In this document: one piece after another, positions 1 to 64,000 of the stretch | Layout of the letters: every line of letters starts with the position of its first letter | How positions within the stretch are numbered: the stretch's first letter is position 1 | NCBI GenBank assembly: GCA_963668175.1 | Contig: OY764159.1 | Location: 3,552,001-3,616,000, forward strand | Source: Syntrophales bacterium | GTDB taxonomy: Bacteria; Desulfobacterota; Syntrophia; Syntrophales; PHBD01 | DNA: 64,000 bases | Direction: 5' to 3' | Translations under genes and position numbers: made by a program | The notes under the pieces: generated by a model | Told to the model about the DNA's origin: nothing | What the model saw: only the letters and a program-made list of their open reading frames with translations | Databases searched by the model: none

Positions 1-1
1 G

Positions 2-430
2 TTTGCCTGCTGCAACCGCATACATGACGCCAGGGAAGATGCATACAGGATTCTGGAATGGATTCAATTGTCGCATCATGCCTCGACGATGGCGTCCAAC
101 CTGACGCTGGCCGAGAGGAAACGGCTCGAGCTCGGCAGGGCTTTAGCGACCAAACCGAAACTGTTGCTTCTCGACGAGGTAATGGCCGGATTGAACCCGA
201 AGGAGACGGAGGAAATCATCGGCATCGTGAGATCCATCTCCAACGAAGGGATAACGATCATCATGATCGAACACGTCATGAAAGCCGTCATGTCCCTTTC
301 CGACCGGATCGTGGTAATCGACGGCGGCATCAAGCTGGTGGAAGGTCTCCCCAACGACGTCGTGAAAGACCAAAGAGTGATTGAAGCCTATCTAGGGGGT
401 GAATACCATGCGAATGCTGGAATTAAATAA
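2..430 (+). CDS. livG: LIV-type ABC transporter ATP-binding subunit (LivG-like), 5'-truncated by window edge
   Basis: Frame is open from base 2. Contains LLLLDEVMAG (Walker B), the IEHVM H-loop and C-terminal VIEAYLG. Confidence 0.85.
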   Translation, partial: FACCNRIHDAREDAYRILEWIQLSHHASTMASNLTLAERKRLELGRALATKPKLLLLDEVMAGLNPKETEEIIGIVRSISNEGITIIMIEHVMKAVMSLSDRIVVIDGGIKLVEGLPNDVVKDQRVIEAYLGGEYHANAGIK

Positions 431-1118
431 TGTAACAACAAAATACGGGGACCTGAAGGCCATCCGCAATATTTCCCTGTCCGTTAATGAAGGTCGCATC
501 GTCTCCATTGTGGGATCGAACGGAGCGGGAAAGACGACGCTGCTCAGCACCATTTCCGGTGTACTGCGGAGCGCCGAAGGAACGATTTCTTTCGGAGGAA
601 AGGACCTCACGCATATGCCTCCTCACAAGATCGTCGAGGAGGGCATCGTCCAGGTACCGGAAGGCCGCCTTCTCTTTCCCTATATGAGTGTTCTCGAAAA
701 TCTGCAGCTAGGAGCGTTCAATTCGAGATCGCGAAAGGAAATCCGTGGCCTCCTGGATAATGTTTACAGCTATTTCCCGAAGCTGGTCGACAGGGCCGGC
801 CAGTTGGCCGGCACCCTGAGCGGCGGAGAGCAGCAGATGGTGGCGATCGGGCGCGGGCTCATGGCCAGCCCGAAGCTCCTCATGCTGGACGAACCCTCCC
901 TTGGTTTGAGCCCGCTGATCGTTAAGACCGTGTTCGAGACGATCGAGAAAATCAAGGCCGACGGTATCACGGTGCTCCTTGTGGAGCAGAACGTCTGGCA
1001 GTCGTTGATGATTTCCGACGATGTCTACGTGCTCGAAAACGGCGAGGTCGTGCTGTCGGGACAAGGGAAAGAGCTCCTGAGCGATCCGAGAGTCAAGGAG
1101 GCCTATCTGGGGATATAG
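408..1118 (+). CDS. livF: LIV-type ABC transporter ATP-binding subunit (LivF-like)
   Basis: GSNGAGKT Walker A, VPEGR, LSGGEQQM signature, LDEPSLGL, VEQN. Confidence 0.92.
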   Translation: MRMLELNNVTTKYGDLKAIRNISLSVNEGRIVSIVGSNGAGKTTLLSTISGVLRSAEGTISFGGKDLTHMPPHKIVEEGIVQVPEGRLLFPYMSVLENLQLGAFNSRSRKEIRGLLDNVYSYFPKLVDRAGQLAGTLSGGEQQMVAIGRGLMASPKLLMLDEPSLGLSPLIVKTVFETIEKIKADGITVLLVEQNVWQSLMISDDVYVLENGEVVLSGQGKELLSDPRVKEAYLGI

Positions 1119-1180
1119 ATGGGTGCCCCCGGTTGAGGCCGTCATGAATGAAACCCAAGACAAAGGTAAGGAGGAAGGAA

Positions 1181-2446
1181 ATGAAGAGATGTTTGATTGG
1201 TTTGGTTGCCACAGTAACGTGTTTTATCCTGTCCGCCGTCATGCCCTTCAGCGCGAAAGCGGCGGATGTCTTCAGAATCGGGGCACTTTATCCGCTGAGT
1301 GGTCCCATGGCCTTGCTCGGCACGCATGACATGAACGGCGTGGAGCTGGCGACGGAGATGTTCAATGAGAGAGGCGGCGTCAAAGGTAAAAAAGTTCAGC
1401 TGATTAAAAGCGATGTGCCGACGCCCGAGGCCGCCCGGTCCGAGGCGGAGAGACTGGTGAACGTCGAGAAGATAGATTTCCTCTTCGGGACATACTCAAG
1501 TTCGCTCTCTTTCGTGGCTTCATCGGTTGCGGAAAAACACAGGAAGATATTCTGGGAAACCGGCGCGATTGCCGACAACATCACCCAGCGGAAATTCAAG
1601 TACCTTTTCCGGACATGTACGAATTCCAGCGCTTTCGGTTTCGCTGCAGCCGATTTCATCATCGAGAAACTGGCGAAGGATTTCAAGATCGGTCTGAAGG
1701 ATCTTAGAGTGGCCATCGCCCACGAAGACTCCCTGTTCGGTACGTCGGTTATGGCCGCCGCCAAGAAGCGGCTCCAGCAAAAGGGTGTGAACGTCGTGGC
1801 CTTCGAGAGCTACAGCAAATCCATCACGGACCTTTCGCCTTTGGTCATGAAATTCAAGACCCTGAAACCGGACGTCCTTTTGGCCACATGCTACACCAAT
1901 GACGCCATTTTATGGCAGCGCCAGATGCGGGAAATGAACCTGAACGTCAAAGCCGTTGTCGGAACGGGCGGCGGACACGGCATTCTCGATTTCGCCAAGG
2001 CGACCGGGAAGGATTCGGACGGTGTCTTCAGCGCCGACTTCCCCCTCGTCAAGAATCCCAAAAGTCTGACCGCCAAGATCGATCCGCCGCTGAATACTGT
2101 CCGCGAGCGCTACAAGAAGAAGTACGGCGATTATCCTGACCTGCATGCACAGTCCGCCTTTATGAGCGCATGGGTGTTTTACAACTACGTTCTGGCGAAG
2201 ACGAACTCTCTGAATCCGGATCAGATTCGCAAGGCAGCATACGCGATAGACATACCCGTCGGTGGAACCCACATGGGATGGGGCGTCAAGTTTCTGGGCG
2301 AGAACAGTGCGGAACCGGGACAGAACGAGCGGGCTTTTGCCGTCATGATGCAATGGCAGGGCGGCTTAAACTACAGCGTATGGCCCGACAACTACGCGGA
2401 ACGCAAACCGATACTGATACCGCTCCCCAACTGGAGCAGCAGGTAA
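1181..2446 (+). CDS. LivJ/LivK-family periplasmic substrate-binding protein
   Basis: Signal peptide ending AKA-AD, then RIGALYPLSG (type I PBP). AGGAGG RBS precedes ATG 1181. Confidence 0.88.
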   Translation: MKRCLIGLVATVTCFILSAVMPFSAKAADVFRIGALYPLSGPMALLGTHDMNGVELATEMFNERGGVKGKKVQLIKSDVPTPEAARSEAERLVNVEKIDFLFGTYSSSLSFVASSVAEKHRKIFWETGAIADNITQRKFKYLFRTCTNSSAFGFAAADFIIEKLAKDFKIGLKDLRVAIAHEDSLFGTSVMAAAKKRLQQKGVNVVAFESYSKSITDLSPLVMKFKTLKPDVLLATCYTNDAILWQRQMREMNLNVKAVVGTGGGHGILDFAKATGKDSDGVFSADFPLVKNPKSLTAKIDPPLNTVRERYKKKYGDYPDLHAQSAFMSAWVFYNYVLAKTNSLNPDQIRKAAYAIDIPVGGTHMGWGVKFLGENSAEPGQNERAFAVMMQWQGGLNYSVWPDNYAERKPILIPLPNWSSR

Positions 2447-2509
2447 CGGCACACGTTTTCAGGTGTTTGGGTATGGCAGGAATGCGCAACACATAACTAC
2501 CAGTGCCAA

Positions 2510-2564
2510 GTGAAGTCCGTCCTCTGCCGCTACCCTTCGCTGAAAGGCGGGGGGCGGATTTCAC
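2510..2564 (+). other. 19-bp RNA stem-loop after the binding-protein gene
   Basis: GTGAAGTCCGTCCTCTGCC (2510-2528) pairs fully with GGCGGGGGGCGGATTTCAC (2546-2564) using 4 G-U pairs. No U-tract follows. Confidence 0.6.
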
Positions 2565-2622
2565 GGCACGCTGGCACCCCATTGATCAGGGACAGTTTGT
2601 TATTTTGAAAGGAGCACGGAAA

Positions 2623-4095
2623 ATGATTTCAAGTGATATTTACAAAGATAGAATGGCGAAGCTCAAACCGAACGTCTATCAGGGGGGAAAGTTGGTGGAC
2701 CGCTTCGACCCAAGCATCATCGGGGGCATCAACGTCATTGCCGCTACGTACGATTTCGCCATCGATCCGGAGTTCGAAGGTGTCGGCGTCGCCACCTCCC
2801 ATATCACGGGAGAGCGGATCAACCGGTTCAACCATATCCATCAGAATATGGAAGACTTGCTGAACAAGCAGAAGATGACGCGCCTGTACTGCCAGGAGGT
2901 CGGCGGCTGCATCCAGCGCTGCATGGGTATCGACGCACTGAACGCCCTGTCCATCGCAAGCTACGACGCCGATCAGAAACACGGGACGGATTACTACAAG
3001 CGTTTCATCGAATTCATGAAGAAGGTCCAGAAGGAAGACCTGTCGCTGGTCTGCGCCCAGACGGACGTCAAGGGCAACCGCGTCTGGCGCCCCGCCAAGC
3101 AGAAAGACCCGGACCTCTACCTGCGCGTTGTGGAGAAACGGGCAGACGGCATCATCGTCAACGGCGCCAAGGCCCATAACTCCTGCTCCGTCTATGCGGA
3201 CGAGATCGTCGTCCTGCCGACCCGCAACATGGCGACGGACGAGGCGGACTGGGCCGTGGCCTTCTCCATCCCCGCCGATGCGGAAGGCATCACGCTCATC
3301 AACGGGGCCTTCAATCCGCCCAAGCGTAAACGCCTGGAGGCGCCTTACTGCAACCAGGGAGAATCCCATTCCATGACGATATTCGACCACGTCTTCATTC
3401 CTTGGGAACGCGTCTTTTTATGCGGAGAGACGGAAGAGGCAGGGAAAGCGGCCCTCTTTTTCGCCCTGTACCACCGGCACAGCTACACCGGCTGCAAAGC
3501 GGCCGTATCGGAAATGTTCACGGGGGCGACAGCCCTGGCTGCCGATTACAACGGCATCGCGAACGCCCAGCACGTCCGTCACAAGCTGGCGGATATGATC
3601 CATGTGGTGGATCTGATCTATGCGTCGGGCATGGCCTCGGCCATGAACAGCACGAAGGCCGCGAGCGGCACGTGCATCCCCGACTCGAATTACTGCAACG
3701 CCGGCCGGATGCTGGCGGGCGAAGCCATTTACGGCGAATACGAGTCCCTGGCCGCCATCGCCGGCGGACTTGCGGCCACGCTGCCTCACGAGGAGGATTT
3801 TTATAACGAGAAGACGAGAGCCTATCTCGAGAAGTACATCATGCGCACGCCAGAGGTATCGGCGGAAGAACAGCACCGCGCCTTCCGGCTGTTCCAGGAC
3901 ATGATGTCGTCCGTATGGGGCGGGCACAAGCTGATCGACGCCCTTCACGGCGGCGGCTCCCCGGTGATTGAGAAGGTCGCCATTTACCGGGACCACAATT
4001 TCGAGCATTCGAAGAACATCGTCAAAAAGCTGGCCGGGATCAAATACACCGGATCGACGAAAGGTATCTTCCGGGAGAAACGCTCCTGGTATTAA
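2623..4095 (+). CDS. Divergent 4-hydroxybutyryl-CoA dehydratase/vinylacetyl-CoA isomerase family protein (HpaB/AbfD fold, FAD + [4Fe-4S])
   Basis: CIQRC and HRHSYTGC cluster-ligand motifs, QTDVKG, GAKAH, HGGGSP. GGAG RBS precedes ATG 2623. Confidence 0.85.
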   Translation: MISSDIYKDRMAKLKPNVYQGGKLVDRFDPSIIGGINVIAATYDFAIDPEFEGVGVATSHITGERINRFNHIHQNMEDLLNKQKMTRLYCQEVGGCIQRCMGIDALNALSIASYDADQKHGTDYYKRFIEFMKKVQKEDLSLVCAQTDVKGNRVWRPAKQKDPDLYLRVVEKRADGIIVNGAKAHNSCSVYADEIVVLPTRNMATDEADWAVAFSIPADAEGITLINGAFNPPKRKRLEAPYCNQGESHSMTIFDHVFIPWERVFLCGETEEAGKAALFFALYHRHSYTGCKAAVSEMFTGATALAADYNGIANAQHVRHKLADMIHVVDLIYASGMASAMNSTKAASGTCIPDSNYCNAGRMLAGEAIYGEYESLAAIAGGLAATLPHEEDFYNEKTRAYLEKYIMRTPEVSAEEQHRAFRLFQDMMSSVWGGHKLIDALHGGGSPVIEKVAIYRDHNFEHSKNIVKKLAGIKYTGSTKGIFREKRSWY

Positions 4096-4335
4096 GCCGC
4101 AAGGCGGCGGATGAAGACTTCCTTCCCTTGCCGGGCATGACGTAGCCCATATTCCCACGGTGCCGTGGGGACAGGGACGAGCATTGAACACACGTCATGT
4201 CCCGGCAAGCAAGGCGGTGAAGGCTGAGAGGATAGATTCTTCACGATATCGCGGGACGGGACGGAAAAACCATGTGAGCAGCGGAGACCCGGTTATCCTG
4301 GATTTCCCAATAAGAATAAGGAGTACATCAACACT

Positions 4336-5199
4336 ATGACTATCAAGACAATAGGGGTTGTAGGGGCGGGGAACATGGGGCGACAGATCGCCCTGCAGTG
4401 CGCCCTGTCGGGTTTCGAGGTTTACTGCACGGACACGATCGCCGTTGTTCTGCAAAGCGCCGAGGCCTTTTCGCGCAAGTGGCTCGCCGACCGCGTCGCC
4501 AAGGGCAAGATGGCCGAGGATGAGGCCAAAACGGTAAGCGCCCGCCTGCACTATACGGCCGAACTGGCCGAGGCCGCCAAGGGCGCAGACCTCATCATCG
4601 AAGCCATCATCGAGATATTGGAAACGAAGCGGGCGCTCTTCAAAGAGCTGGACAAGCTCTGTCCGCCCCACACGATCCTTGCGACCAACAGTTCGTACAT
4701 CGTGAGTTCCAGGATCGCCGACGCCACGAAACGGCCCGACAAGGTCCTGAACATGCACTTCTTCAACCCGGCCCTCGTCATGAAGCTCGTCGAGGTCGTC
4801 CAGGGTCCCCACGTCTCCGACGAAACCGTCGAGACGGTCATCGAAGTCAGCAAGGCGTTGGGCAAGGTGCCCACACGGGTGAACAAGGAGATCTACGGCT
4901 TCATCTGCAACCGGATGTTCAGCGCCATCACGAAGGAGGCCTGCTACCTCCTGGATCTGGGCATCGCCTCCATCGAGGACATCGACAACGCCGCGAAGAA
5001 CGGCCTGGGGCATCCGATGGGTCCCCTGCAGCTCCTCGACATGACGGGGATCGACCTCGAATACTACGTCTCCATGGAGCGTTACCAGGAGACGCGGAAC
5101 CTCGCCGACAAGCCGAGTCCCGGCCTCGTGGAGCGTTACGCCCGGGGCGACTACGGCAGGAAGACGGGCAAGGGATTCTACGATTACACGAAGAAGTGA
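4336..5199 (+). CDS. hbd: 3-hydroxyacyl(butyryl)-CoA dehydrogenase
   Basis: GAGNMG NAD motif, ATNSS, MHFFNP, GHPMGP. Confidence 0.9.
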   Translation: MTIKTIGVVGAGNMGRQIALQCALSGFEVYCTDTIAVVLQSAEAFSRKWLADRVAKGKMAEDEAKTVSARLHYTAELAEAAKGADLIIEAIIEILETKRALFKELDKLCPPHTILATNSSYIVSSRIADATKRPDKVLNMHFFNPALVMKLVEVVQGPHVSDETVETVIEVSKALGKVPTRVNKEIYGFICNRMFSAITKEACYLLDLGIASIEDIDNAAKNGLGHPMGPLQLLDMTGIDLEYYVSMERYQETRNLADKPSPGLVERYARGDYGRKTGKGFYDYTKK

Positions 5200-5230
5200 G
5201 GCGGCGACGTTTTCCGGAAAGGATAGAGAC

Positions 5231-5995
5231 ATGAATTACGAAAACATTCAGTTCGCGGTGAGCGGGGCGACGGCCGTTTTGATGCTGAACCGTCCGAAGG
5301 CGATGAACGCCCTGAACCGCGCGCTTGTGGACGAACTGGACCATGCCGTGGACCGGATCGCGAACGACCCGTCCATCGCGGCGGTTGTCCTCTCGGGCGA
5401 GAAGAACTTCGCGGCGGGGGCGGACATCACGTCGATGGTGGAGATGGACCCGGAAGCGGCGAAGGCGTTTGCCTTCACGCCGACGTATCAGAAGATCGAA
5501 GAGCTGGCAAAGCCGACGATTGCCGCGATATCGGGCTTTGCCCTGGGAGGCGGCCTGGAGCTGGCCCTGGCGTGCGACATCCGGATCGCCGGTCCCGATG
5601 CGAAGCTTGCCTTCCCCGAGATCAATATAGGGATATTCCCCGGCGCCGGGGGGACGCAGCGTCTGCCCCGGCTGGTGGGACCTGCCCGGGCGAAGGAGCT
5701 GATCTTCCTGGGGACGACGCTCGACGCCCAGAAGGCGCTCGAATACGGCCTCGTGAACAGCATCGCGGACGATCCGCTGGACGCGGCCATGAAGATGGCG
5801 TTGAAGCTGGCGGGGAAGCCCGCCGTGGCCCTGGCGCGCGCGAAGGAATGCATCAACATCGCCTCGGAGTCGGGCCTTAAGGCGGGACTGAAAGCCGAGG
5901 CGGAGAAATGGGGCAGCCTCTTTACGACGGCGGACCAGAAGGAAGGCATGCGGGCCTTCCTGGAGAAGAGGAAACCGGTCTACAAGGGTCAATGA
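5231..5995 (+). CDS. crt: Enoyl-CoA hydratase (crotonase family)
   Basis: FAAGADI, GGGLELALACD, FPEINIGIFPGAGGTQRL with both catalytic Glu. Confidence 0.9.
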   Translation: MNYENIQFAVSGATAVLMLNRPKAMNALNRALVDELDHAVDRIANDPSIAAVVLSGEKNFAAGADITSMVEMDPEAAKAFAFTPTYQKIEELAKPTIAAISGFALGGGLELALACDIRIAGPDAKLAFPEINIGIFPGAGGTQRLPRLVGPARAKELIFLGTTLDAQKALEYGLVNSIADDPLDAAMKMALKLAGKPAVALARAKECINIASESGLKAGLKAEAEKWGSLFTTADQKEGMRAFLEKRKPVYKGQ

Positions 5996-6011
5996 TTGGA
6001 AAGGAGCATCT

Positions 6012-7193
6012 ATGAGAGAAGTGGTCATTATCGGCGGTGCGAGAACCGCCATTGGAAACTATATGGGATCGTTGGCGGGGTTCAACTCCGTCGCGCTGGG
6101 CATCTTTGCGCTGAAGGGCGCGCTTGAGAAGACGGGAGTGGCCATGGGCGACCTGGAATGCCTCGTTGCTGGTCACGTGAACCAGGCGGGTGCGCCGGGG
6201 AACTCGGCCAGACACATCGCCATGCGGGCGGGCCTGCCGATTACGTCCTACGCCTACACGGTGCACCAGCAGTGCGCATCGTCCATGCGTGCGGCGGAGT
6301 GCCTGTCCCAGGACATCATGCTGGGGAAGTACGACGTGGGCGTCGTGGTGGGCATCGAGTCCATGAGCACGGCGCCGTATCTCCTGATGGGCGCCCGGAA
6401 GGGATACCGCCTCGGGGATGCGGAAAAGGTGCAGGACAGCCTCATGATCGGGGGCCTGGTCGACGATCTTCTGGGTTATCACATGGGGATCACGGCGGAG
6501 AACATCGCGGCCGATTACGGGATCACGCGTGAAGAGCAGGACGAGTTTGCCCTCATGAGCAACATGCGGGCGTGCAAGGCGATCCAGGAGGGGTGGTTCA
6601 AGGACGAGATCGTCCCGGTGGAGATCAAGACGAAGAAAGGGACGACGGTATTCGATACGGACGAGCATCCGCAGGCGAACACGTCGATGGAGGCGTTGGC
6701 GAAGCTGAAGCCCGCCTTCAAGAAGGACGGGACGGTGACGGCGGGAAACGCCTCCGGACTGAACGACGCGGGGTCGGCCCTGATCATGATGTCGGCGGAA
6801 GCGGCGAAGGCGAAGGGCTTCAAGCCTGTCGCCAGGGTCGTCGCCTCCTCCCCCGGTTCGGTGGAGCCCCGGATCATGGGCATGGGTGTGGTTCCCGCGG
6901 TGCGTAACGCCCTGAAGTTCGCGGGGCTTTCGCAGGACCAGATCGATTACTGGGAGTTGAACGAGGCGTTTGCGGCGCAGGTTTTGGGAGTGAACCGCGA
7001 GTTGAAGATCGGCCTGGACCGCGTGAACGCCGTTGGCTCGGGGATCGGCCTGGGTCATCCGGTGGGGGCGACGGGCGCGCGTCTCATCCTGACCATGATC
7101 AACGAGATGAAGCGCCGGGGCGTGAGATACGGCTGCGCCTCCCTGTGCGCAAGCGGCGGACCCGCCCATGCGTTTATCGTCGAATCTATCTAA
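6012..7193 (+). CDS. Acetyl-CoA C-acyltransferase (thiolase)
   Basis: QQCASS, NEAFA, GHPVGATG, CASGG. Confidence 0.93.
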   Translation: MREVVIIGGARTAIGNYMGSLAGFNSVALGIFALKGALEKTGVAMGDLECLVAGHVNQAGAPGNSARHIAMRAGLPITSYAYTVHQQCASSMRAAECLSQDIMLGKYDVGVVVGIESMSTAPYLLMGARKGYRLGDAEKVQDSLMIGGLVDDLLGYHMGITAENIAADYGITREEQDEFALMSNMRACKAIQEGWFKDEIVPVEIKTKKGTTVFDTDEHPQANTSMEALAKLKPAFKKDGTVTAGNASGLNDAGSALIMMSAEAAKAKGFKPVARVVASSPGSVEPRIMGMGVVPAVRNALKFAGLSQDQIDYWELNEAFAAQVLGVNRELKIGLDRVNAVGSGIGLGHPVGATGARLILTMINEMKRRGVRYGCASLCASGGPAHAFIVESI

Positions 7194-7213
7194 CCGAAAC
7201 CAGGAGGCACGAT

Positions 7214-8668
7214 ATGGCACTCAAGACGCCTGAAGAGTACGAAGCAAGTCTGCGTAAAATGAACATGAAGATATACCTGATGGGCGAGCGGGTGAAGGAC
7301 CCGGTGGACCATCCCATCATCCGGCCTTCGATGAACTCCGTGAAGAAGACCTACGAGCTGGCCCTGGACCCGTCCTGCGAGGACCTGATGACGGCGACGT
7401 CGTCGCTGACGGGGAAGAAGATCAACCGCTTCTGCCATCTCCACCAGAACACGGACGACCTGATCAGGAAGGTGAAGATGCAGCGTCTGCTGGGCCAGCA
7501 GACGGCGGCGTGCTTCCAGCGGTGCGTCGGCATGGACGCGATCAACGCCGTGGACTCGACGACCTTCGAAATGGACCAGAAGCTGGGGACGGAATACCAC
7601 AAGCGCTTCCGGAACTTTCTCCTCAGGATGCAGGAGGAGGATTGGACGGTGGACGGCGCCATGACGGACGTGAAGGGCGACCGCGGTCTGGCTCCGCACC
7701 AGCAGGCGGACCCGGACCTCTTTGTCCGGGTGGTGGAGAAGAACGACAGGGGGATCGTGGTGCGCGGGGCGAAGGCGCACCAGACGGGTGCGGTGAACTC
7801 GCACTGGGTTCTCGTGATGCCGACGATCGCCATGGGGAAGGACGATGCGGACTATGCGGTGGCGTTCGTCGCCCCGGCGGACGCGGAGGGCATCTTCTAC
7901 ATCTACGGGCGGCAGTCCTGCGATACGCGGAAGCTGGAAGGCGGGACGATCGACGTGGGCAACGCGACCTACGGGGGCCACGAGGCGCTGATCGTCTTCG
8001 AGGACGTGTTCGTTCCGTGGGAGAACGTCCTCATGTGCGGGGAGTGGCAGTACAGCGGGCTGCTGGTGGAGCGGTTCGCCGGTTATCACCGTCAGAGCTA
8101 CGGGGGCTGCAAGGTCGGCGTGGGCGACGTTTTGATCGGGGCGGCGGCGGTTGCGGCGGACTACAACGGAGCGGCGAAGGCCTCGCATGTGAAGGACAAG
8201 CTGATCGAGATGATGCACCTGAACGAGACGCTGTATTCTTGCGGGATTGCGTGTTCGTCGCAGGGGAGCAGGACGGCGTCGGGGACGTACCTGATCGACC
8301 TGTTGCTTGCGAATGTCTGCAAGCAGAACGTGACGCGCTACCCGTACGAGATTGCGCGGCTGGCCCAGGACATTGCGGGTGGCCTCATGGTGACGATGGC
8401 TTCGGAGAAGGATCTGAAGCACCCGGAGATCGGGAAGGTGCTGGAGAAGTACATGAAGGGCAATGCGAGCGTGCCGGTGGAGAACCGTTGCCGGATGATG
8501 CGCCTGGTGGAGAACCTGACGCTGGGAACGGCGGCGGTAGGCTATCTGACGGAATCGATGCACGGGGCGGGTTCGCCCCAGGCGCAGCGGATCATGATCG
8601 CCCGCCAGGGCAACCTGGAACACAAGAAGAAGCTCGCCGAGAAGATCGCCGGCGTAGCCGATAGATAA
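7214..8668 (+). CDS. abfD: 4-hydroxybutyryl-CoA dehydratase / vinylacetyl-CoA delta-isomerase (canonical)
   Basis: CFQRCVGMDA, HRQSYGGCK, GAKAHQTG, GGHEAL, TESMHGAGSPQAQR. AGGAGG RBS. Confidence 0.92.
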   Translation: MALKTPEEYEASLRKMNMKIYLMGERVKDPVDHPIIRPSMNSVKKTYELALDPSCEDLMTATSSLTGKKINRFCHLHQNTDDLIRKVKMQRLLGQQTAACFQRCVGMDAINAVDSTTFEMDQKLGTEYHKRFRNFLLRMQEEDWTVDGAMTDVKGDRGLAPHQQADPDLFVRVVEKNDRGIVVRGAKAHQTGAVNSHWVLVMPTIAMGKDDADYAVAFVAPADAEGIFYIYGRQSCDTRKLEGGTIDVGNATYGGHEALIVFEDVFVPWENVLMCGEWQYSGLLVERFAGYHRQSYGGCKVGVGDVLIGAAAVAADYNGAAKASHVKDKLIEMMHLNETLYSCGIACSSQGSRTASGTYLIDLLLANVCKQNVTRYPYEIARLAQDIAGGLMVTMASEKDLKHPEIGKVLEKYMKGNASVPVENRCRMMRLVENLTLGTAAVGYLTESMHGAGSPQAQRIMIARQGNLEHKKKLAEKIAGVADR

Positions 8669-8690
8669 AGCGTTAAAGGAGAAGTAAGTT

Positions 8691-9986
8691 ATGGAAAAGA
8701 CGAAATCTGGGGCTCTTTCCGACGTCACGGTACTCGATTTTTCGTGGGTTCTGGCGGGTCCGCACGCGACGAAAACGCTGGCCGACATGGGTGCCAACGT
8801 CATCAAGGTCGAACGCTACGAAGCCGGCGCCAATGAGCGATGGCAGAATCTCCGCGTGGAGAAGGACGGCGTCATACAGAGTTCCTATCATATCAACGTC
8901 AACCGAGGAAAAAAGAGCATCTGTATAGATCTCAAGAATCCCCGCGGTTTCAAGATCGTCCAGGAACTCATTAAGAAGAGCGATCTTTTGATTGAAAACT
9001 TCGCCCCCGGCGTCATGGAGCGGCTGAAGCTGGATTATGCATCGGTGAAGAAGATCAAGCCGGACATCATTTATTGCTCCATTTCGTGCTTCGGGCACTG
9101 GGGACCGTTCAGCAGCAAGCCCGGTTACGACATCATCGCCCAGGCGGCCAGCGGCTGGGTGGGACGGAGTACGCCGCCCATCATGGCTGCCGTCTCCATC
9201 GGCGACACCACCGCGGCCATGCATGCCTGTACGGCTATGCTGGCGGCCCTGCATCACAAGATCGTAACGGGCGAGGGTCAGAACATCGACATCTCCATGG
9301 TGGACTGCCTGTATTCCCTCCACGAACATGCGCTTCCCTGGTACTGGGCGAGCGAAACCGCCGGGGAGCCGGTCTTGATGGCTAAAACCGGTCAAACGAT
9401 CGTATCTTCCGCTCCGTACGGGATTTATAACGGCAAAAACGGTCATATCGCCGTCGCCAGCATGTCGGAAAACCGCTGGCTGCCGCTGATCGACTTAATG
9501 GGGCCGGATGCGGCCTGGATCAAGGATGACCCGAGGTTCAAGGACGTTCCGACACGCAGCCTTCCGGAAAATACCGCCATCATCCACGAGGTCGTCGATA
9601 AATGGGTTATGTCACAGGACTCGGTGGAAGAGGCCGAACGCAAGCTTGATGCCGCCGGTATCCCCTGTTCCCGTGTGAAGGAGCTGAAGGAACTGGCCAC
9701 CGACGATCCCCATATTAATGCCCGCGAGATGAGCCCCAGGGTCTTTCAGCCTTTCCTCGGCCGCATGAGGATGTTCGGCAGCCCCCTGAAATTCTCCGAG
9801 ACGCCCTCAGAGGTCAGGGGATACGCCCCGTTCCTGGGAGAGCATAACAAAGAGATCCTTTCGCTGTACCTCCGTTATTCGCCGGAGGAGATAGAGTCTC
9901 TTTATAAGGAGAAAATTCTCTATGAAGCGCCGGAAGTGAAACGCCTTCCAGGGGAATTGAAAAAGAACGCAGAGCGGAAAGGATAA
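8691..9986 (+). CDS. Family III (CaiB/BaiF) CoA-transferase
   Basis: LAGP...LADMGANVIKVE, NRGKKS, ENFAPG, catalytic Asp in SIGD, APFLGEH. Confidence 0.92.
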   Translation: MEKTKSGALSDVTVLDFSWVLAGPHATKTLADMGANVIKVERYEAGANERWQNLRVEKDGVIQSSYHINVNRGKKSICIDLKNPRGFKIVQELIKKSDLLIENFAPGVMERLKLDYASVKKIKPDIIYCSISCFGHWGPFSSKPGYDIIAQAASGWVGRSTPPIMAAVSIGDTTAAMHACTAMLAALHHKIVTGEGQNIDISMVDCLYSLHEHALPWYWASETAGEPVLMAKTGQTIVSSAPYGIYNGKNGHIAVASMSENRWLPLIDLMGPDAAWIKDDPRFKDVPTRSLPENTAIIHEVVDKWVMSQDSVEEAERKLDAAGIPCSRVKELKELATDDPHINAREMSPRVFQPFLGRMRMFGSPLKFSETPSEVRGYAPFLGEHNKEILSLYLRYSPEEIESLYKEKILYEAPEVKRLPGELKKNAERKG

Positions 9987-10303
9987 TCGATTGCGGGATC
10001 CTGAAATATTTCGAAGCGTCGCCCATTGCCTGTCCTGTCCGTCACGCCTGTTGTCAGGAATCATGCAACGGCATTGTCCGCAATGCACCCCCGAACATGA
10101 CCGGGCAGGCGCGTGGCGGACAGGACATCTGCAGTATTGACAACGGGTCATGGACGCGCTTTTTGCGGTTGTTTCGAAGCCGCGTTCGGAAAACGACTCT
10201 TGAAGACTTTATCGGCGGTTCGCATCGCGAAGATGCCCGACGCATCCGAATGAACGGAAAATCCTGTGGAAATGGTTAATCAGAAAGGGAAGGAGTACTT
10301 CAT

Positions 10304-11107
10304 ATGTTCGATCTCTCAAAATTCTCCTTGAAGGGAAAAGTCGCCATCGTAACAGGGGGCGGCCGCGGCATCGGCCAGGCCATCGCTTACGGCTTCGCCA
10401 AGGCAGGCGCAAAAGTGGCCATATCGAGCCGCAAGGTCGAGGATCTCGAAGCAACGGCCCGTGAAATAACGGCCGCAGGCGGGGAGGCATACGTCGTACC
10501 GGCACACCTGGGCAAGCATGAGGAAATCCAGAGGGTCGTTGACGCCGTCCTTTCTAAGTTTGGACGAATCGATATTCTGGTCAACAATGCCGGCGCAAGC
10601 CCCGCGATGAGCTCCGTTCTCGACTCTGATGAGCGCCTCTGGAACGCCATCATGAATCTCAATCTCAAAGCCGTCTATTTCATGAGCCAGGCCGTAAGCA
10701 GGGTGATGAAGAAACAGGGCGGCGGGAAAATCATCAATATCTCTTCCGTCGATGGCGTCAATCCGGAACCCAACCTCAGTATCTACTCCATCTCCAAGGC
10801 AGGCGTCCGTCAGATCACGCGTTCCTTCGCCATGGAACTGGCGCGCGACAACATCCAGGTCAATGCCATCCTTCCCGGTTCCATCACGACCAAGATGATG
10901 GATTCCCACTGGGGACATCTGTCGCCCGACGAGGCAAAGAAGGAAAAAAATAAAGCGGCCTCGGTGCTTGCCATGGGGCGAATCGGCGATCCTGATGAAA
11001 TTGCCGGCGCAGCTATCTACCTGGCTTCTGACGCGTCAAGCTATACAACGGCGGCGGAGCTTCTCGTCGACGGAGGATTGCTTCTGGGCGCTTATTTGTC
11101 CGAATGA
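10304..11107 (+). CDS. Short-chain dehydrogenase/reductase
   Basis: TGGGRGIG, NNAG, YSISK catalytic motif. Confidence 0.92.
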   Translation: MFDLSKFSLKGKVAIVTGGGRGIGQAIAYGFAKAGAKVAISSRKVEDLEATAREITAAGGEAYVVPAHLGKHEEIQRVVDAVLSKFGRIDILVNNAGASPAMSSVLDSDERLWNAIMNLNLKAVYFMSQAVSRVMKKQGGGKIINISSVDGVNPEPNLSIYSISKAGVRQITRSFAMELARDNIQVNAILPGSITTKMMDSHWGHLSPDEAKKEKNKAASVLAMGRIGDPDEIAGAAIYLASDASSYTTAAELLVDGGLLLGAYLSE

Positions 11108-11259
11108 AGCGACCGGAGAATGAGGCCAAAAGAGAGGGACGGCAGTCATCGTAAAGATGTCTCCATGACGCCGCGCATTGTCGCGATATATCTGACAGAT
11201 ATCGGTTGCCGCTTCTCGATGACCAATTGACCCTAACGACCCCTGTCCCAAAGAAATAC

Positions 11260-11291
11260 CCGGGGCCTGCGATCTTGCTTGCCGGCCCCGG
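11260..11291. terminator. Possible terminator hairpin between convergent SDR and GntR genes
   Basis: CCGGGGCC...GGCCCCGG 8-bp inverted repeat with a long loop. Confidence 0.35.
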
Positions 11292-11347
11292 TCATGGAAT
11301 TCAAAAAAGAGCTGCGTATCCGGATCCTTTTGCGATCTTGCGTAAGG

Positions 11348-12046
11348 CTATTGCTGGCCCATAAATCTTGTATCGTAGTCGACTACCTTATGAAGCGGCA
11401 TATTCTCCAAGCTCCGAAGAAGAACCTCTGATGCCTTTTCTACATGGCTTTCCATCAATTTTCGTATTCTATTGAAATTCTTGCTTTTGATGACCTCAAT
11501 CAACTCTTCGTGTTGCTCGACAAAGAGCGGATAATACGGCTCGAAGAGCACGACATACCGGAAGTCGAACGTACGCCAGCGAATGTTCTCCACCAGTGAT
11601 TCCAATTCCTGATTGCCCGACTTGGCCGCCAGCAACCGGTGAAAATCCAGGTTGGATTCCTGCCAAACACGCCTCGCTTGCGCCCTGTCGTTGGCACCTA
11701 TGCACCCGCGCATTTTCATGTTGATGGCCTTCAGGGTCTCCAGATCCTCCGGTGTCAAATGCGGCGCGGCCAGCTCGGCGCTCTTGGCCTCCAGGATCGC
11801 CAGCAATTCGTAGAGATTTTTCGTGTCCTGATAGGATATTTTCGTGACGGTCGCCCCTCTGCCGCGGCTGATGACGACAAAACCGTCGGCATAGAGCATT
11901 TTAAGCGCGTCTCGAACGTAACCGCGGGTGGTATGCAGCCTGTCGCACAGCTCTTTTTCGACGAGGCGTTCCCCCGGATTCAGCTTTCCCGCGAATATTT
12001 CGTCGCGTATTGTTCTGTAGATATCGTCTTTTGAAAACATGTCCAT
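11348..12046 (-). CDS. GntR-family regulator with FCD domain
   Basis: N-terminal wHTH (PGERLVEKELC...TRGYVRDAL) and FCD motifs NLDFH, EQHEELI, ESHV. Confidence 0.9.
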   Translation of the reverse strand: MDMFSKDDIYRTIRDEIFAGKLNPGERLVEKELCDRLHTTRGYVRDALKMLYADGFVVISRGRGATVTKISYQDTKNLYELLAILEAKSAELAAPHLTPEDLETLKAINMKMRGCIGANDRAQARRVWQESNLDFHRLLAAKSGNQELESLVENIRWRTFDFRYVVLFEPYYPLFVEQHEELIEVIKSKNFNRIRKLMESHVEKASEVLLRSLENMPLHKVVDYDTRFMGQQ

Positions 12047-12605
12047 TCCTTACGGCAGTTTCTTGATACTCCGTTATTTTCCCGTCCGGACCGGCCCTCG
12101 CGCAAAGGCTGGCCATCGGCTGTACAAGGGAGATGCCCTTTGATCGGGAACCTTCGTTGCCGACCGATTCGCATCCCGCCTGGATATCCCCCGAATGTTC
12201 ATAAGATTGTCAGGATCAGGTCGTGACGGCCGGAGCGGAATTTTCGCCCTTTGCCGTTACTTGAAACACGCGTGGAACAGCGGGCGACGCTGATCGTATG
12301 TTTTTCTTTTCTTTGTCGGTCAAATGGCGGACGGAGGCATTCGTCCTGCAAGACGGTTTCTTTCGATGAAACAATCACGTCGGGTCCTTCAATACCGAGG
12401 GGCCCGTCATTGCCCTCCCTTTTTCCATCATGCGCCTCTTGAGGCTGTGCACCCCGTATATGCTTATCCTGTTAAAGAACCTAACATTAGTAAAATTTTA
12501 TTATAACGAGAGCATTTTGTCAATAAGCCATGAGAATAGGCACGATCCGAATCCATTCGGTATAGCCGCGGAGCTACAGATATCCCCGTGTTCACCTGCA
12601 GTAGG

Positions 12606-12761
12606 TCACTGTGGCTTATTAGAAGCGGAGGGATGCCATTCTTCCTCCAATCCCCGTAACCCCATGATCGAAGAAGTACTGGTTATAACGCCCCTTCCCT
12701 GATCTTTCATCGCCCCGGTGACCTGCCGGTTCCATACCCATATCCCCCCGGTGCGTTCGGA
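12606..12761 (-). pseudogene. Possible remnant of an SDR gene
   Basis: Manual translation gives SERTGGIWVWNRQVTGAMKDQGRGVITSTSSIMGLRG...stop, resembling the SDR segment MKxQGGGxIINISS. Confidence 0.45.
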
Positions 12762-12812
12762 CGGATACTGCCGCGAAATGAAGGAGAATCAACACAAGGA
12801 GGGATTTTTATT

Positions 12813-13817
12813 TCAGGAGAAAAGCGCTGTCAGGATGGCCCAGAGACCGGCGGACAGCGTACCGGCAATAGGGATGGTCAGGATCCAGGCCCAGACGATG
12901 TTCCCGGCCACGCCCCAACGGACGGCCGATATCCTTTTCGTTGATCCGACCCCCATGATGGCTCCGGTAATGGTATGCGTCGTACTCACGGGAATGCCGG
13001 CAAGGGAGGCGCCGATGATCGATATGGCCGCAGCCGTCTCCGCGCAGAAACCGCCCATGGGTTGGAGCTTGGTGATCTTCGTTCCCATCGTTTTGACAAT
13101 CCGCCATCCGCCCGACATGGTGCCCAGGGCGATGACCGTATAGCAGAGAATGACAACCCAGAAGGGAATATGAAAGACCGGCCCCAGATGGCCGCTGCTG
13201 AAAAGAACAAGGGCGATGATGCCCATCGTCTTCTGCGCATCGTTCATTCCATGGCTGATGCTGTAGATGGCGGCGGAAAGCATTTGCAGTTTTTTGAAGA
13301 TGTTGTTCGACCGGGTAACGTTGCTGCGCCTGGACAGATTCAGAATGATGACCATCATCACAATGCCGAGAAACAAACCGACCATGGGCGAAATGACGAT
13401 GAACGCCGATGTCTTGATGACGCCTTTCCAGACGAGAACGTCCGCCCCGCCCTTCATCAGTCCGGCGCCGATAAGGCCGCCGATCAGGGCGTGGGACGAA
13501 CTGCTGGGAAGACCGAACCACCAGGTAATCAGATTCCAGATGATGGCCCCTCCCAGCGCGGCCACCAGCAGTATATTGTCGACGATGGCCGTATTGACGA
13601 TGCCGGTGCCCACCGTCTTGGCGACCTGGACGTCGAACAGGAAGACGGCCACAAAATTGAAAAAGGCCGCCCAGAGAACAGCCTGCCGCGGTTTCAGGAC
13701 CTGGGTCGAGACGATGGTCGCAATGGAGTTGGCGGAATCGTGAAAACCGTTGATGAAATCGAAAATCAAGGCAAGCACGATGATGAAGATGACAATGGCC
13801 AGGGTTGTGCTTATCAT
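12813..13817 (-). CDS. pit: Inorganic phosphate transporter, PiT family
   Basis: Both PiT signatures (GFHDSAN, HGMNDAQK), plus PSSSSHAL and PVSTTH. Confidence 0.93.
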   Translation of the reverse strand: MISTTLAIVIFIIVLALIFDFINGFHDSANSIATIVSTQVLKPRQAVLWAAFFNFVAVFLFDVQVAKTVGTGIVNTAIVDNILLVAALGGAIIWNLITWWFGLPSSSSHALIGGLIGAGLMKGGADVLVWKGVIKTSAFIVISPMVGLFLGIVMMVIILNLSRRSNVTRSNNIFKKLQMLSAAIYSISHGMNDAQKTMGIIALVLFSSGHLGPVFHIPFWVVILCYTVIALGTMSGGWRIVKTMGTKITKLQPMGGFCAETAAAISIIGASLAGIPVSTTHTITGAIMGVGSTKRISAVRWGVAGNIVWAWILTIPIAGTLSAGLWAILTALFS

Positions 13818-13822
13818 ATGGA

Positions 13823-14554
13823 TTATTCTTCTATTTCGGTTTTATCGGTCTCGGTGTCCGGGGGCAGGTCCCTGGTGATGGACCAGGCATTGAAGATACC
13901 GAAGAGGACACCGGCGACAACGAGGAAGAGCAAAAATGCGGAAAAACTCTTGTAGGCTTCCATTTGCGTCTTGGCCAGGGTTTCCGTGGCCTTCATCCTT
14001 TCATCGGCCTGTGCTTTCATTTTAGCGACGATGGCATCTATCTGCTCCGTAGGCTCCCGGTCTATACCCCGGACGCTCAGATCCACGCGCCGAGCGGTTA
14101 AGGGATCGGAACCGCGGTATTGCTTAAGGGCCTCGCGGTACTCCCTGCCGAGCCTTTCGTGGTTCGTGATCGCCGAAGGAAGCTCCGGGACGGAGAGTCC
14201 CGTCGTCTTCGTCATGGCCGCAAGAGTCTGCAGGGATTCGCCGACCAGCCGGTCTTCTTCATTGAAGGCCCTGAGATGCCGTTCGTAAAAGTCCTTGTCG
14301 TATCCCCGCAGGAGAATGTTCTTCCATTCCTGGACTTGCTTCTTGAAATGGACTTCCGCCAGACGGGCGGTGTCCGTGGCAAGCATCATGGCCTGTCCCT
14401 CCGTGACGCTTCGGTGCAGGCGGTTGTTTGTCTCCGAAATGGCAATGACGCCGTACAAACCGATAACGACGGTCAGAACGGTAAATATACCGACGGTGAT
14501 GACCACCCGTCGCCTGACGGGAATGTCCTGGAAGAATGTATTCGGTTCTTTCAT
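13823..14554 (-). CDS. Membrane-anchored chemoreceptor-type four-helix-bundle sensor domain without a signalling domain
   Basis: TM - helical periplasmic region (FKKQVQEWKNILLRG ... VRGIDREP) - TM - short acidic tail. Ends 5 bp before pit. Confidence 0.7.
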   Translation of the reverse strand: MKEPNTFFQDIPVRRRVVITVGIFTVLTVVIGLYGVIAISETNNRLHRSVTEGQAMMLATDTARLAEVHFKKQVQEWKNILLRGYDKDFYERHLRAFNEEDRLVGESLQTLAAMTKTTGLSVPELPSAITNHERLGREYREALKQYRGSDPLTARRVDLSVRGIDREPTEQIDAIVAKMKAQADERMKATETLAKTQMEAYKSFSAFLLFLVVAGVLFGIFNAWSITRDLPPDTETDKTEIEE

Positions 14555-14599
14555 AACTCTGAAGCCTCGCTTACCCTTATGTATCTTTTGACAGACGAT

Positions 14600-14638
14600 T
14601 GTTGCAGAAATGTGACAGTATTGTGAAGATTCTGTTAA
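14600..14638 (-). promoter_or_regulatory. Pho-box-like array (4 repeats, 11-bp period) upstream of the sensor-pit genes
   Basis: Minus strand reads TTAACA gaatc TTCACA atact GTCACA tttct GCAACA. Confidence 0.75.
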
Positions 14639-14758
14639 AAAGAGGACCAATACTCGGCATTGGCAGCAATATCGGATAGATGCATTTCTCACGGACAACG
14701 CCTGCGCATGCCATATCAAATGTCATCCGATTCCGATTGAACCTTGCGATACGGAAGA

Positions 14759-14797
14759 TTCATGGAAAATTCACGATACCGTCATCAAATTGCAACC
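14759..14797 (+). promoter_or_regulatory. Pho-box-like array (4 repeats, 11-bp period) upstream of the 14840-22698 operon
   Basis: TTCATG gaaaa TTCACG atacc GTCATC aaatt GCAACC, then 9 nt and TATCAT (-10-like, 14807-14812). Nearly identical to the pstS array. Confidence 0.8.
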
Positions 14798-14839
14798 TGG
14801 CTTCGATATCATTGGGCCAAATTCGGGAAAGGAGAAGCA

Positions 14840-17299
14840 ATGAGCCGAAGCGAGGCGAATTCAGGTTTCTATCTTCGGAACATAGATCACATTCAGGAGT
14901 CGCCGCAGTCCTTGAACCGGATCGTAGGGGCGCTTCACATCCGGACAGACGGTAACAATATCGACTGCCGTACCCTCCCCTTTGCCCCGGGGGATACGAC
15001 GGCGGGAAGCGAGGCGGAATTACAGGCCGCCGTTATCGGACAAAAGACCAATGTCGATCTCCCGTTGATCATCGAACAATCCAATTATTACGCCAATATC
15101 ATCCGCCGGGCGGCGGCCGGCGACACGACCAGAAGGGTCATCACGGACCTGGAAAAGTTTCTTCACACCAATAACGAGCAGGTCTGGGAAAACAGTTGGG
15201 TCCGGTTCCCCCGTTCCGTCTTAAACGGGTTCGCTGAGGCGACTTTCAGGCACGATCTTCTTGCCGACAAGGAAAACCCGTCGCAGGGTGTCCGGACGGA
15301 TGCCGATAAATTCATGTTTACCCGGCAGGAGCGCGAACATATCCGTGTCCCCGTCAGCTATCTCCTGAAGCTCGCTCTGGCCGACGTCCTGGGCGCGGAG
15401 AAAGACCTTCCCCGTTCCATATGGCATTCAGGCCGGGAGCTTATGGACCATTTCCTCAACGACAACACGTCGCCGGAGACCTTCTCTTTTTACGTAACGC
15501 CCCTGAAGGCGGAGGCGGGACAGGGACAGCCGCTGGCAAGGGAAACGGGAAAGCGGTTTCTCCTGACGCAGCTTCTCACCCTGTACGCCAACGAGAAGTT
15601 CCATCTATACGCAACGGGGCAGAAAGCGGCCATCTTCTATTCGCCCCATCCTCCCGTACGGCAGCAGAGGCTCAACAACTGCATCTCCGATGCGTTCTAT
15701 CGCGAGCTTTTCATGAGCCCCTGTCTTTCCGGGTGGACCCGCGGCGAGGCCAAGCAGGACTACATGCATCTATGTCACCGGGTCTTGAGCCGCAGCCAAT
15801 TGAATACCTTGATCAAGCTGCGGGAGGCGGGGATCATCACAAGCAATCTCGTCGCTCTGCCGAATACTTCCAATGTCAGTCTCGCCAACAACGGGACCCA
15901 CATCAGCCTCGGCAGCCGCAAGCTCGGCGAGGCCATGAAAGACAGGACGTCGGGATTTAACAGGGCTTCCGAGAAATATGCCGGAGACCTCGTCGTGAAG
16001 ATGGTGGAACATTTCCTCCCCCTCTTCGTCGGCAGTTACAGCGCGGCCCCGTACCGTCTCGACTACCTGGATTTTCATCCCGAAAAGGTACTGGGGTTCC
16101 TCCCCCATGAACTGGATTACACCCATCTGCGCATGATCTGGCGGCGGTGGCAGAAAAAGGCGGGCATCAAGATCATGGGCCGTCCCACGACGCCTTTCGG
16201 TCCCATCTGGCTCGACCGCATGATCAAGACGGTTTTCGACCTGAAGGGCGATTACGTCCCCGATTACCGTCTGGTCGATTATCTGGTCGCCCTGATGAGC
16301 ACGGAAAAGAGTCCGGCCCTCGACGGCCGCCTGCACAACAGCGATCGCCTCAAGGCGGACCTCGCCGATCTGGGCGTTTTCGACAACAAAATGTCCCTTT
16401 ATCTCTTCGAGAAACTCCGGGAACATGAAGTCATGGGATTTTCCGGATTCGAGGCGCGCCATTACAGCATCTTCTGCCGCTTCGAAGAGGACATGGGGCG
16501 GGCAGCCGCACTGCAGAATCTACTCTATTGCCTGGCCTTCCAGTACATCGCCAAGGGACTCCTGACTCACGATCACATCCCGGACAATCCCGTCGTGGAA
16601 AGCGAACGGAGGCAGATTATCTTCGGGGCGGCTATCGGCATCCCCACGTTCTTCGTTCGCCAGGACACCCAGAATCTCTTCCTGAAGAGAATTGTTTCCG
16701 GAGCGTCCCGTAATCGCCACAGCCGACGGTATCCGGGATATACCCGCGTGCATAACGACGAATACCGGCGGGCGCTTCTTCGGATTTTGCGGGAGGATGC
16801 CGCCGAGTTGATCGAGATGTTCGGCATGCAGGAGGTGATCGACGATCTGTCCCGGCGCCTGGACGATCCCAAGCATTTTTCGGTTGCCGGGCGTCTCAGC
16901 CGTGCCGTCTGCGAAGAAGCAGGCGTCAAATCCCCTCTGCAGGCGGAGGCAGCCGAATTCAACCGGGCCGCCGAGAAGTACTATCGGGAAAAACTGCGTG
17001 CCGGCCACATCGAGGAGAGTCTGCGGTTCTTCGAAGAGGACCTGCTGAATCTGCACCGCGCGGAAGGTCTGCGCCGCGAGACGATCCGTAACGCCGTCCG
17101 TTTTATCCTCCAGGACGGAGATGACCGTCAATTCTTCTCGAAAGTAAGCAAGTCCATAAGTGCTGAGACCGTGACCGAAGAAGACTTGAGAAAACTGATC
17201 TATCTTTTGATTTTAACGATTCATGAGGAAAAATCACACTATGTATGTACAAAAGAACCAGGCAGCACAGGAACACCCCATGCTGCATCACTATGTTGA
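14840..17299 (+). CDS. Uncharacterised 819-aa protein, possibly a carboxylate-amine ligase (GS/glutamate-cysteine ligase fold)
   Basis: Long ORF with AAGGAG RBS. Motifs TAGSEAELQ, NNGTHISLG and FEARH resemble the GxExE, GxH and ExR motifs of the superfamily. Function is inferred. Confidence 0.6.
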   Translation: MSRSEANSGFYLRNIDHIQESPQSLNRIVGALHIRTDGNNIDCRTLPFAPGDTTAGSEAELQAAVIGQKTNVDLPLIIEQSNYYANIIRRAAAGDTTRRVITDLEKFLHTNNEQVWENSWVRFPRSVLNGFAEATFRHDLLADKENPSQGVRTDADKFMFTRQEREHIRVPVSYLLKLALADVLGAEKDLPRSIWHSGRELMDHFLNDNTSPETFSFYVTPLKAEAGQGQPLARETGKRFLLTQLLTLYANEKFHLYATGQKAAIFYSPHPPVRQQRLNNCISDAFYRELFMSPCLSGWTRGEAKQDYMHLCHRVLSRSQLNTLIKLREAGIITSNLVALPNTSNVSLANNGTHISLGSRKLGEAMKDRTSGFNRASEKYAGDLVVKMVEHFLPLFVGSYSAAPYRLDYLDFHPEKVLGFLPHELDYTHLRMIWRRWQKKAGIKIMGRPTTPFGPIWLDRMIKTVFDLKGDYVPDYRLVDYLVALMSTEKSPALDGRLHNSDRLKADLADLGVFDNKMSLYLFEKLREHEVMGFSGFEARHYSIFCRFEEDMGRAAALQNLLYCLAFQYIAKGLLTHDHIPDNPVVESERRQIIFGAAIGIPTFFVRQDTQNLFLKRIVSGASRNRHSRRYPGYTRVHNDEYRRALLRILREDAAELIEMFGMQEVIDDLSRRLDDPKHFSVAGRLSRAVCEEAGVKSPLQAEAAEFNRAAEKYYREKLRAGHIEESLRFFEEDLLNLHRAEGLRRETIRNAVRFILQDGDDRQFFSKVSKSISAETVTEEDLRKLIYLLILTIHEEKSHYVCTKEPGSTGTPHAASLC

Positions 17300-18296
17300 A
17301 AGAAACAGCCGCGCAATCCGGCAGGAACGGTTTCGCGGCCACCGCGTCATTCCTTTTATCTACTCCCGCGTCCGGGAGAATTCGCCTCTGTTGTTCCGTC
17401 TTCTGACCAGCCGGAGGATATGCTCCCTCGTCGGTTTTTTGAGTTTCAGCGAGTTCATCAATGAAAGGCTGACCGATCCGCATCGTTTCATGCGGGAAAC
17501 GGGGGTGGACGCGCGGGAATGCCTTGACCTGCCCGTTTCGCTGAATACGCCGAAGAAAATTTTTGAAAGGAAAATCCGTTACTGGGATTGCCGTCCGATG
17601 CCCCACGATCCGGCGGCCGTCGTATCGCCCGCGGATTCGCGAGTGCTTGTGGGATCGTTCGACGAATCGTCAAGCCTTCTTCTCAAGGGAAAATTCTTCG
17701 ATTACGAAGAACTCCTGGGCGTCAACAGGAGACTCTGGCTTGACGCCTTCCGGGGAGGAGATTACGCCGTGTTCCGGCTGACCCCGGATAAATACCACTA
17801 CAACCATACGCCGGTAGCCGGAATTGTGAGAGATCACTACGAAATAGACGGCCGGTATCATGCGTGTCATCCCGCGGCGGTCGTTTCCATGATTACGCCG
17901 TATTCAAAGAACAAACGGGTCGTCACGGTCATCGACACGGACGTGCCGGGAGGCACCGGCCTGGGGCTCGTCGCCATGGTGGAAGTCGTCGCGATGATGA
18001 TCGGCGATATCGTCCAGTGCTACAGCGAATCGCAATATGACCGTCCCGTGTTTCTCTACGACGGTCTTTTTATGAAAAAAGGACAACCGAAGAGCCTGTT
18101 TCGCCCTGGAAGCAGCACGGTCGTCCTGATGTTTCAGAAAAATCGGGTGAGATTTTCCGACGACATCGTCTGGAACATGAGCCGACCGGACGCGGCGTCG
18201 ATTTTTTCCCGCGGTTTCGATCAACCGCTGGTGGAAACGGACGTTATGCTCCGCAGCCTTATCGGAACGGCGAGATTCCAGAAGCCGAACGCCTAG
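17280..18296 (+). CDS. Phosphatidylserine decarboxylase family (pyruvoyl) enzyme
   Basis: SPADSR, LTPDKYHYNHTP and the self-cleavage site FRPGSSTVV. Overlaps the upstream stop. Start could be 17241. Confidence 0.85.
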   Translation: MLHHYVERNSRAIRQERFRGHRVIPFIYSRVRENSPLLFRLLTSRRICSLVGFLSFSEFINERLTDPHRFMRETGVDARECLDLPVSLNTPKKIFERKIRYWDCRPMPHDPAAVVSPADSRVLVGSFDESSSLLLKGKFFDYEELLGVNRRLWLDAFRGGDYAVFRLTPDKYHYNHTPVAGIVRDHYEIDGRYHACHPAAVVSMITPYSKNKRVVTVIDTDVPGGTGLGLVAMVEVVAMMIGDIVQCYSESQYDRPVFLYDGLFMKKGQPKSLFRPGSSTVVLMFQKNRVRFSDDIVWNMSRPDAASIFSRGFDQPLVETDVMLRSLIGTARFQKPNA

Positions 18297-18366
18297 CGTG
18301 CATCGCGGAAACGGACGGAACAGAAATAATCCATTCACTTTGAGGGAACTTCCCGGGAGGTATCTG

Positions 18367-18807
18367 ATGAGACAGCTGGAATCGTTAATGGATGGGCGGA
18401 AAACGAAGTCCAGAGAAACGGCCATGCACAGTAAGGCCCACGCGGCGATCAGAACGGAGCTTGTCGGGAGGTTGCGCCAGTTGCGCGGCATGGCTTCCCA
18501 CACGGTCAGCGGCATGAAGAACGACAGGGAGAATCCCGCCGATATCATCGACCTCGCTTCGCGGGAGGAGTCCCGGCACATCGAGCTTGCCATCCGGGGC
18601 CGAGAGAGGGAAACCATCCAGGACATCGAGAACGCCATTGCCCGTATCGATTCGGGCGAATTCGGCATATGCGAGGAGTGTAGCGGGGCAATTACGATCG
18701 GACGGCTCCTGGCCAAACCGACAACGACATACTGCCGGACATGCCAGGAGAAGCGTGAAAGGGCTTTCCGGGGACAGGGCCAGCCTGAAATGTTCCGCGC
18801 GGCGTAA
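18367..18807 (+). CDS. DksA/TraR C4 zinc-finger protein
   Basis: DIIDLA coiled-coil tip and CEEC-x17-CRTC. GGGAGG RBS. Confidence 0.88.
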   Translation: MRQLESLMDGRKTKSRETAMHSKAHAAIRTELVGRLRQLRGMASHTVSGMKNDRENPADIIDLASREESRHIELAIRGRERETIQDIENAIARIDSGEFGICEECSGAITIGRLLAKPTTTYCRTCQEKRERAFRGQGQPEMFRAA

Positions 18808-18820
18808 TACCAGGAACATC

Positions 18821-20323
18821 ATGAACGATTCACGTCTCTGGATGAAGAAACTGGCGGACCATTACCGCAGCGTCACCCGCCGCTTTCCCGAAGCAAAACA
18901 CATGATCGTCTTCGACATCGACGGCACGATCCTCGATTCGCGATACATGATCCGCCGCACCCTTCAGTCCTTCGACCGCCATCACGGGACGGAATTCTTC
19001 AGAGACCTCTCCGTTGCCGACATCACCTTCCCCGAAACAGTCCTTGCAGACATCCTGGTATCCCTCGGGCTTCCGGGAGACCGGCAGCGGCAAATCGTCG
19101 CCTGGTATACGGAACACGGCTGGTCGGCCGAATCGGTGCTGGAAGCCCATCGTCCGTTTATCGGCGTGATGGAGGTCATCCGGTGGTTCCAGATTCAGCC
19201 CAATACCCTCGTCGGACTCAACTCCGGCCGGTCCGAGTCGGTCAGGGCGGAAACCCTTTGCTGTCTCAACAAGATCGGAAGGCGCTTCAAGGTCAACTTC
19301 ACGAACGATCTCCTCTATCTGAACCGCAACGGCTGGGACGGCGGGGTCATCGAATCCAAGCTGGAAGGCATGCTTCATTTCCAAAAGGCCGGCTACCGGC
19401 TGTTCGCCTTTGTGGACAACGAGCCGGAGAATCTCGAGGCCGTCGCCTCCATGGACAGGCGGCAGGAGATGATGCTCCTTCACGCCGACACGATCTTTCG
19501 TTCGCAAAGGATGCTCGTACCGAATCGGGCCGTCAGCGGCGACCGTTACGACGTGGCCGAGCTCTTCGCCGAGCATTCGCTGCCCGGCCACATCCAGTTC
19601 GTGTGGCACTCGATCAGCGGCAGGGATAATTTCCTGCGGTTTCTCGCATCCAACGTGCAGTGGGCCGAATTTCCCGTCCGCCTCGGCTACGACGGCAACC
19701 ATCTCGTCATCCGCAACGATTCATACGATGGCGATCTTCCGGAGTACGAAAGTGATGTCCTCTATTTGAAGAAACTTCTTCCCGAGCTTTCCGCAAAGGA
19801 AAAATCGATCAAGATCGACATGAAGGAAGAGACTTTTCCCGTCGATCAACTCATCGATCTTCTGAAACGTTGCGGCTACGACGACAGCCGTCTGTGGTTC
19901 AACGGCAAGATCGAAGCCTTGAAGGAAAAAGGGTTTCGGAAGCTGGCGGCTGCATATCCCCGGGCGATTCTCCAATGCCCCGTCGACGACCTGGTGCCCC
20001 TGATGCTCGGCAGCCCGGCGACCGCCCTGTCCGTCCTCGATACGTTCCGGTCGTGGGGCATTAACCGGGTTTCCCTGAGCTGGAAGACACCGTTCCTGGA
20101 AGCCGCTCTGGAAAAGCTGGAGCGCTGGGGCTTCGAAGTCAATATCTACAATGTGCCCGACCTGGAATCGTTTCTTTCGGCCGTCCTGATGCTTCCCCAA
20201 TCGATTACTTCGGATTTCAACTTTACGCCCTGGCTTCAGGAATCAACAAAATTCCGGGGAAGACATACCGCAAAGGAGTGCCATCTAAGCGGCATAATGA
20301 CACATCCCGGGACAGGAGGCTGA
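18821..20323 (+). CDS. HAD-family phosphatase fused to a PLC/GDPD-like (menorin-like) TIM-barrel domain
   Basis: N-terminal VFDIDGT, NSGR and FVDNEPEN HAD motifs. The C-terminal half has VWHS...WAEFPVR...SIKIDMK, resembling PLC-like phosphodiesterases (less certain). Confidence 0.65.
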   Translation: MNDSRLWMKKLADHYRSVTRRFPEAKHMIVFDIDGTILDSRYMIRRTLQSFDRHHGTEFFRDLSVADITFPETVLADILVSLGLPGDRQRQIVAWYTEHGWSAESVLEAHRPFIGVMEVIRWFQIQPNTLVGLNSGRSESVRAETLCCLNKIGRRFKVNFTNDLLYLNRNGWDGGVIESKLEGMLHFQKAGYRLFAFVDNEPENLEAVASMDRRQEMMLLHADTIFRSQRMLVPNRAVSGDRYDVAELFAEHSLPGHIQFVWHSISGRDNFLRFLASNVQWAEFPVRLGYDGNHLVIRNDSYDGDLPEYESDVLYLKKLLPELSAKEKSIKIDMKEETFPVDQLIDLLKRCGYDDSRLWFNGKIEALKEKGFRKLAAAYPRAILQCPVDDLVPLMLGSPATALSVLDTFRSWGINRVSLSWKTPFLEAALEKLERWGFEVNIYNVPDLESFLSAVLMLPQSITSDFNFTPWLQESTKFRGRHTAKECHLSGIMTHPGTGG

Positions 20324-21624
20324 TGATCAAGACCTTTATCCTCGACACCAACGTACTTCTCCACAACCCCGACGCCCTTTTCGCCTTTGAAGAAAACCGG
20401 GTGATCGTCCCTTTTGTCGTCGTTGAGGAGATCGATTCGCAGAAAATGAGGCAGGACGAGATCGGGAGGAACGCCAGGCTCGTTTCCCGGAATCTCGACG
20501 GCATGAGGGCCCATGGGCATCTTGCCGAAGGCGTGCGGCTTCCCTCCGGGGGAGTCGTTCAGATCGAACTGAACCATCAGAACCTGGACGCATTCCCTGT
20601 GGTTCTGGACAGGGGTAAGTACGACAACCGCATTCTCGCCGTCGCCTGCCATTTCCATAAGGAAAACCCGGGCAGAACGCTCCTGGTAACGAAAGATCTT
20701 AATCTAAGAGTGAAGGCCGATGTCCTCGGCATTCCCGCAGAGGATCTCTTCAAAGACACCGTCGATTACCCGCAGCTCTACGAGGGCGTCGGTCACCTGA
20801 ACGGAACGGCGGAAGACATGAATGCCCTCTATCGGGAAGGAGAACTGGCGCTGAGCGGCAGCGAATGCGCATGCCCCCATCAGTTCTTCGTTCTGAAGGA
20901 CCCGGACAGTCCTTCCCAATCGGCCCTGTGCCGCCACCTGGACGGCACTCTGTACCCTCTGAACTATGCCGATGCGGTCAACTACGGAGTCAAAGCCAGG
21001 AACAAGGAACAGAAATTCGCCCTGGAACTCCTGATGAACGACGATATCCGGGTCGTCACCCTGGTGGGCAGGGCCGGAACGGGAAAGACCCTGCTGGCGC
21101 TGGCGGCAGGCCTGACGAAGGTGGTCGAGCACAAGGTCTATCGGAGGCTCCTTGTCACCCGTCCGGTAGTCCCCATCGGCAACGATTTGGGCTATCTCCC
21201 CGGTTCCAAAGAAGACAAGCTCCGGCCCTGGATGCAGCCGATCTTCGATAATCTGGAATTTCTCCACGCCGACATTAAGCACCGCCGGCAGACGATCGAG
21301 CAGCTCATCGAAAACGGCACGCTGGAAATGGAGGCCCTGACCTATATCCGGGGAAGAAGCATTCCCAAACAGTTCATTGTCTGCGACGAAGCGCAGAATC
21401 TCACACCGGTGATGATTAAGACGCTCGTTACACGCGTCGGGGAAAAATCCAAGATCGTCTTCACCGGCGACCCGGAACAGATCGATAATCCTTATCTGAA
21501 CGCGGGCAGCAACGGTCTGACGTATCTCGTGGAAAAGATGAAAGGCGAGGCGCTGGCCGGCCATATCATCCTGAATAAGGGTGAGCGCTCCGCCGTTGCC
21601 GAACTCGGGGCGAAAATACTTTGA
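20323..21624 (+). CDS. PIN-PhoH family ATPase (YlaK/PhoH2-like)
   Basis: LDTNVLL PIN motif, GRAGTGKT, YIRGRS, DEAQN, GDPEQID. TGATG overlap with the upstream gene. Confidence 0.93.
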   Translation: MIKTFILDTNVLLHNPDALFAFEENRVIVPFVVVEEIDSQKMRQDEIGRNARLVSRNLDGMRAHGHLAEGVRLPSGGVVQIELNHQNLDAFPVVLDRGKYDNRILAVACHFHKENPGRTLLVTKDLNLRVKADVLGIPAEDLFKDTVDYPQLYEGVGHLNGTAEDMNALYREGELALSGSECACPHQFFVLKDPDSPSQSALCRHLDGTLYPLNYADAVNYGVKARNKEQKFALELLMNDDIRVVTLVGRAGTGKTLLALAAGLTKVVEHKVYRRLLVTRPVVPIGNDLGYLPGSKEDKLRPWMQPIFDNLEFLHADIKHRRQTIEQLIENGTLEMEALTYIRGRSIPKQFIVCDEAQNLTPVMIKTLVTRVGEKSKIVFTGDPEQIDNPYLNAGSNGLTYLVEKMKGEALAGHIILNKGERSAVAELGAKIL

Positions 21625-21642
21625 TTATGCAAGGAGGCTTCA

Positions 21643-22698
21643 TTGGATCATAACGGACTGGTTCTGTTCATACTGGCGCTTGGCCTGGCCCTGCTCTTTT
21701 CATGGGGGTTCAGGACATTGCCCCGGGAAGGCTGGCAGGTCATGGCCTGCATTCCCCGGGAAAGAAGGGGCGACGGCCTGTGGAACGGCGTGAATTTCAC
21801 CTATTACGGCTTTTTCAATGCCACGGCGAACGTTATGGCGGTTCTGCTTTTGATCGTCCTCCTCAGGTCGGTGCAGGTCGCTCCGGCGTTCATCTTCATG
21901 CTGGCGGCCGGCGGCCTCGGAATCTGCATTCCGGCGTCGAAACTGCTCGCCCGCTGGGTGGAAGGAAAGCCCCACACATTCACCGTGGGCGGCGCTTCGT
22001 TTGCGGGTATTCTCATCCTGCCGTGGACGGTGTTCATCCTCGACACATTCTTCCGGCGATTTTTGGGCGGTCATCTTCCCGTCATGACCGCCATGGCCGC
22101 GATCACGATCGCCTACAGCCTGGGAGAAGGTGTCGGGCGGCTGGCCTGCATCAGCTTCGGATGCTGTTACGGGAAACCCCTTTCCGCCGTCCATCCGCTC
22201 CTGAGAAGAATCTTCGCTAAATATTATTTCGTCTTCGACGGGCCGACCAAGAAGATCTCTTATGCCCACCATCTTGACGGGGAACCCGTGGTCCCGGTGC
22301 AAGCTCTCACTTCCGTTCTTTACACGGCCGCCGCTCTTCTGGGATCGTATCTTTTCCTTGCCGGCCTGCATGCCGCCGCCTTCGTAAGTACCGTGGCAGT
22401 CACCCAGTTATGGCGCCTTGTCTCCGAGTTTCTCAGGGCCGATTACCGGGGTGGCCGGGTCTTCTCCGCCTACCAGATCATGGCCCTCGCAGCGGTCGGT
22501 TACACCGTGTTCCTGATGTCGATCTTTCCGGAACCGGCGGCCCGCGGGGCCGACATCGTTACCGGTCTCGCATCAACCTGGAACCCGGTTGTCATCATAC
22601 TTCTCCAATTATTGTGGGCGGCTATCTATATCTACACGGGAAGGAGCCGCGTCACGGCCAGCGTCGTTTCGCTCTGTGTCGTCAGGGATAAGACTTGA
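21643..22698 (+). CDS. Divergent prolipoprotein diacylglyceryl transferase (Lgt)-family membrane protein
   Basis: YYGFF, GRLACISFGCCYG, WRLVSEFLRAD and many TM helices. AGGAGG RBS with TTG start. Confidence 0.75.
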   Translation: MDHNGLVLFILALGLALLFSWGFRTLPREGWQVMACIPRERRGDGLWNGVNFTYYGFFNATANVMAVLLLIVLLRSVQVAPAFIFMLAAGGLGICIPASKLLARWVEGKPHTFTVGGASFAGILILPWTVFILDTFFRRFLGGHLPVMTAMAAITIAYSLGEGVGRLACISFGCCYGKPLSAVHPLLRRIFAKYYFVFDGPTKKISYAHHLDGEPVVPVQALTSVLYTAAALLGSYLFLAGLHAAAFVSTVAVTQLWRLVSEFLRADYRGGRVFSAYQIMALAAVGYTVFLMSIFPEPAARGADIVTGLASTWNPVVIILLQLLWAAIYIYTGRSRVTASVVSLCVVRDKT

Positions 22699-22817
22699 CG
22701 AAGCTTCGGGATTCCGAATATTATCATAGAGGATGAAGGCGTTCCATCTGTTCATTTGTTCATTCGCATTCACAAGAAGGAACCAAGGAAATGCCTCACC
22801 GAGATGCTTTGCCGTGA

Positions 22818-23786
22818 ATGATCCTATCGCTTATCATAACCCGCAGATATGTGCGGACGGCGGCGGCCGTTCTGGCCGTTTTTGTCGTTTCCGTCTTTGC
22901 AGCTCCGGACATTCCATCCTCCTTTTCCTCCCGCCTGCCGTATGCGGCCTTGCTGGCGAAAGAAAAGAATCCCGCTCACCGCTGGTTTAAAAAAAAGAGA
23001 TTGACGAAGCTCCGGGGCGTCGTTCTCGTCGTACACGGCCTGAACCTGAGGCCGGAGCGCATGAAGGCCGTCATCCGCGTCCTGAACGAGGCCGGAATGG
23101 ACGTTCTTAACCTGTCCCTTCACGGTCACGGGGAAAATTATCTGCCCATGGCCGGATTGTCGGATAAAGAGGCCCGCCTGGAATCTTTCCGGCGTGTCAG
23201 TTACACCCTGTGGGCCGGAGAGCTTCGCGACGCCTATCGCAAGGCGCGGGAACGGGCCGATGAGAAAGGCGTTCCCGTCTATTTTGCGGGTTTCTCGCTC
23301 GGGGGGCTCCTGGGGTGTGATTTGCTGGCATCGGATCGCGACGTGTCGTTCCGGCGCATGATCCTCTTTGCCCCGGCTCTCAACGTCATGATCGAGGCGC
23401 ACTTGCTGAAGACCTTGACCCCCTTCCCCAATCTGGTCATCGACAGCCTGTCGCCGCCCTCTTACCGGACCAACGACGGGACGCCCATGGCCGCCTATCG
23501 GGCCCTGTTCGAGGCCATCGCCCATCTTAAAGAGCAGAGTACCGACAGGCTCGATATTCCCACCCTGGTCTTCATCGACGAAAACGACGAATTGATCGAC
23601 GGCCGAAACTTGACGGAGATCGCCTGGAAAGGCCTCACGCGGTGGCGGATCGTGATGCTTCACAGAGACAAAGACGATCCCGGCCCGCAGACACTCTCTC
23701 ACCACCTGATCATCGACGAGGCCGGCACGGGAAGGGAGGCGTGGAAACGAGTCGAGGCGGAGATAAGGCGGCATGTCCGCGAATAA
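22818..23786 (+). CDS. Exported or membrane-anchored alpha/beta hydrolase (carboxylesterase/lysophospholipase-like)
   Basis: VHGL oxyanion motif, GFSLGG nucleophile elbow, DELID and SHHL acid/base candidates, hydrophobic N-terminus. Confidence 0.8.
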   Translation: MILSLIITRRYVRTAAAVLAVFVVSVFAAPDIPSSFSSRLPYAALLAKEKNPAHRWFKKKRLTKLRGVVLVVHGLNLRPERMKAVIRVLNEAGMDVLNLSLHGHGENYLPMAGLSDKEARLESFRRVSYTLWAGELRDAYRKARERADEKGVPVYFAGFSLGGLLGCDLLASDRDVSFRRMILFAPALNVMIEAHLLKTLTPFPNLVIDSLSPPSYRTNDGTPMAAYRALFEAIAHLKEQSTDRLDIPTLVFIDENDELIDGRNLTEIAWKGLTRWRIVMLHRDKDDPGPQTLSHHLIIDEAGTGREAWKRVEAEIRRHVRE

Positions 23787-23882
23787 AACAAACGGATGTC
23801 CTGCGGTTGAAGGGACAGCAGAAACCGCCATGACCGTGCTTCGGCCGAACGGAGAGGCAGGAATTTACCCCGCGGCAGGTCT

Positions 23883-24272
23883 TCAGGCGCAACGTGCAAT
23901 CAGGGAAAGCACCCTGGTTTCGATCAGGCCCCGGACACGCCGGAAAGTATCGTCATCCATATGAACAGGGTCAGGGATGGACCACTCCTCCCGCTGACCG
24001 GCGGGTATCAACCGGCAGACATCTTCGCATCCCATCGTTATGACGTAGTCGTAGAAATCGGCCGGCAGATCGGCAAGGGACTTGGTAAATTGCCTGTTGA
24101 GATCGCAGCCGATTTCATTCATCATGGCGACGGTTCTGGGATGAACCGCTCGTGACGGCGTCGATCCGGCACTGAAGGCAGCAATCCTGTCCCATCCGTA
24201 GTTTCGCGCGAAGGCCTCCGCCATCTGGCTCCGGCAGGCATTTCCCCGGCAGACGAACAACACTTTTTTCAT
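23883..24272 (-). CDS. arsC: LMW-PTPase-family arsenate reductase
   Basis: CRGNACRSQMAE P-loop, SAGS, TMGCEDVC, WSIPDP. Confidence 0.85.
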   Translation of the reverse strand: MKKVLFVCRGNACRSQMAEAFARNYGWDRIAAFSAGSTPSRAVHPRTVAMMNEIGCDLNRQFTKSLADLPADFYDYVITMGCEDVCRLIPAGQREEWSIPDPVHMDDDTFRRVRGLIETRVLSLIARCA

Positions 24273-24343
24273 GGTTTGCCTCACGCGATCCGGAAACCGT
24301 CTTCTTCGTTTCCGGAGAAAGGTTGTCCCGAACATCCATGTTT

Positions 24344-26662
24344 TCATCTCTGCCGCCGGTCGCGAACGTAGACACTGCCCGGCTTCGATTTCGCATATTG
24401 TTTTAACTGGGCCATCTTGGCCGAGATCTCTTTCATGTCCTTTCCGGTTCCGGCCGTGCAGTCGAGAACGGCCATGGAAACGGATACAAAAGGAAACCAT
24501 TTTTCATTGCCGGACCGGTCCAGGGCGAAGATGCCGCCTGCCGCCCTGTCCTCGGAGCTGTAAAGACGGTCGATATGCTTGTCGAAGCTTTCGATGACCT
24601 TCCGGCAAAGTGTATCCACATGCTCGTCCGTGGTGAAAATCAGGAAATCGTCTCCGCCGATATGGCTCAGAAAATCATCTTCGCCGCCGTGATGCTCCAC
24701 GGTCTCTTTCAGAAGGTTGGCCGTATAGAGAATCACTTCATCGCCTTTTTCGAAGCCGTACTTGTCATTGTACGATTTAAAATGATCCAGATCGATAAAG
24801 ATGATACTGAATGCTGCTCCCTGGGAGGCCCGACGCAGATGTTCCTGCTCGATGGCGATATTGCCGGGGAGCCCCGTGAGCGGATTCGCCCCTTTGGCAA
24901 GTTCAACCCTGATTCTGGTCATGGTGTCGAGGAGCGTCTGGACGGAAACGACCCCCTGCATGAGGCCGGTTCTCGTGACGATGATGTTGTCGTAGAGCTT
25001 GATTTTATTCCGGCTCATGGCGGCCTGCGAAACCAGTTCAACAGGGGCGCAGTGGTCGACAATCAGCGGCAGCTTATCCATAATCCTGGCAATAGGTTTT
25101 TCGTAATAGAGGGCGACGCCGTACTTGCGGCCGAGGTGCCTGTCCAGGTGCTGCCTCATGACGAGACCGCACGGTTTTCCGGCTTCGACGACGACAATGC
25201 CGGCCAGGGAGTTGTCGGCGTCAAAAATGGTCTTGACGTCTTTAACCGGCGTCTGCTCCCCTATGGTAATCGCTTCATCCACAATATCTCCGATAGGAAA
25301 GGCATGCTTGAGGAGACGATAGCGGCCGTTATTGACGAAGTGGAGCGTCTTCAGATACGTTTCCCGCGGCGCAGCCTGTTTGGACCGGAACGGTTTACCG
25401 AAGAAATATCCCTGACCGTAATGAACGCCGATATTGGCCAGGGCGGCCAGTTCGCCTTCCTCTTCGACGCCTTCGGCGATGATTTCGCAACCGATTTTCT
25501 CGGAGAAGGTTACAAATGTTTCCATCAGGGCCGTCTTGACCCTGTCTTTATGAATACCCCTGACCAGGGACATGTCGATCTTGATATAGTCGGGCCGGAT
25601 TTCAGCGATGGACTGAAGCGAGGAAAAACCGGAGCCCACGTCGTCCAGGGCCACGAGGAATCCCTGGTCCCGGTAGTTGGCAAGCGTCTTGTTCAAAGCG
25701 TTGAAATCGGTAATGTGATGCCGTTCCGTAATCTCGAAAACGACGTTTTTCGGTTTCATGCCTAAGGCATCGATTAGTCCAAGGGTTTCATCCTCGACGA
25801 AGTGAAGGTCGTTGACGGTCTTCGGATGGATATTGATGAAGACCTTCTGGTCCGGGCCAACCTCACCCAGACCGTTGAGGGCCGATTCGCGGCATATTTT
25901 CTCCAATGGAAAGAGGAGTCCTTCTTCCTCGGCAAAAGAAAAGATAACGTCAGGCCGGTGGAAATAACTATCCTCCGGTCCGCGCACCAAAGCTTCCCAG
26001 CCGAGGACAGCGGCGGAACGGATGGAGATGATGGGCTGGTAGACCGAATGAAACCCGCCCTCTTTGAGTAAACGTTTAAACTCGGGAAGATAGCGAACGG
26101 ATTGCATGTTGATGAACCCCTTGGCAATGGCATAGGCCTTCTTTGTGGCGTTATACAGCATAAGTTCCGTATTGTTCCTCTTGTCCGTGATGACGGCATG
26201 ACCGATATGAATATCCATGTCCCGCCCCGTCAGCAAACGGAACTCCTCGTTCATGGTGTCCTTGATCTGCCTGCGGTAGGCAACGGCCGAGTCTTCCAAT
26301 GTGCCCAGCGTCGGCGCCCGATCGGCTTCCGTGATAAGAATGAAATCTTCGCCCCAGAGGCTTTCAGCCGCGAGAATGCTTACATGGCGCCGGGAGAGGA
26401 TCCCCATGCCGTGAATCAGCGTATCCTTGAAAAGGCCGATAATACGATCGGCAATGTCCATTCCCGCAGCGTTTTCTATTTCGTGAAGCCGGGCGATATC
26501 GAAATAGAATAAGACGACACACTTCCCTTCCTCCAGACTGGCCGACATTTTCCGAAGTAAGCCAGGATCATGGCGGATATTGCTTCGCCCCAGACCTTGG
26601 ATCAGCCCATTGCCGGAGTTGATGTTATGTATATGGATTCCTTCCGCAAATGTATCTTGCAT
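24344..26662 (-). CDS. c-di-GMP signalling protein: degenerate GGDEF + EAL + CBS pair + GGDEF
   Basis: WGEDF, WEALVR, DDVGSGFSS, AEGVE, QGY, CBS-like region, NPLTGLPGN and IGGDDF. Confidence 0.9.
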   Translation of the reverse strand: MQDTFAEGIHIHNINSGNGLIQGLGRSNIRHDPGLLRKMSASLEEGKCVVLFYFDIARLHEIENAAGMDIADRIIGLFKDTLIHGMGILSRRHVSILAAESLWGEDFILITEADRAPTLGTLEDSAVAYRRQIKDTMNEEFRLLTGRDMDIHIGHAVITDKRNNTELMLYNATKKAYAIAKGFINMQSVRYLPEFKRLLKEGGFHSVYQPIISIRSAAVLGWEALVRGPEDSYFHRPDVIFSFAEEEGLLFPLEKICRESALNGLGEVGPDQKVFINIHPKTVNDLHFVEDETLGLIDALGMKPKNVVFEITERHHITDFNALNKTLANYRDQGFLVALDDVGSGFSSLQSIAEIRPDYIKIDMSLVRGIHKDRVKTALMETFVTFSEKIGCEIIAEGVEEEGELAALANIGVHYGQGYFFGKPFRSKQAAPRETYLKTLHFVNNGRYRLLKHAFPIGDIVDEAITIGEQTPVKDVKTIFDADNSLAGIVVVEAGKPCGLVMRQHLDRHLGRKYGVALYYEKPIARIMDKLPLIVDHCAPVELVSQAAMSRNKIKLYDNIIVTRTGLMQGVVSVQTLLDTMTRIRVELAKGANPLTGLPGNIAIEQEHLRRASQGAAFSIIFIDLDHFKSYNDKYGFEKGDEVILYTANLLKETVEHHGGEDDFLSHIGGDDFLIFTTDEHVDTLCRKVIESFDKHIDRLYSSEDRAAGGIFALDRSGNEKWFPFVSVSMAVLDCTAGTGKDMKEISAKMAQLKQYAKSKPGSVYVRDRRQR

Positions 26663-26721
26663 CGCCTCATCCTTTTATGTCTGTTCTTGTTATACGGCGT
26701 GGTTGATTTATGACCGATGAA

Positions 26722-26760
26722 TATTGCAGGCATGTGACGGCGGAATGATAGTTTGATGAA
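26722..26760 (-). promoter_or_regulatory. Pho-box-like array upstream of the EAL/GGDEF gene
   Basis: Minus strand reads TTCATC aaact ATCATT ccgcc GTCACA tgcct GCAATA, 11-bp period. Confidence 0.65.
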
Positions 26761-26928
26761 TTTTTCACACCGGTGCATCTGTCTGACTGCGCCGGTGTCC
26801 CGGTTGCAACGTAGGGATAATGAGATAAAATATAGCTTTTACTCACGGATCTGGGGAGGGACTTTGGGCGGTCGTTTATAAATCGCGGAAAGACAATGAT
26901 CTACCATGTTAAATTGTAATTCAATCTA

Positions 26929-27405
26929 TTAATCGGGAGACTCACTAAGGACATATCTCACCTTCAGATCCGTATCCTTGCGAAGAGAATTGTAAACGGA
27001 ACAGTACGTGTCGCGCGACAGGGAAACGGCACGATCCACTTTTTGAGCATCGATATTTCTTCCCGCAATATGCAGGACAATTTCGATAGCCGTATAATAC
27101 TGCGGCGGGGTCGGATTTCTTTCTCCATTGATCTCTGCTCGAAACCCCGTAAGCGAAACGCGCATCTTTTGCAGTATGGTAACGACATCTATCGCCATGC
27201 ATCCCGCCAGGCTCAGGAGCAAGGCTTCCATCGGCATGCATCCTTCCTCGGCAAGGGCGTCGAATTCTATTTCATATCCCCGCTGCGTCGAACCGAGAAA
27301 AACGAGATCGCGATTCCACGTCAGGACCGTCTTTGCAGCGGGAGCGGTCTTTTCCTTATAGCCTTTCAAGGATTCTTCCTTGAAATCATTCTCTTTTGTC
27401 GACAT
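26929..27405 (-). CDS. OsmC/Ohr-family protein (YhfA-like)
   Basis: PMEALLLSLAGCMAIDV ... YCSV with two conserved Cys. Overlaps the dsrP 3' end. Confidence 0.88.
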   Translation of the reverse strand: MSTKENDFKEESLKGYKEKTAPAAKTVLTWNRDLVFLGSTQRGYEIEFDALAEEGCMPMEALLLSLAGCMAIDVVTILQKMRVSLTGFRAEINGERNPTPPQYYTAIEIVLHIAGRNIDAQKVDRAVSLSRDTYCSVYNSLRKDTDLKVRYVLSESPD

Positions 27406-28556
27406 ATCTCTTTCTCCCTGACGGCAAGAAACACTTTATACAGCACGGTAACGATCAAGAATCCCATGGCCCAGATACCCACAGCAACGGCCGTTTCAGG
27501 CCCCGTGGGCAGGTAACGCGTGATATGCCCCAGAGGAGAAGGCACAAAACCGGTAATCAGAAGTCCCAACCCTTTCTCGATCCAAAGGGCTAGAAAGACC
27601 GCGACGCAGGCGACGGCAAGCGTCGATTCCTTCTTCCGCGTCCCTGGATTGAGCAAAAGGACAAGGGCCAGAATCGCGAGGACGATCGCGAAGGTCATTC
27701 CGTTGGCGACCATATTGTATCCTTCCAGGCCCGCAAAGAGAAACCGGTAATGCTCCATCTCGTCCGGGATCTGGCCGTAGTAGACGGTCCAGAGCTCCAC
27801 CACGATGAAGAAGATGCATGTGATGAAGGCATACGTGACGATCTTCGCCAGGGTATCGACCGCTTTTTTCCCGGCATCGAACCCGCCGAACCTCTTCAGG
27901 ATAAGGCAAAAGAGAATCAGGAGGGCCGGACCGGAGGCAAACGCGGCAGCGAGAAAACGGGGGGCCATGATCGCCGTGAGCCAGAAACTCCGGCCGGGCA
28001 TGCCCGAATAGATGAAGGCCGTCATCGTGTGGATGCTGATGGCCCAGGGGATGGAGAGGTATATGATCGGCTTGACCCAGCGAGGCGGAGGGACGCCTTC
28101 CCGGTCGGCCGTGAGGACCGTCCAGCCGCTGATAAGGTTCAACACGAGATAGACGGTCAGAACAACCATGTCCCAGAAAAGCACCGATGTCAGCGAGGGA
28201 TAGAGCATCACATAGAAGACGCGGGCGGGCTGGCCGAGGTTGACGAAAATGAAGGTCATGCACATGATCACGGAGGCGATGGCGAGGAATTCACCGAGAA
28301 CGGTAATCTTGCCGAAGGCCTTGTAGTCGTGGAGGTAGTATGGCAGGACCAGCATCACGGCCGAGGCCGCGATTCCGACAAGAAACGTGAACTGCGAAAT
28401 ATAGAGCCCCCAGGACACGTCGCGGCTCATGCCGGTGAGGCCCAGGCCGTATTCGAGCTGTCGGAGGTAGAAGTACACACCGGTTCCGAAGAGGACCACG
28501 AGGAACGCAATCCAGATGCCGTATCTCCTGCTTCCCGTCAACGCTTTTTCCAGCAT
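27366..28556 (-). CDS. dsrP: DsrP, NrfD/PsrC-family membrane subunit
   Basis: TGMSRDVSWGLYISQFTFLVG, SIHTMTAF, APRFLA; position after dsrO. Confidence 0.93.
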   Translation of the reverse strand: MLEKALTGSRRYGIWIAFLVVLFGTGVYFYLRQLEYGLGLTGMSRDVSWGLYISQFTFLVGIAASAVMLVLPYYLHDYKAFGKITVLGEFLAIASVIMCMTFIFVNLGQPARVFYVMLYPSLTSVLFWDMVVLTVYLVLNLISGWTVLTADREGVPPPRWVKPIIYLSIPWAISIHTMTAFIYSGMPGRSFWLTAIMAPRFLAAAFASGPALLILFCLILKRFGGFDAGKKAVDTLAKIVTYAFITCIFFIVVELWTVYYGQIPDEMEHYRFLFAGLEGYNMVANGMTFAIVLAILALVLLLNPGTRKKESTLAVACVAVFLALWIEKGLGLLITGFVPSPLGHITRYLPTGPETAVAVGIWAMGFLIVTVLYKVFLAVREKEICRQKRMISRKNP

Positions 28557-28563
28557 GGCAACC

Positions 28564-29352
28564 TCAGAAAATATAATAAACCTGCGGCTTCGTCCCCAGC
28601 TCCGCCTTCCGGCGGATCGAAAATCCCCGGTCCAGAAGCCTGCGGACATCCGAGGCGGGTTCTTCCATGTCCCCAAAAACAAGCGCTCTGCTCTTGCAGG
28701 CCAGCACGCAGGCGGGGAGAAGCCCGCGGGCGAGCCGTTCTTCGCAGAAATTGCACTTTTCGATGACTCCCTTGCTGCGGGTGGGATAATCGGGGTTGAG
28801 TTTCTTGATAAAGGGCCTCGGGTTCCGGAAATTGATGCTTCGCGCCCCGTAAGGACAGGCGGCCAGGCAGATTTTGCAGCCGATACAGCGGTGATAGTCC
28901 ATCATCACGATGCCGTCGGCCCTTTTAAACGTCGCCCCCGTCGGGCAGACCCGTACGCAGGGCGGATTGTCGCAATGGTTGCAGAGGACGAGGAGCGGAA
29001 CCTTCTTCACCGCCTCCATGATGTAGGGATGGTTCTCCGCCGGAAAGATATTGGCAAAGCGCTCCCGCCATATCCACTTCACGTCGTCCTTGGGGTTGCC
29101 GAAGTCGGGGACATTGTGCGCGAGATGGCAGGCGTCGATGCAGTCCCGGCAATCGTCGGGACAATTCCAGGCATTGACCGCCATGCCCCACCGCTTTGCC
29201 GACAGAGGCTTGGCGACAGATGGAGACGCCGGGGCCGGGACAGGCGCCGCGATGCGGTTCCGGGCGGAGACGACCCTCGCGAGAGGTGAACATACGACAC
29301 CGGCGGCCGCCAGACCGGACATGATCAGCATTTCTCTCCGGCTCGTCTTCAT
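28564..29352 (-). CDS. dsrO: DsrO, Tat-exported Fe-S protein
   Basis: SRREML Tat motif; CNHCDNPPCVRVCP, CIGCKICLAACP, EKCNFC. Confidence 0.93.
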   Translation of the reverse strand: MKTSRREMLIMSGLAAAGVVCSPLARVVSARNRIAAPVPAPASPSVAKPLSAKRWGMAVNAWNCPDDCRDCIDACHLAHNVPDFGNPKDDVKWIWRERFANIFPAENHPYIMEAVKKVPLLVLCNHCDNPPCVRVCPTGATFKRADGIVMMDYHRCIGCKICLAACPYGARSINFRNPRPFIKKLNPDYPTRSKGVIEKCNFCEERLARGLLPACVLACKSRALVFGDMEEPASDVRRLLDRGFSIRRKAELGTKPQVYYIF

Positions 29353-29753
29353 TTTGGGATATCCTCCGGGATAATATGGCAGTTCCAGCAGTCGGGCTTC
29401 GCCCCCACGTAGGTATGGCACCTGTCGCAGAAATGCTTCTGATTGCTGTGGCAGTTCAGGCACGTTCCCGTCAGGTTCATTTCAAACGTCTTCCCGTTCG
29501 TCGCCGTGTAGATGCGGTTTCCTTTCCGGACGGCACTGTCCCGCCAGGCGACAAGCAGTTTCATATGGTTTGTGCGCATAAAGGGCGTGCTTTCAATGCA
29601 CTTTCTCTCCGCAAGTTTCTTGATCACCGGCGTGTCCAGTTCAAGGTCCGGCGGGGCGACCACCTTGCCCCTGCCGTACCAGAAGGGAAAGGTGGCAACG
29701 ATCAGGAAGACCGCAAGGCCTGCTATGATTAATCCCCTGTCACGGAGTTTCAT
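29349..29753 (-). CDS. dsrJ: DsrJ, trihaem cytochrome c
   Basis: Three CxxCH motifs (CLNCH, CDRCH, CWNCH), C...MRTNHM and an N-terminal anchor. Confidence 0.93.
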   Translation of the reverse strand: MKLRDRGLIIAGLAVFLIVATFPFWYGRGKVVAPPDLELDTPVIKKLAERKCIESTPFMRTNHMKLLVAWRDSAVRKGNRIYTATNGKTFEMNLTGTCLNCHSNQKHFCDRCHTYVGAKPDCWNCHIIPEDIPK

Positions 29754-31359
29754 CTTCCCTTCCTTCCGCCAGCGGATCGCCGCGCAGATCCGTCTGCCGC
29801 GCCTTTTCCCCCTTCATAACCAGGGCATTGGCCAATAGTTCGTGGACACCCATGACCGTCACGCCCGGCACCCAGTAGTCCATGAGAGCGGACAGGGTCG
29901 AACGGTCGATGGCGCATATGCAACCCAACCGGTTTACGCCATGCTTCTCCTTCACGTGCTTCACGGCCATGGCCCGGGGCATCCCCCCCCGCATCCGCAT
30001 CTCGATATTTTCGTCGTTGCCGAGCCCTGCCCCACCCCCGCAGCAGAACGTCTTTTCCCGGATGGTGTCTTCGGGCATCTCATAGAAATGATGCGCGGAA
30101 TTCCGGATGATGTATCGCGGCTCCTCGAAAAGGCCCATGGCCCGCGCGGGGTTGCAGGAATCGTGAAACGTGATCCGCAGGTGGTCGTTCCGGCCGGGGT
30201 CCAGCTTCAGTTTGCCGTTCCTGATCAGGTCGGATGTAAACTCGGTGATGTGTACCATTTTGGTGCCGCGGGCGTTTTCAAACCGCGTTCCCGTGAGCGG
30301 GGAGACAGGCTCCGCAAGGAACTCGGCGGGACCGTTCATCGTGTCCATATACTGGTGGATGACCCGCCACATATGGCCGCATTCGCCGCCGAGGATCCAT
30401 TTGACGCCGAGACGCCTCGCCTCGGCGTAAATCTTCGCGTTGAGGCGTTTGACCAGTTCGTGGGACGTGAAGAGACCGAAGTTGCCACCCTCGGAGGCAT
30501 ACGTGCTGAACGTGTAATTCAGGCCGATCTCATGGAAGAGCATCATGTAGCCCATGCAGGTGTATGTTCCCGGGTCGGCGAAGTAATCGCCCGAAGGTGC
30601 GACGAAAAGAATGTCCGCGCCTTTTTTGTTGATGGGCACCGTAACGCGGACCCCTGTCCGGTCCTCGATATCGTCGGCCAGGAAGTCGAGCATGTCCTTG
30701 ATGCCGCCGGGCTGGATGCCCAGGTGGTTTCCCGTGCGGAAGCAGTTCGCCGCGGGCTCGATGGCCCAGTTGATGTTGCAGCCGACGAGATTCAGGAGTT
30801 CCCTGCCGATCATGGTGATGTCCGCCTGATCGATGCCGTAAGGGCAGAAGACGGAACAGCGGCGGCACTCGGTGCACTGGTAGAAATAGTAGAACCATTC
30901 CTTGAGAACATCCACTGTCAGGTCCCTCGCCCCGGCGAGCTTCCCGAAACGCCTGCCCGCCTCGGTGAAATAACGGCGGTAGACCGACCGCAGCAGTTCC
31001 GCGCGAAGGACCGGCATATTCTTGGGATCGCCGCCGCCGATGTAAAAATGGCATTTGTCGGCGCAGGCGCCGCATCTCACACAGATATCCATGAAGAGTT
31101 TGAAAGACCGGTACTTCTCCAGGCGTTCCCGCATGCCGTCCAGAATGATCTGCTTCCAGTTTTCCGGCAGTTTCCAGTCTTCTTCGTAAGGCTGCCAGGT
31201 TCGCGGGTTCGGCAGGCCGAGATAGGCGAGATTTTTTGCCGCCCCGCTGTAGCTCCAGGTCCCCGGACGAAACGCGACCGGCGTATTCATCCAGGGCGTA
31301 TCCGGCACATCATAATCGATCCGGATGAGTTCTTCGGTTCCCGGCAATTTGATCGACAC
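29740..31359 (-). CDS. dsrK: DsrK catalytic subunit
   Basis: CVRCGACADKC, CTECRRCSVFC, GECGH, HDSCN, CCGGG, CAID. Confidence 0.95.
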   Translation of the reverse strand: MSIKLPGTEELIRIDYDVPDTPWMNTPVAFRPGTWSYSGAAKNLAYLGLPNPRTWQPYEEDWKLPENWKQIILDGMRERLEKYRSFKLFMDICVRCGACADKCHFYIGGGDPKNMPVLRAELLRSVYRRYFTEAGRRFGKLAGARDLTVDVLKEWFYYFYQCTECRRCSVFCPYGIDQADITMIGRELLNLVGCNINWAIEPAANCFRTGNHLGIQPGGIKDMLDFLADDIEDRTGVRVTVPINKKGADILFVAPSGDYFADPGTYTCMGYMMLFHEIGLNYTFSTYASEGGNFGLFTSHELVKRLNAKIYAEARRLGVKWILGGECGHMWRVIHQYMDTMNGPAEFLAEPVSPLTGTRFENARGTKMVHITEFTSDLIRNGKLKLDPGRNDHLRITFHDSCNPARAMGLFEEPRYIIRNSAHHFYEMPEDTIREKTFCCGGGAGLGNDENIEMRMRGGMPRAMAVKHVKEKHGVNRLGCICAIDRSTLSALMDYWVPGVTVMGVHELLANALVMKGEKARQTDLRGDPLAEGREDETP

Positions 31360-31362
31360 GCT

Positions 31363-32349
31363 TCACTCCTTCTCCACCGGCAATCCGGCCGTTTTCATCT
31401 GCTCGCGGAAGTCGTCCTCGTATTCCTCGTAGGTATGGACCTTGACCGGCGCGTTCCAGGGATTGACGTGACGGCGCATCCGGCTGTCGTTGGCCAGATT
31501 CCGCGTCGGGCTCAAGAAGACCCCTCCCATGTGCATCAGCTTGCTGAAGGGAAACCAGGCCAGAAGAACGCATACAAAAACGAGGTGCGTCTGGAAGAGA
31601 ACGCTCAAATCCTTGGGAATGATGGGCGCAAATGTGACCCATCCCATAGCGAGGCTTTTCACCTGCTCCAGATCCGCGGGATAGACCATCCGCATGAGGA
31701 CGCCCGTTACGGCAATGGACAGGAGCAATAACAGAGAAAAGTGATCGGCAAAAAGGGAGATATATTTCACTTGCACGACAAAAAGACGGCGCAGAACGAG
31801 GAAGGTCAGTCCCGCCAGGAGCGCGATATCGCTCAAATAGAGCACCGGGACGCCGATCTGGAAAAAGCCGTCGATCGCCGACAGGCCATTGATCCAGGAA
31901 GTGACCGGCTCGATAAAGAAGCGCAGATGACGGACCACGATGATCAGGAGCGACCAGTGAAAAAGCATCGCGAAAAGCCAAAGCCATTTTGCGCTGCCGT
32001 AAACGGGCCTGCCGTTTACAAGTTTAAGTTCCGAGTTCCGGAAGAGCGACCGGAAACAGAGCACTTCCAGGGCCATCCGAACGAACACGCCGGTCTTCGT
32101 GGACGGACTTTCCAGAGGCTCACCCTTCAGCCAGTATAGCGATTTTTGCTGGCCGCACGTCGTCGTGATACGGAAGGGAACGGGGACCCTGGCCCAGGCG
32201 ATCACTCGATAGACAACCCCACCTATAAAAGCAGCAAATGCGGCGTAAGGAAGGACGATCAGCACTACCGGGGAAAGGGGGCTGACGGCGATTCCAGCGG
32301 CCAATGCGGTCAGAATCAGAATGGCTATAAAGGCGCAGATAAAGTTCAT
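31363..32349 (-). CDS. dsrM: DsrM, dihaem cytochrome b
   Basis: PVPFRITTTCGQQKSL, FHW...RH, H...PFSKLMH, SPTRN. Confidence 0.95.
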   Translation of the reverse strand: MNFICAFIAILILTALAAGIAVSPLSPVVLIVLPYAAFAAFIGGVVYRVIAWARVPVPFRITTTCGQQKSLYWLKGEPLESPSTKTGVFVRMALEVLCFRSLFRNSELKLVNGRPVYGSAKWLWLFAMLFHWSLLIIVVRHLRFFIEPVTSWINGLSAIDGFFQIGVPVLYLSDIALLAGLTFLVLRRLFVVQVKYISLFADHFSLLLLLSIAVTGVLMRMVYPADLEQVKSLAMGWVTFAPIIPKDLSVLFQTHLVFVCVLLAWFPFSKLMHMGGVFLSPTRNLANDSRMRRHVNPWNAPVKVHTYEEYEDDFREQMKTAGLPVEKE

Positions 32350-32365
32350 GGCTGCCGTTCTTCCC

Positions 32366-33979
32366 TCAAGAATTCCAGGACGGTTCGTCCCCGAAACGGA
32401 TGATCGCTTTCTTCATGCCGACCAGGGCGTTTACAACCAGCTCGACCAAACCTCCATAATAGAGCCTGCTTCGCTCCTCGGCATGGTAATAACCGATGAG
32501 ATCCCGGATCGTCCCCTTGCAGTTCGAGCAGGGTGCGCAAACGTATTTCGGGATGTCGGCAGGTTCGTTTTCAAAGGCCTTGAGAATCTGCATAAATTTC
32601 TTCCTGCTGCTGACCAGGTTCCGCCAGTCGGCGAAGTTGAACCCCGACATGATGGCAAACCCGGAACCGCCGCCGCAGCAATAATTGTCCACGCCGTGGG
32701 GCCACATTTCCCGGAAACGCGGGGCGATCTTTCTCAAGATGCGCCTTTGCGGCTCGACGATGCCCATGGCCCGGACGACGTTGCAGGGATCGTGCAGGGT
32801 AACGGGGAAATCGTTGCGGCGGGGGTCAAACTGCAATCCGCCGTTCATGACGATGTCCTCAAGGGTGACGAGGGCGGACTCCCGCGGGATATTGAGGTTT
32901 CCCGTGAGCAGACGGTCTGCGGTGACCGTCAGGGCCTTGTGAGCGTGTCCGCATTCGCCGACGACGATCTTCTTGACCTTCAGCCGCCTGGCAATGTCGG
33001 CATGCCTCACGGCGACACGGGCGAACTGGACATCGTCATACCAGAGTCCGTAGTTGACGACGTCGTATCCGGCGGCCTCCGAAGACAACGTCCAGGAAAT
33101 GCCCGCGGCCTGAAAGATGATCGCAAAGGCCCCCACGTTTTCAGGCCAGGAGAGAATCTCCCCGGCATTGTGCAAAAGCAGGATATCCGCCCCTTCCACG
33201 TCCCAGGGGATTTCGACCTTGGCGCCCGTGATCTCTTTCATCTCCTCCTGGATGAATTCGATGTTGTCCTTGGCGGCGGCGGGATTCATGCCCGTGGAAG
33301 ATCCGGCCCGGAGATGCTGGACGCTTCCCTTCTCATGGATCTCCTTGGGCGCGATTCCCATTTCCTGGGAGAAGAGTTTTCGAATCTCATGGCTGATGAG
33401 GGCGTTGTCGACGCCGATCGGGCAGACCGACGCGCAACGGCGGCAGAGCGAACAGCGGTAAGAAAGCTCGGCCAGGCGTGCAATCGCCTGCCAGTTCAGG
33501 TCGATATCGCCCGTGAATTTTGCGGCGATCTTTCCTCCCGGCTTGATATACTTTCTGTAGATCTTCCGCAGGACCTCCGCGCGGAAAATCGGTCTGTAGA
33601 TCTCTTTTCTGCCGCTCATCTCATAGGCGGGACAGGCATCGGCACAGGTCTGGCATTTAGCGCAGTGTTCCATCGAAAGCATGAAAGGCTGCAGGAAGGT
33701 CCAGTTGTTCTCGCGTTCAAAAAGCTTTTGAAGACCGGCCAGAAACCGGCGCACAAGCTCCTCTTCTTCTTCCTTGGTCGCCGGCTTGGGAATGCCGATC
33801 GCCACGGTGTCGTCCAGGCTCGTTTCGATATGTTTGACCCTCTCCGGATTCAGGGGCGTGATCGTCTTCTGGTTGAAATCCTCGTAAGGAGGCGGGAGAG
33901 GAACCAACTCGCCGGGCGAGATATGAACCAGGCAGTCGGACGGCTTGGCTATGTCGGCGGGTTTAAGTGACGATTTCAT
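32366..33979 (-). CDS. Second DsrK/HdrD-like Fe-S subunit (DsrK2)
   Basis: CAKCQTCADAC, CSLCRRCASVC, GECGH, HDPCN, CCGGG, PCSNC. Confidence 0.85.
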   Translation of the reverse strand: MKSSLKPADIAKPSDCLVHISPGELVPLPPPYEDFNQKTITPLNPERVKHIETSLDDTVAIGIPKPATKEEEEELVRRFLAGLQKLFERENNWTFLQPFMLSMEHCAKCQTCADACPAYEMSGRKEIYRPIFRAEVLRKIYRKYIKPGGKIAAKFTGDIDLNWQAIARLAELSYRCSLCRRCASVCPIGVDNALISHEIRKLFSQEMGIAPKEIHEKGSVQHLRAGSSTGMNPAAAKDNIEFIQEEMKEITGAKVEIPWDVEGADILLLHNAGEILSWPENVGAFAIIFQAAGISWTLSSEAAGYDVVNYGLWYDDVQFARVAVRHADIARRLKVKKIVVGECGHAHKALTVTADRLLTGNLNIPRESALVTLEDIVMNGGLQFDPRRNDFPVTLHDPCNVVRAMGIVEPQRRILRKIAPRFREMWPHGVDNYCCGGGSGFAIMSGFNFADWRNLVSSRKKFMQILKAFENEPADIPKYVCAPCSNCKGTIRDLIGYYHAEERSRLYYGGLVELVVNALVGMKKAIIRFGDEPSWNS

Positions 33980-34893
33980 TGTTTCTCCTTGGGCGGGGAG
34001 GAAACGATATCGCGCCAGTTTTTTTGCCCGTCCGCATCCACGTGCCTGGCCCGCCAGGTCGGTTTGAGACCCAGATAGTCCGCTACGGCGGCCTCGATCC
34101 TGTCGCCGGGCCGATTGGGGGCGTCATCCCACGCAACCCGGTGGTAGAGAAAATATTTCATGAACATGTGGGACATGTGCGTAAGCGGTATATAAGCCAT
34201 AAGGAGCGACGCCGATACGATGGCCATCGCGCCGGGCCGGGACGGAGCCGGGGTCCGGAAACGGCCCCCCGTCAGCAGGGCCAGGACATAATCCTTGGCG
34301 CCGTCCCAGAAAGGATCGACCATGAAAGTCGCCGCCAGGGCGGAAAGGAAAAACAGGAGGTTGAAAAGGAGATTGAAATAATCGGATACCGTCGCGTAGG
34401 CCCTGAGGTCCGGATCGGTCAGGCGCCTGTAGAGAAGGCCCAGCGTACCTAAAGTCCCCAGAATCACGCCGCTCCAGCCGACGGCGGCCACGAACGAGTC
34501 CGTAAGGCTGCGTAAGGCAGGCGCCTCCCAAACGGCAAGTCCGGCGCGCAGGAACATGAGTCCTAAAGCGGCCAACATAAGATACAATCCGAAGTGGAAA
34601 GGAAAAGAGACCCACCAGAGGCTTCTGTTGTTATGCCACAGTCCACGGATAAAGAGGATCTCCGGAACCATGAAACGGATCTCGTTGGTAAGCGATCGTT
34701 CCTGTTTCTTCGTCCACCAATCGTGTTCTTCCATGTAGGAGCCGCCATAGGCGGTTTTGGCGGCGGGTTCATGCTGGACGGGATAGAGTTCCCAGCGGAC
34801 ATGGACGGGAAGGGTCAGCTGCACGTAAATCCGGTAGCCGCATGCCAGCACAAAGACGGCCGCGCATAGATAGGACAAGAGGTAGAAGCCCAT
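33976..34893 (-). CDS. Second DsrM/NarI-like membrane subunit (DsrM2)
   Basis: PVHVRWELYP, PFHFGLY, PLTHMSH and several TM helices. ATGA overlap with dsrK2. Confidence 0.8.
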   Translation of the reverse strand: MGFYLLSYLCAAVFVLACGYRIYVQLTLPVHVRWELYPVQHEPAAKTAYGGSYMEEHDWWTKKQERSLTNEIRFMVPEILFIRGLWHNNRSLWWVSFPFHFGLYLMLAALGLMFLRAGLAVWEAPALRSLTDSFVAAVGWSGVILGTLGTLGLLYRRLTDPDLRAYATVSDYFNLLFNLLFFLSALAATFMVDPFWDGAKDYVLALLTGGRFRTPAPSRPGAMAIVSASLLMAYIPLTHMSHMFMKYFLYHRVAWDDAPNRPGDRIEAAVADYLGLKPTWRARHVDADGQKNWRDIVSSPPKEKQ

Positions 34894-34994
34894 AAGTCTT
34901 TTCCCTGAGTTTCCCCTTCCTCAATGTGTCCCCGGGGCAGTTTCCGATGCGTCGTACGGTCGAGCCGGAAGATGCTCACCCGAAGAGGTTGCTT

Positions 34995-35315
34995 TCAGAC
35001 GCAGCCGGTCGGCTTCGAAAGCCCGGCCAGTTTGCAGGCTCCCTTGGCAGGCCCCGTGGGATACAGTTCGTATAGCCTCTTCATATCTATACCGTTATCC
35101 TTGCAGAGCTTACGAATCATGGGTGCAATACCGAACTGCTGGAAATAATTACGCAGATAGTTGATGATTTTCCAGTGCTCCTCCGTTAATGTCCCTTCGA
35201 TACCCTCTTCTTTGGCATAGGCCTGGGCGAATTCTTCGCTCCATTTATCCAATTCCTGAAGGAACCCGTCTTCATCCACTTCGTACGTCTTTCCTGCCAG
35301 TTCAATTTGCGGCAT
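34995..35315 (-). CDS. dsrC: DsrC sulfur carrier
   Basis: DEDGFL, EEHW and a C-terminal arm GPAKGACKLAGLSKPTGCV with both Cys. Confidence 0.96.
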   Translation of the reverse strand: MPQIELAGKTYEVDEDGFLQELDKWSEEFAQAYAKEEGIEGTLTEEHWKIINYLRNYFQQFGIAPMIRKLCKDNGIDMKRLYELYPTGPAKGACKLAGLSKPTGCV

Positions 35316-35356
35316 AACCAAAACCTCCTTTTGCAGTTATCATTCGATTGGATTTG

Positions 35357-36799
35357 TCATCCATTCGCCCGGCGTCCCTGTTCCGCCACCGACGCCGCCG
35401 GCTCGTTCTTATCGTTATGGCGGTACTGCCTGGCCTTTTCGATCAGAAGCTCCGCCCATTGAGGCGTTCCCAAAGCATGCAGATGCGTGAAGGACGCCAG
35501 TATATTCTTCCTGCAGAGGGCATCCCTGTTCTCTCCCATGCCGGTTCCTTTCAGAAGCCGGTAAGCCGTATGGACTTCCCCACGTTTGCAGGCAAGGATG
35601 CGCGAGTAATGGAACTCGTGCCCGGTCAACCGCATACCGACAGGGAAGAAGGGATTGATGCCCACGACGTCCGCAACCGTATACCCATGTCCCTGAGGCC
35701 TCTTTTCCATACCGAAGACCACGGGAAGCGCCCCGACCATAGGATAGCGTCTATCGCCGATGACCAGGCTTTCGCCCAGGTAAATGAAGCCGCCGCATTC
35801 GGCGTAAATCGGGAGCCCCCCTTCGGCGGCCTCCAGCAGAGAGCGGCGAAAGCTTTCGTTTGCCGAGAGCGCCTCCGCCTGAGTCTCCGGAAAGCCGCCG
35901 CCGATATAAAGGGCATCCAATCGCGGCAGGACCTTATCGTCTATGGCGCTGAGGTCCACGATTCTCGCGCCGCATTCCGCCAATGCCTCGATGTTTTCCC
36001 GGTAATAAAACTGAAATGCCCTGTCCCTGATGATGCCGACAGAGACCGGCTCTCCCGAAGCCCTGTTCCCCGGCTCCGCCTGAAGAGCAATATCGTCTTT
36101 CCAGGATGCTGCGCTCTGCGCAATCCGGATGAGGCCATCTATATCCAGTTCGCTTTCCGCCAGGAATACGGCCTGTCTGATAACATCGGCAACGTTGTCG
36201 TGTTCCTGCGGAGGAACCAACCCTAAGTGTCTTTCCAAAAAGGGAAAATCGGCTATCCTCGGTATGGCGCCAAAGACGGGAAGGCCGCAGCTTTCCCGCA
36301 CGGCCCTTGTGATAACGGACGAATGGCGGTTGCTACCCACCCGATTCAGGATGACGCCGCGGATATCGACTTCCGGATCGAGACACTGGCAGCCCCGGAC
36401 CATCGCGGCTGCCGTGCGGGTAACCTTATCGGAATCGACGACGAGAATGACGGGGGCCTTGATCATTTTTGCCAGTTCCGCTGTGCTGTATGCGCCGGCG
36501 GAGTTCACACCGTCGTACAGTCCCCGATTCCCTTCAACCACGCCCCAGGATCCGGCGGCGCGGCGGTAAAAGGAACGAACTACCTGCTCGGGCCCCATCA
36601 GGAAAGCGTCCAGATTATGACAGGGTTTCGACGCGGCCAGGGACAGCCAGGCCGCGTCGATGTAGTCCGGACCTTTCTTGAAAGGAACAATGTCGATTCC
36701 CCGTTTCCGCAGTGCGGCGACAACCGCCACCGAAATGGCGGTCTTGCCGGCGCCTCCGCGCAGGGAGGCAAAAACGAGTCTAGGGCAGTGCCGTTCCAT
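35357..36799 (-). CDS. dsrN: DsrN siroheme amidase (CbiA/CobB family)
   Basis: GGAGKT, KKGPDYID, EGNRGLYDG, ERHLGL, AECGG, GHEFHYS; located in the dsr operon. Confidence 0.92.
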   Translation of the reverse strand: MERHCPRLVFASLRGGAGKTAISVAVVAALRKRGIDIVPFKKGPDYIDAAWLSLAASKPCHNLDAFLMGPEQVVRSFYRRAAGSWGVVEGNRGLYDGVNSAGAYSTAELAKMIKAPVILVVDSDKVTRTAAAMVRGCQCLDPEVDIRGVILNRVGSNRHSSVITRAVRESCGLPVFGAIPRIADFPFLERHLGLVPPQEHDNVADVIRQAVFLAESELDIDGLIRIAQSAASWKDDIALQAEPGNRASGEPVSVGIIRDRAFQFYYRENIEALAECGARIVDLSAIDDKVLPRLDALYIGGGFPETQAEALSANESFRRSLLEAAEGGLPIYAECGGFIYLGESLVIGDRRYPMVGALPVVFGMEKRPQGHGYTVADVVGINPFFPVGMRLTGHEFHYSRILACKRGEVHTAYRLLKGTGMGENRDALCRKNILASFTHLHALGTPQWAELLIEKARQYRHNDKNEPAASVAEQGRRANG

Positions 36800-36822
36800 G
36801 AGCGATATCCTTGCGCGGCAAA

Positions 36823-37050
36823 TCAGCACTCCTTGGGATAATGTTCGGCGAGCACGATATACGTAGTGCTTCCGCTCGACCAATACTTCAGGACATCATC
36901 CGTGATGAGTTCCTTAACGACATTCTGAATGGCATGTCGGTCTTCATCGGGCAGCCATTTGACGACGTCCCTGATATAGAACATCTTCTTGTCTCCCTTC
37001 GATTTCTGGCGGAATGCATCCAATACCTTCGCCTTCAGAACATCATCCAT
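36823..37050 (-). CDS. dsrD: DsrD
   Basis: KMFYIRD and YWSSGSTT motifs, directly after dsrB. Confidence 0.93.
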   Translation of the reverse strand: MDDVLKAKVLDAFRQKSKGDKKMFYIRDVVKWLPDEDRHAIQNVVKELITDDVLKYWSSGSTTYIVLAEHYPKEC

Positions 37051-37056
37051 GATGGT

Positions 37057-38115
37057 TTACCTCCATTTGAATTGTGTCGACGACCGGAATGTTTCCGTCG
37101 CCAGGTCGAAATCGTCGATATGCTTATCCGTAAAAGGAATTCCCGTCAGGCTGAAGAATCGCTCCCAACCGATCCGTTCGATCCATTCGCCGACCCGTTC
37201 ATACTTGCGGGCGTTGCTCGCGTAGACCTCGATGATATTCTTGACCGCGTCCACCACTTCCGGCCAGCGCGGCGGGTTGTTGGGCAGGAAGGGAATCGCC
37301 AGCTTGGAGAACATCGGTCTGGTTCGTGTATTGGAGACTTTCCCCCCGACCCAGATGGAAATACCGTCGTTATCGGGATCGGCAATCGGCATGGCGGGAC
37401 AGACGGTATAGCAGTTGCCGCAGTACATGCATTTTTCGCTGTTGACGGTGACGGTTTTGTTCTTCATATCGCCTCGGATAGCGCCGGTTGGGCACGACGC
37501 CACCGTCGTCGGGATTTCGCAGAGGTTCGGCAAGCGCGCATTGTCGGTCTTGGGGACCGTACGATGGATACCCAGAATGGCGATGTCGGAGCAATGCACG
37601 GCGCCGCACATGTTGAGACAGCAGGCCAGGGCGATCCGCAGATGGGCGGGAAGCTTCATCGACGTAAAATACTCATGAATCTCATCCATCAGCGCCTTGA
37701 CCGGACCGGACGCATCCGTCGCCGGCGTGTGGCAGTGGACCCATCCCTGGGTGTGGACGATATTGGAGATGGAACGCCCGGTACCGCCGACGGGATATTT
37801 CCGTTTTGCCAGTTCGTCAAGCAGGGGAGAAACCTTTTCCCGATCGGCAAGAAGAAACTCGATGTTGTTGCGGCTGGTGAAGCGAAGATAGCCGTCGCAA
37901 TATTTATCCGCAATATCGCAAATTTCACGGATGTGATCTATCGAAAGCAGACGAGGCGAAGCGGCGCGCACCGTGTAGAGCGCCTCGCCAGTCTCCCCGA
38001 CATGTTTGAGCACTCCCGGCTGGAGATACTCGTGATACTGCCATTTTCCATAGTTTCGTTGGATGACGGGAGGAAGCATGGTCTTGTAATCCGGGGGGCC
38101 GATATCGGTTGCCAT
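37057..38115 (-). CDS. dsrB: Dissimilatory sulfite reductase beta subunit
   Basis: [42 protein letters not shown]. Confidence 0.97.
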
Positions 38116-38116
38116 A

Positions 38117-39307
38117 TCACTTCACCTCCTTTTGAATGTCTTCGGGCCAGAAGAAGACATAGGGGTTGGTTCTCGGGGCCTTGACCATCTGAGGTGCGGC
38201 GGGAAGCCCGACAGCCCGCAGGAAAGTTCTCATGCCCAATCTCTTGATCAGTTCGCCGACCCGCTCGCGGGATTTGCCGTTTTCACTCCACCAGTCCTGA
38301 ATCTTAACGATGAGGTCCTTCAATTCGTCGTAGGGCGGCTCAAGTTTCATGAAGGGTACGATCACCCAGGACAGAAGCGCCCCTTCCACGATCGGCGCTT
38401 TCCCGCCGATCAATATGGTTGCGCCCTTTTCCGCCCCCGGCCGCAGGGCTTTAGGCATCAGGTTGATGCAATGCATGCAGCGGGTGCAGTCCTCGTCATA
38501 GATTTTCAGAGTCTTGCCGTTCCAGACCATGCATCGCGTCGGACAAAGGTCGCAGACTTCCCTCTGAATATCGAGTCCGTCGGCTGCGTACGCGGCCACG
38601 GCTGCCTGATCGATCGGTATGTCTCCCTTCCACGTGCCGATGACGGCAAGATCTGAGCGGGCAATGGAAGCGACGCAGTCGTTCGGGCAGGCAGAGACTT
38701 TAATCTTGAACTTGTATGGGAACATGGGACGGTGGATCTCATCCTGGAAACTCATGGTCAAGTTATAGCAAACATCCAGACTGTCCACGCAGGCCCATTC
38801 GCAGCGGCCCGGTCCGACGCAGGCGCTCGGCGTGCGCAGGGCGGAACCGGACCCGCCGAGATCGAAGCCGGCCCCCGAGAGATCGTCGAAACATTCCTGC
38901 AGATGATCCGTCGTCGTGCCCAGAAGAATGATATCCCCGGTTGAGCCGTGCATGTTGGTAAGGCCGCTTCCGTGCTTTTCCCAAACGTCGCAAAGCTTAC
39001 GAAGCTTATCGGTCGTATAGAACCATCCCGTCGGGTGATTGACCCGCATGGTATGAAAGGCCTGTACGTTCGGAAATTCCTCGGGACGATCCGAATACCG
39101 TCCGATGACCCCCGAACCGTAACCCTTGACGCCGACGATGCCCCCGTGTTTCCAGTGGCCGATCTTCTCCTTGTAGGAAAGCTCCAGTTGCCTCATGAGA
39201 TCTTTGGCCATGGGGTTCTTCTCGGCAGCCTGCTTCATGTCGTCGACAAAACTCGGCCATTTTCCCCCTTCCAGTTGATCCAGAAGGGGCGTATCGGATT
39301 TAGGCAT
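38117..39307 (-). CDS. dsrA: Dissimilatory sulfite reductase alpha subunit
   Basis: [45 protein letters not shown]. Confidence 0.97.
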
Positions 39308-39340
39308 AATTTTCTCCTCCTCTGCTATTCTATCGGATCG

Positions 39341-40906
39341 TCATATCTTAGTCCAGTAATCAACAAAGACCATCGTCGACAACACAATGCCCAGCGGCAC
39401 ATTAACTATAACACCGACGGTGAAGGCCCAGAAAGGCTTCATGCCGAAGATGAGCATATCCTTGAAGCGCGTGGAAAGGCCGATGCAGAGGAAGCAGAAA
39501 ACAAAGGCCCATGACCGGAGGTTCTTGATCGGGCCGATCACGTCGGGACTTAAGACACTGTCGAACCAGTTGGAACTGGCCCGAAGCTGGTTCATGGCCA
39601 TCTCCTGATCCTTATCGGCGGCCGTCGCCAGTTTCTTCAGATCGTCGCCGGTCAAGACGCCCTTGTAAGAGAGGGCTTTCTTATCCATGTCGATTTTCAG
39701 ACGATCCGCATACTCGGGCGGCACCTGATATTTCGAAAAGTCCGCCTTGTAATCCTTCCCCTTGAATTTCCCTTCCCATTTGGCCTTGGCAAGATAATCC
39801 GCCGGTGCCGTCATCAGGCTGACGATGACGGACGCCGCAAGAAAGCCGAGCACGAATTTCGGGAACCGCTCCCAGATGATACCGCCCCCGACGGCACTTT
39901 TCTTCTCTCCCTCGCTTTTCTCCCAGAGCATGACCGAAACAATGGCCAGGATCAGGCACCATATTCCGATCCAGATATCCCGGCCGATGACCTTCATGAG
40001 AGTAAAGGTTTGTATCGGCGCGTCGCCGAATCGGCTGCCCAGTTCGGCGGCGACGGCAAACCCTGCCGCGTCGGCAAATTCCGATGTCCCGACAATGGCG
40101 CCGGCGACGCCCGGCGAGACGGACTGAGGAACAAGCTGCTTCAGGGCGATGGAGAGGGCGAAGATCATGACAATGGCCCAAACGGTGACGACGGCAATCG
40201 AAATAGATATATGTTCGTTTTTCGCCTTGACGGCTCCACCCACGGCAATCGACGCGGACACGCCGCAGACAGCTCCCCCTGCTCCCAGAACGGCGCCGAA
40301 TTGGGGCTCCAGTTTAAAAATCCTCGTTGCGGCAAAATAGATCGCAAGCCAGGTGACGACGGAGACGATAGTCGCCTGGATCATAGCGATGGGACCGGCT
40401 TTAATAATAAGAGTGAGGGGCAGCGTCGCTCCGAGGAGAACGATACCGGTTTTGATATAGTATTCCGTCCTCAGGGATACTTTCAGCCACGCGGGAATTT
40501 TCGTCACATTGGAGATGATAAGGCCGATGATGAGGGCGAGCAGCGGCGCTTCGATATTGAAATCCTGCATGAGCTTCCAACTGGCGAGATAAAAAATGAT
40601 CACCGAACCGACGAAAATGATGATATACCCGGGAATGAATTCCTTTAACTTGTGGCCCATGACCTTCATGGAAAAACTGAATATCACTCCGAAGAAAATA
40701 AAGATGGTGAGATATCCGGATGCATTCTTTGCCAGATCAGGCCAGATCTTGCTGAAATCGGACAGCTTGCTCGGCAGGACGGCCCACCCTTTTATGGATG
40801 TGCCGGACCACAGGGCGACAATAGCCAAGAGAACAATACCTAAACCAAGCCATACGGACCACCAGTCTTCCGTTTTCCAAAGCTTCTCGAAACCGCCGCC
40901 GTTCAT
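39341..40906 (-). CDS. YeiH/putative sulfate exporter (PSE) family membrane protein
   Basis: TEYYIKTGIVLLG, AVCGVSASIA, KVIGRDIWIG, CIGLSTRF. AAGGAG RBS. Confidence 0.85.
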   Translation of the reverse strand: MNGGGFEKLWKTEDWWSVWLGLGIVLLAIVALWSGTSIKGWAVLPSKLSDFSKIWPDLAKNASGYLTIFIFFGVIFSFSMKVMGHKLKEFIPGYIIIFVGSVIIFYLASWKLMQDFNIEAPLLALIIGLIISNVTKIPAWLKVSLRTEYYIKTGIVLLGATLPLTLIIKAGPIAMIQATIVSVVTWLAIYFAATRIFKLEPQFGAVLGAGGAVCGVSASIAVGGAVKAKNEHISISIAVVTVWAIVMIFALSIALKQLVPQSVSPGVAGAIVGTSEFADAAGFAVAAELGSRFGDAPIQTFTLMKVIGRDIWIGIWCLILAIVSVMLWEKSEGEKKSAVGGGIIWERFPKFVLGFLAASVIVSLMTAPADYLAKAKWEGKFKGKDYKADFSKYQVPPEYADRLKIDMDKKALSYKGVLTGDDLKKLATAADKDQEMAMNQLRASSNWFDSVLSPDVIGPIKNLRSWAFVFCFLCIGLSTRFKDMLIFGMKPFWAFTVGVIVNVPLGIVLSTMVFVDYWTKI

Positions 40907-41285
40907 ATCAGTCTCCTTTCTAGACAAGAAACCATTACGTTATTGGGACAGGTTCGTCCGGGTTAAGAAAAGGTTTAATGTGTTGAGAGACCCGCTGCGA
41001 TTAAAGATGCGAGAGAGCCGCAGGATTTGCAAGAGCGTTGTGCGTGATGTATCGCCTGAATAAATTATAAAGTACGGCATGTTGAAAAGGCAAGAAATTT
41101 TGTCTTTATAAATATTATATCATTTCAGATACTTGTCGGACGCTTTGGCGTTTTTTCTTCAAGAGTCTGACATTCTTATCGTGACGTCATTTTTCCATTT
41201 GGAAAAAACAGACAAAGCCGGTATGTAGTGTTTACCCCCTGGTTATGGATAAAACAACGGCGTTCTTCACAGGAGCAGAGAAGAT

Positions 41286-42653
41286 ATGACCGCCCAAGAC
41301 GTCCTTCGGAAAGTGACAAAGCAGGCTGTAAGGCCTTGCGCGCTCCTCTGGGACGAATCCCTGGTCTGGGGCTTAATGGCACAGCGAGCCTTGACGGACG
41401 CCGGACTTCCCTTCGACATCGTCACCGCGGCGGATATACGCCGGGGAAAACTCAAACGTTACCGCATGATCTTTATCCCGGGCGGATGGGCATCCGACAA
41501 GCTGGAAGCACTGGGAAAAGAAGGCCGCGAAAATATCCGGCAGTTTGTCGAAAATGGCGGAAGCTATTTCGGAATATGCGGAGGCGCCGGGATGGCCACG
41601 GAAGAAGGGCTCGGACTTCTGCCGGTTGTCCGCAAGCCGATGGCGGAAAGGGTCCCCAGCTTCAGCGGCGGCATTCGCCTTACCTGTGAGGAACATGCCA
41701 TCTGGAACGGCATCGACACGCCTGACTTTCATGCCTGGTGGCCGTCACAGCTGCAAGTTGCAGCCGGGGATGCAGACGTTCTCGCCGTGTACGAAAGTCC
41801 CCTGAATGATGCTTTCACTTCCGATATAGCGCTTGAATATGGCAAAGCAATCGGGTGGTCAGAGATGGAGCATAGTTACGGCATCCTTCTGGATCCCGCC
41901 CGCCTCCGGGGGGAACCGGCGGTGGTTGCGGGATGTTACGGCCTTGGCAAGGTCATCCTTTCCCTGATCCATTTCGACACGCCGGGCGATCGCAACGGCG
42001 CCATCGCCTTGAGAAACATATGGCATCTCTTGTCCTCATACGTTCCGTCGCATCATCAGGAAAACAGCGAACGGCCGACAAGCGAACCGACCACGAAGCT
42101 GTCACCGGAGTTATTTCAAACGACCGAGGAAATAAGAGAGACGGTAGAGGGGTTTGTGGAGTTCGGCGTTAGAAATTTCCTCTGGCACCGGCGGAATCCG
42201 CTGCTGCTCCAATGGCGGCGCGGCGTCAGGGGCATGGAATACTCGACCTTGATGGCAATGACAAGAGAGATTCTGGCATATGCCGCCATGCCGCATCATG
42301 ATCGTGAGCGGGTATCGAACAGGCAGCCGGGCTGCATGACGGAGACACAACTGAGAGATGCTCTCGCAGACATCAAGAAAAAACTGATCCCTTTTATCGA
42401 AAAGGCCGAGAAGCTCCTCGTCCGAGAACGGCTCTACATGCAATCCTCTTGCCTGTCGCCTTTGAACAGCGGGGACGAGGAGATCAACCGCCTCAGAAAG
42501 GAACTTTTCGCATCGGCGATGAGTCACGGAGGCGAGTTCAAATGCCTTATCGATGCGGTTGACCGCCTGCTCCTGAGACTGATGAAAGAAACCGGCACCA
42601 TTCAGCACCTGCCCGCCGGGAAGCCGCCTGACTTACCTGCCGCTGAATCTTGA
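41286..42653 (+). CDS. BPL-N / class I glutamine amidotransferase-like protein
   Basis: IFIPGG, FVENGGSYFGICGGA nucleophile elbow, GKVILSLIHFD. Confidence 0.75.
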   Translation: MTAQDVLRKVTKQAVRPCALLWDESLVWGLMAQRALTDAGLPFDIVTAADIRRGKLKRYRMIFIPGGWASDKLEALGKEGRENIRQFVENGGSYFGICGGAGMATEEGLGLLPVVRKPMAERVPSFSGGIRLTCEEHAIWNGIDTPDFHAWWPSQLQVAAGDADVLAVYESPLNDAFTSDIALEYGKAIGWSEMEHSYGILLDPARLRGEPAVVAGCYGLGKVILSLIHFDTPGDRNGAIALRNIWHLLSSYVPSHHQENSERPTSEPTTKLSPELFQTTEEIRETVEGFVEFGVRNFLWHRRNPLLLQWRRGVRGMEYSTLMAMTREILAYAAMPHHDRERVSNRQPGCMTETQLRDALADIKKKLIPFIEKAEKLLVRERLYMQSSCLSPLNSGDEEINRLRKELFASAMSHGGEFKCLIDAVDRLLLRLMKETGTIQHLPAGKPPDLPAAES

Positions 42654-42674
42654 GGACTGCTGCGGCTGCGGTCT

Positions 42675-42881
42675 TCACGGCCCCTTTGGGCCATCCGTCC
42701 TGTTCTTTCGCCGCCGGGGCGTCCGGATCGCGAGGGAGCGGAACGCGTCGCGGCTGTCCGTTTCCTTGATGCGTTTCATCATGTCGTCAATTTCTTCCTC
42801 ATCGATACTGCCGCGCTCTTCCATAAAATACCATACGGCGCTGCGGCCCGAATGCTTGCCCAGGACGATCCGGCCCGATCT
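42675..42881 (-). pseudogene. Fragment of a LeuA/NifV/CimA-family synthase
   Basis: Manual translation after an in-frame TAA gives RSGRIVLGKHSGRSAVWYFMEERGSIDEEEIDDMMKRIKE. IVLGKHSG is the post-catalytic motif of this family. No upstream start in frame. Confidence 0.6.
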
Positions 42882-43352
42882 TTATCGGGACGCAAATGAA
42901 AGCGATGTCCCGTTTGTCCAACAGCCGACAAATACCCTCCGGGTCCGGAAACCACGGACAGTCGACAATGCGGGAAGCAATAACAGGTATGCCCGTGCCG
43001 ATCGCTTTGCCCGCAATACCTCACCCATGCGGGAACGGCCCTTGCCATGTTCCTCAGACAGGAGGACTCCTCAATGATACATATTCTTCAAAAAGGAAAA
43101 TCGCGGGATGCTCCGTATCCTATATTGATTGACGCGGAGGAAAATAAGACGCTTTTATGGATGAGTTCGACATTTCTCACGCATGGTCGATTGCGCCCGA
43201 CTCTCTTTAGTCCGGCTGCTTGAGACATGAAGGATATTTCAAGGGTATTTAAAAACGACAGGACTTGCGGCACCAAAAGCGGTATATTACTTTTATTGCG
43301 GGGGCATGGGTCGGCTCGCGACGGCCCCGAAAAACGATTGTACGTGGTGCAG

Positions 43353-44726
43353 ATGGCGGCTTTCAACGAACAACGCATCGATGTGACGCAAGGGAATATC
43401 TGGACCGGCATCTGGAGACTCTCCTGGCCGATGCTGGTCATCATGATCTTCAGTTTCCTCGTCGGCTTTACCGACGTCTACGTCGCCGGGTTCTTGGGTC
43501 CCGACGTCCAGGCGGCCGTCGGTTTCGCCACGCAGATATTCTTCCTCGTCGTCATCATTGCCAATGCCATCGCCATCGGCACGCTTGCATTGATATCGCG
43601 CGCCATCGGCGCCGGGGACGGGGAACGGGCGGTCGCCGTCGCCAAACAGTCCCTCATCCTCAGTTTCCTGATCGCCGTCGCCATCACGGCCGTCTGTCTC
43701 CTATTTTACCGCAGCATCATTGCCGTTGCGGGTTTCCCGGAGCCCATCAGGATCATCGCCGAAACATTCATCAGAATTTTTGCCTTCGCCCTGGGAGCCC
43801 ATTACATTCTCATCGTCTCCAACGCCGTCTTCCGCGCCAGCGGCGAAGTGAACAAGCCGCTCGTCACGATGATCATCATCTGCATCGTCAACATCGTCCT
43901 CGACTTCTGCCTCGTCTTCGGCATCGGCCCCTTTCCCAGACTAGGCTATGCCGGGATCGCTTTTTCAACCGCCATCGCCACCATCTCTGGAACCTCCGTC
44001 AACCTTCTTTTTCTTGCCAAAAGTCCGCGTTGGCGGGCCGTCTACGGCAGGCCGTTCGCCCTGTCACTGGAGACCGTCAAGACGATCCTCGGCATCGGAT
44101 GGCCTGCAGCCTTTCTGCAGATCGCCTGGAACCTGACCAGCATCGCCCTCTACAATATCCTGGGGAGACTTCACGAATCGAGCATCGTCGCCCTCGCGTC
44201 CCTCACGAACGGCCTGAGAATCGAAGCGATTATCTATCTTCCCGCTTTCGCCCTCAATATGGCCGCATCGGTCGTTACGGGCCAGAATCTCGGCGCAGAA
44301 GATCCTGACCGCGCTGAAAGGATGTGCTGGAAAATAGCCCTGGCGGGTGTCGGGATCAGCGGCGCTATGGCCCTGGTGATCTTTGTCCGGGCGGAGCAAT
44401 GCGCCGCCGTCTTGACTGCAGACCCGGCCGTCATCGCGGAAACGGCGAGGTACCTCAGGTACAATATGATCGCCGAACCCTTCCTCGCTTTGAGCACGGT
44501 CATGGGAGGGGGCCTGCAGGGGGCCGGCGACACCCGGGGGACCATGTGGGTGATCGTCGTCTCCATGTGGCTGGTCCGGCTTCCGCTCGCATCGTTTCTT
44601 GCGATTGTGATGGGATGGGGAGCACCGGGCGTATGGACCGCCATGCTCGTTTCCATGATCTGCCAGAGCATCATGATGGCCTGGTGGTTCAGGCTGGGGC
44701 GATGGAAAAAGTTAAAATTGCATTAA
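43353..44726 (+). CDS. MATE-family efflux transporter
   Basis: About 12 TM helices; LSWPM, NIVLD...GYAGIA, GQNLGA, GAGDT. Confidence 0.92.
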   Translation: MAAFNEQRIDVTQGNIWTGIWRLSWPMLVIMIFSFLVGFTDVYVAGFLGPDVQAAVGFATQIFFLVVIIANAIAIGTLALISRAIGAGDGERAVAVAKQSLILSFLIAVAITAVCLLFYRSIIAVAGFPEPIRIIAETFIRIFAFALGAHYILIVSNAVFRASGEVNKPLVTMIIICIVNIVLDFCLVFGIGPFPRLGYAGIAFSTAIATISGTSVNLLFLAKSPRWRAVYGRPFALSLETVKTILGIGWPAAFLQIAWNLTSIALYNILGRLHESSIVALASLTNGLRIEAIIYLPAFALNMAASVVTGQNLGAEDPDRAERMCWKIALAGVGISGAMALVIFVRAEQCAAVLTADPAVIAETARYLRYNMIAEPFLALSTVMGGGLQGAGDTRGTMWVIVVSMWLVRLPLASFLAIVMGWGAPGVWTAMLVSMICQSIMMAWWFRLGRWKKLKLH

Positions 44727-44786
44727 GGACGCGGAAGGGATTATTCTTTCTTGAGAGATTCCAAGGCGGGAAGAGAGGAGGACTCC

Positions 44787-46004
44787 ATGCTGACACTGTT
44801 CAATTCCCTTGGTAAAAAGATGGAAGTATTTACGCCCGTCAACGCCGGTGTCGTGAATATCTTTACTTGCGGCCCTTCGGTTTACCAGCGGGCCCACATC
44901 GGCAACCATCGCACCTTTCTCTTCGAGGACATCCTGGTCCGATACCTGGAATACTCGGGATACAAGGTCCGCCGGGGCATGAATTTCACGGACATTGAGG
45001 ACAAGGCCCTGATCGAGGCCCATAAGAGAAAGATGCCTCTTGCCGCCCTGACTTCAGCGAACATTGAAACCTTCCTGGGCGAGATGAAGGCGCTCAGGAT
45101 GAAGGTGCCCGATTATCTGCCCCGCGCCTCGGAGCATGTGGACGAGGCCCTCCGGATCATCGACCGGCTCATCGAAAAGGGCGTCGCCTACCGCCACGGC
45201 GGCAACGTCTATTTCGATCCGCTGAAATTCCCCGGTTTCGGGAAGATCTACGGCCTCGACATGACGACATGGCCTGCCAGGAGGGTCCGATTCCACCGGG
45301 ATACATACAACGGGCTCCGCTGGAACCGGGGCGATTTCATCCTCTGGCACGGCTGCGGGACCGCGGACCGCGTCTGCTGGGATTCGTCCGTCGGCAGCGG
45401 CTGGCCCGCCTGGAATATCCAGGACCCGAGCATGGTCGGCCACTATTTCGACGAGACGTTGTCCGTCTATTGCGGCGGCATCGACAATCTCATCCGCCAT
45501 CACGATTACTCCGCCGCCGTGCTCGAATCGATCCGGCCCTATCCGATGGCGAAGTTCTGGCTTCACGGCCAGCATCTCTTCGTCAACGGCAGGAAAATGT
45601 CCAAGAGTACCGGCAATCTCCTCTACACGGACGAACTCGAAAAGCAGGGATATAACATGGAGGAAATCCGCTTCTTCCTCGTCTACGGCCATTATCGGAA
45701 TCGTATGAATTATCGGGATCGGACTATGGAAGAAAGGGCGAATCTTCTGAGGAACATCAAGAAACGGATTGGAGCGATAGGCGCGGTGGCCGGCGGCAAG
45801 GCGGAAACGCAGGGGGATGCAGGCCTCAAGTTGAAAGAGATTTTCAGGATACGCATGGACGACGACCTCGATGTGAAGGGAGCCGTCGACGGCATCGGCG
45901 ACATTCTGATGAAAACGTATCCCGATCGGCTTAAGGCAGGTGAAGCGACATCCCTTATGGAGGCCGTCAAGGAAATCGACGGCGTCCTGCAGGTTCTGCT
46001 TTAA
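44787..46004 (+). CDS. Divergent cysteinyl-tRNA-synthetase-like protein lacking the C-terminal anticodon-binding domain
   Basis: CGPSVY, HIGN, NFTDIEDK, DFILW, KMSKS, MDDDLD. Zn-site motifs are altered; 405 aa. Confidence 0.85.
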   Translation: MLTLFNSLGKKMEVFTPVNAGVVNIFTCGPSVYQRAHIGNHRTFLFEDILVRYLEYSGYKVRRGMNFTDIEDKALIEAHKRKMPLAALTSANIETFLGEMKALRMKVPDYLPRASEHVDEALRIIDRLIEKGVAYRHGGNVYFDPLKFPGFGKIYGLDMTTWPARRVRFHRDTYNGLRWNRGDFILWHGCGTADRVCWDSSVGSGWPAWNIQDPSMVGHYFDETLSVYCGGIDNLIRHHDYSAAVLESIRPYPMAKFWLHGQHLFVNGRKMSKSTGNLLYTDELEKQGYNMEEIRFFLVYGHYRNRMNYRDRTMEERANLLRNIKKRIGAIGAVAGGKAETQGDAGLKLKEIFRIRMDDDLDVKGAVDGIGDILMKTYPDRLKAGEATSLMEAVKEIDGVLQVLL

Positions 46005-46099
46005 GGAACGTTTTACGGATCGGCCGATGCGACGGCACTGCTGCAATAATATCTACCGGGGTCGATACGGAACGGAATGTAAAGGACGGGGGCCTATCG

Positions 46100-47128
46100 T
46101 CATGGGCCCGACGAGGGGGCTCGCTCATCGATCTTGACTTCGGGCGGCTTGGGCCTGTTTTTTCTCTGATTCACCAGGTTCTGCCTGTACTGAACGTAGG
46201 CATCGCGGACCGCTACATAGGGGTCGATGGCGGCCTGTTTGAGAGATTCATAGTCTCCCAGCGTGAGGGAGACATCGTTCAGCTTCTGATAGCTCCTGAC
46301 GGGCAGCCAGAAATACCACGGTTCAAGATATGAAACGGGATAGAGGAAATACTCCCCTACAAAACCCACCGAATCGCGCGGACTGGAGGGCCCGAGCACC
46401 GGCCACATGATGAAGAACCCATGTCCGATCCCGTAAACGCCCAAGGTCTGCCCGAAATCGACATCCTGCTTTTTGAGATTGATTTCCGGCAAGGAGGCGG
46501 GATCGAAAAAGCCTCCGATCCCCATCGTTGTATTGACAACGAACCGCCCTAATTCCGTCCCCGTGCATTTAAGGTCCGCCTGCAGGAGGCAGTTGGCAAA
46601 GCGGATCGGAAAGTAGAGGTTGGAAAAGAAATTCTGGATGCTGACCCTGAAGCCTTCGGGAGCAATTATATTGTACCCTTGGGCCACGGGCTTCATCACC
46701 CAAAAGTAGAGTCTATCATTGAAAGTGAACATGGCCCGGTTGAAGGATTCGATGGGATCGGAAACCGGTGCAGCCAATGCATTCTCATCCTGCACGTCTT
46801 TCTTCGCCGGGACGTCCTGGGCGGCTGGGCCGACGTCGTCTTCCTCTTTATAATCGCTTAAGTCCTGTTTTTCCTCCCGGCCAGACTTCTGGGCGGTCGA
46901 GGAAGCTTCTTTTACACCGACGGCTTCGCCCTTGGGGTTCACCGCCGTGCCGGACGGGTCTGGCGTAAGCGTTTCCTGCTTTGCAATAACCGGCGCCGGC
47001 TGGGCAGGGGACGGCTGCGGAAGAGGCGTACGGTTAGGGTCATGGGCGCATCCCGTGGCGAGAATAAACGGCAGAAGCATCATTCCGAGTAAACGTTTCA
47101 CCAAGGGGATGTCCATATCAGTCTTCAC
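46100..47128 (-). CDS. mlaA: VacJ/MlaA lipoprotein
   Basis: Lipobox LATGC, DPIESFNRAMF, RFVVNTT, DFGQTLG, GPSSPRD, DPYVAVRDAY. Confidence 0.93.
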   Translation of the reverse strand: MKTDMDIPLVKRLLGMMLLPFILATGCAHDPNRTPLPQPSPAQPAPVIAKQETLTPDPSGTAVNPKGEAVGVKEASSTAQKSGREEKQDLSDYKEEDDVGPAAQDVPAKKDVQDENALAAPVSDPIESFNRAMFTFNDRLYFWVMKPVAQGYNIIAPEGFRVSIQNFFSNLYFPIRFANCLLQADLKCTGTELGRFVVNTTMGIGGFFDPASLPEINLKKQDVDFGQTLGVYGIGHGFFIMWPVLGPSSPRDSVGFVGEYFLYPVSYLEPWYFWLPVRSYQKLNDVSLTLGDYESLKQAAIDPYVAVRDAYVQYRQNLVNQRKNRPKPPEVKIDERAPSSGP

Positions 47129-47149
47129 TTCCGTGAAACATCGTCCACG

Positions 47150-47749
47150 TCAATCCTTTTGCGATTTAACTTTATCGCGTAGGATCTGAAGCAGTTGATC
47201 GGGTGAATTTTTTGCCAGGATGTCGTTGAACTGGGTTCGGTAGTTCATGACCAGGCTGATGTTCTCAACGACCACGTCGTACACCTTCCAGGTGCCGTTT
47301 GCAAGAATCATCCGATAGTAAATAGGGACCTCCTTCGAAGCGGTGACAATCTTGGTCTGGACCTCGACCTGGTTGCCGGAGAGAGGCAACTCTTTCGTGA
47401 ATACGACTTTCTCGTTGCTGTACGAGAGGATTCTGTCGGCATAAGCCTTTTCCAGGATCTGGTGGAAGAGATGAACGAATTCCTTCCTCTGGGATTCGTT
47501 AAGCCTGTTCCAGTTCTTCGCCAGAGTCCGCTTGGCGAGTTCGACTTCATCGAACATGGCATTGTATATGACCGTCAGTTTCTGTATTTTCTGTTCCTTC
47601 GCCGAAGCCGCCTTGAGCTTCGGATCGCGGAGCACTTCAAATACTTTATTGACGTTGACCTGAACGGTATCCAGCGGCACGCCGCCATATACCGGCAACG
47701 ACGCTAAAAAGACGACGATAACGATCAATCCTGCAACCCGCGTTTTCAT
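47150..47749 (-). CDS. mlaC: MlaC/Ttg2D periplasmic phospholipid-binding protein
   Basis: WKVYDVVVENISLVMNYRTQF and a signal peptide. Confidence 0.92.
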   Translation of the reverse strand: MKTRVAGLIVIVVFLASLPVYGGVPLDTVQVNVNKVFEVLRDPKLKAASAKEQKIQKLTVIYNAMFDEVELAKRTLAKNWNRLNESQRKEFVHLFHQILEKAYADRILSYSNEKVVFTKELPLSGNQVEVQTKIVTASKEVPIYYRMILANGTWKVYDVVVENISLVMNYRTQFNDILAKNSPDQLLQILRDKVKSQKD

Positions 47750-47777
47750 GAATGACCCCCTTTTTGCAATTCCTTGA

Positions 47778-48239
47778 CTATTGCTGCTGCTTCTTCACGT
47801 CCCCAAAGGCATACTTGGCTATAAGATCCGAGATATTCACGGCCGGCTGCGTTTCGGTGATGGTATCTCCCGGTTTGAGGAGGTTGCCCGCCCCTCCGGG
47901 TTCGATGCTGAGGTACATGTCGCCGATCAGCCCTTCCGTCTTGATGGAGGCAATAGCATCGTCATAGATATTGATGCCCTTCTTAATCCTCATTTCAACT
48001 ACGGCCGTCTGGGTTTTTTGGTCCATACTGAGGTTTTCCACCCGCCCGACCTCTATTCCCGCAATATAAACAATGCCTCCGACCCGTAAGCCCGTTACCG
48101 ACGTGAAACGGCCGAACAGCGAATAGGAATTGTCGCCCAGAAAATTGAAATGGCCGAGCTTGACCGTCATGTAGCCTATGCAAAGCAGACCGATCACCAG
48201 AAAGATACCCACTGTCGTTTCCATACTGTATTTCTTCAT
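47778..48239 (-). CDS. mlaD: MlaD MCE-domain protein
   Basis: ETTVGIF, GLRVGG...GIEVGRV, IKTEGLIGDMYLSIEPG. Confidence 0.93.
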   Translation of the reverse strand: MKKYSMETTVGIFLVIGLLCIGYMTVKLGHFNFLGDNSYSLFGRFTSVTGLRVGGIVYIAGIEVGRVENLSMDQKTQTAVVEMRIKKGINIYDDAIASIKTEGLIGDMYLSIEPGGAGNLLKPGDTITETQPAVNISDLIAKYAFGDVKKQQQ

Positions 48240-48243
48240 TTGC

Positions 48244-49503
48244 TCACACCTCCGCGGCACATCTGAGCCTGCCGATCTCTTTCTGTTTCATTCTCGCCAA
48301 TTCGATAACAGCCTCTAACTCCTCGATGGGCCTGCCCTCCGCCAGTCCGGCGCGAACGATCAAGTCAACGCATTCACCCGCATTCAAATGGTTATGGGCG
48401 CCATCCATGATTTTGCGAATGCCCTGATCCTGCAAATCGGCGATAAAATCCTTCAGGATGTCCTCGGCCTCCGCAAGATTGGAGTAAGGCAGAATTGTCA
48501 CGAATTCATTGAGGCTGCTGCGTGTCGAAAAGCCGCCGATGGCGCCGAAATGCTTGTTGATATACTCGCCCATGGCGAACAACGTCTCCTGGGCGACATC
48601 GTGGCCGAGGACGGTGACGACGGCATCGAGGGCGATCAGCGTGAAAACGACGATCGCGTAAGTCTCCTCGCGGGCGCCATGCTGCTTTAAAAGATGATAG
48701 TATTGGGCATTGAACTGATGCTTCGAGTAAAGCCCCGTCAGTTCCTTCTGCAATCCTTCCAGGCTCTTGATCACTTCGTCTTTGAAGGGATGGTCGAAGT
48801 ATTCCAGTTCTTCGGGCGTGCCCTGAAAAACGATGGAACGGTCGTAAAGGGCGAGAATACGATTGGAAATGAAGTAGACATCCGGAATCTCGTGGCTGAC
48901 GACAACGGCCGTGAAGCCGAATTTCCTCTGATACTGGGCGATCATACCGAGAATGGCGTTTTTCCTGATAGGGTCCTGTCCGGACGTGGGCTCGTCGAAA
49001 AGAACGATCTGCGGCTCGGTCACCAGCGCCCTCGCCAGGGCCACCCGCTTCTGCATGCCTCCGGACAGTTCGGAAGGATATCTATAAGCAGCATCCGTGA
49101 GTTCCACCTGCTCCATCCTGGCCGCAACCATGCGTTCTATTTCACTTTTCTTCAGATTGGTTGTTTCTCTGAGCGGCAAGGCAATGTTGTCGACAACGCT
49201 CATGGAATCGAACAGGGCGTTGTCCTGGAACATATAACTCATTTTTGCCAGAAAAGCGGACCTCTCATTTTTTTTCATATCGGCGATGGGCCTTCCCCGG
49301 AAGAGAATTGTCCCCTCGTCGGGTTTCAAAAGCCCGATAATATGTTTTAAAAGGACGCTCTTGCCGCCGCCGGACAGGCCGATGATCGTCGTGACCTGCC
49401 CTTCGAATATCTTGAGATTGACCTGATCGAGGACGGTCCGGTCTCCAAAGCGTTTGGTGACATTCTGGAATTCAATTAACGGCGTTTCCATGGGCTCCTT
49501 CAC
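48244..49503 (-). CDS. mlaF: MlaF ABC ATPase with a C-terminal degenerate GGDEF-like domain
   Basis: GLSGGGKS, FQDNALFDS, LSGGMQKRV, DEPT. About 170 extra residues follow, starting ELTGLYS. Confidence 0.85.
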   Translation of the reverse strand: MKEPMETPLIEFQNVTKRFGDRTVLDQVNLKIFEGQVTTIIGLSGGGKSVLLKHIIGLLKPDEGTILFRGRPIADMKKNERSAFLAKMSYMFQDNALFDSMSVVDNIALPLRETTNLKKSEIERMVAARMEQVELTDAAYRYPSELSGGMQKRVALARALVTEPQIVLFDEPTSGQDPIRKNAILGMIAQYQRKFGFTAVVVSHEIPDVYFISNRILALYDRSIVFQGTPEELEYFDHPFKDEVIKSLEGLQKELTGLYSKHQFNAQYYHLLKQHGAREETYAIVVFTLIALDAVVTVLGHDVAQETLFAMGEYINKHFGAIGGFSTRSSLNEFVTILPYSNLAEAEDILKDFIADLQDQGIRKIMDGAHNHLNAGECVDLIVRAGLAEGRPIEELEAVIELARMKQKEIGRLRCAAEV

Positions 49504-50360
49504 ATCAAGAACGACGTCACGACGTAGTCGGACACCAGGATAAGCACACAGGATACAACGACCGCCGACGTCGTGGCAAGACCGACCGCCTTGGCCCCGT
49601 GGCTGTCGGTCCTCATATGGGCGAAATACCCCTGGTAACAGCAGACGGTGGAAACGATGAAGGCAAAGACCACGGCCTTGATGAGGCCGTCCGTGACATC
49701 CTTCATGGCCATGCTGGCCTGGATACGGTAAAAATAGGTGCCGGCGTTGGCCCCAAGAATCAGGACTCCGGACAGATAGCCGCCGACAATACCGATGAGG
49801 TCGAAGATAGCCGTAAGCAGCGGAAAACTGATAACGGCCGCCGCTATCCTCGGGCTTACAAGAAACCGGAGGGGATCGATCCGCATGGTCTCCAGGGCGT
49901 CGATCTGCTCGGAGATTCTCTGGATGCCGATCTCGGCGCTGATGGCCGATCCGGCCCTGGCGGCGATCATGATGGCCGTAAGGACCGGTCCCAATTCCCG
50001 GACAAGAGAGAGGGAAACCAGTATCCCCAAAGCTCCCTGGGCGCCGACTTTGACCAGGGCATAGTAGGATTGAAGACCGAGGACCATGCCGGTGAACAGA
50101 CCGACGAGCATGATGATCATCATGGACCTCGCCCCGATGTGATAGATCTGCTGAAATATCTTGGACATCTGTTTCGGCCGGAAGATCTTCACGAGCGCCA
50201 GCACAAGAAAGATCGCCGAAGCGCCGAGATGATTGCTCCAGTTAATGGCGGTTCTGCCGAAGAACGCAAAAGGCTGAGACAATGCCACCGCAATGGATTT
50301 CCCTGCTGTGTCTTCGGCGCTATTCATGTCCGTATAGGAGGGGGTTGGAGAAGATCCCAT
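49500..50360 (-). CDS. mlaE: MlaE permease
   Basis: RELGPVLTA, RAGSAISAEIG, EQIDALETM, VGLATTSAVV. Confidence 0.94.
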   Translation of the reverse strand: MGSSPTPSYTDMNSAEDTAGKSIAVALSQPFAFFGRTAINWSNHLGASAIFLVLALVKIFRPKQMSKIFQQIYHIGARSMMIIMLVGLFTGMVLGLQSYYALVKVGAQGALGILVSLSLVRELGPVLTAIMIAARAGSAISAEIGIQRISEQIDALETMRIDPLRFLVSPRIAAAVISFPLLTAIFDLIGIVGGYLSGVLILGANAGTYFYRIQASMAMKDVTDGLIKAVVFAFIVSTVCCYQGYFAHMRTDSHGAKAVGLATTSAVVVSCVLILVSDYVVTSFLM

Positions 50361-50839
50361 CGACCATCATATCCTTTTCGTAAGCAGATTCCTTCTCGTT
50401 CATCTCTCTTTCTGCTGATCAGCAGCCCATTAGCCTGTTAATATATATCCAATTTTATATTTATTTCAAGTAGGCAAAGCGTCTTTATCACATTTCGCGC
50501 CGCGTCAATGAAAAAAGATGTCATTTTTCGTTAAGTCACTGAGAAAAATGAAAAAACAGACATGGAAATCAACAAAAGAAGGTTGTCCGGCGTATACGTA
50601 CCTCCTCGTTCAGGGAATAATCGCCGACACACAGCGGAAGGCGATCCCTACCAAGCCGCCATGAAGCCATACCCGCCTGCCGCTCCCCGGTAGCTTGAGC
50701 CGGTCCATTTCTCCTGCGAGTATATCCTTGAGTGCGGCACTTTTTTAAAGGGAATCCGGCCCACCCGGGCAGGGATGGGAATCCCGACCTGGAAGGACCG
50801 GACGAAAGAAAGGGATTATTGGCGTGAATATTGATGATT

Positions 50840-51658
50840 CTATTTAAGCGGAACGAAACCTTCTTTCTGAACGATCTTCTGTCCGGCAGGCCCCAGAAGG
50901 AATTTGATGAAATTCGCCGTTTCGCCGGCAGGCTTACCGTTGGTGTACATGAAAAGGGGACGGGCAACCGGATACGATTTATCGAGGGCCGTCTTGGCGG
51001 ATGCCGTCACACCGTTGACTGTAAGCCCTTTAATCGATTTGTTGAGGTAACCGATACCGATATAGCCGATGGCATAGCGATTCTTGGAAACGGCCTGGAC
51101 AACGGCTCCGTTCGATGCCTGCAACTGGGCCTTAGGCGTTACCTTCGCGCCGCTCAGGACCAGGTGCCCCCACGACTCGAATGTGCCCGAACTGCTGTCT
51201 CTCGATACGACTACAATGGCCAGATCGTCGCCGCCCACCTCTTTCCAGTTCGTGATTTTGCCCTGGTATATCTGGCTCAACTGATCGATGGACAACCCTT
51301 TGACTTTATTCTTGGGATTGACGATAGGGACGATGGCATCGATGGCTACGATATGCTCCATCGGATTGACACCTTTGGTCTTTGCCAGTTCGATTTCCTC
51401 TTTCTTCATGTCGCGGGATGAATTTGCGATATCCGTCGATTTATCGATCAGCGCCTTGATGCCGTCTCCTGAACCGCCGCCCGACAGAGAGATATTGATG
51501 CCGGGATGGGCCTTCATATACGCCTCCGAGGCCGCCTGGGCGATCGGAAGCACGGTCGTCGATCCTTTAATGACCACCGTACCTGCGGCCATCACGGGCA
51601 GCTGCCCCGCGAGGAACATAGCCATGGCCAGAATGATTGTCCTGATTGCTTTCGTCAT
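50840..51658 (-). CDS. pstS: Phosphate ABC transporter substrate-binding protein
   Basis: GSTTV, GGSGDG, SSR, RDSSSGT, YPVARPLFMY. GGAGG RBS. Confidence 0.93.
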   Translation of the reverse strand: MTKAIRTIILAMAMFLAGQLPVMAAGTVVIKGSTTVLPIAQAASEAYMKAHPGINISLSGGGSGDGIKALIDKSTDIANSSRDMKKEEIELAKTKGVNPMEHIVAIDAIVPIVNPKNKVKGLSIDQLSQIYQGKITNWKEVGGDDLAIVVVSRDSSSGTFESWGHLVLSGAKVTPKAQLQASNGAVVQAVSKNRYAIGYIGIGYLNKSIKGLTVNGVTASAKTALDKSYPVARPLFMYTNGKPAGETANFIKFLLGPAGQKIVQKEGFVPLK

Positions 51659-51700
51659 AATGCTTCTCCTCCGTTTTTTGGCAATAATGTAATGGAACAT

Positions 51701-51739
51701 TGTTGCAGTTTGATGAAGGTATCGTGAAATATCCGTGAA
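51701..51739 (-). promoter_or_regulatory. Pho-box-like array upstream of pstS
   Basis: Minus strand reads TTCACG gatat TTCACG atacc TTCATC aaact GCAACA, then 9 nt and TACATT (-10-like). Confidence 0.8.
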
Positions 51740-51991
51740 GAAGCAAGACGGTGAATCCTTGACAGGACATTCCGTTTATATTAGGACCCGGAAAAGGCTC
51801 TTTTACGGCAGGGACCGCCGACCGACAGGCCCATGCTGAAGATTATGGCCGGCGGGGAAGACGTCAATGCCCCGTACTGAGACAGGGATAAAGGAAGCGG
51901 ACATGGATGTATTCCGAACATTTTCCGGCATGTAAAGATTGGGACCTTTCTTCCGTACGCTGAATAAAATTCGCTCATGTGATTATTCCAG

Positions 51992-54043
51992 ATGACAGAC
52001 TTGACAAAATTCACAGCCGGCCGCACCTTTTTACTGATCTCCTTGTTTCTCGTGATCTTAACCTGCGGCGTCTATCTCCAGGTGAAGGATCATCAATTCA
52101 TCAACTACGACGATACGGATTATGTCGTCAGTAATGCCCACATCCGTTCTGGATTCACCCAGCCTGCCATACGATGGGCTTTTACGACCACGTATTTCAG
52201 CAACTGGCATCCCCTGACGTGGCTTTCCTATATGCTGGATTACCGTCTGTTCGGTTTGAAAGCGGGCGGCTATCATCTCGTCAATCTTCTTTTCCATGTT
52301 TTGAATACGCTGCTCCTCTTTTATCTTCTGAACCGGATGACCCATGCCGTATGGCGGAGCGCCGCAGTCGCAGCCCTTTTCGCCCTGCACCCCACCCATG
52401 TGGAATCCGTAGCATGGGTTTCGGAGCGAAAAGACGTCTTAAGCACGTTTTTCGGCCTGGCGGCCATTGGAGCCTACATTTTCTACGCAGCCAAACCCGG
52501 ATTAAAAAGATATTGGCCGGTTGTTTTGCTTTTCGTTCTGAGTCTCATGGCCAAGCCGATGCTGGTCACGCTGCCTTTCGTGCTGCTGCTTTTCGATTAC
52601 TGGCCCTTGAAGCGTTATCAGCCGCTGAAAATAGCAGCAGTCGAGGAAAAAGGGGAAGCTGAATCAGAACCCGCAAGAAAAGGCGGCAGGAAAAAGAAGA
52701 CGGATAAGCCTCGGCACAACACGCCAGTTGCCAAAGCACCGAAGCATGAAACGATCCGTATCGACTGGTCGACGGCAGGCAGGCTTTTGCTGGAGAAAGT
52801 TCCTCTTTTCATTCTTTCCGGCCTTTCCTGTATTGTAACCTATATTGCCCAGGCCAAGGGCGGGGCCATCGCCAGCTTCCAGGCCATTTCCTTTGCAGAC
52901 CGCCTGCAGAATGTCGTTCTTTCTTATGCGCGGTACATCCTGAATACCGTCTATCCCGTGAAGCTTGCTTATTTCTATCCGCAGCTTACGGCCTTTCCCG
53001 TCTGGAAGGTTGCCGGATCGCTTCTGCTTATCATCCTGATGACGGCATTCGCCTTGAGATGGATCAATCGCCGTCCCTATCTTGCCGTCGGATGGCTCTT
53101 CTTCCTCGGAACCCTGGTGCCGGTGATCGGCCTGGTGCAATTCGGATCCCTGTCCATTGCCGACCGCTACCTCTATCTCCCGGGTATCGGCCTTTACATC
53201 ATGGCCGTCTGGGGGATCTGCGATTTATCGGCAGGATGGCGGAAAAGAAGGATCATCCTCGGAATATCGAGCGGCATTGTCATTGCAACGTTGGCCGTCA
53301 TGACCTTTACCCAGATTGAAAAATGGAAGAACAGCGAGACGATTGCCACCCATGCCCTAAACGTTACAAACAACAACCACTCGGCTTATTTCAGCCTGGG
53401 ACTCGTCGCTTTGGGACAGGGACAAATAGATAAGGCCGCCGCCTATTATGAAAAGGCCCTGCAAATCGCACCCGCCAATACCGTTTATCTGAACAATATG
53501 GGCAACATCATGCAGCGCCTGGGCCGAAAACAGGAAGCCATGGCCTATTACCTGGAATCGCTACGATATTATGCCGACAACTCCGAAGCCCACTTCAACC
53601 TGGCGCATCTTCTAGCCGAACAGGGGCGGTATCAGGAAGCGGAAAGTCATTATCGGACGGTCGTCGACCTTGATCCTGACGACTATATCGCCTGTACGAT
53701 GCTTGCCGATGCTTTGGCCGCCCAGGGAAAAACCGACGACGCCCTGAAATACTATTCTCAAGCCCTCAGACAAAAAGAGGCTCTACCCAGCGTTCACTAT
53801 GCCATGGGGAGGATACTATTCGAAAGAGGCAGGCCCGACGAAGCGGCCCGATCTTTTCAGCGAGCGGTCCTTTTGAACCCCGGCAGCGCTCCGGCACATC
53901 ATTATCTCGGAAGGGCCCTTCTTGCGCAGGGGAAGTACGACGAAGCCGTTGTTCAGTTTCAGGAAGCCCTGCGCATTCAGCCGGGCAGCGAAAGCACGAA
54001 GAGGTATCTGGCAGAGGCCCTGTCGAAAACCAGGAACAGATGA
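51992..54043 (+). CDS. TMTC-like GT-C membrane glycosyltransferase with C-terminal TPR repeats
   Basis: NYDD, WHPLT, HPTHVESVAWVSERKDVL, ADRYLYLP, followed by multiple TPRs. Confidence 0.82.
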   Translation: MTDLTKFTAGRTFLLISLFLVILTCGVYLQVKDHQFINYDDTDYVVSNAHIRSGFTQPAIRWAFTTTYFSNWHPLTWLSYMLDYRLFGLKAGGYHLVNLLFHVLNTLLLFYLLNRMTHAVWRSAAVAALFALHPTHVESVAWVSERKDVLSTFFGLAAIGAYIFYAAKPGLKRYWPVVLLFVLSLMAKPMLVTLPFVLLLFDYWPLKRYQPLKIAAVEEKGEAESEPARKGGRKKKTDKPRHNTPVAKAPKHETIRIDWSTAGRLLLEKVPLFILSGLSCIVTYIAQAKGGAIASFQAISFADRLQNVVLSYARYILNTVYPVKLAYFYPQLTAFPVWKVAGSLLLIILMTAFALRWINRRPYLAVGWLFFLGTLVPVIGLVQFGSLSIADRYLYLPGIGLYIMAVWGICDLSAGWRKRRIILGISSGIVIATLAVMTFTQIEKWKNSETIATHALNVTNNNHSAYFSLGLVALGQGQIDKAAAYYEKALQIAPANTVYLNNMGNIMQRLGRKQEAMAYYLESLRYYADNSEAHFNLAHLLAEQGRYQEAESHYRTVVDLDPDDYIACTMLADALAAQGKTDDALKYYSQALRQKEALPSVHYAMGRILFERGRPDEAARSFQRAVLLNPGSAPAHHYLGRALLAQGKYDEAVVQFQEALRIQPGSESTKRYLAEALSKTRNR

Positions 54044-54061
54044 GATGATGCCTTCGGCCGG

Positions 54062-55363
54062 TCAGATGTTCCGTTTGTCGACGATCGGCTGAATTTTCCC
54101 GTCCTGCCGGGGAATGTTGCCCGGCTCCACGAGCTGCAGCGTAACATCAATGCCGATGGCCGATTCGACCCGTTTTCGAAAGGCCTCCGGGAAGGACCTC
54201 TGCCTCTGCATTTCCATGGCAAAGATCTTCTCCGTCGTCTCGATGACCACGGTGAGGACGTCTTTCGCCCCCTTCCGTTCCACAACCAGTTGATAGAGCG
54301 GCTCGTCGTCGGCAATGCCGTAGAGTATCTCCCGGATCTGGGAAGGATAGATGTTCACTCCCCTGATAATCAGCATGTCGTCCGTCCGTCCCGTGGTCTT
54401 CTTCATACGCACCATCGTCCGGCCGCATTCGCAGGGCGTATAGTCAAGGCTTGTGATATCGCCGGTCCGGTAACGGATGACCGGACAGGCTTCCTTGGTG
54501 ATGGTCGTAAGCACCAGTTCACCCTCACTTCCGGGAGGGAGCACTGCCCCCGTCTTCGGGTCGATGATTTCCGGAATGAAACTGTCTTCAAAGAGATGCA
54601 TGCCCTGTTTGAGGTGGCATTCTCCCGCTACCCCGGGGCCGATGACGTCCGAAAGCCCGTAGTTGTCCGTGGCGCTTAAATGAAGCCGTTCTTCGATCTC
54701 CCGGCGGACCGCCTCCGACCAGGGTTCCCCGCCGAACAAGCCTACCTTCAGCATCAACGATTCCGGTTTGATCCCGAGTGTCTCCATCCGGTCGGCCATC
54801 GTCAGGGCATAGGTCGGCGTGCAGACCAGGACCGTCGTCTTGTAGTCCTGCATGATCGTGATCTGCTTCTCTGTGTTTCCCGTGCTCGTGGGAATGACGG
54901 AGGCCCCGATGGCTTCCGCTCCGTAGTGGAGGCCGAACGCCCCGGTGAAGAGTCCGTAGCGAAAAGCGATCTGTACGAGGTCGTCGCGGGTAACACCCGC
55001 CGCCGTCATGAACCGGGCTACGACGTTGGTCCACATGCGGATATCGTTCTTCGTATAACCGACGACCACAGGCTTGCTCGTCGTTCCGGAAGACGAATGG
55101 ATGCGTACCACTTCCCGGAGAGGTACGGCGAACATCCCGTAGGGATAGTTGAGACGCAGGTCCTCCTTGGTCGTAAAGGGGAATTTCTGCAGGTCGGAAA
55201 GGAATTTGACGTCCTCCGGGATGATCCCGGTGTCGTCGAATTTTCCCCGATAGCAGACCACATTCTTATAAACCCGGTTGACCGTCGCTTGCAGCCGTTC
55301 CAACTGCAGTTGCTCGATGTCTTCCCGCGGCATGCATTCGTGGAGCGAATCCCAGATTTTCAC
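54062..55363 (-). CDS. paaK: Phenylacetate-CoA ligase family enzyme
   Basis: HSSSGTTSKP, YGLFTG, NYGLSD, RYRTGD, GRTDDMLIIRGVN. GTG start with AGGAGG. Confidence 0.88.
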   Translation of the reverse strand: MKIWDSLHECMPREDIEQLQLERLQATVNRVYKNVVCYRGKFDDTGIIPEDVKFLSDLQKFPFTTKEDLRLNYPYGMFAVPLREVVRIHSSSGTTSKPVVVGYTKNDIRMWTNVVARFMTAAGVTRDDLVQIAFRYGLFTGAFGLHYGAEAIGASVIPTSTGNTEKQITIMQDYKTTVLVCTPTYALTMADRMETLGIKPESLMLKVGLFGGEPWSEAVRREIEERLHLSATDNYGLSDVIGPGVAGECHLKQGMHLFEDSFIPEIIDPKTGAVLPPGSEGELVLTTITKEACPVIRYRTGDITSLDYTPCECGRTMVRMKKTTGRTDDMLIIRGVNIYPSQIREILYGIADDEPLYQLVVERKGAKDVLTVVIETTEKIFAMEMQRQRSFPEAFRKRVESAIGIDVTLQLVEPGNIPRQDGKIQPIVDKRNI

Positions 55364-55385
55364 CGTACACCTCCTGCAAAACGGA

Positions 55386-56138
55386 TCATCTCTCCCATAT
55401 CTCCTTCTTGTCCTTGCCCAGATAGGCCCGCTGGACCTCCCTGTTTTCACTAAGGTCGGCCGCTGTCCCCTCCAGGATCATCCGGCCCGTCTCCAGCACA
55501 TAACCACGGTCGGCGATCTTGAGCGCCGCCCTGGCGTTTTGCTCCACCAGGAGGATGGTGGCGCCCCGTTCCCTCGCCAGCTCTTTAACGACCCGAAAGA
55601 TATCCTGGGCCACCAGCGGGGCAAGCCCCATGGACGGTTCATCGAGCAGCAGCAGCTTCGGTTTTGTCATAAGAGCGCGCCCTATGGCAAGCATTTGTTG
55701 TTCGCCTCCCGAAAGCGTCCCCGCCAGCTGTTTCCGTCTCTCCTTCAGCGTCGGAAAAAGATCGTAGATCGCTTCCAGGTTCTTTTCCGCCTCCTTCCTG
55801 CCTCCTCTCGTAAGATGGAGCCGGTAGGCGCCGAGTTGAAGATTGTCCTCCACGGACAGAGGTTTGAAGACCTGCCTGCCCTCGGGTACCTGAGAAATAC
55901 CCAGTTCGACGATCCTGTGGGGAGGCAGGTTGCTTATAGGAAGCCCCGCAAAGCGTATCTCGCCTTCCCTGGGCGGAACGATGCCCGACAGGGAATTGAG
56001 GAGGGTCGTTTTGCCTGCGCCGTTCGCCCCGATCAGGGTGACGATTTCCCCTTCGTTCAGGTGCAGGGAGAAGTTTTTCAGGGCATGGACCTGCCCGTAA
56101 TAGGTGTTGATGTTCTTGACACGCAACAGAGCTGTCAT
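55386..56138 (-). CDS. livF: LIV-type ABC ATP-binding subunit
   Basis: GANGAGKT, VPEGR, LSGGEQQM, DEPSMGL. Confidence 0.92.
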   Translation of the reverse strand: MTALLRVKNINTYYGQVHALKNFSLHLNEGEIVTLIGANGAGKTTLLNSLSGIVPPREGEIRFAGLPISNLPPHRIVELGISQVPEGRQVFKPLSVEDNLQLGAYRLHLTRGGRKEAEKNLEAIYDLFPTLKERRKQLAGTLSGGEQQMLAIGRALMTKPKLLLLDEPSMGLAPLVAQDIFRVVKELARERGATILLVEQNARAALKIADRGYVLETGRMILEGTAADLSENREVQRAYLGKDKKEIWER

Positions 56139-56890
56139 TATCCTTCTCCCAGATAGGCCGTAACGACGTCCCTGTTTTCCTGAATCTCCCGAGGCGTTCC
56201 CTCGGCCAGTTTTCGTCCCAGATTCAGCACGACGATCGTGTCGCAGATATCCATGATGAGTTCCATATCGTGCTCGACGAGGATCACGGTAATCCCGAGA
56301 TCCCGGACCTTCCTGATCAGGGCGGCAAGGCCGATGGTCTCCCTGCTGTTTAGGCCCGCCGCCGGTTCGTCCATGAGGATGACTTTGGGTTCGACCGCCA
56401 GCGCCCGGGCAATTTCCAGGAATCTTCCTTTTCCGAAAGGCAGGTTTCTTGCTTCGATCCCGGCCGATTCCCCCATACCCGTGAATTCCAGCCAATGGAG
56501 GCTCTTCTCGTGAATGAGCTTCTCTTCCCGGATCTGGCCGGGCAGCCTGAAGGCGCAGGAAACGATGCCGCTCGAACTTTTCGTATGAAGCCCGACCATG
56601 ACGTTCTCCAGGACCGTCATCTGGCCGAAGAGCTCCACGTTTTGAAACGTCCTCACCAAACCCAGGCCGGCCAGCTTCTCCGGCACATACCGGGAGATAT
56701 TCCGATCTTCCAGGTAAACCTCACCCGCCGTCTGCGTATAAAGCCCCGTCACGACGTTGAAGAGTGTCGTCTTGCCAGCGCCGTTGGGGCCGATGACGCC
56801 GGTGATGGTTCCCTTTTGTACGGTAAAAGAGACGTCTTCCAGGGCCGTGATCCCGCCGAAGACTTTCGTGATCCCCTCAAGCCTCAGCAT
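56138..56890 (-). CDS. livG: LIV-type ABC ATP-binding subunit
   Basis: GPNGAGKT, RTFQN, DEPAAG, EHDM. Confidence 0.92.
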   Translation of the reverse strand: MLRLEGITKVFGGITALEDVSFTVQKGTITGVIGPNGAGKTTLFNVVTGLYTQTAGEVYLEDRNISRYVPEKLAGLGLVRTFQNVELFGQMTVLENVMVGLHTKSSSGIVSCAFRLPGQIREEKLIHEKSLHWLEFTGMGESAGIEARNLPFGKGRFLEIARALAVEPKVILMDEPAAGLNSRETIGLAALIRKVRDLGITVILVEHDMELIMDICDTIVVLNLGRKLAEGTPREIQENRDVVTAYLGEG

Positions 56891-57881
56891 GCGTCCCCCC
56901 TCCCGTCTTCCTCCTCAGCCGGGCGGTGACAATCTCAGCCAGGCGGCGAAAACCGCCCGCCAAGCCGGCCGGCATAAAGATGGTCATGACGATCAGCAAC
57001 GCCCCGTAGATGACGATATCGAAATCGTTGAAGACGCGAAGCATCTCCGGCATGAGGGTCAGAATGGCCGCCCCGAGGAACGAGCCGTAGATGCTGCCGA
57101 GGCCGCCGATGATGACCATCGTCACCAGTTCCACGGAGAGGTTGAAACCGAAGGATGCCGGCGAAATGAAGGTCATCGTATGGGCATAGAGACTGCCCGC
57201 CAGGGCGGAGAAAACGGCGGAAACGGTGAATATCTGGACTTTCAGTATCCGGGCATTGACTCCCATCACCCGGGCGGCCACTTCGGAGTCGTTGATAGCT
57301 CGAAGCGCCCGGCCGATTCTCGAATCGGACACGTTGATCGACAGCAGCATCATAACCAGGGCGAATGCCCAGATCAGGTAGTAGTTCGCCTTGTCGCTGT
57401 CGAAGACGAACGCCCCCAGGGAAAGATTCGGTATGCCCGACAGGCCCGAAGGACCGCCTGTCAGATCGACCGTTTCGTTGAGAAGGATATAGACAATGAT
57501 ACCGAAGCCGAGGGTTGCCATGGCCAGGTAATGTCCCTTGAGCTTCAGGATGGGAAAGCCGATGATAAAGGCCAGAAGGCCGATGACGACCGCCGCCAGG
57601 ACCATGGCCAACCACGGATCGACGTTGTACGCCGTCGTGAGAACCCCCGAGCCGTAGGCCCCCAGACCGAAGAAGGCGGCATGCCCCAGCGAGATCTGCC
57701 CGGCAAATCCCAACAGCAGATTGAGGGCGATGGCCAGCATCGTGTTGATGCCGACAAAGACCATCACGTTCATGAGATAACTCCCCCCCAGGAGGAAGGG
57801 CGCGGCCATCACGGCAGCGGCAAAGCAGAGAAACAGCACAAGCTCTCTTTGTCCTTTGGTCAATGTTCCGAATTTCGACAT
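56877..57881 (-). CDS. livM: LIV-type ABC permease
   Basis: GQISLGHAAFFGLGAY, GHYLAMATL, TGGPSG, GRALRAI. Confidence 0.92.
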   Translation of the reverse strand: MSKFGTLTKGQRELVLFLCFAAAVMAAPFLLGGSYLMNVMVFVGINTMLAIALNLLLGFAGQISLGHAAFFGLGAYGSGVLTTAYNVDPWLAMVLAAVVIGLLAFIIGFPILKLKGHYLAMATLGFGIIVYILLNETVDLTGGPSGLSGIPNLSLGAFVFDSDKANYYLIWAFALVMMLLSINVSDSRIGRALRAINDSEVAARVMGVNARILKVQIFTVSAVFSALAGSLYAHTMTFISPASFGFNLSVELVTMVIIGGLGSIYGSFLGAAILTLMPEMLRVFNDFDIVIYGALLIVMTIFMPAGLAGGFRRLAEIVTARLRRKTGGGTHAEA

Positions 57882-57887
57882 ACGGCG

Positions 57888-58772
57888 TCAAACCCTTTCC
57901 GCTTCCGCCTGTCCAAACAGGCCCTGCGGCCGGACAAAGAGAATAATAAGCAGGATGACGAAGACGATGGCCTCCTTGTAGCTCGCCGATACCATTCCCG
58001 CTCCGAACGATTCGAGGATTCCCAGGAGGAGCCCTCCGGCCACCATGCCGACGCCGCTGCTCATCCCGCCGATGATGGCCGTGCAGAAGCCTTTCAGCCC
58101 GAGCATGATGCCCACATCGTAAGAGGTCATCGTCAAGGGAGCGATGATGATGCCGGCCAGGGAACCCACGGCGGAACTTATGGCGAAGGAAAGCCGCACC
58201 ATCCGGACGACATCGATGCCGACCAGCCCCGCGGCCCTGCGGTTGAACGAGCAGGCGCGCATGGCCTTGCCCACGATGCTGTAATGGAAGAAAAGCCTGC
58301 TCAGGACGATGACCACGACGGTAATGCCGAAGATCCAGAGATGCTGGGGAAGGAGCGTGGCGTCCATGAAATAGAGAGGTTCGCTTCCCGTAAAGGCGGG
58401 CAGCGCGTGGGTGTCCTTTCCCCAGATCAGCATGGAGATGCCGCGGAGCAGAATACTGACGCCGATGGTGATAATGACGAGGGCGAGAGGCGTCGGCTTC
58501 TTCAGGGGCCTGATGGCAAGGTACTCGAACGCTATGCCGACGGCTGTCGAGACCGCAACAGCCAGAAGAACGGCCAGCGGCAGCGGCAGATTGAGCACGC
58601 TGAAGAAAAAGAGCGTCGCCATCCCGCCCAGCATGACGAACTCGCCCTGGGCGAAGTTGATGATGCCCGTCGCGTTAAAGATAACGGCAAAGCCGAAACC
58701 GATGAGGGCGTAAATGGCGCCGTTGGACAGTCCCGTCAGCGTATATTGTATGATTTGCCGAAAATCTTCCAT
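57888..58772 (-). CDS. livH: LIV-type ABC permease
   Basis: YALIG, INFAQGE, GKAMRA, RPQGLFG. Confidence 0.92.
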   Translation of the reverse strand: MEDFRQIIQYTLTGLSNGAIYALIGFGFAVIFNATGIINFAQGEFVMLGGMATLFFFSVLNLPLPLAVLLAVAVSTAVGIAFEYLAIRPLKKPTPLALVIITIGVSILLRGISMLIWGKDTHALPAFTGSEPLYFMDATLLPQHLWIFGITVVVIVLSRLFFHYSIVGKAMRACSFNRRAAGLVGIDVVRMVRLSFAISSAVGSLAGIIIAPLTMTSYDVGIMLGLKGFCTAIIGGMSSGVGMVAGGLLLGILESFGAGMVSASYKEAIVFVILLIILFVRPQGLFGQAEAERV

Positions 58773-58777
58773 GGTTT

Positions 58778-59920
58778 CTATTTAACGAGCGACCACTTTC
58801 CCTTTTTGACCTCCACCAGAACGAAGGCGTCCTTGGTGAGTCCGGCATGATCCTGGGCGGAAAAGTTGAATATCCCGCCGATCCCGGAGAAGTTCCTGGT
58901 TTTCTCAAGCTGGTCGCGAATGGCAGCAGGTTCCGCCCCTCCGCGTTCAATGGCCCCCTTCAGGAGCATTACCGCATCCCATGCATGGCCTCCGAAATGA
59001 TCGCCTTCCGTCTTGTACACCTTTTTGTAGCCCTTTACAAAGGACGTGAGGGATTTTTTCTGCGGGTCCGAATTCGGGAGCAGATCGGCGACGAGCACAC
59101 GCCCCGAAGGCAGCACGATGCCTTCGCTCGCATCACCGGCCAGTTCGATGAACTTCTTCGAGGACACGCCGTGACTCATCAGGAGGGGTATCTTCATACC
59201 CAGTTGCTTGAAGTTCCGGGCGATGACGGCCGGACCGGGATTGGTCCCCCAGCAGATAAGCGCCTGGGCCTTGCTGTCGCGGATTTTGGTCAGCTGGGCT
59301 GTCATGTCCGTATCCTTCGGCCCATAAGTCTCATCGGAAATGATCTGGATGCCGAAACCCGCCGCCTGGCCTTTCAACTGCTCGCGACCGGACGAACCGA
59401 AGGAATCGGAAACGGTGAGCAGCGCGACGCGGTTGATATTCTTCTTTTTCAGGTATTCGTAAATCCTGGCTGCGGCCAGGGAATCGTTTTGAGCTGTTTT
59501 GAAAACCCATTTCTTGGCCGGCTCGGTGATCTTGATCCCGGCGGCACAGGAAATGAGCGGTAGCGCGGCCTTTTCAACCAGGGGGATGACCGCCATGGTA
59601 TCGCCTGTCGTACTGGGACCGATGATCGCCGCGACCTTGTCCTCCTTGATAAGGCGGTTCGCCGCCTGGACGGCTTTCGTCGCGTCGCCCTGTGTATCGT
59701 AGGTGACAAGCTGGAGCATTCGGCCGCCGATCCCGCCCGCCTTATTGATTTCGCCGACGACCATCTCGGCGGTGTTTCGTTCCGGCTCGCCCAAGAACGA
59801 CGGCGGCCCGCTTATGGAGAAGAGCGCCCCTATCTTGATGGGTGGCGCAGCCTGAACAGTTCCCGCCGCCATGACGAATGCCGCCAATACCAATACCAAC
59901 CTCAATATTCTGTGTGACAT
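58778..59920 (-). CDS. LivK-family substrate-binding protein (possibly for aromatic acids)
   Basis: Signal peptide, KIGALFSISGP, type I PBP; in an operon with paaK. Confidence 0.88.
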   Translation of the reverse strand: MSHRILRLVLVLAAFVMAAGTVQAAPPIKIGALFSISGPPSFLGEPERNTAEMVVGEINKAGGIGGRMLQLVTYDTQGDATKAVQAANRLIKEDKVAAIIGPSTTGDTMAVIPLVEKAALPLISCAAGIKITEPAKKWVFKTAQNDSLAAARIYEYLKKKNINRVALLTVSDSFGSSGREQLKGQAAGFGIQIISDETYGPKDTDMTAQLTKIRDSKAQALICWGTNPGPAVIARNFKQLGMKIPLLMSHGVSSKKFIELAGDASEGIVLPSGRVLVADLLPNSDPQKKSLTSFVKGYKKVYKTEGDHFGGHAWDAVMLLKGAIERGGAEPAAIRDQLEKTRNFSGIGGIFNFSAQDHAGLTKDAFVLVEVKKGKWSLVK

Positions 59921-60295
59921 GGTTCCCTCCTTAGGTCATAATAATTATGAACAGCTGTCGCATACAGCGGTTGACAGCGAAAAACGATTTGTCGATGGGA
60001 AAAAAGTACCGGTTCAGTCGTTGATTAGCCTGCTCTCCCGTTGAACGGCCGGGAAGCAGGCATTAATACTTGTAGGTATACCCGCAGGTATAGGGATGGG
60101 CTTGAAGTGAATAATGGATGGAACTAACTTTAAACATAGCCATGTCTTCGGTTAATCGTCGTTGGTTTCTCCCTAGTGGATTCAGGCCGATCTGTCAAGC
60201 ATTTTTATCGGCAAAGGAATGGGAAATGCCCCTTTCCCCCTCGTATGACCCAGTAATGCCTCGCGGCCGCGGAGAAACAGGCGGACCTGGAACGG

Positions 60296-60991
60296 TTATA
60301 GACGATAGGGAATGGGGTCTTCGATCCCAGCCTCGGCAAAACCCTTTCTGCGGAGCAGGCAGCTGTCGCACCGGCCGCACGACCGGCCGTCCGAAGCAGG
60401 GTCGTAGCAGCTGTGCGTGATGCCGTAATCGACGCCCAGTGAAATTCCCTTCATGATGATTTCCGCCTTGGTCATATGAATCAACGGCGTCCTGATACGG
60501 GTGCGAATACTGCCCTCCACACCGGCCTTCGTCGCCAGATTGGCCGTCTTTTCGAAGGCCGCGATGAATTCCGGCCGGCAGTCGGGATAGCCACTGTAAT
60601 CGATCGCATTCACACCGATAAAGATATCGGCCGCTCTCAGGACTTCCGCCCATGCCAGTGCGAAAGACAGGAAGATCGTGTTGCGCGCCGGAACATACGT
60701 GACCGGAATCCCATCGCCCAGTTCATCGGCGGAACGGTTCTTGGGGATGTCCGATTTCCCGGTAAGGGCCGATCCGCCGATGGCGGAAAGGTCGATGCGC
60801 ATAACGAGATGCTCTCTAGCGCCGAAAAAATCTGCGACCTTCTTCGCCGCCGTCAGCTCCAGGGCATGCCGCTGGCCGTAGTTAAAGCTCAGACTGTAGA
60901 TCTCGTAACCTTCCGCCCTGGCGATCGCCATCAGGGTGGTCGAATCCAGTCCTCCGCTGGTGAGGACAACGGCCCTCTTTTCGGTGCTCAT
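60296..60991 (-). CDS. queC: 7-cyano-7-deazaguanine synthase
   Basis: SGGLDS, YGQRH, TYVPARN, GYPDCR, SCY...CGRCDSC. Confidence 0.96.
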
Positions 60992-61005
60992 GCCGCCCAT
61001 CTCCT

Positions 61006-62067
61006 TCAATGATTTCCGGTCGGGTCTTCGAACCATCTCATAAAAAACTGTTTTTTATTTTCGCAGCGTCCGTCATGCCAGCAAGGGTGATAAACGGTAT
61101 CTTGCTGCCCTGCCCGCTTCAATCGTATTTCGTAAGGTCTGCCTTCGCGGACCACATGGACGTAAAGGGCAAAACTGTCGGCAAAATCCTCCCAGATATT
61201 CACGGAGGCCTGCAACGAGGGGAAATCGGTCGCAGTGAAGAGGCGGCGATACACCGTTTCTATCTGACCTGTCGTCAGCAATGCCCCATGAAACCGGTAA
61301 AAACGGACGAGGCTGCGTGCCGGAAATAGTTCGTCGTAGCGGCTCTTCACCGCTCCCTTTTCCATCTTCCAGGAAATGGCCGTAAACGGATACCGGTCCG
61401 AAACGGCCGCCGGTTCGTTCCATGAAGGATGGGCACCGCTTGCCATGCCGAGGACATGACCGATTTCATGCAACAGGATAAAGCGGATGGCATTCTCCAC
61501 GCTATCTTCGGCCGGCTTTTCTATGACGACGTCGAGCTTTACATCCTTATCCGGCTCCGTCTTAAAGACGCTGTTCTCCTTCCAGGTTGCCCATTCGTTG
61601 GCCCTCCTTTTCAGGAGCAGGCCTCGGTTCAGAACGATGAATGCATACTTCTCTTTCTGATTCTCGTCCCTGACCGCCTCGGCAAAACCCGCGCCGCCCA
61701 GATGATCGACCAGAAAGACGCCAATGACCCTGTCCGTCAGAAGTCTTCTCACCTTATCCGGGAGACGTTCCTCGATGTGCTGCAACACCATCCCGAATTC
61801 GGGTGCAGGTTCGGCCGGCGTCGGCCGCTCCGTGAATCCGTGTAACTCGTTTTCAACGGTCAATAATTGGATGACAAGATCAGGGGCTTTGGCGATCCGC
61901 TGCGACAGAGGCTTTTCCTTCCACGCAAATCCCCAGTAACGGATCGTTTGTGTTTGCCGAAAGGATAAATCGGCCTGAACCGAGGCAGAAGCGGGGAGAT
62001 AAGAAATGAAGAGGCATGGCGCGGCAAACACGGCGAAGACGAGAAAGTGCACGTACATTCTTTTCAT
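61006..62067 (-). CDS. Exported putative zinc metallopeptidase
   Basis: Signal-like N-terminus, LLHEIGH (HExxH) and downstream EDFADSF. Confidence 0.6.
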
Positions 62068-62107
62068 GTGCGCCATTTGCAAGCACTGTCCGGAAGAGAG
62101 GAAGCCG

Positions 62108-62530
62108 CTATTTCCTCTTCCATCGCCATCTCTTTTTGACTTTGACCTTGGAGACAGGTTTTTGTTTGGCTTCGGTTTTGACAACCGTCAGCGGGGGCTC
62201 ATCGAGAAAGGATTTCTTAACGACCAGTATGCCGTCCCTGGGATCGAACAGGTAAATGGTGACGTAGTCGCCTTCGTAATGCTTATACATGGCCGCGATA
62301 GCGCCGCCGCTCTTGAATTTGACCAGATCGGCAGGGACCGTCTCGCGGGCGGATGCTACCGACCCGCCGATTTTGGGTTGGACCTGATCGGACGGAACCG
62401 TTTCGCTGACGGGAGGCACGGAACCGCCGTTTTTGGATTTGTCTTCATCTGGTGCCGCTGCATCATCCGCGTAGGTTATCGTTCCTAATGAAAGAATAAG
62501 GAGAGAAATCCATGCGATTGCACATTTCAT
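62108..62530 (-). CDS. Hypothetical exported protein
   Basis: Signal peptide, GGAGG RBS and a basic C-terminal tail. Confidence 0.65.
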   Translation of the reverse strand: MKCAIAWISLLILSLGTITYADDAAAPDEDKSKNGGSVPPVSETVPSDQVQPKIGGSVASARETVPADLVKFKSGGAIAAMYKHYEGDYVTIYLFDPRDGILVVKKSFLDEPPLTVVKTEAKQKPVSKVKVKKRWRWKRK

Positions 62531-62867
62531 AATGGCCTCCCTTGATTATTTGAGGAATCGATTTACGACATACAGATGGTTTCTATACCTTTTTTTATCG
62601 ATGATGTCGAACCTTTTGATACAGATCGCGAGGAGAATGCCGTCCCCGGTTTTTCGAAACGGAAAATCAGGAAATCCCCGATTGCCGAAACAGATAGAGT
62701 CTAATATGCATGTACGAAAGCCGTTCATATGCGGCAGGCAGAATAAGAACGAACCAACTTGTTCCCAGGGATGGCGTCCCGAATCCCAACCTCTGACGGA
62801 AGGTATCGCTCTGCATTAGGAAGAGCAACACTATCGTGCACTCCTCAGAGACAGAAAGGAGTTTAAG

Positions 62868-63485
62868 ATGAAAGCAAGCGCACAACGAGAAAAAGAGTCC
62901 ATGGGCAGCGCTTTTCCTCAGTTTTCGTCGGAAAACGCTGATTTAATGTCCCAGGTTCCGGATGTCTACAAGAAAATGACCGATGCCTGGTTGAATTTTG
63001 CTAAAATCGCAGCGGACAAGGAGAGCAAGCCCGAAGATGTATCCAAGGCGTTGGTGGAACCGCTCGGCGCCATGTACAACGACATCGTCCAAGTCTTTTA
63101 CAAGGCCTGTTCCGCCATGGGATTACCCGTATCGGGAGAAAAAGCGTCCCTGGACGAAATTTCCAGGAATTGGGCGAATTTCACCGGCAGATTCGCCCCG
63201 ACTTTACCGAACCTGGATACGATGAACGAGGCGACCCGGCGTACGATCGAAATGTCCGAAAAGATCAGGGATACGTATCTGAATCTGGCCCATGATCAAA
63301 TGGAATATATGCAGAAGCTGGTCAAGGCGAATCTGTCCGGAGAACCGAACCAGATCATGAATGCCTATTCCGAAACATCCAAGATGCTGTTCGATAAGTG
63401 GTTTTCGTTCATCACGGATCAGGCCAATTCCCGTATCCAGTTTTGGAAATCCTTTATACCCAAGGATAAATCGGCCTCCCGATAG
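62868..63485 (+). CDS. Hypothetical helical protein (possibly phasin/PhaE-like)
   Basis: AAGGAG RBS and amphipathic helical character. Family assignment is weak. Confidence 0.55.
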   Translation: MKASAQREKESMGSAFPQFSSENADLMSQVPDVYKKMTDAWLNFAKIAADKESKPEDVSKALVEPLGAMYNDIVQVFYKACSAMGLPVSGEKASLDEISRNWANFTGRFAPTLPNLDTMNEATRRTIEMSEKIRDTYLNLAHDQMEYMQKLVKANLSGEPNQIMNAYSETSKMLFDKWFSFITDQANSRIQFWKSFIPKDKSASR

Positions 63486-63514
63486 CTCTGAAAAGGAACT
63501 GTGTCGCAGACCCG

Positions 63515-63580
63515 CGGATATCTGCCGAAAGGAACAAAGGGGGTTCATCCTTTCCTTTTTGCAGATATCCGTTCTTTTCT
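63515..63580 (+). terminator. Probable intrinsic terminator/stem-loop
   Basis: CGGATATCTGC (63515-63525) and GCAGATATCCG (63561-63571) form a perfect inverted repeat with inner pairing, followed by TTCTTTTCT. Confidence 0.6.
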
Positions 63581-63596
63581 TCCAGGGAGCATGTCC

Positions 63597-64000
63597 ATGG
63601 CCAGAACAACGAAAAAGACCGCCATTCCCTACTTCGAACCCTGGTTGCGATACAGGGAGGCGATCCTTGATTTTTGGAACGGACTGACCTTGGCCGGAAG
63701 CCGTTCTCCCGCAGAAGTAAAACCGGATATACCCTCTTTGGCTCCGACCGAGAAATCCCGGGATGGCGCGGACCATCGCGGCATATCGGAATACCTTTAT
63801 AAGTACGACGAGTTCATGAAGTATTGGAATTTCCAGGGCGGGTCGGCCGAACCGGGTGGCCCCGCCCGAACCGATGAACTGCCCGCGGCGGGACACGGCA
63901 GCGGCGAAGGACCTCCCCATCCCGAGGCAAAGCACTCAGACCTGCTGCACGAATATTTACAGAGTCTTGTCAGGGGCGTGGACAAGTACCTGGCGTTTTG
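63597..64000 (+). CDS. Hypothetical protein, 3'-truncated by window edge (not in the ORF track)
   Basis: GGGAG RBS, then MARTTKKTAIPYFEPWLRYREAILDFW..., open to the window end. Confidence 0.55.
   Translation, partial: MARTTKKTAIPYFEPWLRYREAILDFWNGLTLAGSRSPAEVKPDIPSLAPTEKSRDGADHRGISEYLYKYDEFMKYWNFQGGSAEPGGPARTDELPAAGHGSGEGPPHPEAKHSDLLHEYLQSLVRGVDKYLAF

Follow-up and report, generated by a model that had tools for sequence, protein, structure and literature searches.

A conserved three-gene unit behind Pho-box-like arrays and its probable role in the synthesis of butyramide cysteine glycerol lipids

A large soluble protein with a glutamate-cysteine-ligase-like fold, a pyruvoyl enzyme related to phosphatidylserine decarboxylase (PSD-like) and an integral membrane protein related to Lgt (Lgt-like) are encoded by a gene trio that is conserved across several phyla and often preceded by Pho-box-like arrays. 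The trio probably (at odds of roughly 60%) makes butyramide cysteine glycerol (BACys) lipids, which would then be S-(diradylglyceryl)-N-(4-aminobutanoyl)cysteine, a phosphorus-free thioether aminolipid, and it would provide the first genes for lipids that, judging from the accessible part of their description, have so far had none named. An earlier note on this DNA had proposed a phosphate-starvation lipid-remodelling operon, and that interpretation is supported overall, every computationally testable part of it having held.

Operon organization and predicted regulation

In the 64,000-nucleotide stretch of Syntrophales DNA that was analysed (the window), six co-directional open reading frames occupy positions 14840-22698 of the plus strand; their starts and junctions were set by weighing start codons and ribosome-binding sites together with the N-termini of orthologues. 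The features of the region and of the pstS locus are:

12813-14554, minus strand: divergent operon with genes for a PHO4/Pit transporter (12813-13817) and a membrane protein with two transmembrane segments (13823-14554)
14601-14638, minus strand: another Pho-box-like array, oriented towards the divergent operon, with an exact pattern match at 14601-14627
14759-14796, plus strand: Pho-box-like array before the operon, half-sites TTCAT / TTCAC / GTCAT / TGCAA with an 11-nt period
14840-17299, plus strand: large gene, whose 819-residue soluble product belongs to an unnamed family and has a predicted fold like that of glutamate-cysteine ligases
17280-18296, plus strand: PSD-like pyruvoyl decarboxylase gene (Pfam PS_Dcarbxylase), 20-nt overlap with the large gene
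18367-18807, plus strand: DksA-family zinc-finger gene (DksA_N and zf-dskA_traR), alternative start 18298
18821-20323, plus strand: HAD fusion gene, HAD IIIB at the N-terminus, 13-nt gap after the DksA gene
20323-21624, plus strand: PIN-PhoH (PhoH2-type) gene (Pfam PIN_4 and PhoH), 1-nt overlap with the HAD fusion gene
21643-22698, plus strand: Lgt-like integral membrane transferase gene, 18-nt gap after the PIN-PhoH gene
22818-23786, plus strand: alpha/beta hydrolase gene (Pfam Hydrolase_4), downstream of the Lgt-like gene
50840-51739, minus strand: PstS-family gene including its array, probable start 51658
51702-51739, minus strand: reference Pho-box-like array before pstS

The earlier note had described six tightly coupled genes divergent from pit, and both the arrangement, with junctions from a 20-nt overlap to short gaps, and the opposite orientation of the PHO4/Pit gene are as it stated. 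Five of its gene names are backed by Pfam (PSD, DksA, HAD, PIN-PhoH and LGT, the last just under the cut-off), while "PDE", its label for the other part of the HAD fusion, is a lead only, and position 14759, given as the start, is where the repeat array begins and not a gene start.

The array itself was rightly recognized as nearly identical to the one before pstS, whose gene product scores 283.7 bits against TIGR02136 (cut-off 206.6): the 27-nt cores of the operon and pstS copies (the latter at 51702-51728, minus strand) differ at 2 positions, and a search of the window with this core at up to 3 mismatches returned 2 matches against 0 in 100 shuffles. Likewise, the window contains three exact matches to TTCACN6KTCAYN5TGCAAC, one each before the operon, its divergent Pit neighbour and pstS, and 100 shuffles contain none. 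The distance from array to ribosome-binding site is equal for the operon and pstS, a promoter-like site overlaps the minus-strand array at 14601-14638, and TATCAT at 14807-14812 may represent a -10-like element of the operon. The note had suggested a check for upstream Pho boxes across genomes, and Pho-box-like arrays indeed recur: at 40 of 67 loci, the 250 nt preceding the large gene include at least two half-sites with an 11-nt period. The controls gave such arrays in 4.2% of 5000 random windows and, for the opposite strand, at 8 of the 67 loci. The arrays point to PhoB-type regulation, which would place the operon under the control of phosphate.

Conservation of the gene trio

The analysis covered the 80 best of at least 536 related loci, and co-occurrence was counted over the 65 whose downstream flank reaches at least 4 kb. 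The large, PSD-like and Lgt-like genes are found together in 60 of these, so the other part of the suggested check, conservation of the trio, also came out positively; at 68 of 72 loci the large gene is followed by the PSD-like one, and the median gaps within the trio are -21.5 nt and 55 nt. Going by their record titles, the loci are spread over Syntrophales, Geobacteraceae, Desulfobacterales, Acidobacteriota, Nitrospirota, NC10, an anammox bacterium and Nitrospinota. The remaining genes of the operon are lineage-specific inserts: a DksA gene lies downstream in the same orientation at 16 of the 65 loci and the HAD fusion gene at 3, and none of the 65 has PIN-PhoH there. Of the six-gene operon proposed as a unit, only the trio is conserved.

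The commonest neighbours of the trio belong to the Pho regulon and to lipid remodelling, with counts among the 80 loci of 25 for a histidine kinase, 18 each for a PhoB-like regulator, PstC/A and PstB, 13 for PstS, 11 for PhoU, 12 for a large GT4 glycosyltransferase and 10 for a zinc phospholipase C encoded directly 3′ of the Lgt-like gene. PhoX, PhoD, PsiE, Ppx and a set of MGDG synthase, PAP2 and DAG kinase each occur at a single locus. Such surroundings might be shared by three independent Pho-regulon genes that merely travel together, namely a true PS decarboxylase, an Lgt-like protein acting as a starvation-specific lipoprotein transferase or as a hydrolase of the phospholipase C kind, releasing glycerol phosphate, and an unrelated large protein. 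This reading would accommodate the three loci (L008, L009 and L020) where the large gene follows a four-repeat array with no PSD-like or Lgt-like gene adjacent, as well as the annotation of the Lgt-like family in the sources as prolipoprotein diacylglyceryl transferase, but it appears improbable given the order and tight coupling, with overlapping or near-abutting frames, maintained across phyla; moreover, the Sec signal peptide of the window's own PstS lacks a lipobox cysteine.

The proposed ligase

The 819-residue protein has no match in Pfam, NCBIfam or PDB sequences, although 2949 homologues were found among the candidates scored. Its AF2 model (pLDDT 90.0, pTM 0.91) was compared with known structures by Foldseek, where, among the matches listed, ranks 1-11 and 17 are glutamate-cysteine ligases (GshA/GCL) or GshF, which share the carboxylate-amine ligase fold; the best match has an E-value of 6.8e-4 at probability 1.00, in a range of E-values that is borderline (6.8e-4 to 5.6e-3) and with a query-normalised TM-score of about 0.3. 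In contrast to this structural likeness, there is no detectable sequence similarity, hhalign against E. coli GshA giving nothing, and the protein is some 300 residues longer, with a C-terminal helical domain. The family has invariant Glu-x-Glu, His and Glu-x-Arg motifs on predicted β-strands, and neither a transmembrane segment nor a signal peptide is predicted. The earlier description of the protein as ligase-like is therefore right at the level of the fold, and it is from the modelled fold that a gamma-glutamyl-cysteine-type amide ligase is proposed.

PafA, Dop and YbdK also appear among the listed Foldseek matches, and the protein could in principle be a PafA-like protein ligase, or ligase and decarboxylase could together make a soluble thiol or peptide such as 4-aminobutanoyl-cysteine, which starving cells would use in redox or metal handling, with the membrane enzyme in a side role. 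PSD-family enzymes can use soluble amino acids, and the PSD-like family profile also matches the PsiD tryptophan decarboxylases (2.5e-6 to 9.4e-5). However, PafA, Dop and YbdK rank after the glutamate-cysteine ligases, the profile lies far closer to membrane PSD (1.5e-16 against E. coli PSD), and the transferase and the decarboxylase are equally conserved as partners, all of which make this the least probable of the readings weighed here.

The decarboxylase and the transferase

The PSD-like protein matches Pfam PS_Dcarbxylase at 7e-39 and is, like E. coli Psd, a pyruvoyl-family enzyme that has the Asp/His residues and cleaves between Gly and Ser; the cleavage motif PGSS, which corresponds to LGST in E. 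coli, and [DE]xYHxxHxP are each present in 68 of 69 orthologues. The phosphate-binding Tyr-137 position is occupied by Arg, as it is in 15% of true PSDs, so an ordinary PS decarboxylase is possible, and the retained PSD hallmarks, phosphate-site residues included, would suit three independent genes. Against this, the protein falls far under every NCBIfam PSD equivalog cut-off (133 vs 371 bits). Within a BACys pathway, the proposed reaction is removal of the alpha-carboxyl of a lipid-bound gamma-glutamyl residue, a substrate that differs from that of E. coli Psd. No signal peptide or transmembrane anchor is predicted for the enzyme.

The Lgt-like protein scores 24.5 bits against Pfam LGT (cut-off 24.9), yet 21 of 24 orthologues match the family (best 1.2e-11), hhalign against E. 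coli Lgt gives an E-value of 9e-5, and the seven-helix layout is similar. The motifs GR.xC....CC.G and WR...E..R.D.R are each present in 66/66 orthologues; counterparts of E. coli R143 and G154 are kept, and the invariant R...E..R matches R239/E243/R246. The HGGL-motif histidine, by contrast, is missing in all 66, with H103, N146 and E151 replaced, the latter two by invariant cysteines. In E. coli Lgt these three residues serve donor selection or acceptor handling, and H103 and E151 are essential (PMC4728403), which speaks against a lipoprotein transferase, while the slow hydrolysis of phosphatidylglycerol to diacylglycerol by E. coli Lgt in crystals (PMC4728403) would favour the hydrolase variant. 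With its gene linked to Pho functions, whereas E. coli lgt is a housekeeping gene, the enzyme is proposed to move diacylglyceryl from a phospholipid to a dipeptide thiol, the cysteine of the head group, instead of a lipobox protein.

Predicted product and its proposed relation to BACys lipids

In the scheme that we infer, as regards each substrate, the order of transfer and decarboxylation and the identity of the product, the ligase would use ATP to join the glutamate gamma-carboxyl to the amino group of cysteine, yielding gamma-Glu-Cys. Next, the cysteine thiol would receive, through the Lgt-like enzyme, the diacylglyceryl (or alkyl/acyl-glyceryl) group of a phospholipid, for instance phosphatidylglycerol, with release of glycerol phosphate. 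Finally, the PSD-like enzyme would form a Schiff base with the glutamyl residue, the sole free alpha-amino acid end, and the loss of its carboxyl would leave a 4-aminobutanamide, the product being a zwitterionic stand-in for phosphatidylethanolamine. As the active site of E. coli Lgt faces the periplasm (PMC4728403), and the ligase and the PSD-like enzyme have no predicted signal peptide or anchor, a flip or export step is unaccounted for in this pathway.

BACys lipids were described in 2024 from Desulfatibacillum alkenivorans, an anaerobic, sulfate-reducing member of the Thermodesulfobacteriota (Ding et al., PMC11181052). That paper reports them solely from phosphate-starved Desulfatibacillum, at 0.0005 and 0.0015 mM phosphate, with a head-group ion C7H13O3N2S+ of m/z 205.064, BACys-DAG(32:0) as C42H81O7N2S, m/z 757.575 (supplementary table), and a tentative structure from MS2. 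The computed value for gamma-Glu-Cys minus CO2 (C7H14N2O3S) is 205.0641 for [M-H]+, and one condensation each of the head group with DAG 32:0, DEG 32:0 and AEG 31:0 gives 757.5759, 729.6174 and 729.5810. The elemental compositions predicted for the trio product are identical to the published ones, although such formulae would fit an ester via the cysteine carboxyl as well as a thioether, and an isomer as well as 4-aminobutanoyl. A composition matching the carboxylated intermediate (O9 N2 S) is absent from the published table, and the accessible sections of the paper name no genes for these lipids. The bonds that define BACys, an amide between a C4 amino acid and cysteine, a lost carboxyl and an oxygen-free glyceryl link, correspond to reactions typical of the three families. 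The division of labour in the earlier note, with an amide head group from the ligase, diacylglycerol transfer by the Lgt-like enzyme and decarboxylation by the PSD-like enzyme, predicts these formulae exactly; the new lipid it expected is probably instead BACys. Its remark that it recognised no described pathway with these genes stands, a literature search having found no such paper and no other that uses the term "butyramide cysteine glycerol". Whereas BACys is known as a lipid, the Syntrophales trio is known from genes alone, and the link between the two is one we infer.

Phosphate-starvation lipid remodelling is otherwise known to proceed through PlcP with glycosyltransferases, through betaine lipids (BtaA/BtaB) or through ornithine lipids (OlsB/OlsA or OlsF). 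The trio would share with these routes the Pho-controlled swap of phospholipids for phosphorus-free lipids, and phospholipase C or glycosyltransferase genes adjoin it in some genomes, but it contains none of those enzyme families; with a phospholipid as the direct diacylglyceryl donor, an Lgt-type alkyl transfer would form a link to the head group through sulfur. A starvation lipid other than BACys, such as another diacylglycerol-linked amino-acid lipid, a glucuronosyl-lipid amide or an N-modified phosphatidylethanolamine, would fit the conservation, Pho context and lipid-enzyme families equally; the Arg at the Tyr-137 position would suit a substrate with a negatively charged group close to the amino acid that is cleaved, and the GT4 and MGDG-synthase neighbours represent other remodelling routes beside the trio. 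Such a product is nevertheless rather unlikely, as no other reported lipid requires all three chemistries together and the exact formula identity would be a coincidence.

Accessory genes

In the Syntrophales genome, DksA and PIN-PhoH would be general starvation regulators encoded on one transcript with the trio. The HAD fusion, predicted to be cytoplasmic, scores 25.2 bits for HAD IIIB over the long reading frame and 27.6 bits over its N-terminal part alone (cut-off 27). The remaining 270-residue domain has no Pfam match, only language-model look-alikes in GDPD/Menorin clusters at 0.85-0.86, and is possibly GDPD-like; a phosphatase fused to a possible phosphodiesterase would be a candidate for freeing phosphate from the leaving group. 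The alpha/beta hydrolase downstream of the trio, possibly an accessory lipase, may have its own promoter, and homologues of it are encoded near the large gene in 7 of the 80 loci.

Organization of the operon and its upstream repeats

An ORF scan of the window yields six long ORFs on the + strand within 14744-22698. Start codons were picked from ribosome-binding sites and the N-termini of orthologues, and the operon and the genes related to it are arranged as follows.

12813-13817, - strand: PHO4/Pit transporter, divergent, with an intergenic region common with the operon
13823-14554, - strand: small membrane protein, divergent, at the same common intergenic region
14840-17299, + strand: large protein, no Pfam or NCBIfam match
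17280-18296, + strand: PSD-like protein, Pfam phosphatidylserine decarboxylase at 7e-39
18367-18807, + strand: DksA, both DksA domains in Pfam
18821-20323, + strand: HAD fusion, marginal Pfam HAD IIIB-like match
20323-21624, + strand: PIN-PhoH, Pfam PIN and PhoH domains
21643-22698, + strand: Lgt-like protein, Pfam LGT (PF01790) at 24.5 bits against a cut-off of 24.9
22818-23786, + strand: alpha/beta hydrolase, 3′ of the Lgt-like gene
50840-51700, - strand: PstS-family gene, above the TIGR02136 cut-off

The junctions of the operon are, in gene order, a 20-nt overlap, a gap of at most 70 nt, 13 nt, a 1-nt overlap and 18 nt. A promoter and terminator scan found no convincing terminator inside the operon and numbers of sites close to those in shuffled sequences, and no Rfam family reached its gathering score across the 64-kb window. 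The earlier note had described six tightly coupled genes divergent from pit, and both points are borne out by the ORFs, their tight junctions and the minus-strand position of the PHO4/Pit gene.

Upstream of the operon, positions 14759-14796 hold four half-sites with an 11-nt period, an arrangement that is repeated 5′ of the PstS-family gene, and in both regions the spacing to an identical ribosome-binding site is equal. The near-identity of these two arrays, likewise claimed earlier, holds: with up to 3 mismatches allowed, two matches to the 27-nt core are found in the window and none in 100 shuffles. A pattern built from the last three half-sites matches a third site exactly, at 14601-14627 (minus strand), which faces the divergent Pit operon, and has no match in the shuffles. 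Activators of the PhoB/OmpR family bind direct repeats of an 11-nt period that stand in for the -35 box, and we infer on good grounds that the operon would be co-regulated with pstS, because the two share operator-like arrays. No PhoB gene lies within the window.

Conservation of the gene trio

Relatives of the large protein are numerous, amounting to 2949 of the 8000 candidates scored in a 90%-clustered collection, 753 representatives at 50% clustering, and occurrences in at least 536 of 600 candidate stretches from species-representative genomes. The 120 matches listed in the protein search are 57-100% identical, and none of these has a Pfam domain or any name besides "hypothetical protein". 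The best 80 of the at least 536 loci, those closest to the query, were inspected for neighbouring genes. Of the 72 loci with at least 1.5 kb downstream, 68 have a PSD-like gene that begins no more than 600 nt beyond the large gene and on its strand, and of the 65 loci with at least 4 kb downstream, 60 carry a PSD-like as well as an Lgt-like gene; the median gaps along the trio are -21.5 nt and 55 nt. The five exceptions comprise three loci without PSD-like and Lgt-like neighbours (L008, L009 and L020), one with a 5.5-kb insertion carrying two histidine kinase genes (L032) and one in which the Lgt-like gene is absent (L045). Downstream in the same 65 loci, DksA is found in 16, the HAD fusion in 3, pstS in 10 and PIN-PhoH, which in the window lies inside the operon, in none. 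Because the trio is kept in nearly all of these loci while the other three operon genes are not, the conserved unit is the trio, and DksA, the HAD fusion and PIN-PhoH are local additions. The co-occurrence across genomes that the earlier note had asked to be checked is therefore found for the trio, but its six-gene unit does not extend to the remaining three genes.

Judged by their record titles, the loci belong to Syntrophales, Geobacteraceae and other Desulfuromonadales, Desulfobacterales (L059 and L066, both with the trio) and Acidobacteriota, and further to Nitrospirota, NC10, an anammox bacterium and Nitrospinota; homologues of the Lgt-like protein are named from Desulfonema ishimotonii and Desulfococcus sp. 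In a quick tree of the large protein the clades mostly follow orders, and the protein of the window shares a clade (support 96) with those of a Syntrophales MAG and of Syntrophus buswellii DM-2. Two "Bacillota" bins, nested in other clades, are possibly mis-binned. Among the cultured carriers are Syntrophus buswellii, Citrifermentans bremense and Desulfonema.

A search for fused PSD-like forms gave two matches, one of them a 713-aa protein (P0271) in which residues 45-423 of the large protein are joined to a PSD-like protein; this fusion, seen in one assembled sequence, is probably an artefact of deletion or assembly and was set aside. In each of the three loci without nearby partners the large gene, starting at 10001, sits behind a four-repeat array. 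RimK/glutathione-synthetase-like ATP-grasp and PhoU-domain genes lie upstream of the large gene in L008 and likewise in the anammox locus L055.

Phosphate-related surroundings in other genomes

Half-site chains, defined as two or more [GT]T[ACT]A[CT] half-sites spaced by exactly 11 nt and no more than 250 nt upstream of the large gene, are present in 40 of 67 loci, as compared with 4.2% of 5000 random 250-nt windows drawn from these loci and 8 of 67 when the opposite strand of the upstream regions is scanned. Chains of at least three half-sites occur in 10 of 67 loci against 0.38% of the windows. Pho-box-like arrays, whose conservation upstream had been put forward for checking, are thus recurrent across genomes. 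The motif GTAAC-N6-TT[TC]AC has 22 occurrences in all 80 loci, 12 of them within 300 nt upstream of the large gene, in Geobacteraceae loci.

For the neighbouring genes, 1004 flanking ORFs from the 80 loci were clustered and the representatives named by Pfam and NCBIfam.

Recurrent neighbours of the large gene (number of the 80 loci)
Histidine kinase: 25
OmpR-family regulator, best model PhoB, usually directly upstream: 18
PstC/A: 18
PstB: 18
DksA: 17
PstS: 13
800-aa GT4 glycosyltransferase: 12
EAL-CBS-GGDEF protein (for example L002, L008, L020): 12
PhoU: 11
Small protein and zinc-dependent phospholipase C, directly 3′ of the Lgt-like gene, same strand: 10
Alpha/beta hydrolase: 7

The small protein that precedes the phospholipase C has 171 aa and a weak DUF2062 match (L041:14409-15890 and nine further loci). 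Neighbours seen at single loci include PhoX with a phytase-like protein, two PhoD genes, PsiE, Ppx, alkaline phosphatase, polyphosphate kinase and a DAG-kinase/PAP2/MGDG-synthase set. The trio thus occurs alongside genes of phosphate acquisition as well as genes that break down phospholipids and make glycolipids.

The locus of Syntrophus buswellii DM-2 (L004) has two PhoB-like genes, one just 5′ of the large gene and the other between dksA and the Lgt-like gene, and further downstream a hybrid kinase, a pyruvate kinase barrel, alkaline phosphatase and pstS. In the anammox MAG an AstE/AspA-type deacylase-methyltransferase fusion follows the Lgt-like gene (L055:14578-16023), and this fusion could modify the head group.

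The large protein has a ligase-type fold

No sequence-level relationship was detected for the large protein: searches gave no Pfam match at E ≤ 0.01, no NCBIfam family, no PDB match by sequence or profile at E ≤ 10, nothing in the ESM Atlas and, with hhalign against E. coli GshA, nothing (probability 0.3%). It has no transmembrane segment. An AF2 model from a 20-row alignment of close sequences (pLDDT 60.6) was too poor for a structure search, while a 42-sequence alignment reaching down to 31% identity gave a pLDDT of 90.0 and a pTM of 0.91. Among the PDB matches listed by Foldseek, glutamate-cysteine ligases (GCL) or the GCL domain of GshF occupy ranks 1-11 and 17, with borderline E-values of 6.8e-4 to 3.3e-2 and probabilities of 0.99-1.00 (ranks 1-11) and 0.84 (rank 17). 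PafA, Dop and YbdK come next, with a target-normalised TM-score of up to 0.54 (YbdK). A carboxylate-amine ligase fold is common to GCL, GshF, PafA, Dop and YbdK, and the model places the large protein in this superfamily by fold only, at borderline E-values, since sequence comparison gave no signal. The earlier designation "ligase-like" therefore stands at the level of fold but finds no counterpart in sequence. Three motifs are shared by the orthologues, namely G.E.E (73 of 74), N[ND]GTH.S (68 of 74) and G[FY]SGFE.R (66 of 74); these invariant acidic, His and Arg motifs fall on predicted strands, as would be expected for an active carboxylate-amine ligase, and are candidates for the metal-binding Glu/His and the Arg residues of the active-site sheet.

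The PSD-like protein keeps the self-cleaving core

The PSD-like protein scores 134 bits against PF02666 (cut-off 22), and a profile of its family finds E. coli PSD at 1.5e-16, with a far weaker match to PsiD decarboxylases. The PGSS cleavage motif is present in 68 of 69 orthologues, as is the motif [DE]xYHxxHxP, which aligns with D142, H144 and H147 of the E. coli enzyme, where the Asp and His residues have roles at the self-cleavage site and H144 is essential (PMC7952604). The PSD name is thereby confirmed at family level. A true phosphatidylserine (PS) decarboxylase equivalog was not recognized, the protein being far below all PSD cut-offs, with NF001941 as the best NCBIfam model at 133.4 bits against 371. 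In PSD the lipid phosphate is bound by Tyr-137, a residue that 15% of PSDs replace with Arg (PMC7952604). The family has Arg at this position, with an FRLTP-type motif in 63 of 69 orthologues, and an Arg here would also suit the normal PS substrate.

The Lgt-like protein has an altered substrate site

The window's Lgt-like protein falls just short of the Pfam LGT cut-off, and 21 of 24 orthologues match this model at E ≤ 0.1 (best 1.2e-11); the Lgt name given earlier, which public sources also use for these proteins, is probable at family level. Alignment against E. coli Lgt with hhalign gave E 9e-5 and a probability of 59.5%; the family profile against PDB sequences returned chance-level matches only, with Lgt not among them. 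In E. coli Lgt, R143, R239, E243, R246, H103 and E151 are all essential, E151 lying in the first, substrate-selecting site and H103 in the HGGL arm, and the signature G142-R143...N146...E151...G154 is accompanied by the essential H103 (PMC4728403). First, the counterparts of R143 and G154 are invariant in the Lgt-like family. Next, WR...E..R.D.R is found in 66 of 66 proteins with the spacing of R239/E243/R246, where the hhalign register is off by one residue. Finally, the signature and H103 are not kept: the family has GR.xC....CC.G (66 of 66), with invariant Cys for N146 and E151, and Val or Ala in place of H103, a His at that position being found in 0 of 66. Since R143 and G154 and probably the R239/E243/R246 network are kept and N146, E151 and H103 replaced, the core for breaking the glycerol-phosphate bond looks retained, whereas the parts that choose or activate the substrate are changed.

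Lipidation of PstS by the Lgt-like protein was considered and rejected for the window's genome because the PstS signal peptide has no cysteine.

A candidate pathway to butyramide cysteine lipids

A pyruvoyl decarboxylase requires a free alpha-amino acid, and the gamma-glutamyl product of a GCL-type ligase keeps a free alpha-amino acid end. As these two enzyme constraints narrow the chemistry, the simplest joint scheme is ligation, S-alkylation and decarboxylation. The large protein would make gamma-Glu-Cys, the Lgt-like enzyme would S-alkylate it with the diacylglyceryl moiety of a phospholipid, and the PSD-like enzyme would remove the glutamyl alpha-carboxyl, before or after the S-alkylation, which would give S-(diacylglyceryl)-N-(4-aminobutanoyl)cysteine.

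Such a product resembles lipids that have been reported from phosphate-starved Desulfatibacillum alkenivorans, in which PE, PG and cardiolipin were almost completely replaced by glucuronosyl lipids and "N-butyramide cysteine glycerols" (BACys), the replacement occurring only at 0.0005 and 0.0015 mM phosphate (Ding et al. 2024, PMC11181052). The structure given there is tentative, with a head-group ion of C7H13O3N2S+ (m/z 205.064), and the listed compositions include C42H81O7N2S (BACys-DAG(32:0)), C42H85O5N2S (diether core) and C41H81O6N2S (mixed core) (PMC11181052). For 4-aminobutanoyl-cysteine, C7H14N2O3S, the calculated [M-H]+ is 205.0641, and its condensation with the DAG, diether and mixed cores gives 757.5759, 729.6174 and 729.5810, with compositions identical to those published. 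The oxygen count leaves none for an sn-3 ether oxygen, and a head-group ion with all three oxygens would fit a sulfur link better than a carboxyl ester. The carboxylated intermediate (O9 N2 S) has no row in the published lipid table of PMC11181052, which we regard as neutral.

Lipid remodelling under phosphate starvation, the central proposal of the earlier note, is supported by the conserved trio, the Pho-box-like arrays and the neighbouring genes, and can be sharpened to BACys. We consider it probable, at about 0.6, that the conserved Pho-linked trio makes butyramide-cysteine thioether lipids. Somewhat less firmly, we lean towards the trio being the complete BACys pathway by a new form of remodelling, in which an Lgt-family enzyme would alkylate the thiol of gamma-Glu-Cys and a PSD-family enzyme would act on the lipid-bound compound. 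Within the Desulfobacterales, relatives of D. alkenivorans (L059, L066) have the trio. The three loci with the large gene and no nearby partners (L008, L009, L020) speak against such a pathway. E. coli Lgt has its active site on the periplasmic side (PMC4728403), and the ligase and decarboxylase look cytoplasmic by prediction, a mismatch of sides that would call either for head-group export or lipid flip, or for a different topology. The glucuronosyl lipids of PMC11181052 may match the GT4 neighbour of 12 loci, which is a lead only.

No genes for BACys are named in the available part of Ding et al. 2024 (PMC11181052), and a literature search found the BACys term in no other paper, no follow-up work and no description of the gene trio, so the statement that no described pathway has this gene set holds for the literature found.

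Accessory genes of the operon

Against the HAD IIIB model (cut-off 27) the HAD fusion scores 25.2 bits when the long ORF is searched and 27.6 bits when its N-terminal part is searched by itself; neither a signal peptide nor a transmembrane segment is present. Its C-terminal 270 residues have no Pfam family at E ≤ 10, GDPD models included, and the nearest language-model clusters of this half in the ESM Atlas are GDPD/Menorin phosphodiesterases, at 0.85-0.86. The earlier "HAD/PDE" reading is thus kept, marginally, for the HAD half, but its PDE half is a lead only. The HAD phosphatase could free phosphate from released glycerol phosphate, and a phosphatase on the operon transcript would make sense if the Lgt-like reaction releases glycerol phosphate. 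DksA and PIN-PhoH, the latter a candidate PhoH2 with both Pfam domains and 331 bits against the equivalog model NF053827 (cut-off 680), are plausible starvation regulators.

Implications

Replacing phospholipids by phosphorus-free lipids is a main microbial route through phosphorus scarcity, and to our knowledge the genes for it in anaerobes are largely unknown. Lipid remodelling under phosphate starvation is itself a known kind of system, while no account of the pathway, of the three enzyme subfamilies or of a small thiol as acceptor of an Lgt-type transfer was found in the literature. An orphan sulfur aminolipid may gain a three-gene candidate pathway, and the question is directly testable since the trio is found in cultured strains. 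If the proposal is true, phosphatidylglycerol would be turned into a phosphorus-free lipid and recoverable glycerol phosphate in one step, and the new chemistry would comprise a sequence-orphan GCL fold, a small-molecule-lipidating Lgt and a PSD acting on a glutamyl residue. The trio probably spans at least seven phyla of anaerobes and more than 500 of their species genomes, as counted by large-protein relatives with the best 80 loci inspected; with this breadth, sulfur aminolipids and their genes would be a widespread signature and genomic marker of phosphorus stress where soils, sediments and reactors are anoxic. Some 3000 database entries that now carry the name Lgt or PSD would be wrongly labelled, and thousands of automatic annotations would need correcting.

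Other features of the window

In the stretch 46100-51700 (- strand) no pstCAB genes follow the PstS-family gene; 480 nt further on lie the genes of a full Mla lipid-transport set (MlaE, MlaD, MlaC and MlaA), whose ABC ATPase (48244-49503) carries a fused GGDEF domain. Downstream of the operon, 23883-26662 (- strand) encodes an ArsC/LMWP-type phosphatase and an EAL-CBS-GGDEF protein. The region 4336-8668 (+ strand) holds 3-hydroxyacyl-CoA dehydrogenase, enoyl-CoA hydratase and thiolase genes together with a second HpaB/4-hydroxybutyryl-CoA-dehydratase-like gene, and the longer minus-strand ORFs there are shadow frames.

Follow-up and report, generated by a model that had tools for sequence, protein, structure and literature searches.

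The window analysed here, a 64-kb stretch of a 4.57-Mb Syntrophales genome, contains an operon opening with an uninterrupted reading frame for an 819-aa protein, P0001 (Table 1); the opposite strand of this segment, when translated, is full of stops. Listed among the open reading frames is also a longer, 851-aa version beginning at a TTG at 14744, which would cross the repeat array lying upstream, so that the ATG at 14840, preceded by a Shine–Dalgarno sequence, is the likelier start codon. P0001 is probably soluble, since no 19-residue stretch attains a mean hydropathy of 1.6 (best 1.34; GRAVY −0.4). Scans for Rfam families and tRNAs over 12–24.6 kb and 8–26 kb gave no matches, a promoter and terminator scan gave no informative signal near the 819-aa gene, and no RNA sequencing runs covering the stretch are listed.

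Table 1. Genes, upstream elements and conserved motifs at the locus. Coordinates are positions in the window, residue numbers refer to P0001, and A1 is an alignment of 40 family sequences with identity down to 31%.
Feature	Coordinates	Strand	Basis
Divergent operon: membrane-type ORF, unknown (13823–14554, or up to 14719), and PHO4-family phosphate transporter (12813–13817)	12813–14554	−	
Further triple repeat of Pho-box type, directed towards the divergent operon	14612–14638	−	
Pho-box-like array, [GT]T[CTA]A[CT] three times with an 11-bp period (TTCATGGAAAATTCACGATACCGTCAT), 54 nt upstream of ATG 14840	14759–14785	+	
Shine–Dalgarno AGGAG, 5 nt before ATG 14840	14830–14834	+	direct reading of the sequence
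P0001, 819 aa, from an unnamed family; putative carboxylate-amine ligase of GS/GCL type	14840–17299	+	sequence and family searches
Motif TAGSEAELQ, residues 54–62 (G56, E58, E60)	14999–15025	+	A1 alignment
Motif DNTSPE, residues 208–213; D208, N209, P212, E213 invariant in A1	15461–15478	+	
Motif ANNGTHISLG, residues 349–358; G352, H354, S359 invariant in A1	15884–15913	+	
Motif EHFLPLFVGSYSAAPYR, residues 390–406; E390, L395, P404 invariant in A1	16007–16057	+	
Motif GFEARHYS, residues 536–543; G536, E538, R540, S543 invariant in A1	16445–16468	+	
Motif ESERRQ, residues 587–592; R590, R591 invariant in A1	16598–16615	+	
PSD-family (pyruvoyl decarboxylase) paralog, P0271	17223–18296	+	PF02666 at 134 bits
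DksA-family zinc-finger protein, within the operon	18298–18807	+	Pfam and NCBIfam matches
ORF of ~497 aa, weak HAD acid-phosphatase resemblance	18830–20323	+	PF03767 at 23.9 bits, sub-threshold (cut-off 27)
PIN-PhoH protein	20278–21624	+	PF02562, PF13638
P0272, membrane protein resembling Lgt; begins at TTG, with AAGGAGG 6 nt ahead of it	21643–22698	+	PF01790 at 24.5 bits (cut-off 24.9)
Alpha/beta hydrolase (Hydrolase_4)	22818–23786	+	domain match

Lying between the two operons are two Pho-box-like triple repeats, one ahead of P0001 and the other on the opposite strand. Such sites number three in the window (both strands) and ten in the genome, and four of the ten precede phosphate-transport genes (pstCAB-phoU, two PstS-like genes and a PHO4 operon); a site near-identical to the array in front of P0001 precedes a PstS-like gene. 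Counted over the whole genome, triple patterns are no more numerous at lag 11 (10) than at other lags (8–17); the argument for a Pho box rests on the positions of the sites, with a motif that was defined after the sequences had been inspected. Repeats paired at lag 11 occur in 32 of 63 upstream regions of family loci, as against 5–8 at other lags, and in 41 of 1,240 control windows (3%). A motif-free self-similarity test of the upstream regions likewise peaks at lag 11 (30 versus 10–16). Tandem direct repeats with 11-bp spacing, common to the pst/pho genes of this genome, are present upstream of P0001, and the 819-aa gene is accordingly placed, as a prediction, behind a phosphate-starvation (Pho-type) promoter.

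The neighbourhood was compared across 80 loci from Syntrophales, Geobacteraceae, Acidobacteriota, NC10, Nitrospirota, Nitrospinota and anammox bacteria, in which the gene of the P0001 family recurs with two partners to form a conserved trio. A PSD-like gene follows the 819-aa gene in 73–77 of the loci (73 and 77 in two counts), and an Lgt-like gene is present in 66–67 (67 and 66). Here the PSD-like gene probably begins at ATG 17241 or 17280, within the last codons of the 819-aa gene. Between these two and the Lgt-like gene, which begins 18 nt past the PhoH stop codon, lie three further genes. Both partners are extra paralogs, with canonical copies encoded elsewhere in the genome: P0271 is one of three PF02666 genes, and the canonical Lgt scores 242.6 bits. 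Compared with prolipoprotein diacylglyceryl transferase (Lgt) and phosphatidylserine decarboxylase (PSD) proper, both have Pfam matches and keep residues of catalytic type, and both fall far below the curated equivalog cut-offs (133 versus 371 in NCBIfam for P0271). Retained in P0271 are PAD, YH.NH and the Gly-Ser self-cleavage site, and in P0272 the Arg of GRLACISFGCCYG and that of WRxxSExLRADYRG, each aligned with an Lgt motif; the first of these signatures reads GRIGNFINGELYG in the canonical Lgt of this genome. A crude hydropathy topology of the Lgt-like protein is unreliable, the same procedure having given only four segments for the canonical Lgt.

The remaining neighbours are less constant. 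Homologs of the DksA-family protein are found near the trio in 22 of the 80 loci, those of Hydrolase_4 in 7 and those of the ~497-aa ORF, adjoining it, in 4. A response regulator, histidine kinase or Pst-type gene lies within 6 kb in 34 loci, and a Zn-phospholipase C or GT4 glycosyltransferase is a neighbour in 16. Lipidation of P0001 itself by the Lgt-like enzyme, at a C-terminal Cys (AASLC), was considered and discarded, as most family members end in an AAPVYRAG-type sequence lacking Cys. The Pho box and the two partners, from which a likely biological role of P0001 emerges, had no place in an earlier, sequence-only reading of this stretch.

P0001 belongs to a large unnamed family of at least 2,955 clusters; within the order to which the Desulfonema limicola genome belongs, 54 of 201 genomes have it. 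Among the carriers listed are Syntrophus buswellii, Citrifermentans bremense, Trichlorobacter lovleyi and Desulfonema spp. Scans of P0001 against Pfam and NCBIfam returned no matches at E values up to 1, and a phmmer search of PDB sequences returned none. In the ESM Atlas the protein retrieves only its own unnamed clusters, with no structure for P0001 or P0015.

Conserved segments are distributed along the chain (Table 1). The sequence-only reading had singled out three of them, TAGSEAELQ, ANNGTHISLG and GFEARHYS, as a G-x-E-x-E, G-x-H and E-x-R series typical of glutamine synthetase (GS), glutamate-cysteine ligase (GCL; GCS2) and PafA/Dop, and all three are present where it placed them and in that order. 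Their Glu, His and Arg residues are invariant or nearly so among homologs: G56, E58 and E60 are each at least 90% conserved in A1, those of the other two motifs are invariant there, as is G533, and the pattern G.E.E[LFYM] occurs in 99.5% of 364 full-length members. Since possession of N.G.H.S and E.R.[YFHW]S was the criterion for choosing these members, the near-100% occurrence of both patterns among them is built into the selection. DNTSPE and SERR are each present in 364 of the 364.

By eye, five of the conserved stretches run in the same order as hallmarks of Escherichia coli GshA and of GCS2, resembling RGLERETL, SGVHYNFS, IPYLFGASPA and IEYIEVRSLD of GshA; the counterpart of IPYLFGASPA is EHFLPLFVGSYSAAPYR. 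At the level of conserved, co-linear motifs, P0001 is proposed to be a carboxylate-amine ligase of the GS/GCL type, with G-x-E-x-E as its putative metal-binding strand, matched at that same level.

Statistical comparisons were non-significant throughout. Profile alignment of the family with GCS2 by hhalign (own alignments of 17 and 37 sequences) gave probabilities below 1% (P = 0.11–0.24), with only marginal local segments, two of them at P = 0.02–0.04; one local match places the EHFLPLFVGSYSAAPYR segment on GCS2 positions 151–167 (P = 0.04). A low-stringency hhalign path, non-significant overall, lays NNGTHISLG on glHVhvG, GFEARHYS on lEvRicD and EHFLPLFVGSYSAAP on lPyllAlsanSP. Against E. 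coli GshA the hhalign probability was 0.3%. PDB profile searches with the family (phmmer, hmmsearch) returned nothing or chance matches, those with sub-profiles A2 and A3 returned aldolase, Elp3 and IcmJ at E values of 0.17–1.5, and none of the 40 A1 members matched a ligase family in Pfam at E values up to 10.

Adding GshA to the alignment with MAFFT (--add) puts its E27 and E29 on E58 and E60 of P0001, with a score not above that of shuffled controls and with these two alone falling on the expected residues (shuffled and reversed controls). Unconstrained MAFFT did not place GshA H150, E328 and R330 on the G-x-H and E-x-R residues of P0001, and the correspondence of those motifs is therefore drawn from the motifs themselves and the hhalign path only. 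In favour of the proposed activity, no rival GCS2 or GshA-type ligase is encoded in this genome; PF04262 (GshA) is found in none of 201 genomes of the phylum. Of the suggestion that P0001 represents a new, unusually large ligase family, the large, new and unannotated family is borne out; the tie to GCS2 and GshA drew no significance from any statistical sequence test.

P0001 probably takes part in the synthesis of a phosphorus-free, cysteine-containing membrane lipid, judging from its motifs, partners and upstream repeats. As the soluble first enzyme of a Pho-regulated membrane-lipid operon, it would join the gamma-carboxyl of glutamate to cysteine by an amide bond in an ATP-dependent reaction. 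The Lgt paralog would transfer diacylglyceryl from a phospholipid to the cysteine thiol, forming a thioether and releasing glycerol phosphate, by which phosphorus would be recovered, and the PSD paralog would strip the alpha-carboxyl from the glutamyl part. We infer this order of steps. The outcome would be S-diacylglyceryl-(4-aminobutyryl)cysteine, a lipid with nitrogen and sulfur but no phosphorus. That a Pho-induced carboxylate-amine ligase, together with the Lgt-like and PSD-like enzymes, makes such a gamma-aminobutyryl-cysteine thioether lipid is a tentative proposal to which we give close to even weight.

Lipids of this kind may already have been described. Sulfur aminolipids termed N-butyramide cysteine glycerol (BACys) are induced by phosphorus limitation in Desulfatibacillum alkenivorans and made only at low phosphate, with a head-group ion of m/z 205.064 (C7H13O3N2S+); their structure, in which butyramide is linked to cysteine, is described by the authors as tentative and derives from MS2 spectra, and the paper names no genes (Ding et al. 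2024, PMC11181052). Genes for these lipids are not known to have been published. Decarboxylated gamma-Glu-Cys minus H has the formula C7H13N2O3S+ and a computed mass of 205.0641, matching the reported ion, and the predicted 4-aminobutyryl-cysteine head group would be an isomer of the published structure. Desulfatibacillum is absent among the best 120 matches listed in each of three homolog searches, two of which were seeded from L059 and L066. The trio may constitute the BACys pathway, with an Lgt-type enzyme lipidating a small-molecule cysteine in place of a protein, a 4-aminobutyryl-cysteine head group and a wide distribution in anaerobes of at least five phyla, an identification that we hold possible at rather less than even weight.

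The same motif, trio and Pho-box evidence also fits a GS/GCL-type ligase that serves a Pho-regulated lipid operon with other substrates or another product, for instance by ligating another acid or amine, by acting on an amino acid already bound to lipid, or by building a head group other than that of BACys. The family occurs, moreover, in phyla without BACys reports in the literature examined. Such a ligase is nevertheless on the unlikely side, as the three enzyme types account exactly for an amide, a glycerol thioether and a lost CO2, the resulting formula is that of the reported ion, and among the known lipids considered no other needs all three enzymes. It is also conceivable, if unlikely, that the motifs are coincidental and that P0001 is a new-fold enzyme or a scaffold serving the PSD-like and Lgt-like enzymes in phosphate starvation. 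The excess of about 300 residues over GshA and the lack of a significant profile, HMM or alignment match to GCS2, GshA, PDB or Pfam point in this direction; the ordering of five invariant segments as in GshA and GCS2 points away from it, as does a His-to-ExR spacing of 184 residues, similar to the 178 of GshA.

A Pho-regulated operon yielding no membrane lipid at all appears distinctly improbable; it might, for instance, recover phosphate from the head groups of phospholipids or produce a soluble metabolite, the PSD-like enzyme then having a soluble amino acid as its substrate. In favour of this, some PSD-family enzymes do use soluble amino acids, and the vicinity includes genes for PhoH, PHO4, Pst proteins and a possible HAD phosphatase. 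Weighing against a non-lipid role are the polytopic membrane protein of the Lgt family, which recurs in most of the loci and keeps both Arg motifs, and the lipid-type neighbours Zn-phospholipase C and GT4.

Should the cysteine thioether lipid proposed here be the product, the trio would supply a lipid class reported in 2024 with its first genes, and the published BACys head-group structure may need revision. It would also reveal a new use of the Lgt reaction, in which a small-molecule thiol is the acceptor and a phospholipid is converted directly to an aminolipid with recovery of phosphate, and the GS/GCL superfamily would gain a large ligase family. The genes could then serve as a marker of phosphorus stress in habitats rich in these bacteria (Syntrophales, Geobacteraceae, Desulfobacterales, Acidobacteriota, NC10 and anammox bacteria), namely anoxic sediments, peat and bioreactors. 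On a minimal reading, an annotation gap of thousands of protein clusters is filled, and an unnamed, putatively Pho-regulated family is tied to two lipid-enzyme paralogs.

Among known ligases, GshA of the E. coli type (PF04262) shares with P0001 the order G-x-E-x-E, G-x-H-x-x-x-S, P-x-L/F-x-G-x-S/A-P and E-x-R, whereas homology between the two sequences is undetectable by Pfam, hhalign or MAFFT. GshA has 518 residues and the GCS2/YbdK ligases (PF04107) about 370; relative to GshA, the 819 residues of P0001 include some 175 additional ones separating the first motif from the second, and a C-terminal extension of helical appearance. Peculiar to the P0001 family are the invariant motifs DNTSPE, PCLSGW, MHLCH and ESERRQ, and, unlike GshA, P0001 is linked to Pho-type repeats and to paralogs of lipid enzymes.

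Known Pho-regulated systems of lipid replacement comprise PlcP with Agt glycolipids, OlsBA or OlsF with ornithine lipids, and BtaAB with betaine lipids. They are controlled by phosphate starvation and exchange phospholipids for phosphorus-free lipids, as is proposed for the present operon. The operon differs from them in its set of enzymes, in which a ligase-like protein is combined with paralogs of PSD and Lgt, and in its proposed chemistry, in which a cysteine thioether would be formed by direct transfer of diacylglyceryl and not by way of free diacylglycerol.

The protein P0001 is encoded by a stop-free frame of 819 residues at window positions 14840–17299 (+), and the strand opposite is closed by stops. 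A longer frame opening at TTG 14744 is unlikely to hold the true start, because the upstream repeat array would then lie inside it. No stretch of the protein reaches transmembrane strength (top 19-residue mean of 1.34, GRAVY of −0.4). P0001 has zero matches in Pfam and NCBIfam at E up to 1, and zero among PDB sequences at E up to 10 with either the single query or the family profile; its ESM Atlas matches are unnamed clusters of equal length only.

The family is nevertheless large, comprising at least 2955 clusters at E ≤ 0.001 (7999 candidates scored), the best 120 of which are all unnamed or hypothetical, with a Pfam domain in 0/120. At 50% identity there are 753 representatives (E ≤ 1e-30 for 272), and a relative is encoded in 536 of 600 candidate stretches from species genomes. 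By record title, carriers include Syntrophales, Smithella, Geobacteraceae, Desulfuromonadales and Desulfonema, together with Acidobacteriota/Blastocatellia, NC10, Nitrospirota, Nitrospinota and anammox bacteria. The family occurs in 20 of 201 genomes sampled from the window's phylum and in 54 of 201 from the order containing the Desulfonema limicola genome. At the C-terminus (about 17270–17296 in the window), P0001 and its homologs have a conserved tail after a variable linker, and tails of the AAPVYRAG/AASLC type end 147 of 364 full-length family members (~40%).

A sequence-only reading had picked out three motifs, TAGSEAELQ, ANNGTHISLG and GFEARHYS, and proposed a new ATP-dependent ligase family of the glutamine synthetase/glutamate–cysteine ligase (GS/GCL) type. 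The motifs are present in the claimed order, and the observation on P0001 is confirmed. In a 40-sequence family alignment (80% down to 31% identity with P0001), 39 columns are invariant. Those in the second and third motif regions are G352, H354 and S359, and G533, G536, E538, R540 and S543; others are D208, N209, P212, E213, K305, Y308, M309, C312, H313, R590 and R591. Residues G56, E58 and E60 of the first motif region are conserved in at least 90% of the sequences, so the proposed motif residues hold across homologs, either invariably (H354, E538, R540) or nearly so (E58, E60).

Compared by eye, the family segments AGSEAELQ, NGTHISLGS, LPLFVGSYSAAP and FSGFEARHYS are co-linear with RGLERETL, SGVHYNFS, IPYLFGASPA and IEYIEVRSLD of Escherichia coli GshA, segments that hold the metal and substrate ligands of that enzyme (E27, E29, H150, E328 and R330). 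A low-stringency hhalign path likewise lines up three family segments with hallmarks of GCS2, represented by a self-built alignment from 17 genome loci. The P0001 family scored against GCS2 at P = 0.11–0.24 (probability below 1%), with local segments that are marginal only (P = 0.022 and 0.041), and against GshA at a probability of 0.3%. Adding GshA with MAFFT --add placed E27/E29 on E58/E60 and misplaced its remaining ligands; identities at invariant positions numbered 5/42, against 0–6 for six shuffles and 4 for the reversed sequence. Sub-profiles covering the two best motif regions drew only chance matches from the PDB, and a Pfam scan of all 40 alignment members at E up to 10 found zero ligase families. 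The interpretation is thus partly supported: the family is unannotated, with conserved and ordered motifs, but no statistical sequence test favours homology to known ligases. From the motifs only, we infer that the P0001 family may be a GS/GCL-type ligase.

The surroundings of P0001 tell more than the protein itself. Across 80 loci, with flanks of up to 6 kb, a PSD-family gene comes next on the same strand in 73 (tblastn) or 77 (clustering), usually overlapping the stop codon of the P0001 homolog (median offset of −10 nt), and an Lgt-like membrane protein is encoded downstream in 67 (tblastn) or 66 (clustering). The remaining clusters present in more than 30 of the 80 loci are opposite-strand shadow frames of these three genes. 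The window's PSD-like (17223–18296) and Lgt-like (21643–22698) genes are additional paralogs: PF02666 is represented by three genes in the genome, of which the PSD-like one scores 133 bits (equivalog cut-off of 371), and a canonical Lgt elsewhere scores 242.6 bits versus 24.6 for the Lgt-like protein. Retained in the PSD-like protein are PAD, YH.NH and the Gly-Ser self-cleavage site, and in the Lgt-like protein the Arg of GRLACISFGCCYG and of WRxxSExLRADYRG, which align with GRIGNFINGELYG and RFFIEFFREPD of canonical Lgt; these are catalytic-type residues.

The trio is drawn out in the window, where the genes run P0001, PSD-like, dksA, an ORF of ~497 codons, PIN-PhoH and Lgt-like. In 22 of 80 loci the trio has a DksA gene nearby; in Syntrophales-type loci this DksA/TraR-type protein is encoded within or next to the operon, most often after the PSD-like gene and ahead of the Lgt-like one. 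Homologs of the HAD-like ~497-aa ORF adjoin the trio in 4 of 80. Within 6 kb, 34 of 80 loci have genes for an OmpR-type regulator, histidine kinase or Pst-type transporter, 16 have a GT4 glycosyltransferase of 802 aa or a Zn-phospholipase C, and 48 have at least one of all these. The glycosyltransferase and the phospholipase, found mostly in Geobacteraceae, fit a combined glycolipid/aminolipid remodelling island.

Features of the P0001 locus, of related loci and of Pho-box-like sites in the window's genome
Feature	Position	Strand	Remark
TTCATGGAAAATTCACGATACCGTCAT, three pentamers at 11-bp spacing	54 nt upstream of P0001 start codon	+	sequence
AGGAG ribosome-binding site	5 nt upstream of P0001 ATG	+	read from sequence
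Three motifs of P0001	residues 54–62, 349–358, 536–543	+	located in translation
DksA/TraR-type zinc-finger protein	18298–18807	+	within the window's operon
~497-aa ORF between dksA and PIN-PhoH	18830–20323	+	HAD class-B acid phosphatases, 23.9 bits vs cut-off 27, sub-threshold
Lgt-like gene	18 nt past PhoH	+	own AAGGAGG
Site facing unknown ORF and PHO4 phosphate transporter	intergenic region upstream of P0001	other strand	pattern match
Site near-identical to that of P0001, upstream of PstS-like gene (50840–51700, −)	51713–51739	−	pattern match
Site upstream of second PstS-like gene	genome		pattern match
Site upstream of pstC-pstA-pstB-phoU	genome		pattern match
Three single sites: upstream of PilZ protein; chemoreceptor; small ORF and hybrid kinase	genome		pattern match
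Two AT-rich sites without downstream gene	genome		pattern match
802-aa protein, C-terminal GT4 domain	L063 (retrieved locus): 1953–4361	−	plus 11 other loci near trio
Zn-dependent phospholipase C	L071 (retrieved locus): 11234–12172	+	plus 10 other loci near trio

Upstream of the homologs are repeats of the types CTTCAC, GTCAY and TTAACA, which resemble PhoB/PhoP boxes. We compared 63 upstream regions of 200 nt, one from the window and the others from 62 of the 80 loci (the remaining 18 had less than 200 nt of upstream sequence or no ATG in the expected range). Motif-free self-similarity (≥6/7 identity) occurs at lag 11 in 30 of 63, versus 10–16 at lags 7–16, and its triples in 11, versus 0–4 at other lags. 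A pentamer pair recurs at lag 11 on the forward strand in 32 of 63; the corresponding counts are 5–8 for other lags and 5 for the reverse strand, and of 1240 random windows drawn from the same loci 41 have the pair. Triples occur in 9 of 63 regions and in 7 of the 1240 control windows, and at no other lag. The pentamer was chosen after viewing the same sequences, so the lag controls are a partial guard only.

The pattern ([GT]T[CTA]A[CT] N6) x3, sought on both strands, occurs 3 times in the window and 10 times in the 4.57-Mb genome, a count not above that at other lags (8–17); the Pho-box case from this genome is where the sites lie, not their raw number. Two triples share a divergent intergenic region of the genome (G000:C1:1848531–1848739, locus L107), one facing a PstS-like gene and a CHASE4-PAS-GAF histidine kinase, the other a PilZ-domain protein and then a sigma-54 activator. 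Behind the window's PstS-like gene, on the same strand (46100–51739, −), is a complete Mla lipid-transport set (MlaE, a GGDEF-fused ABC ATPase, MlaD, MlaC and MlaA); with the triple and PstS-like gene ahead of it, this arrangement hints that outer-membrane lipid trafficking is co-regulated with phosphate starvation. Upstream of the phosphate locus, a block at 7145–12046 encoding an HpaB-type 4-hydroxyphenylacetate hydroxylase family protein, a family III CoA-transferase, an SDR and a GntR/FCD regulator looks unrelated to P0001.

A candidate product comes from Desulfatibacillum alkenivorans, in which, according to Ding et al. 2024 (PMC11181052), phosphate limitation leads to replacement of almost all phospholipids by glucuronosyl lipids and new sulfur aminolipids. 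The latter, whose head-group ion C7H13O3N2S+ appears at m/z 205.064, are tentatively called N-butyramide cysteine glycerols, and in the sections consulted the authors name no genes for them; nor were any found named among the papers listed on 'butyramide cysteine' or 'BACys' lipids. By computation, γ-Glu-Cys minus CO2 is C7H14N2O3S, and its thiolate-derived cation C7H13N2O3S+ falls at 205.0641. The window's genome has zero GCS2 or GshA-type ligases as an alternative source of γ-Glu-Cys. In the proposed scheme, P0001 as a ligase would form the amide bond, the Lgt-like enzyme would form the thioether to glycerol, freeing glycerol phosphate, and the PSD-like enzyme would remove the α-carboxyl, plausibly as the final step because PSD enzymes work on lipid head groups. 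More speculatively, the HAD-like ORF product could dephosphorylate the freed glycerol phosphate. Together, the three activities would provide exactly the bonds required, from a putatively Pho-induced operon that joins a relative of the Cys-thiol diacylglyceryl transferase, a relative of the pyruvoyl α-decarboxylases and a protein with GCL-like motifs: an undescribed pathway assembled from known kinds.

Follow-up and report, generated by a model that had tools for sequence, protein, structure and literature searches.

Described relatives of cysteinyl-tRNA synthetase

MshC, the cysteine:GlcN-Ins ligase of mycothiol synthesis, is derived from cysteinyl-tRNA synthetase (CysRS) and holds its metal in a three-ligand site. 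Its structures (PDB 3C8Z and 8HFM) represent a protein of ~410 aa with no anticodon domain, a build common to MshC and to the family of CysRS paralogs described here, whose reference member, P0001, is encoded in the window (the whole 64-kb stretch of DNA analysed). The M. smegmatis enzyme (8hfm) reads PHHEYSAA, and in a 55-residue alignment its Tyr-Ser after His-His is the same as in P0001; thus the Glu238 ligand of E. coli CysRS is missing in both MshC and the family. MshC, however, retains WHVEC with the equivalent of Cys209, where the family has Asp, and its setting is mycothiol genes in Actinomycetota, whereas the hosts of the family lie outside this phylum. MshC was not among the matches at E ≤ 10 in a search with the CP region of the paralog, and was not displayed in a search with an N-terminal sub-region. 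Canonical CysRS (E. coli, PDB 1LI5/1U0B) resembles the paralog in its fold, stem-contact fold, and helical bundle, but has an anticodon domain, Cys209, Glu238, and an acidic core, in place of which the family has no such domain, Asp, Asn/Thr/Ser, and a basic core, respectively.

A second CysRS without an anticodon domain, CysRS*, was described in Desulfobacterales (Mukai et al., 2017; PMC5389517). It occurs in delta-proteobacterial sulfate reducers and has an altered CP domain; a tRNA of its own is the substrate proposed for it, and its gene (cysS*) lies downstream of the selC* tRNA(Cys) gene and selB* (PMC5389517). By this published description, CysRS* and the family both lack the anticodon domain; CysRS* has the adjacent selC* tRNA(Cys), whereas the family has no adjacent tRNA gene in the window or in 80 family loci. 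The PTVS motif given for the CP domain of CysRS* (PMC5389517) was absent from the 13 representatives without an anticodon domain that were checked. GluQRS (YadB), a truncated GluRS paralog, glutamylates the queuosine of tRNA(Asp) (PMC9437257, Table 1). It resembles the family, by analogy only, as a class I paralog that has lost the anticodon domain, and GluQRS for its part still acts on tRNA; it differs in its parent synthetase, and there is no sign of a modified-nucleoside acceptor for the family. Zur-regulated CysRS paralogs are reported from beta- and gamma-proteobacteria (Haas et al., 2009; PMC2770081); they retain the zinc ligands and adjoin zur, znu, and COG0523 genes. Like the family they are an additional copy of CysRS, in their case linked to metal stress, but the intact ligands and the zur/znu setting are not seen in the family.

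The paralog gene and its product

The gene (44787..46004, + strand, as are all features given below) is an open frame without internal stop, assigned by Pfam, AF2, and Foldseek, and encodes P0001 (405 aa plus stop). A longer TTG start is available at 44751, but ATG 44787 is the likely start because the Shine-Dalgarno-like GGAGGA, read directly from the sequence at 44777..44782, lies 4 nt upstream of it and because relatives are mostly 403–406 aa long. One relative (L037) is broken into two ORFs. Pfam tRNA-synt_1e matches residues 15–316 (E = 1.8e-69), and the AF2 model (pLDDT 95.0, pTM 0.94) aligned in Foldseek to CysRS structures with TM 0.86–0.89 (0.88–0.89 to 8qhp and 1u0b) and to MshC structures with TM 0.83–0.85. 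Identity to canonical CysRS is 29–32%.

The equivalog model for cysS (NCBIfam TIGR00435, cut-off 340 bits) was missed by all five family members tested, with whole-protein scores of 286.5 bits for P0001, 309.2 for L046, 304.5 for L049, 297.8 for L021, and 335.4 for L039, while the controls were above it (E. coli CysRS, 668 bits; P0132, P0136, P0138, and P0150, 456–507 bits). The match in P0001 covers model positions 1–401 of 466. Past the column of E. coli residue 390, P0001 has 6 residues and E. coli CysRS 72, in agreement with the claim of the earlier note that the protein ends after the helical DALR region; more than 30 residues past this column are found in none of the 76 family rows, against 117 of 117 canonical ones. 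Among precomputed Pfam domains, PF09190 and PF23493 are absent from the family matches and present in the canonical ones. The family therefore has no anticodon-binding domain, and the protein stops where that domain would start. A search for fused or longer forms found none, which is weak evidence. The MshC equivalog model (TIGR03447, cut-off 485.1 bits) scored 159.1 bits with P0001 and 161.7–191.2 bits with the four other members, all below its cut-off, and the MshC:cysS score ratio of the family is about that of ordinary CysRS, indicating no special kinship with MshC.

Metal site and catalytic motifs

Residues were equated through a HMMER alignment of P0001 to E. coli CysRS (1li5), whose zinc ligands we take to be Cys28, Cys209, His234, and Glu238, a numbering that agrees with the alignment. 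The first of these is retained in Cys28-Gly-Pro-Ser, which with His37-Ile-Gly-Asn40 spans 44868..44906; Cys28, His37, Gly39, and Asn40 are each present in 77 of 77 family members. The KMSKS loop (Lys270–Ser274, 45594..45608) is kept in 76–77 of 77, so that the HIGN, KMSKS, and CGP elements recognised from the sequence beforehand hold up against 1li5. HIGN was considered as a mark of the family and rejected, because 94 of the 117 full-length canonical CysRS representatives share Asn40. The 39 positions invariant in both family and canonical CysRS include (E. coli numbering) Cys28, Gly29, Thr68, Trp205, His234/235, Asp229, and KMSKS. At the level of sequence, the paralog is thus shown to keep the ATP motifs (HIGN and KMSKS), the alpha-amine contacts (Gly29 and Thr68), and the thiol-packing Trp.

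Two of the three remaining ligand positions are altered, as the earlier note had proposed for both motifs concerned. E. coli GRPGWHIEC (201–209) pairs with GWPAWNIQD (205–213) of the paralog, and E. coli DIHGGGSDLMFPHHENE (222–238) with SVYCGGIDNLIRHHDYS (226–242). Cys209 is thereby replaced by Asp213 and Glu238 by Ser242, while His234 and Trp205 persist as His238 and Trp209, respectively. In the first motif, Trp209-Asn-Ile-Gln-Asp213 (45411..45425) stands for Trp205-His-Ile-Glu-Cys209, with Trp in 77/77, Asn in 75/77, Gln in 77/77, and Asp in 77/77 members. In the second, Arg237-His238-His239-Asp240-Tyr241-Ser242 (45495..45512) stands for Pro233-His-His-Glu-Asn-Glu238, with Arg in 75/76, and His-His, Asp, and Tyr each in 76/76. 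Position 242 is occupied by Asn (30), Thr (26), or Ser (18), and by Glu in 0/76, whereas Glu238 is present in all 117 canonical representatives. Glu208 is changed to Gln in 76/76, and further family changes (E. coli numbering) are His206 to Asn, His224 to Tyr/Phe/Ala, Pro233 to Arg, Asn237 to Tyr, and Lys185 to His. These comparisons show a metal site and surroundings rebuilt in concert, the change being fixed across the family. Asp209 itself occurs in 2 of the 117 full-length CysRS representatives, both above the cysS cut-off (486.6 and 457.7 bits). Cys229 was considered as a compensating ligand and rejected, as Cys is found there in 21 of the 117 canonical representatives.

Conservation, distribution, and phylogeny

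A decaying copy had been allowed for by the earlier note in case the substitutions were not conserved; among 77 relatives of 43–79% identity they are fixed in 75–77, and chance cannot account for fixation across so large a family. Its hosts belong to Thermodesulfobacteriota, Nitrospirota, Bathyarchaeia, Thermoplasmatota, and Methanocella. The best 120 database matches listed are all 385–446 aa long and 59–74% identical to P0001, and a relative is encoded in 143 of 185,579 species genomes, a patchy distribution. In a tree with CysRS, built without MshC sequences, the family is a single clade (SH-aLRT 100, stem 0.66), in agreement with a FastTree of 208 rows. Bacterial and archaeal members interleave; Syntrophobacteraceae, for example, branch within archaeal clades, and Methanocella falls within Bathyarchaeia. 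This is the pattern of an accessory gene. A tblastn search of plasmids found ordinary cysS only, at <60% identity, and neither a family member nor MshC. The only annotations that members carry are "class I tRNA ligase family protein" and, in error, cysteinyl-tRNA synthetase, and no description of the family was found in the openly accessible literature that the search covered, subscription-only papers lying outside it. The ESM Atlas holds further catalytic-domain-only clusters (~394–426 aa), named Cys-tRNA ligase, in several phyla. On alignment and tree, it is confirmed that the family is a well-conserved, undescribed, non-canonical branch of CysRS paralogs and not a decaying copy.

The CP domain and the basic core

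The CP domain carries a family-specific His188-x-Cys190-x6-Cys197 (45348..45377), defined by conservation relative to canonical CysRS: His188 is found in 75/76, Cys190 in 73/76, and Cys197 in 70/76 members, versus 0/117, 1/117, and 1/117 canonical representatives. The median pI of the core is 9.08 (net +9) in the 76 family members and 5.96 (net −8) in the 117 canonical cores, the shift lying mainly in the acceptor-stem-facing CP domain (+6.5 in the family vs −2 in canonical CysRS). Eight conserved basic positions were gained in the family and two lost, and all 11 shared with canonical CysRS were kept. The other representatives that lack an anticodon domain but retain a normal zinc site have a basic core too (median pI 9.4 over 15 rows, a set that also takes in three divergent family members), and in the tree they are intermediates, placed between the family and canonical CysRS. 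A basic surface of this kind could equally well be one for a small anionic acceptor or for contact with a membrane.

Gene neighbourhood

The immediate neighbours of the paralog in the window are genes for a MATE efflux transporter and MlaA. The MATE gene (43227..44726; Pfam MatE, 1.1e-47; NCBIfam matE, 231 bits) lies directly upstream, as had been noticed at the outset, and is a likely operon partner, with no terminator-like site in the 60-nt gap between the two genes. Among the 80 loci with the paralog ORF called, 20, the window included, have an adjacent MATE gene on the same strand; together with 15 PaeA-like CNNM and 2 MFS genes, exporters stand directly upstream in about half of the loci. 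The best NCBIfam match of the CNNM protein is the polyamine exporter PaeA, at 299 bits, below the cut-off of 500. In 14 archaeal loci a gene for a PrxQ/Bcp-type thiol peroxidase is found 8–35 nt upstream of the paralog, and in a fifteenth 243 nt upstream. Other stress genes near family loci encode SOD, OsmC, Hsp20, and ribosome-hibernation proteins. The neighbours vary by lineage; no glycosyltransferase, deacetylase, or acetyltransferase recurs among them across lineages, and zur, znuABC, and COG0523 genes are absent from the annotated recurrent neighbour clusters.

The proximity to a dsr cluster pointed out earlier also stands, the paralog lying 5.4 kb from dsrAB, a dsrN-like gene, and dsrC. 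In the window and 14 Syntrophobacteraceae-type loci, dsrB, dsrN, or dsrC is 4.9–7.4 kb away, the paralogs of these 14 loci belonging to a different subclade from that of the window, and no dsr gene was found in the fetched stretch of 66 of the 80 loci. There are no tRNA genes in the 64-kb window, and only three in the 80 loci (Gln, Gln, and Pro), each 5–7.6 kb away and none adjacent. Rfam gave no match in the window and, in eight loci, two of these three tRNAs only; its tRNA-Sec model matched neither the window nor the eight loci. When the regions preceding the MATE, PrxQ, CNNM, and HPF genes were searched by k-mers for shared operators, the sole result was an extended -10-like TGGTAGAAT in 7–8 of 20 MATE upstream regions, with no clue to a regulator. 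Analysis of homolog neighbourhoods, which the earlier note had called for, thus brought out efflux pumps and stress proteins and, in 80 loci, no adjacent tRNA.

Proposed function and alternatives

The best explanation of these comparisons is that P0001 is a presumably working member of a strongly conserved CysRS-derived class I ligase subfamily of ~405 aa, found mostly in anaerobes, which probably still works on cysteine, in a role apart from routine protein synthesis. Tentatively, and with well under even confidence, we take it for a ligase that activates cysteine at a metal site of three ligands and has an RNA as its acceptor, auxiliary under stress. The metal would be held by Cys28, Asp213, and His238, as in the three-ligand site of MshC, and would still bind L-cysteine, or a closely similar thiol, through its thiolate; the enzyme would form an aminoacyl-adenylate, from which the aminoacyl group would go to an acceptor chosen with no reading of an anticodon. 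Most likely this would be an RNA resembling tRNA(Cys), held at its acceptor end by the basic surface of the CP and stem-contact regions, and the enzyme would act beside the housekeeping CysRS. An RNA acceptor is favoured by the basic core and CP domain, the kept basic positions, the basic intermediates, and the precedent of CysRS*, and disfavoured by the lack of an adjacent tRNA gene in the window or the 80 loci; the position directly behind an exporter in about half of the loci would also speak against it, suiting a product that is made and exported. A stress-linked role would fit a setting of genes for exporters, peroxiredoxin, SOD, OsmC, and ribosome hibernation.

The earlier note had gone from the lost ligands to a non-translational ligase with a different substrate or a non-tRNA acceptor. 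Its conserved non-canonical paralog is borne out, but the step from lost ligands to a new substrate or acceptor finds only partial support and is in part contradicted. Another substrate becomes less compelling, and cysteine remains plausible, because Asp209 occurs in two of the 117 representatives, both of which pass the cysS cut-off, and because MshC has the same Tyr-Ser; as MshC uses cysteine with this Tyr-Ser, it is simpler to assume that cysteine still binds, at a site of three ligands. Nor does loss of the anticodon domain exclude tRNA, because CysRS*, with its proposed dedicated tRNA, lacks it too (PMC5389517). The strongly basic core, mostly in the CP domain, also speaks against that step.

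A close rival, which we regard as possible if somewhat doubtful, is a tRNA-independent amide ligase of the MshC kind that would join cysteine to a small-molecule amine such as a polyamine or amino sugar, the product being a low-molecular-weight thiol or an exported metabolite. It would account for the MshC-like size, the absent anticodon domain, the TM of 0.83–0.85, the Tyr-Ser shared with 8hfm, the position behind organic-cation exporters (MATE 20, PaeA-like CNNM 15, and MFS 2 of 80 loci), and the thiol peroxidase (PrxQ/Bcp-type) upstream in 15 archaeal loci with SOD, OsmC, and Hsp20 nearby, but it leaves the strongly basic CP domain unexplained, finds no conserved partner gene for making or finishing the acceptor across lineages, and is set against MshC-model scores of only 159–191 bits (cut-off 485), which indicate no special kinship, and, as weak evidence, against the lack of fused forms that would name an acceptor. 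That the family is a second, independent invention of this kind, building a novel low-molecular-weight thiol or an exported cysteinyl-amine conjugate in glutathione-poor anaerobes, seems to us rather less credible; such a cysteine or sulfur-amino-acid ligase would work with the adjacent peroxiredoxin and cation/polyamine exporters in Syntrophales, Syntrophobacteraceae, Nitrospirota, Bathyarchaeia, and Thermoplasmatota. Loss of the metal is another possible meaning of the substitutions of Glu208 by Gln and Glu238 by Asn/Thr/Ser and of the newly acquired Arg237 and Tyr241; Arg237, Tyr241, Asn210, and Gln212 would then make up an oxyanion pocket, its substrate being an anionic sulfur amino acid (candidates are cysteate, cysteine sulfinate, S-sulfocysteine, and O-phosphoserine). 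We consider this change of specificity unlikely: acidic residues did become neutral hydrogen-bond donors (Gln in 76/76), Arg (75/76) and Tyr (76/76) are new and near-invariant, and genes of sulfite chemistry (dsrB, dsrN, or dsrC) lie 4.9–7.4 kb away in the window and 14 loci, yet Cys28 and His238 are invariant (76/76), Asp is a good metal ligand, the thiol-packing Trp is present in 77/77, the cysteine-using MshC has the identical Tyr-Ser, and 66 of 80 loci have no dsr gene in the fetched stretch. Many hosts, such as Bathyarchaeia and Smithella-like bacteria, are not known to reduce sulfite.

The hosts of the family live in sulfidic, low-zinc habitats. A stress-induced backup CysRS, zinc-sparing or resistant to oxidation or sulfide and acting on tRNA(Cys) in the usual reaction but with a sturdier or altered metal site, is a special case of the RNA-acceptor reading, and an improbable one. 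The replacement of one thiolate ligand by a carboxylate, the oxidative-stress and ribosome-hibernation neighbours, and the Zur-regulated paralogs of beta- and gamma-proteobacteria (PMC2770081) would suit it, as would such habitats, but these Zur-regulated copies have every zinc ligand in place (PMC2770081), none of zur, znuABC, and COG0523 is among the annotated recurrent neighbours, and three extra conserved Cys (190, 197, and 229) are unlike protection from oxidation. It is very improbable that the paralog is a housekeeping or sole CysRS in minimal form: the catalytic motifs are all intact, and the short ESM Atlas clusters suggest that short forms may serve as CysRS somewhere, but the patchy spread (143 of 185,579 species genomes), the interleaved bacterial and archaeal tree, which is that of an accessory gene, the cysS scores below cut-off in 5/5, and Glu238 in 0/76 against 117/117 argue otherwise. 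Apart from the relative in two ORFs (L037), nothing in these data suggests a decaying or inactive copy, which is hardly credible given an intact frame with a good ribosome-binding site, an AF2 pLDDT of 95, and ~405 aa and motifs held fixed over 43–79% identity in two domains of life.

Implications

The family calls for caution in genome annotation and in counts of cysS copies in MAGs. Synthetase paralogs that have lost the anticodon domain have repeatedly come to carry new chemistry, in mycothiol synthesis by MshC and in tRNA modification by GluQRS, and CysRS* was proposed as a helper of UGA recoding. The family described here is large and strongly selected, and its hosts are bacteria as well as archaea from methanogenic and sulfidic habitats. 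With its Cys/Asp/His site minus Glu238, it may serve as a natural experiment on the use of metal by CysRS in choosing cysteine, and it is a possible route to a new thiol or a new use of tRNA in poorly studied anaerobes.

Gene and Fold of the CysRS Paralog

The paralog is encoded by an uninterrupted open reading frame of 405 codons on the forward strand (44787–46004). A TTG 36 nt 5' of the ATG at 44787 is an alternative start that would add 12 residues, but because GGAGGA precedes the ATG (44777–44782, forward strand) and the relatives among the matches listed are nearly all 403–406 aa long, the ATG and the coordinates of the earlier note are judged to be right. Pfam tRNA-synt_1e, the CysRS catalytic domain, matches residues 15–316 (E = 1.8e-69), and the closest solved relatives among PDB sequences are cysteine-tRNA ligases (8qhp, 9e-64; E. 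coli 1li5, 3.3e-53), MshC being a far weaker match (1e-31). The AlphaFold2 model, for which an alignment of 119 rows was supplied (mean pLDDT 95.0, pTM 0.94), superposes with a TM of 0.86–0.89 on CysRS structures and of 0.83–0.85 on MshC. Because the NCBIfam cysS match ends at position 401 of 466 and 6 residues remain past the column of E. coli residue 390 (72 in E. coli CysRS), the protein ends past the helical bundle, without the α/β anticodon-binding domain, just as the earlier note had placed its end right after the helical DALR region.

Conservation and Family-Specific Residues

When aligned to E. coli CysRS, the paralog retains Cys28, His37-Ile-Gly-Asn40, Thr68, KMSKS (270–274), Trp209 (E. 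coli Trp205), and His238-His239 (E. coli 234–235), while GRPGWHIEC is replaced by GWPAWNIQD and DIHGGGSDLMFPHHENE by SVYCGGIDNLIRHHDYS, so that Asp213 and Ser242 are the equivalents of Cys209 and Glu238. The pattern first read by eye, with HIGN, KMSKS, and the first Cys kept and the WHIEC and HHENE-type motifs altered, is therefore real.

A word-indexed protein search with the paralog gave 4398 proteins at E ≤ 0.001; the 120 matches listed are all 385–446 aa long and cover at least 95% of the query at 59–74% identity; JGI names them "cysteinyl-tRNA synthetase" and NCBI "class I tRNA ligase family protein." A relative is encoded in 143 stretches (one genome per species searched), the best 80 of which (43–79% identity to the query) formed the locus set. 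Judging from the record titles, 58 loci are bacterial (29 Thermodesulfobacteriota, 17 Nitrospirota, 9 "Deltaproteobacteria," 2 Myxococcota, and 1 with a Pseudomonadota label) and 22 are archaeal (16 Bathyarchaeota, 3 Thermoplasmatota, 1 Methanocella, and 2 unassigned). In the family alignment the query is joined by 76 locus ORFs, each 380 aa or longer; the cluster holds 81 ORFs, from which that of the window itself and four fragments (152–374 aa) were removed. In E. coli numbering, Cys28, His37, Gly39, Asn40, Trp205, Gln208, Asp209, His234-His235, and Asp236-Tyr237 are each present in 77/77 sequences, Asn206 in 75, and KMSKS (266–270) in 76–77; position 238 is Asn (29), Thr (28), or Ser (18). 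Substitutions fixed in 75–77 of 77 sequences at 43–79% identity, in an uninterrupted frame, rule out the decaying copy against which the earlier note had warned, and the conservation indicates that the paralog belongs to a family under strong selection. The closest relative among the best 80 loci (L037, a Smithella MAG; 79% identity in the best segment) is split at 8001–9217 into two overlapping ORFs (8001–8798 and 8759–9217), which reflects a frameshift or else an error in the assembly.

The 76 family rows were compared with 117 full-length CysRS representatives from an exhaustive search of 50% representatives, a canonical set biased toward query-like CysRS because it was drawn from a search with the query. 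HIGN was rejected as a family mark (Asn40 in 94/117 canonical rows), as was Cys at E. coli position 225 (21/117). Residues found in at least 95% of family rows and <10% of canonical rows are, in paralog numbering, Ser31, Arg63, Ala74, Ser115, Phe151, the Trp162-Pro163 insertion, Thr173, Gly176, Trp179, Gly182, Ile185, His188, Cys190, Asn210, Gln212, Asp213, Arg237, Asp240, Tyr241, and Tyr280. Conversely, E. coli Glu238 is present in 117/117 canonical and 0/76 family rows. New to the CP domain of the family is a His188-x-Cys190-x6-Cys197 motif (45348–45377, forward strand; 75, 73, and 70 of 76 family rows, respectively, vs. 0–1 of 117 canonical rows), which may act as an additional metal knuckle or as a redox switch. 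Thirty-nine positions, including ATP and α-amine contacts, are invariant in both sets.

Phylogeny

A FastTree phylogeny of 208 rows was split with support of 98 into 84 rows (76 with the family signature and 8 others without the anticodon domain) and 124 rows (117 canonical and 7 scattered short rows). An IQ-TREE analysis (LG+C20 PMSF, short search) took 67 of these 208 rows: 30 from the family, 5 that lack the anticodon domain, and 32 canonical ones, of which 10 had the best scores and 22 were picked at random; P0172, a very long row, was excluded. The family and its divergent member P0128 share one side of a branch 0.66 long (SH-aLRT 100), and all 32 canonical rows share one side of a branch with SH-aLRT 99; the phylogeny with CysRS proposed in the earlier note thus separates the two groups. 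Four representatives of about 405–413 aa without the anticodon domain branch between them: P0133, P0135, and P0152 keep the normal zinc ligands and pass the cysS cut-off (354–393 bits), while P0147, with a half-remodeled site (WNVQC ... HHENT), fails it (278.5 bits), as does the family. Because these intermediates keep a normal or half-remodeled zinc site, the tree, which is unrooted and may include gene fragments among its short representatives, suggests that the anticodon domain was lost first and the metal site rebuilt later. Within the family, Syntrophobacteraceae are placed among archaeal clades and the Methanocella copy inside Bathyarchaeia, a pattern typical of accessory genes that have been transferred.

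Substrate and Acceptor

The earlier note had inferred from the lost Cys209 and Glu238 equivalents that a different substrate is probably adenylated or a non-tRNA acceptor used; the replacements stand, while three observations argue against the step to a new substrate. Asp209 also occurs in 2/117 full-length representatives (P0159 and P0267), which retain the anticodon domain and Glu238 and score above the cysS cut-off (486.6 and 457.7 bits). A PDB sequence search limited to residues 195–265 displayed M. smegmatis MshC (8hfm), which has PHHEYSAAHAES at this site, as against RHHDYSAAVLES in the query and PHHENEIAQSE in canonical enzymes; this cysteine-using enzyme, like the paralog, lacks the Glu238 equivalent and has Tyr-Ser after His-His. 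Every family sequence retains Cys28, His238, and the thiol-packing Trp. In light of these three points, the most economical reading is a thiolate-binding metal site with three ligands (Cys, Asp, and His), and we moderately favor cysteine, or a close thiol, as the amino acid still used. The metal could instead be gone and an oxyanion (sulfonate, sulfinate, or phosphate) bound, a reading that draws on the change of Glu208 to Gln and of Glu238 to a neutral residue and on the newly present Arg237 and Tyr241, but that sits poorly with the invariance of Cys28, His238, and the Trp. Family proteins score only 159–191 bits on the MshC model, and because their MshC:cysS ratios (~0.53–0.62) overlap those of the eight full-length CysRS scanned (0.48–0.61), the family is no closer to MshC than ordinary CysRS at the whole-protein level.

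The CP domain and stem-contact fold of CysRS face the tRNA acceptor arm. Across the 76 family rows, the catalytic core (sequence up to E. coli residue 390) has a median pI of 9.08 and a net charge of +9; for the 117 canonical cores the values are 5.96 and −8. The gain lies mostly in the CP domain (+6.5 vs. −2) and the stem-contact fold (+5 vs. +3). Eight conserved basic positions were gained and two lost, while all 11 common to canonical CysRS were kept; 15 other domain-less rows, including the divergent family members L040, L053, and P0128, are likewise basic (median pI 9.4). As a precedent, CysRS* of Desulfobacterales is an enzyme without the anticodon domain, with a dedicated selC* tRNA(Cys) as the proposed partner, that was inactive in E. 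coli, activity being reported only for an engineered mimic (PMC5389517; review PMC9437257). Given the basic core and this precedent, RNA is our tentative choice of acceptor, slightly ahead of a small amine. Against a dedicated tRNA partner, ARAGORN found no tRNA in the 64-kb window and only two tRNA-Gln and one tRNA-Pro in the 80 loci, each 5.1–7.6 kb from the paralog gene; Rfam gave nothing in the window and, in 8 loci, only two of those three genes.

Gene Neighborhood

For the 80 loci and window positions 36001–54000, ORFs were clustered by BLASTP, and Pfam and NCBIfam were searched with representative proteins of those clusters that recur. Counts are out of 80, since one of the 81 stretches (L061) gave no paralog ORF. 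A MATE transporter is adjacent on the same strand in 20 loci, directly upstream in 19 (Syntrophales, Nitrospirota, and the window, where the earlier note had seen it) and, in the remaining one, from a Thermoplasmatota archaeon, directly downstream, the two genes overlapping by 4 nt. In 15 Syntrophobacteraceae-type loci the gene directly upstream encodes a CNNM/CorC-type protein (top NCBIfam match, polyamine exporter PaeA, 299 bits, under the cut-off of 500); before that gene come an HPF-cold-shock fusion, in 14 loci, and an alpha/beta-hydrolase-OsmC fusion. A PrxQ/Bcp-type thiol peroxidase gene is directly upstream of the paralog in 15 Bathyarchaeia and Methanocella loci, and in 14 of these the spacing is −8 to 35 nt. 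Less frequent are an MFS transporter (directly upstream in 2 loci, within 3 genes in 4), Fe/Mn SOD 2–3 genes upstream (4), YchF at most 4 genes away (5), and, nearby, a CDF cation exporter (3) and a ribosome-hibernation factor of another family (3). No biosynthetic partner gene recurs across lineages among these neighbor clusters. A full-length MetRS gene (cluster 17) is present in 9 of the fetched stretches (L042, L043, L046, L048, L051, L057, L068, L069, and L070) and lies 3 genes downstream of the paralog in 6 Bathyarchaeia loci, probably by lineage synteny. The comparison of homologous neighborhoods proposed in the earlier note thus gives a shared theme of export and stress, which suits both a stress-induced auxiliary enzyme and an enzyme whose product is exported or protective, without separating the two.

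The dsr cluster of the window (27369–39307, reverse strand) comprises dsrB and dsrA (37057–39307), a dsrN-like amidase gene (35360–36883), dsrC (34998–35321), and, farther along, DsrMKJOP-like genes; dsrA is 5.4 kb from the paralog start, bearing out the proximity noted earlier. Unexpectedly, dsrB, dsrN, or dsrC lies 4.9–7.4 kb upstream on the same strand in 14 Syntrophobacteraceae-type loci (L045, L050, L056, L058, L061, L063–L065, L067, L073, L074, and L077–L079), whose paralogs form another subclade (43–47% identity to the query); the fetched stretches of the remaining 66 loci contain no dsr genes. Two lineages, in a tally made after the first case was seen, are too few for a functional link.

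Among other genes of the window, a 528-aa YeiH/PF03601 membrane protein gene (39341–40927, reverse strand) without a relative in the 80 loci adjoins dsrA. Two genes upstream of the paralog, a 455-aa ORF (41286–42653, forward strand) has only a short BPL_N-like (glutamine-amidotransferase-like) Pfam match, with no NCBIfam match and no relative among the 80 loci. An mlaFEDCA-like operon (46100–50360) is convergent to the paralog, and its MlaF-type ABC ATPase (48244–49503, reverse strand) has a C-terminal GGDEF-like domain (Pfam, 2.4e-07). An HpaB/4-hydroxybutyryl-CoA-dehydratase-type protein (2503–4095) and a family III CoA-transferase (8691–9986) are encoded on the forward strand, close to an ABC transporter for branched-chain amino acids; such genes are typical of syntrophs that degrade fatty acids or aromatics.

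Identity of the Family

Searches on the host taxa, on zinc ligands, and on paralogs and truncated or similar forms of CysRS, in literature mostly outside subscription journals, found no published description of the family and yielded MshC, CysRS*, and Zur-linked CysRS paralogs. The last are described as retaining the zinc ligands (PMC2770081), whereas the Cys209 and Glu238 equivalents are replaced in this family. CysRS* lacks the anticodon domain as the family does (PMC5389517), but the gene context differs. The paralog lacks three defining features of cysS (a score above the family cut-off, the anticodon-binding domain, and the full set of four zinc ligands), and it falls below the MshC score cut-off and outside the MshC gene context. 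Being neither cysS, MshC, nor CysRS*, it is a member of a distinct, undescribed subfamily derived from CysRS.
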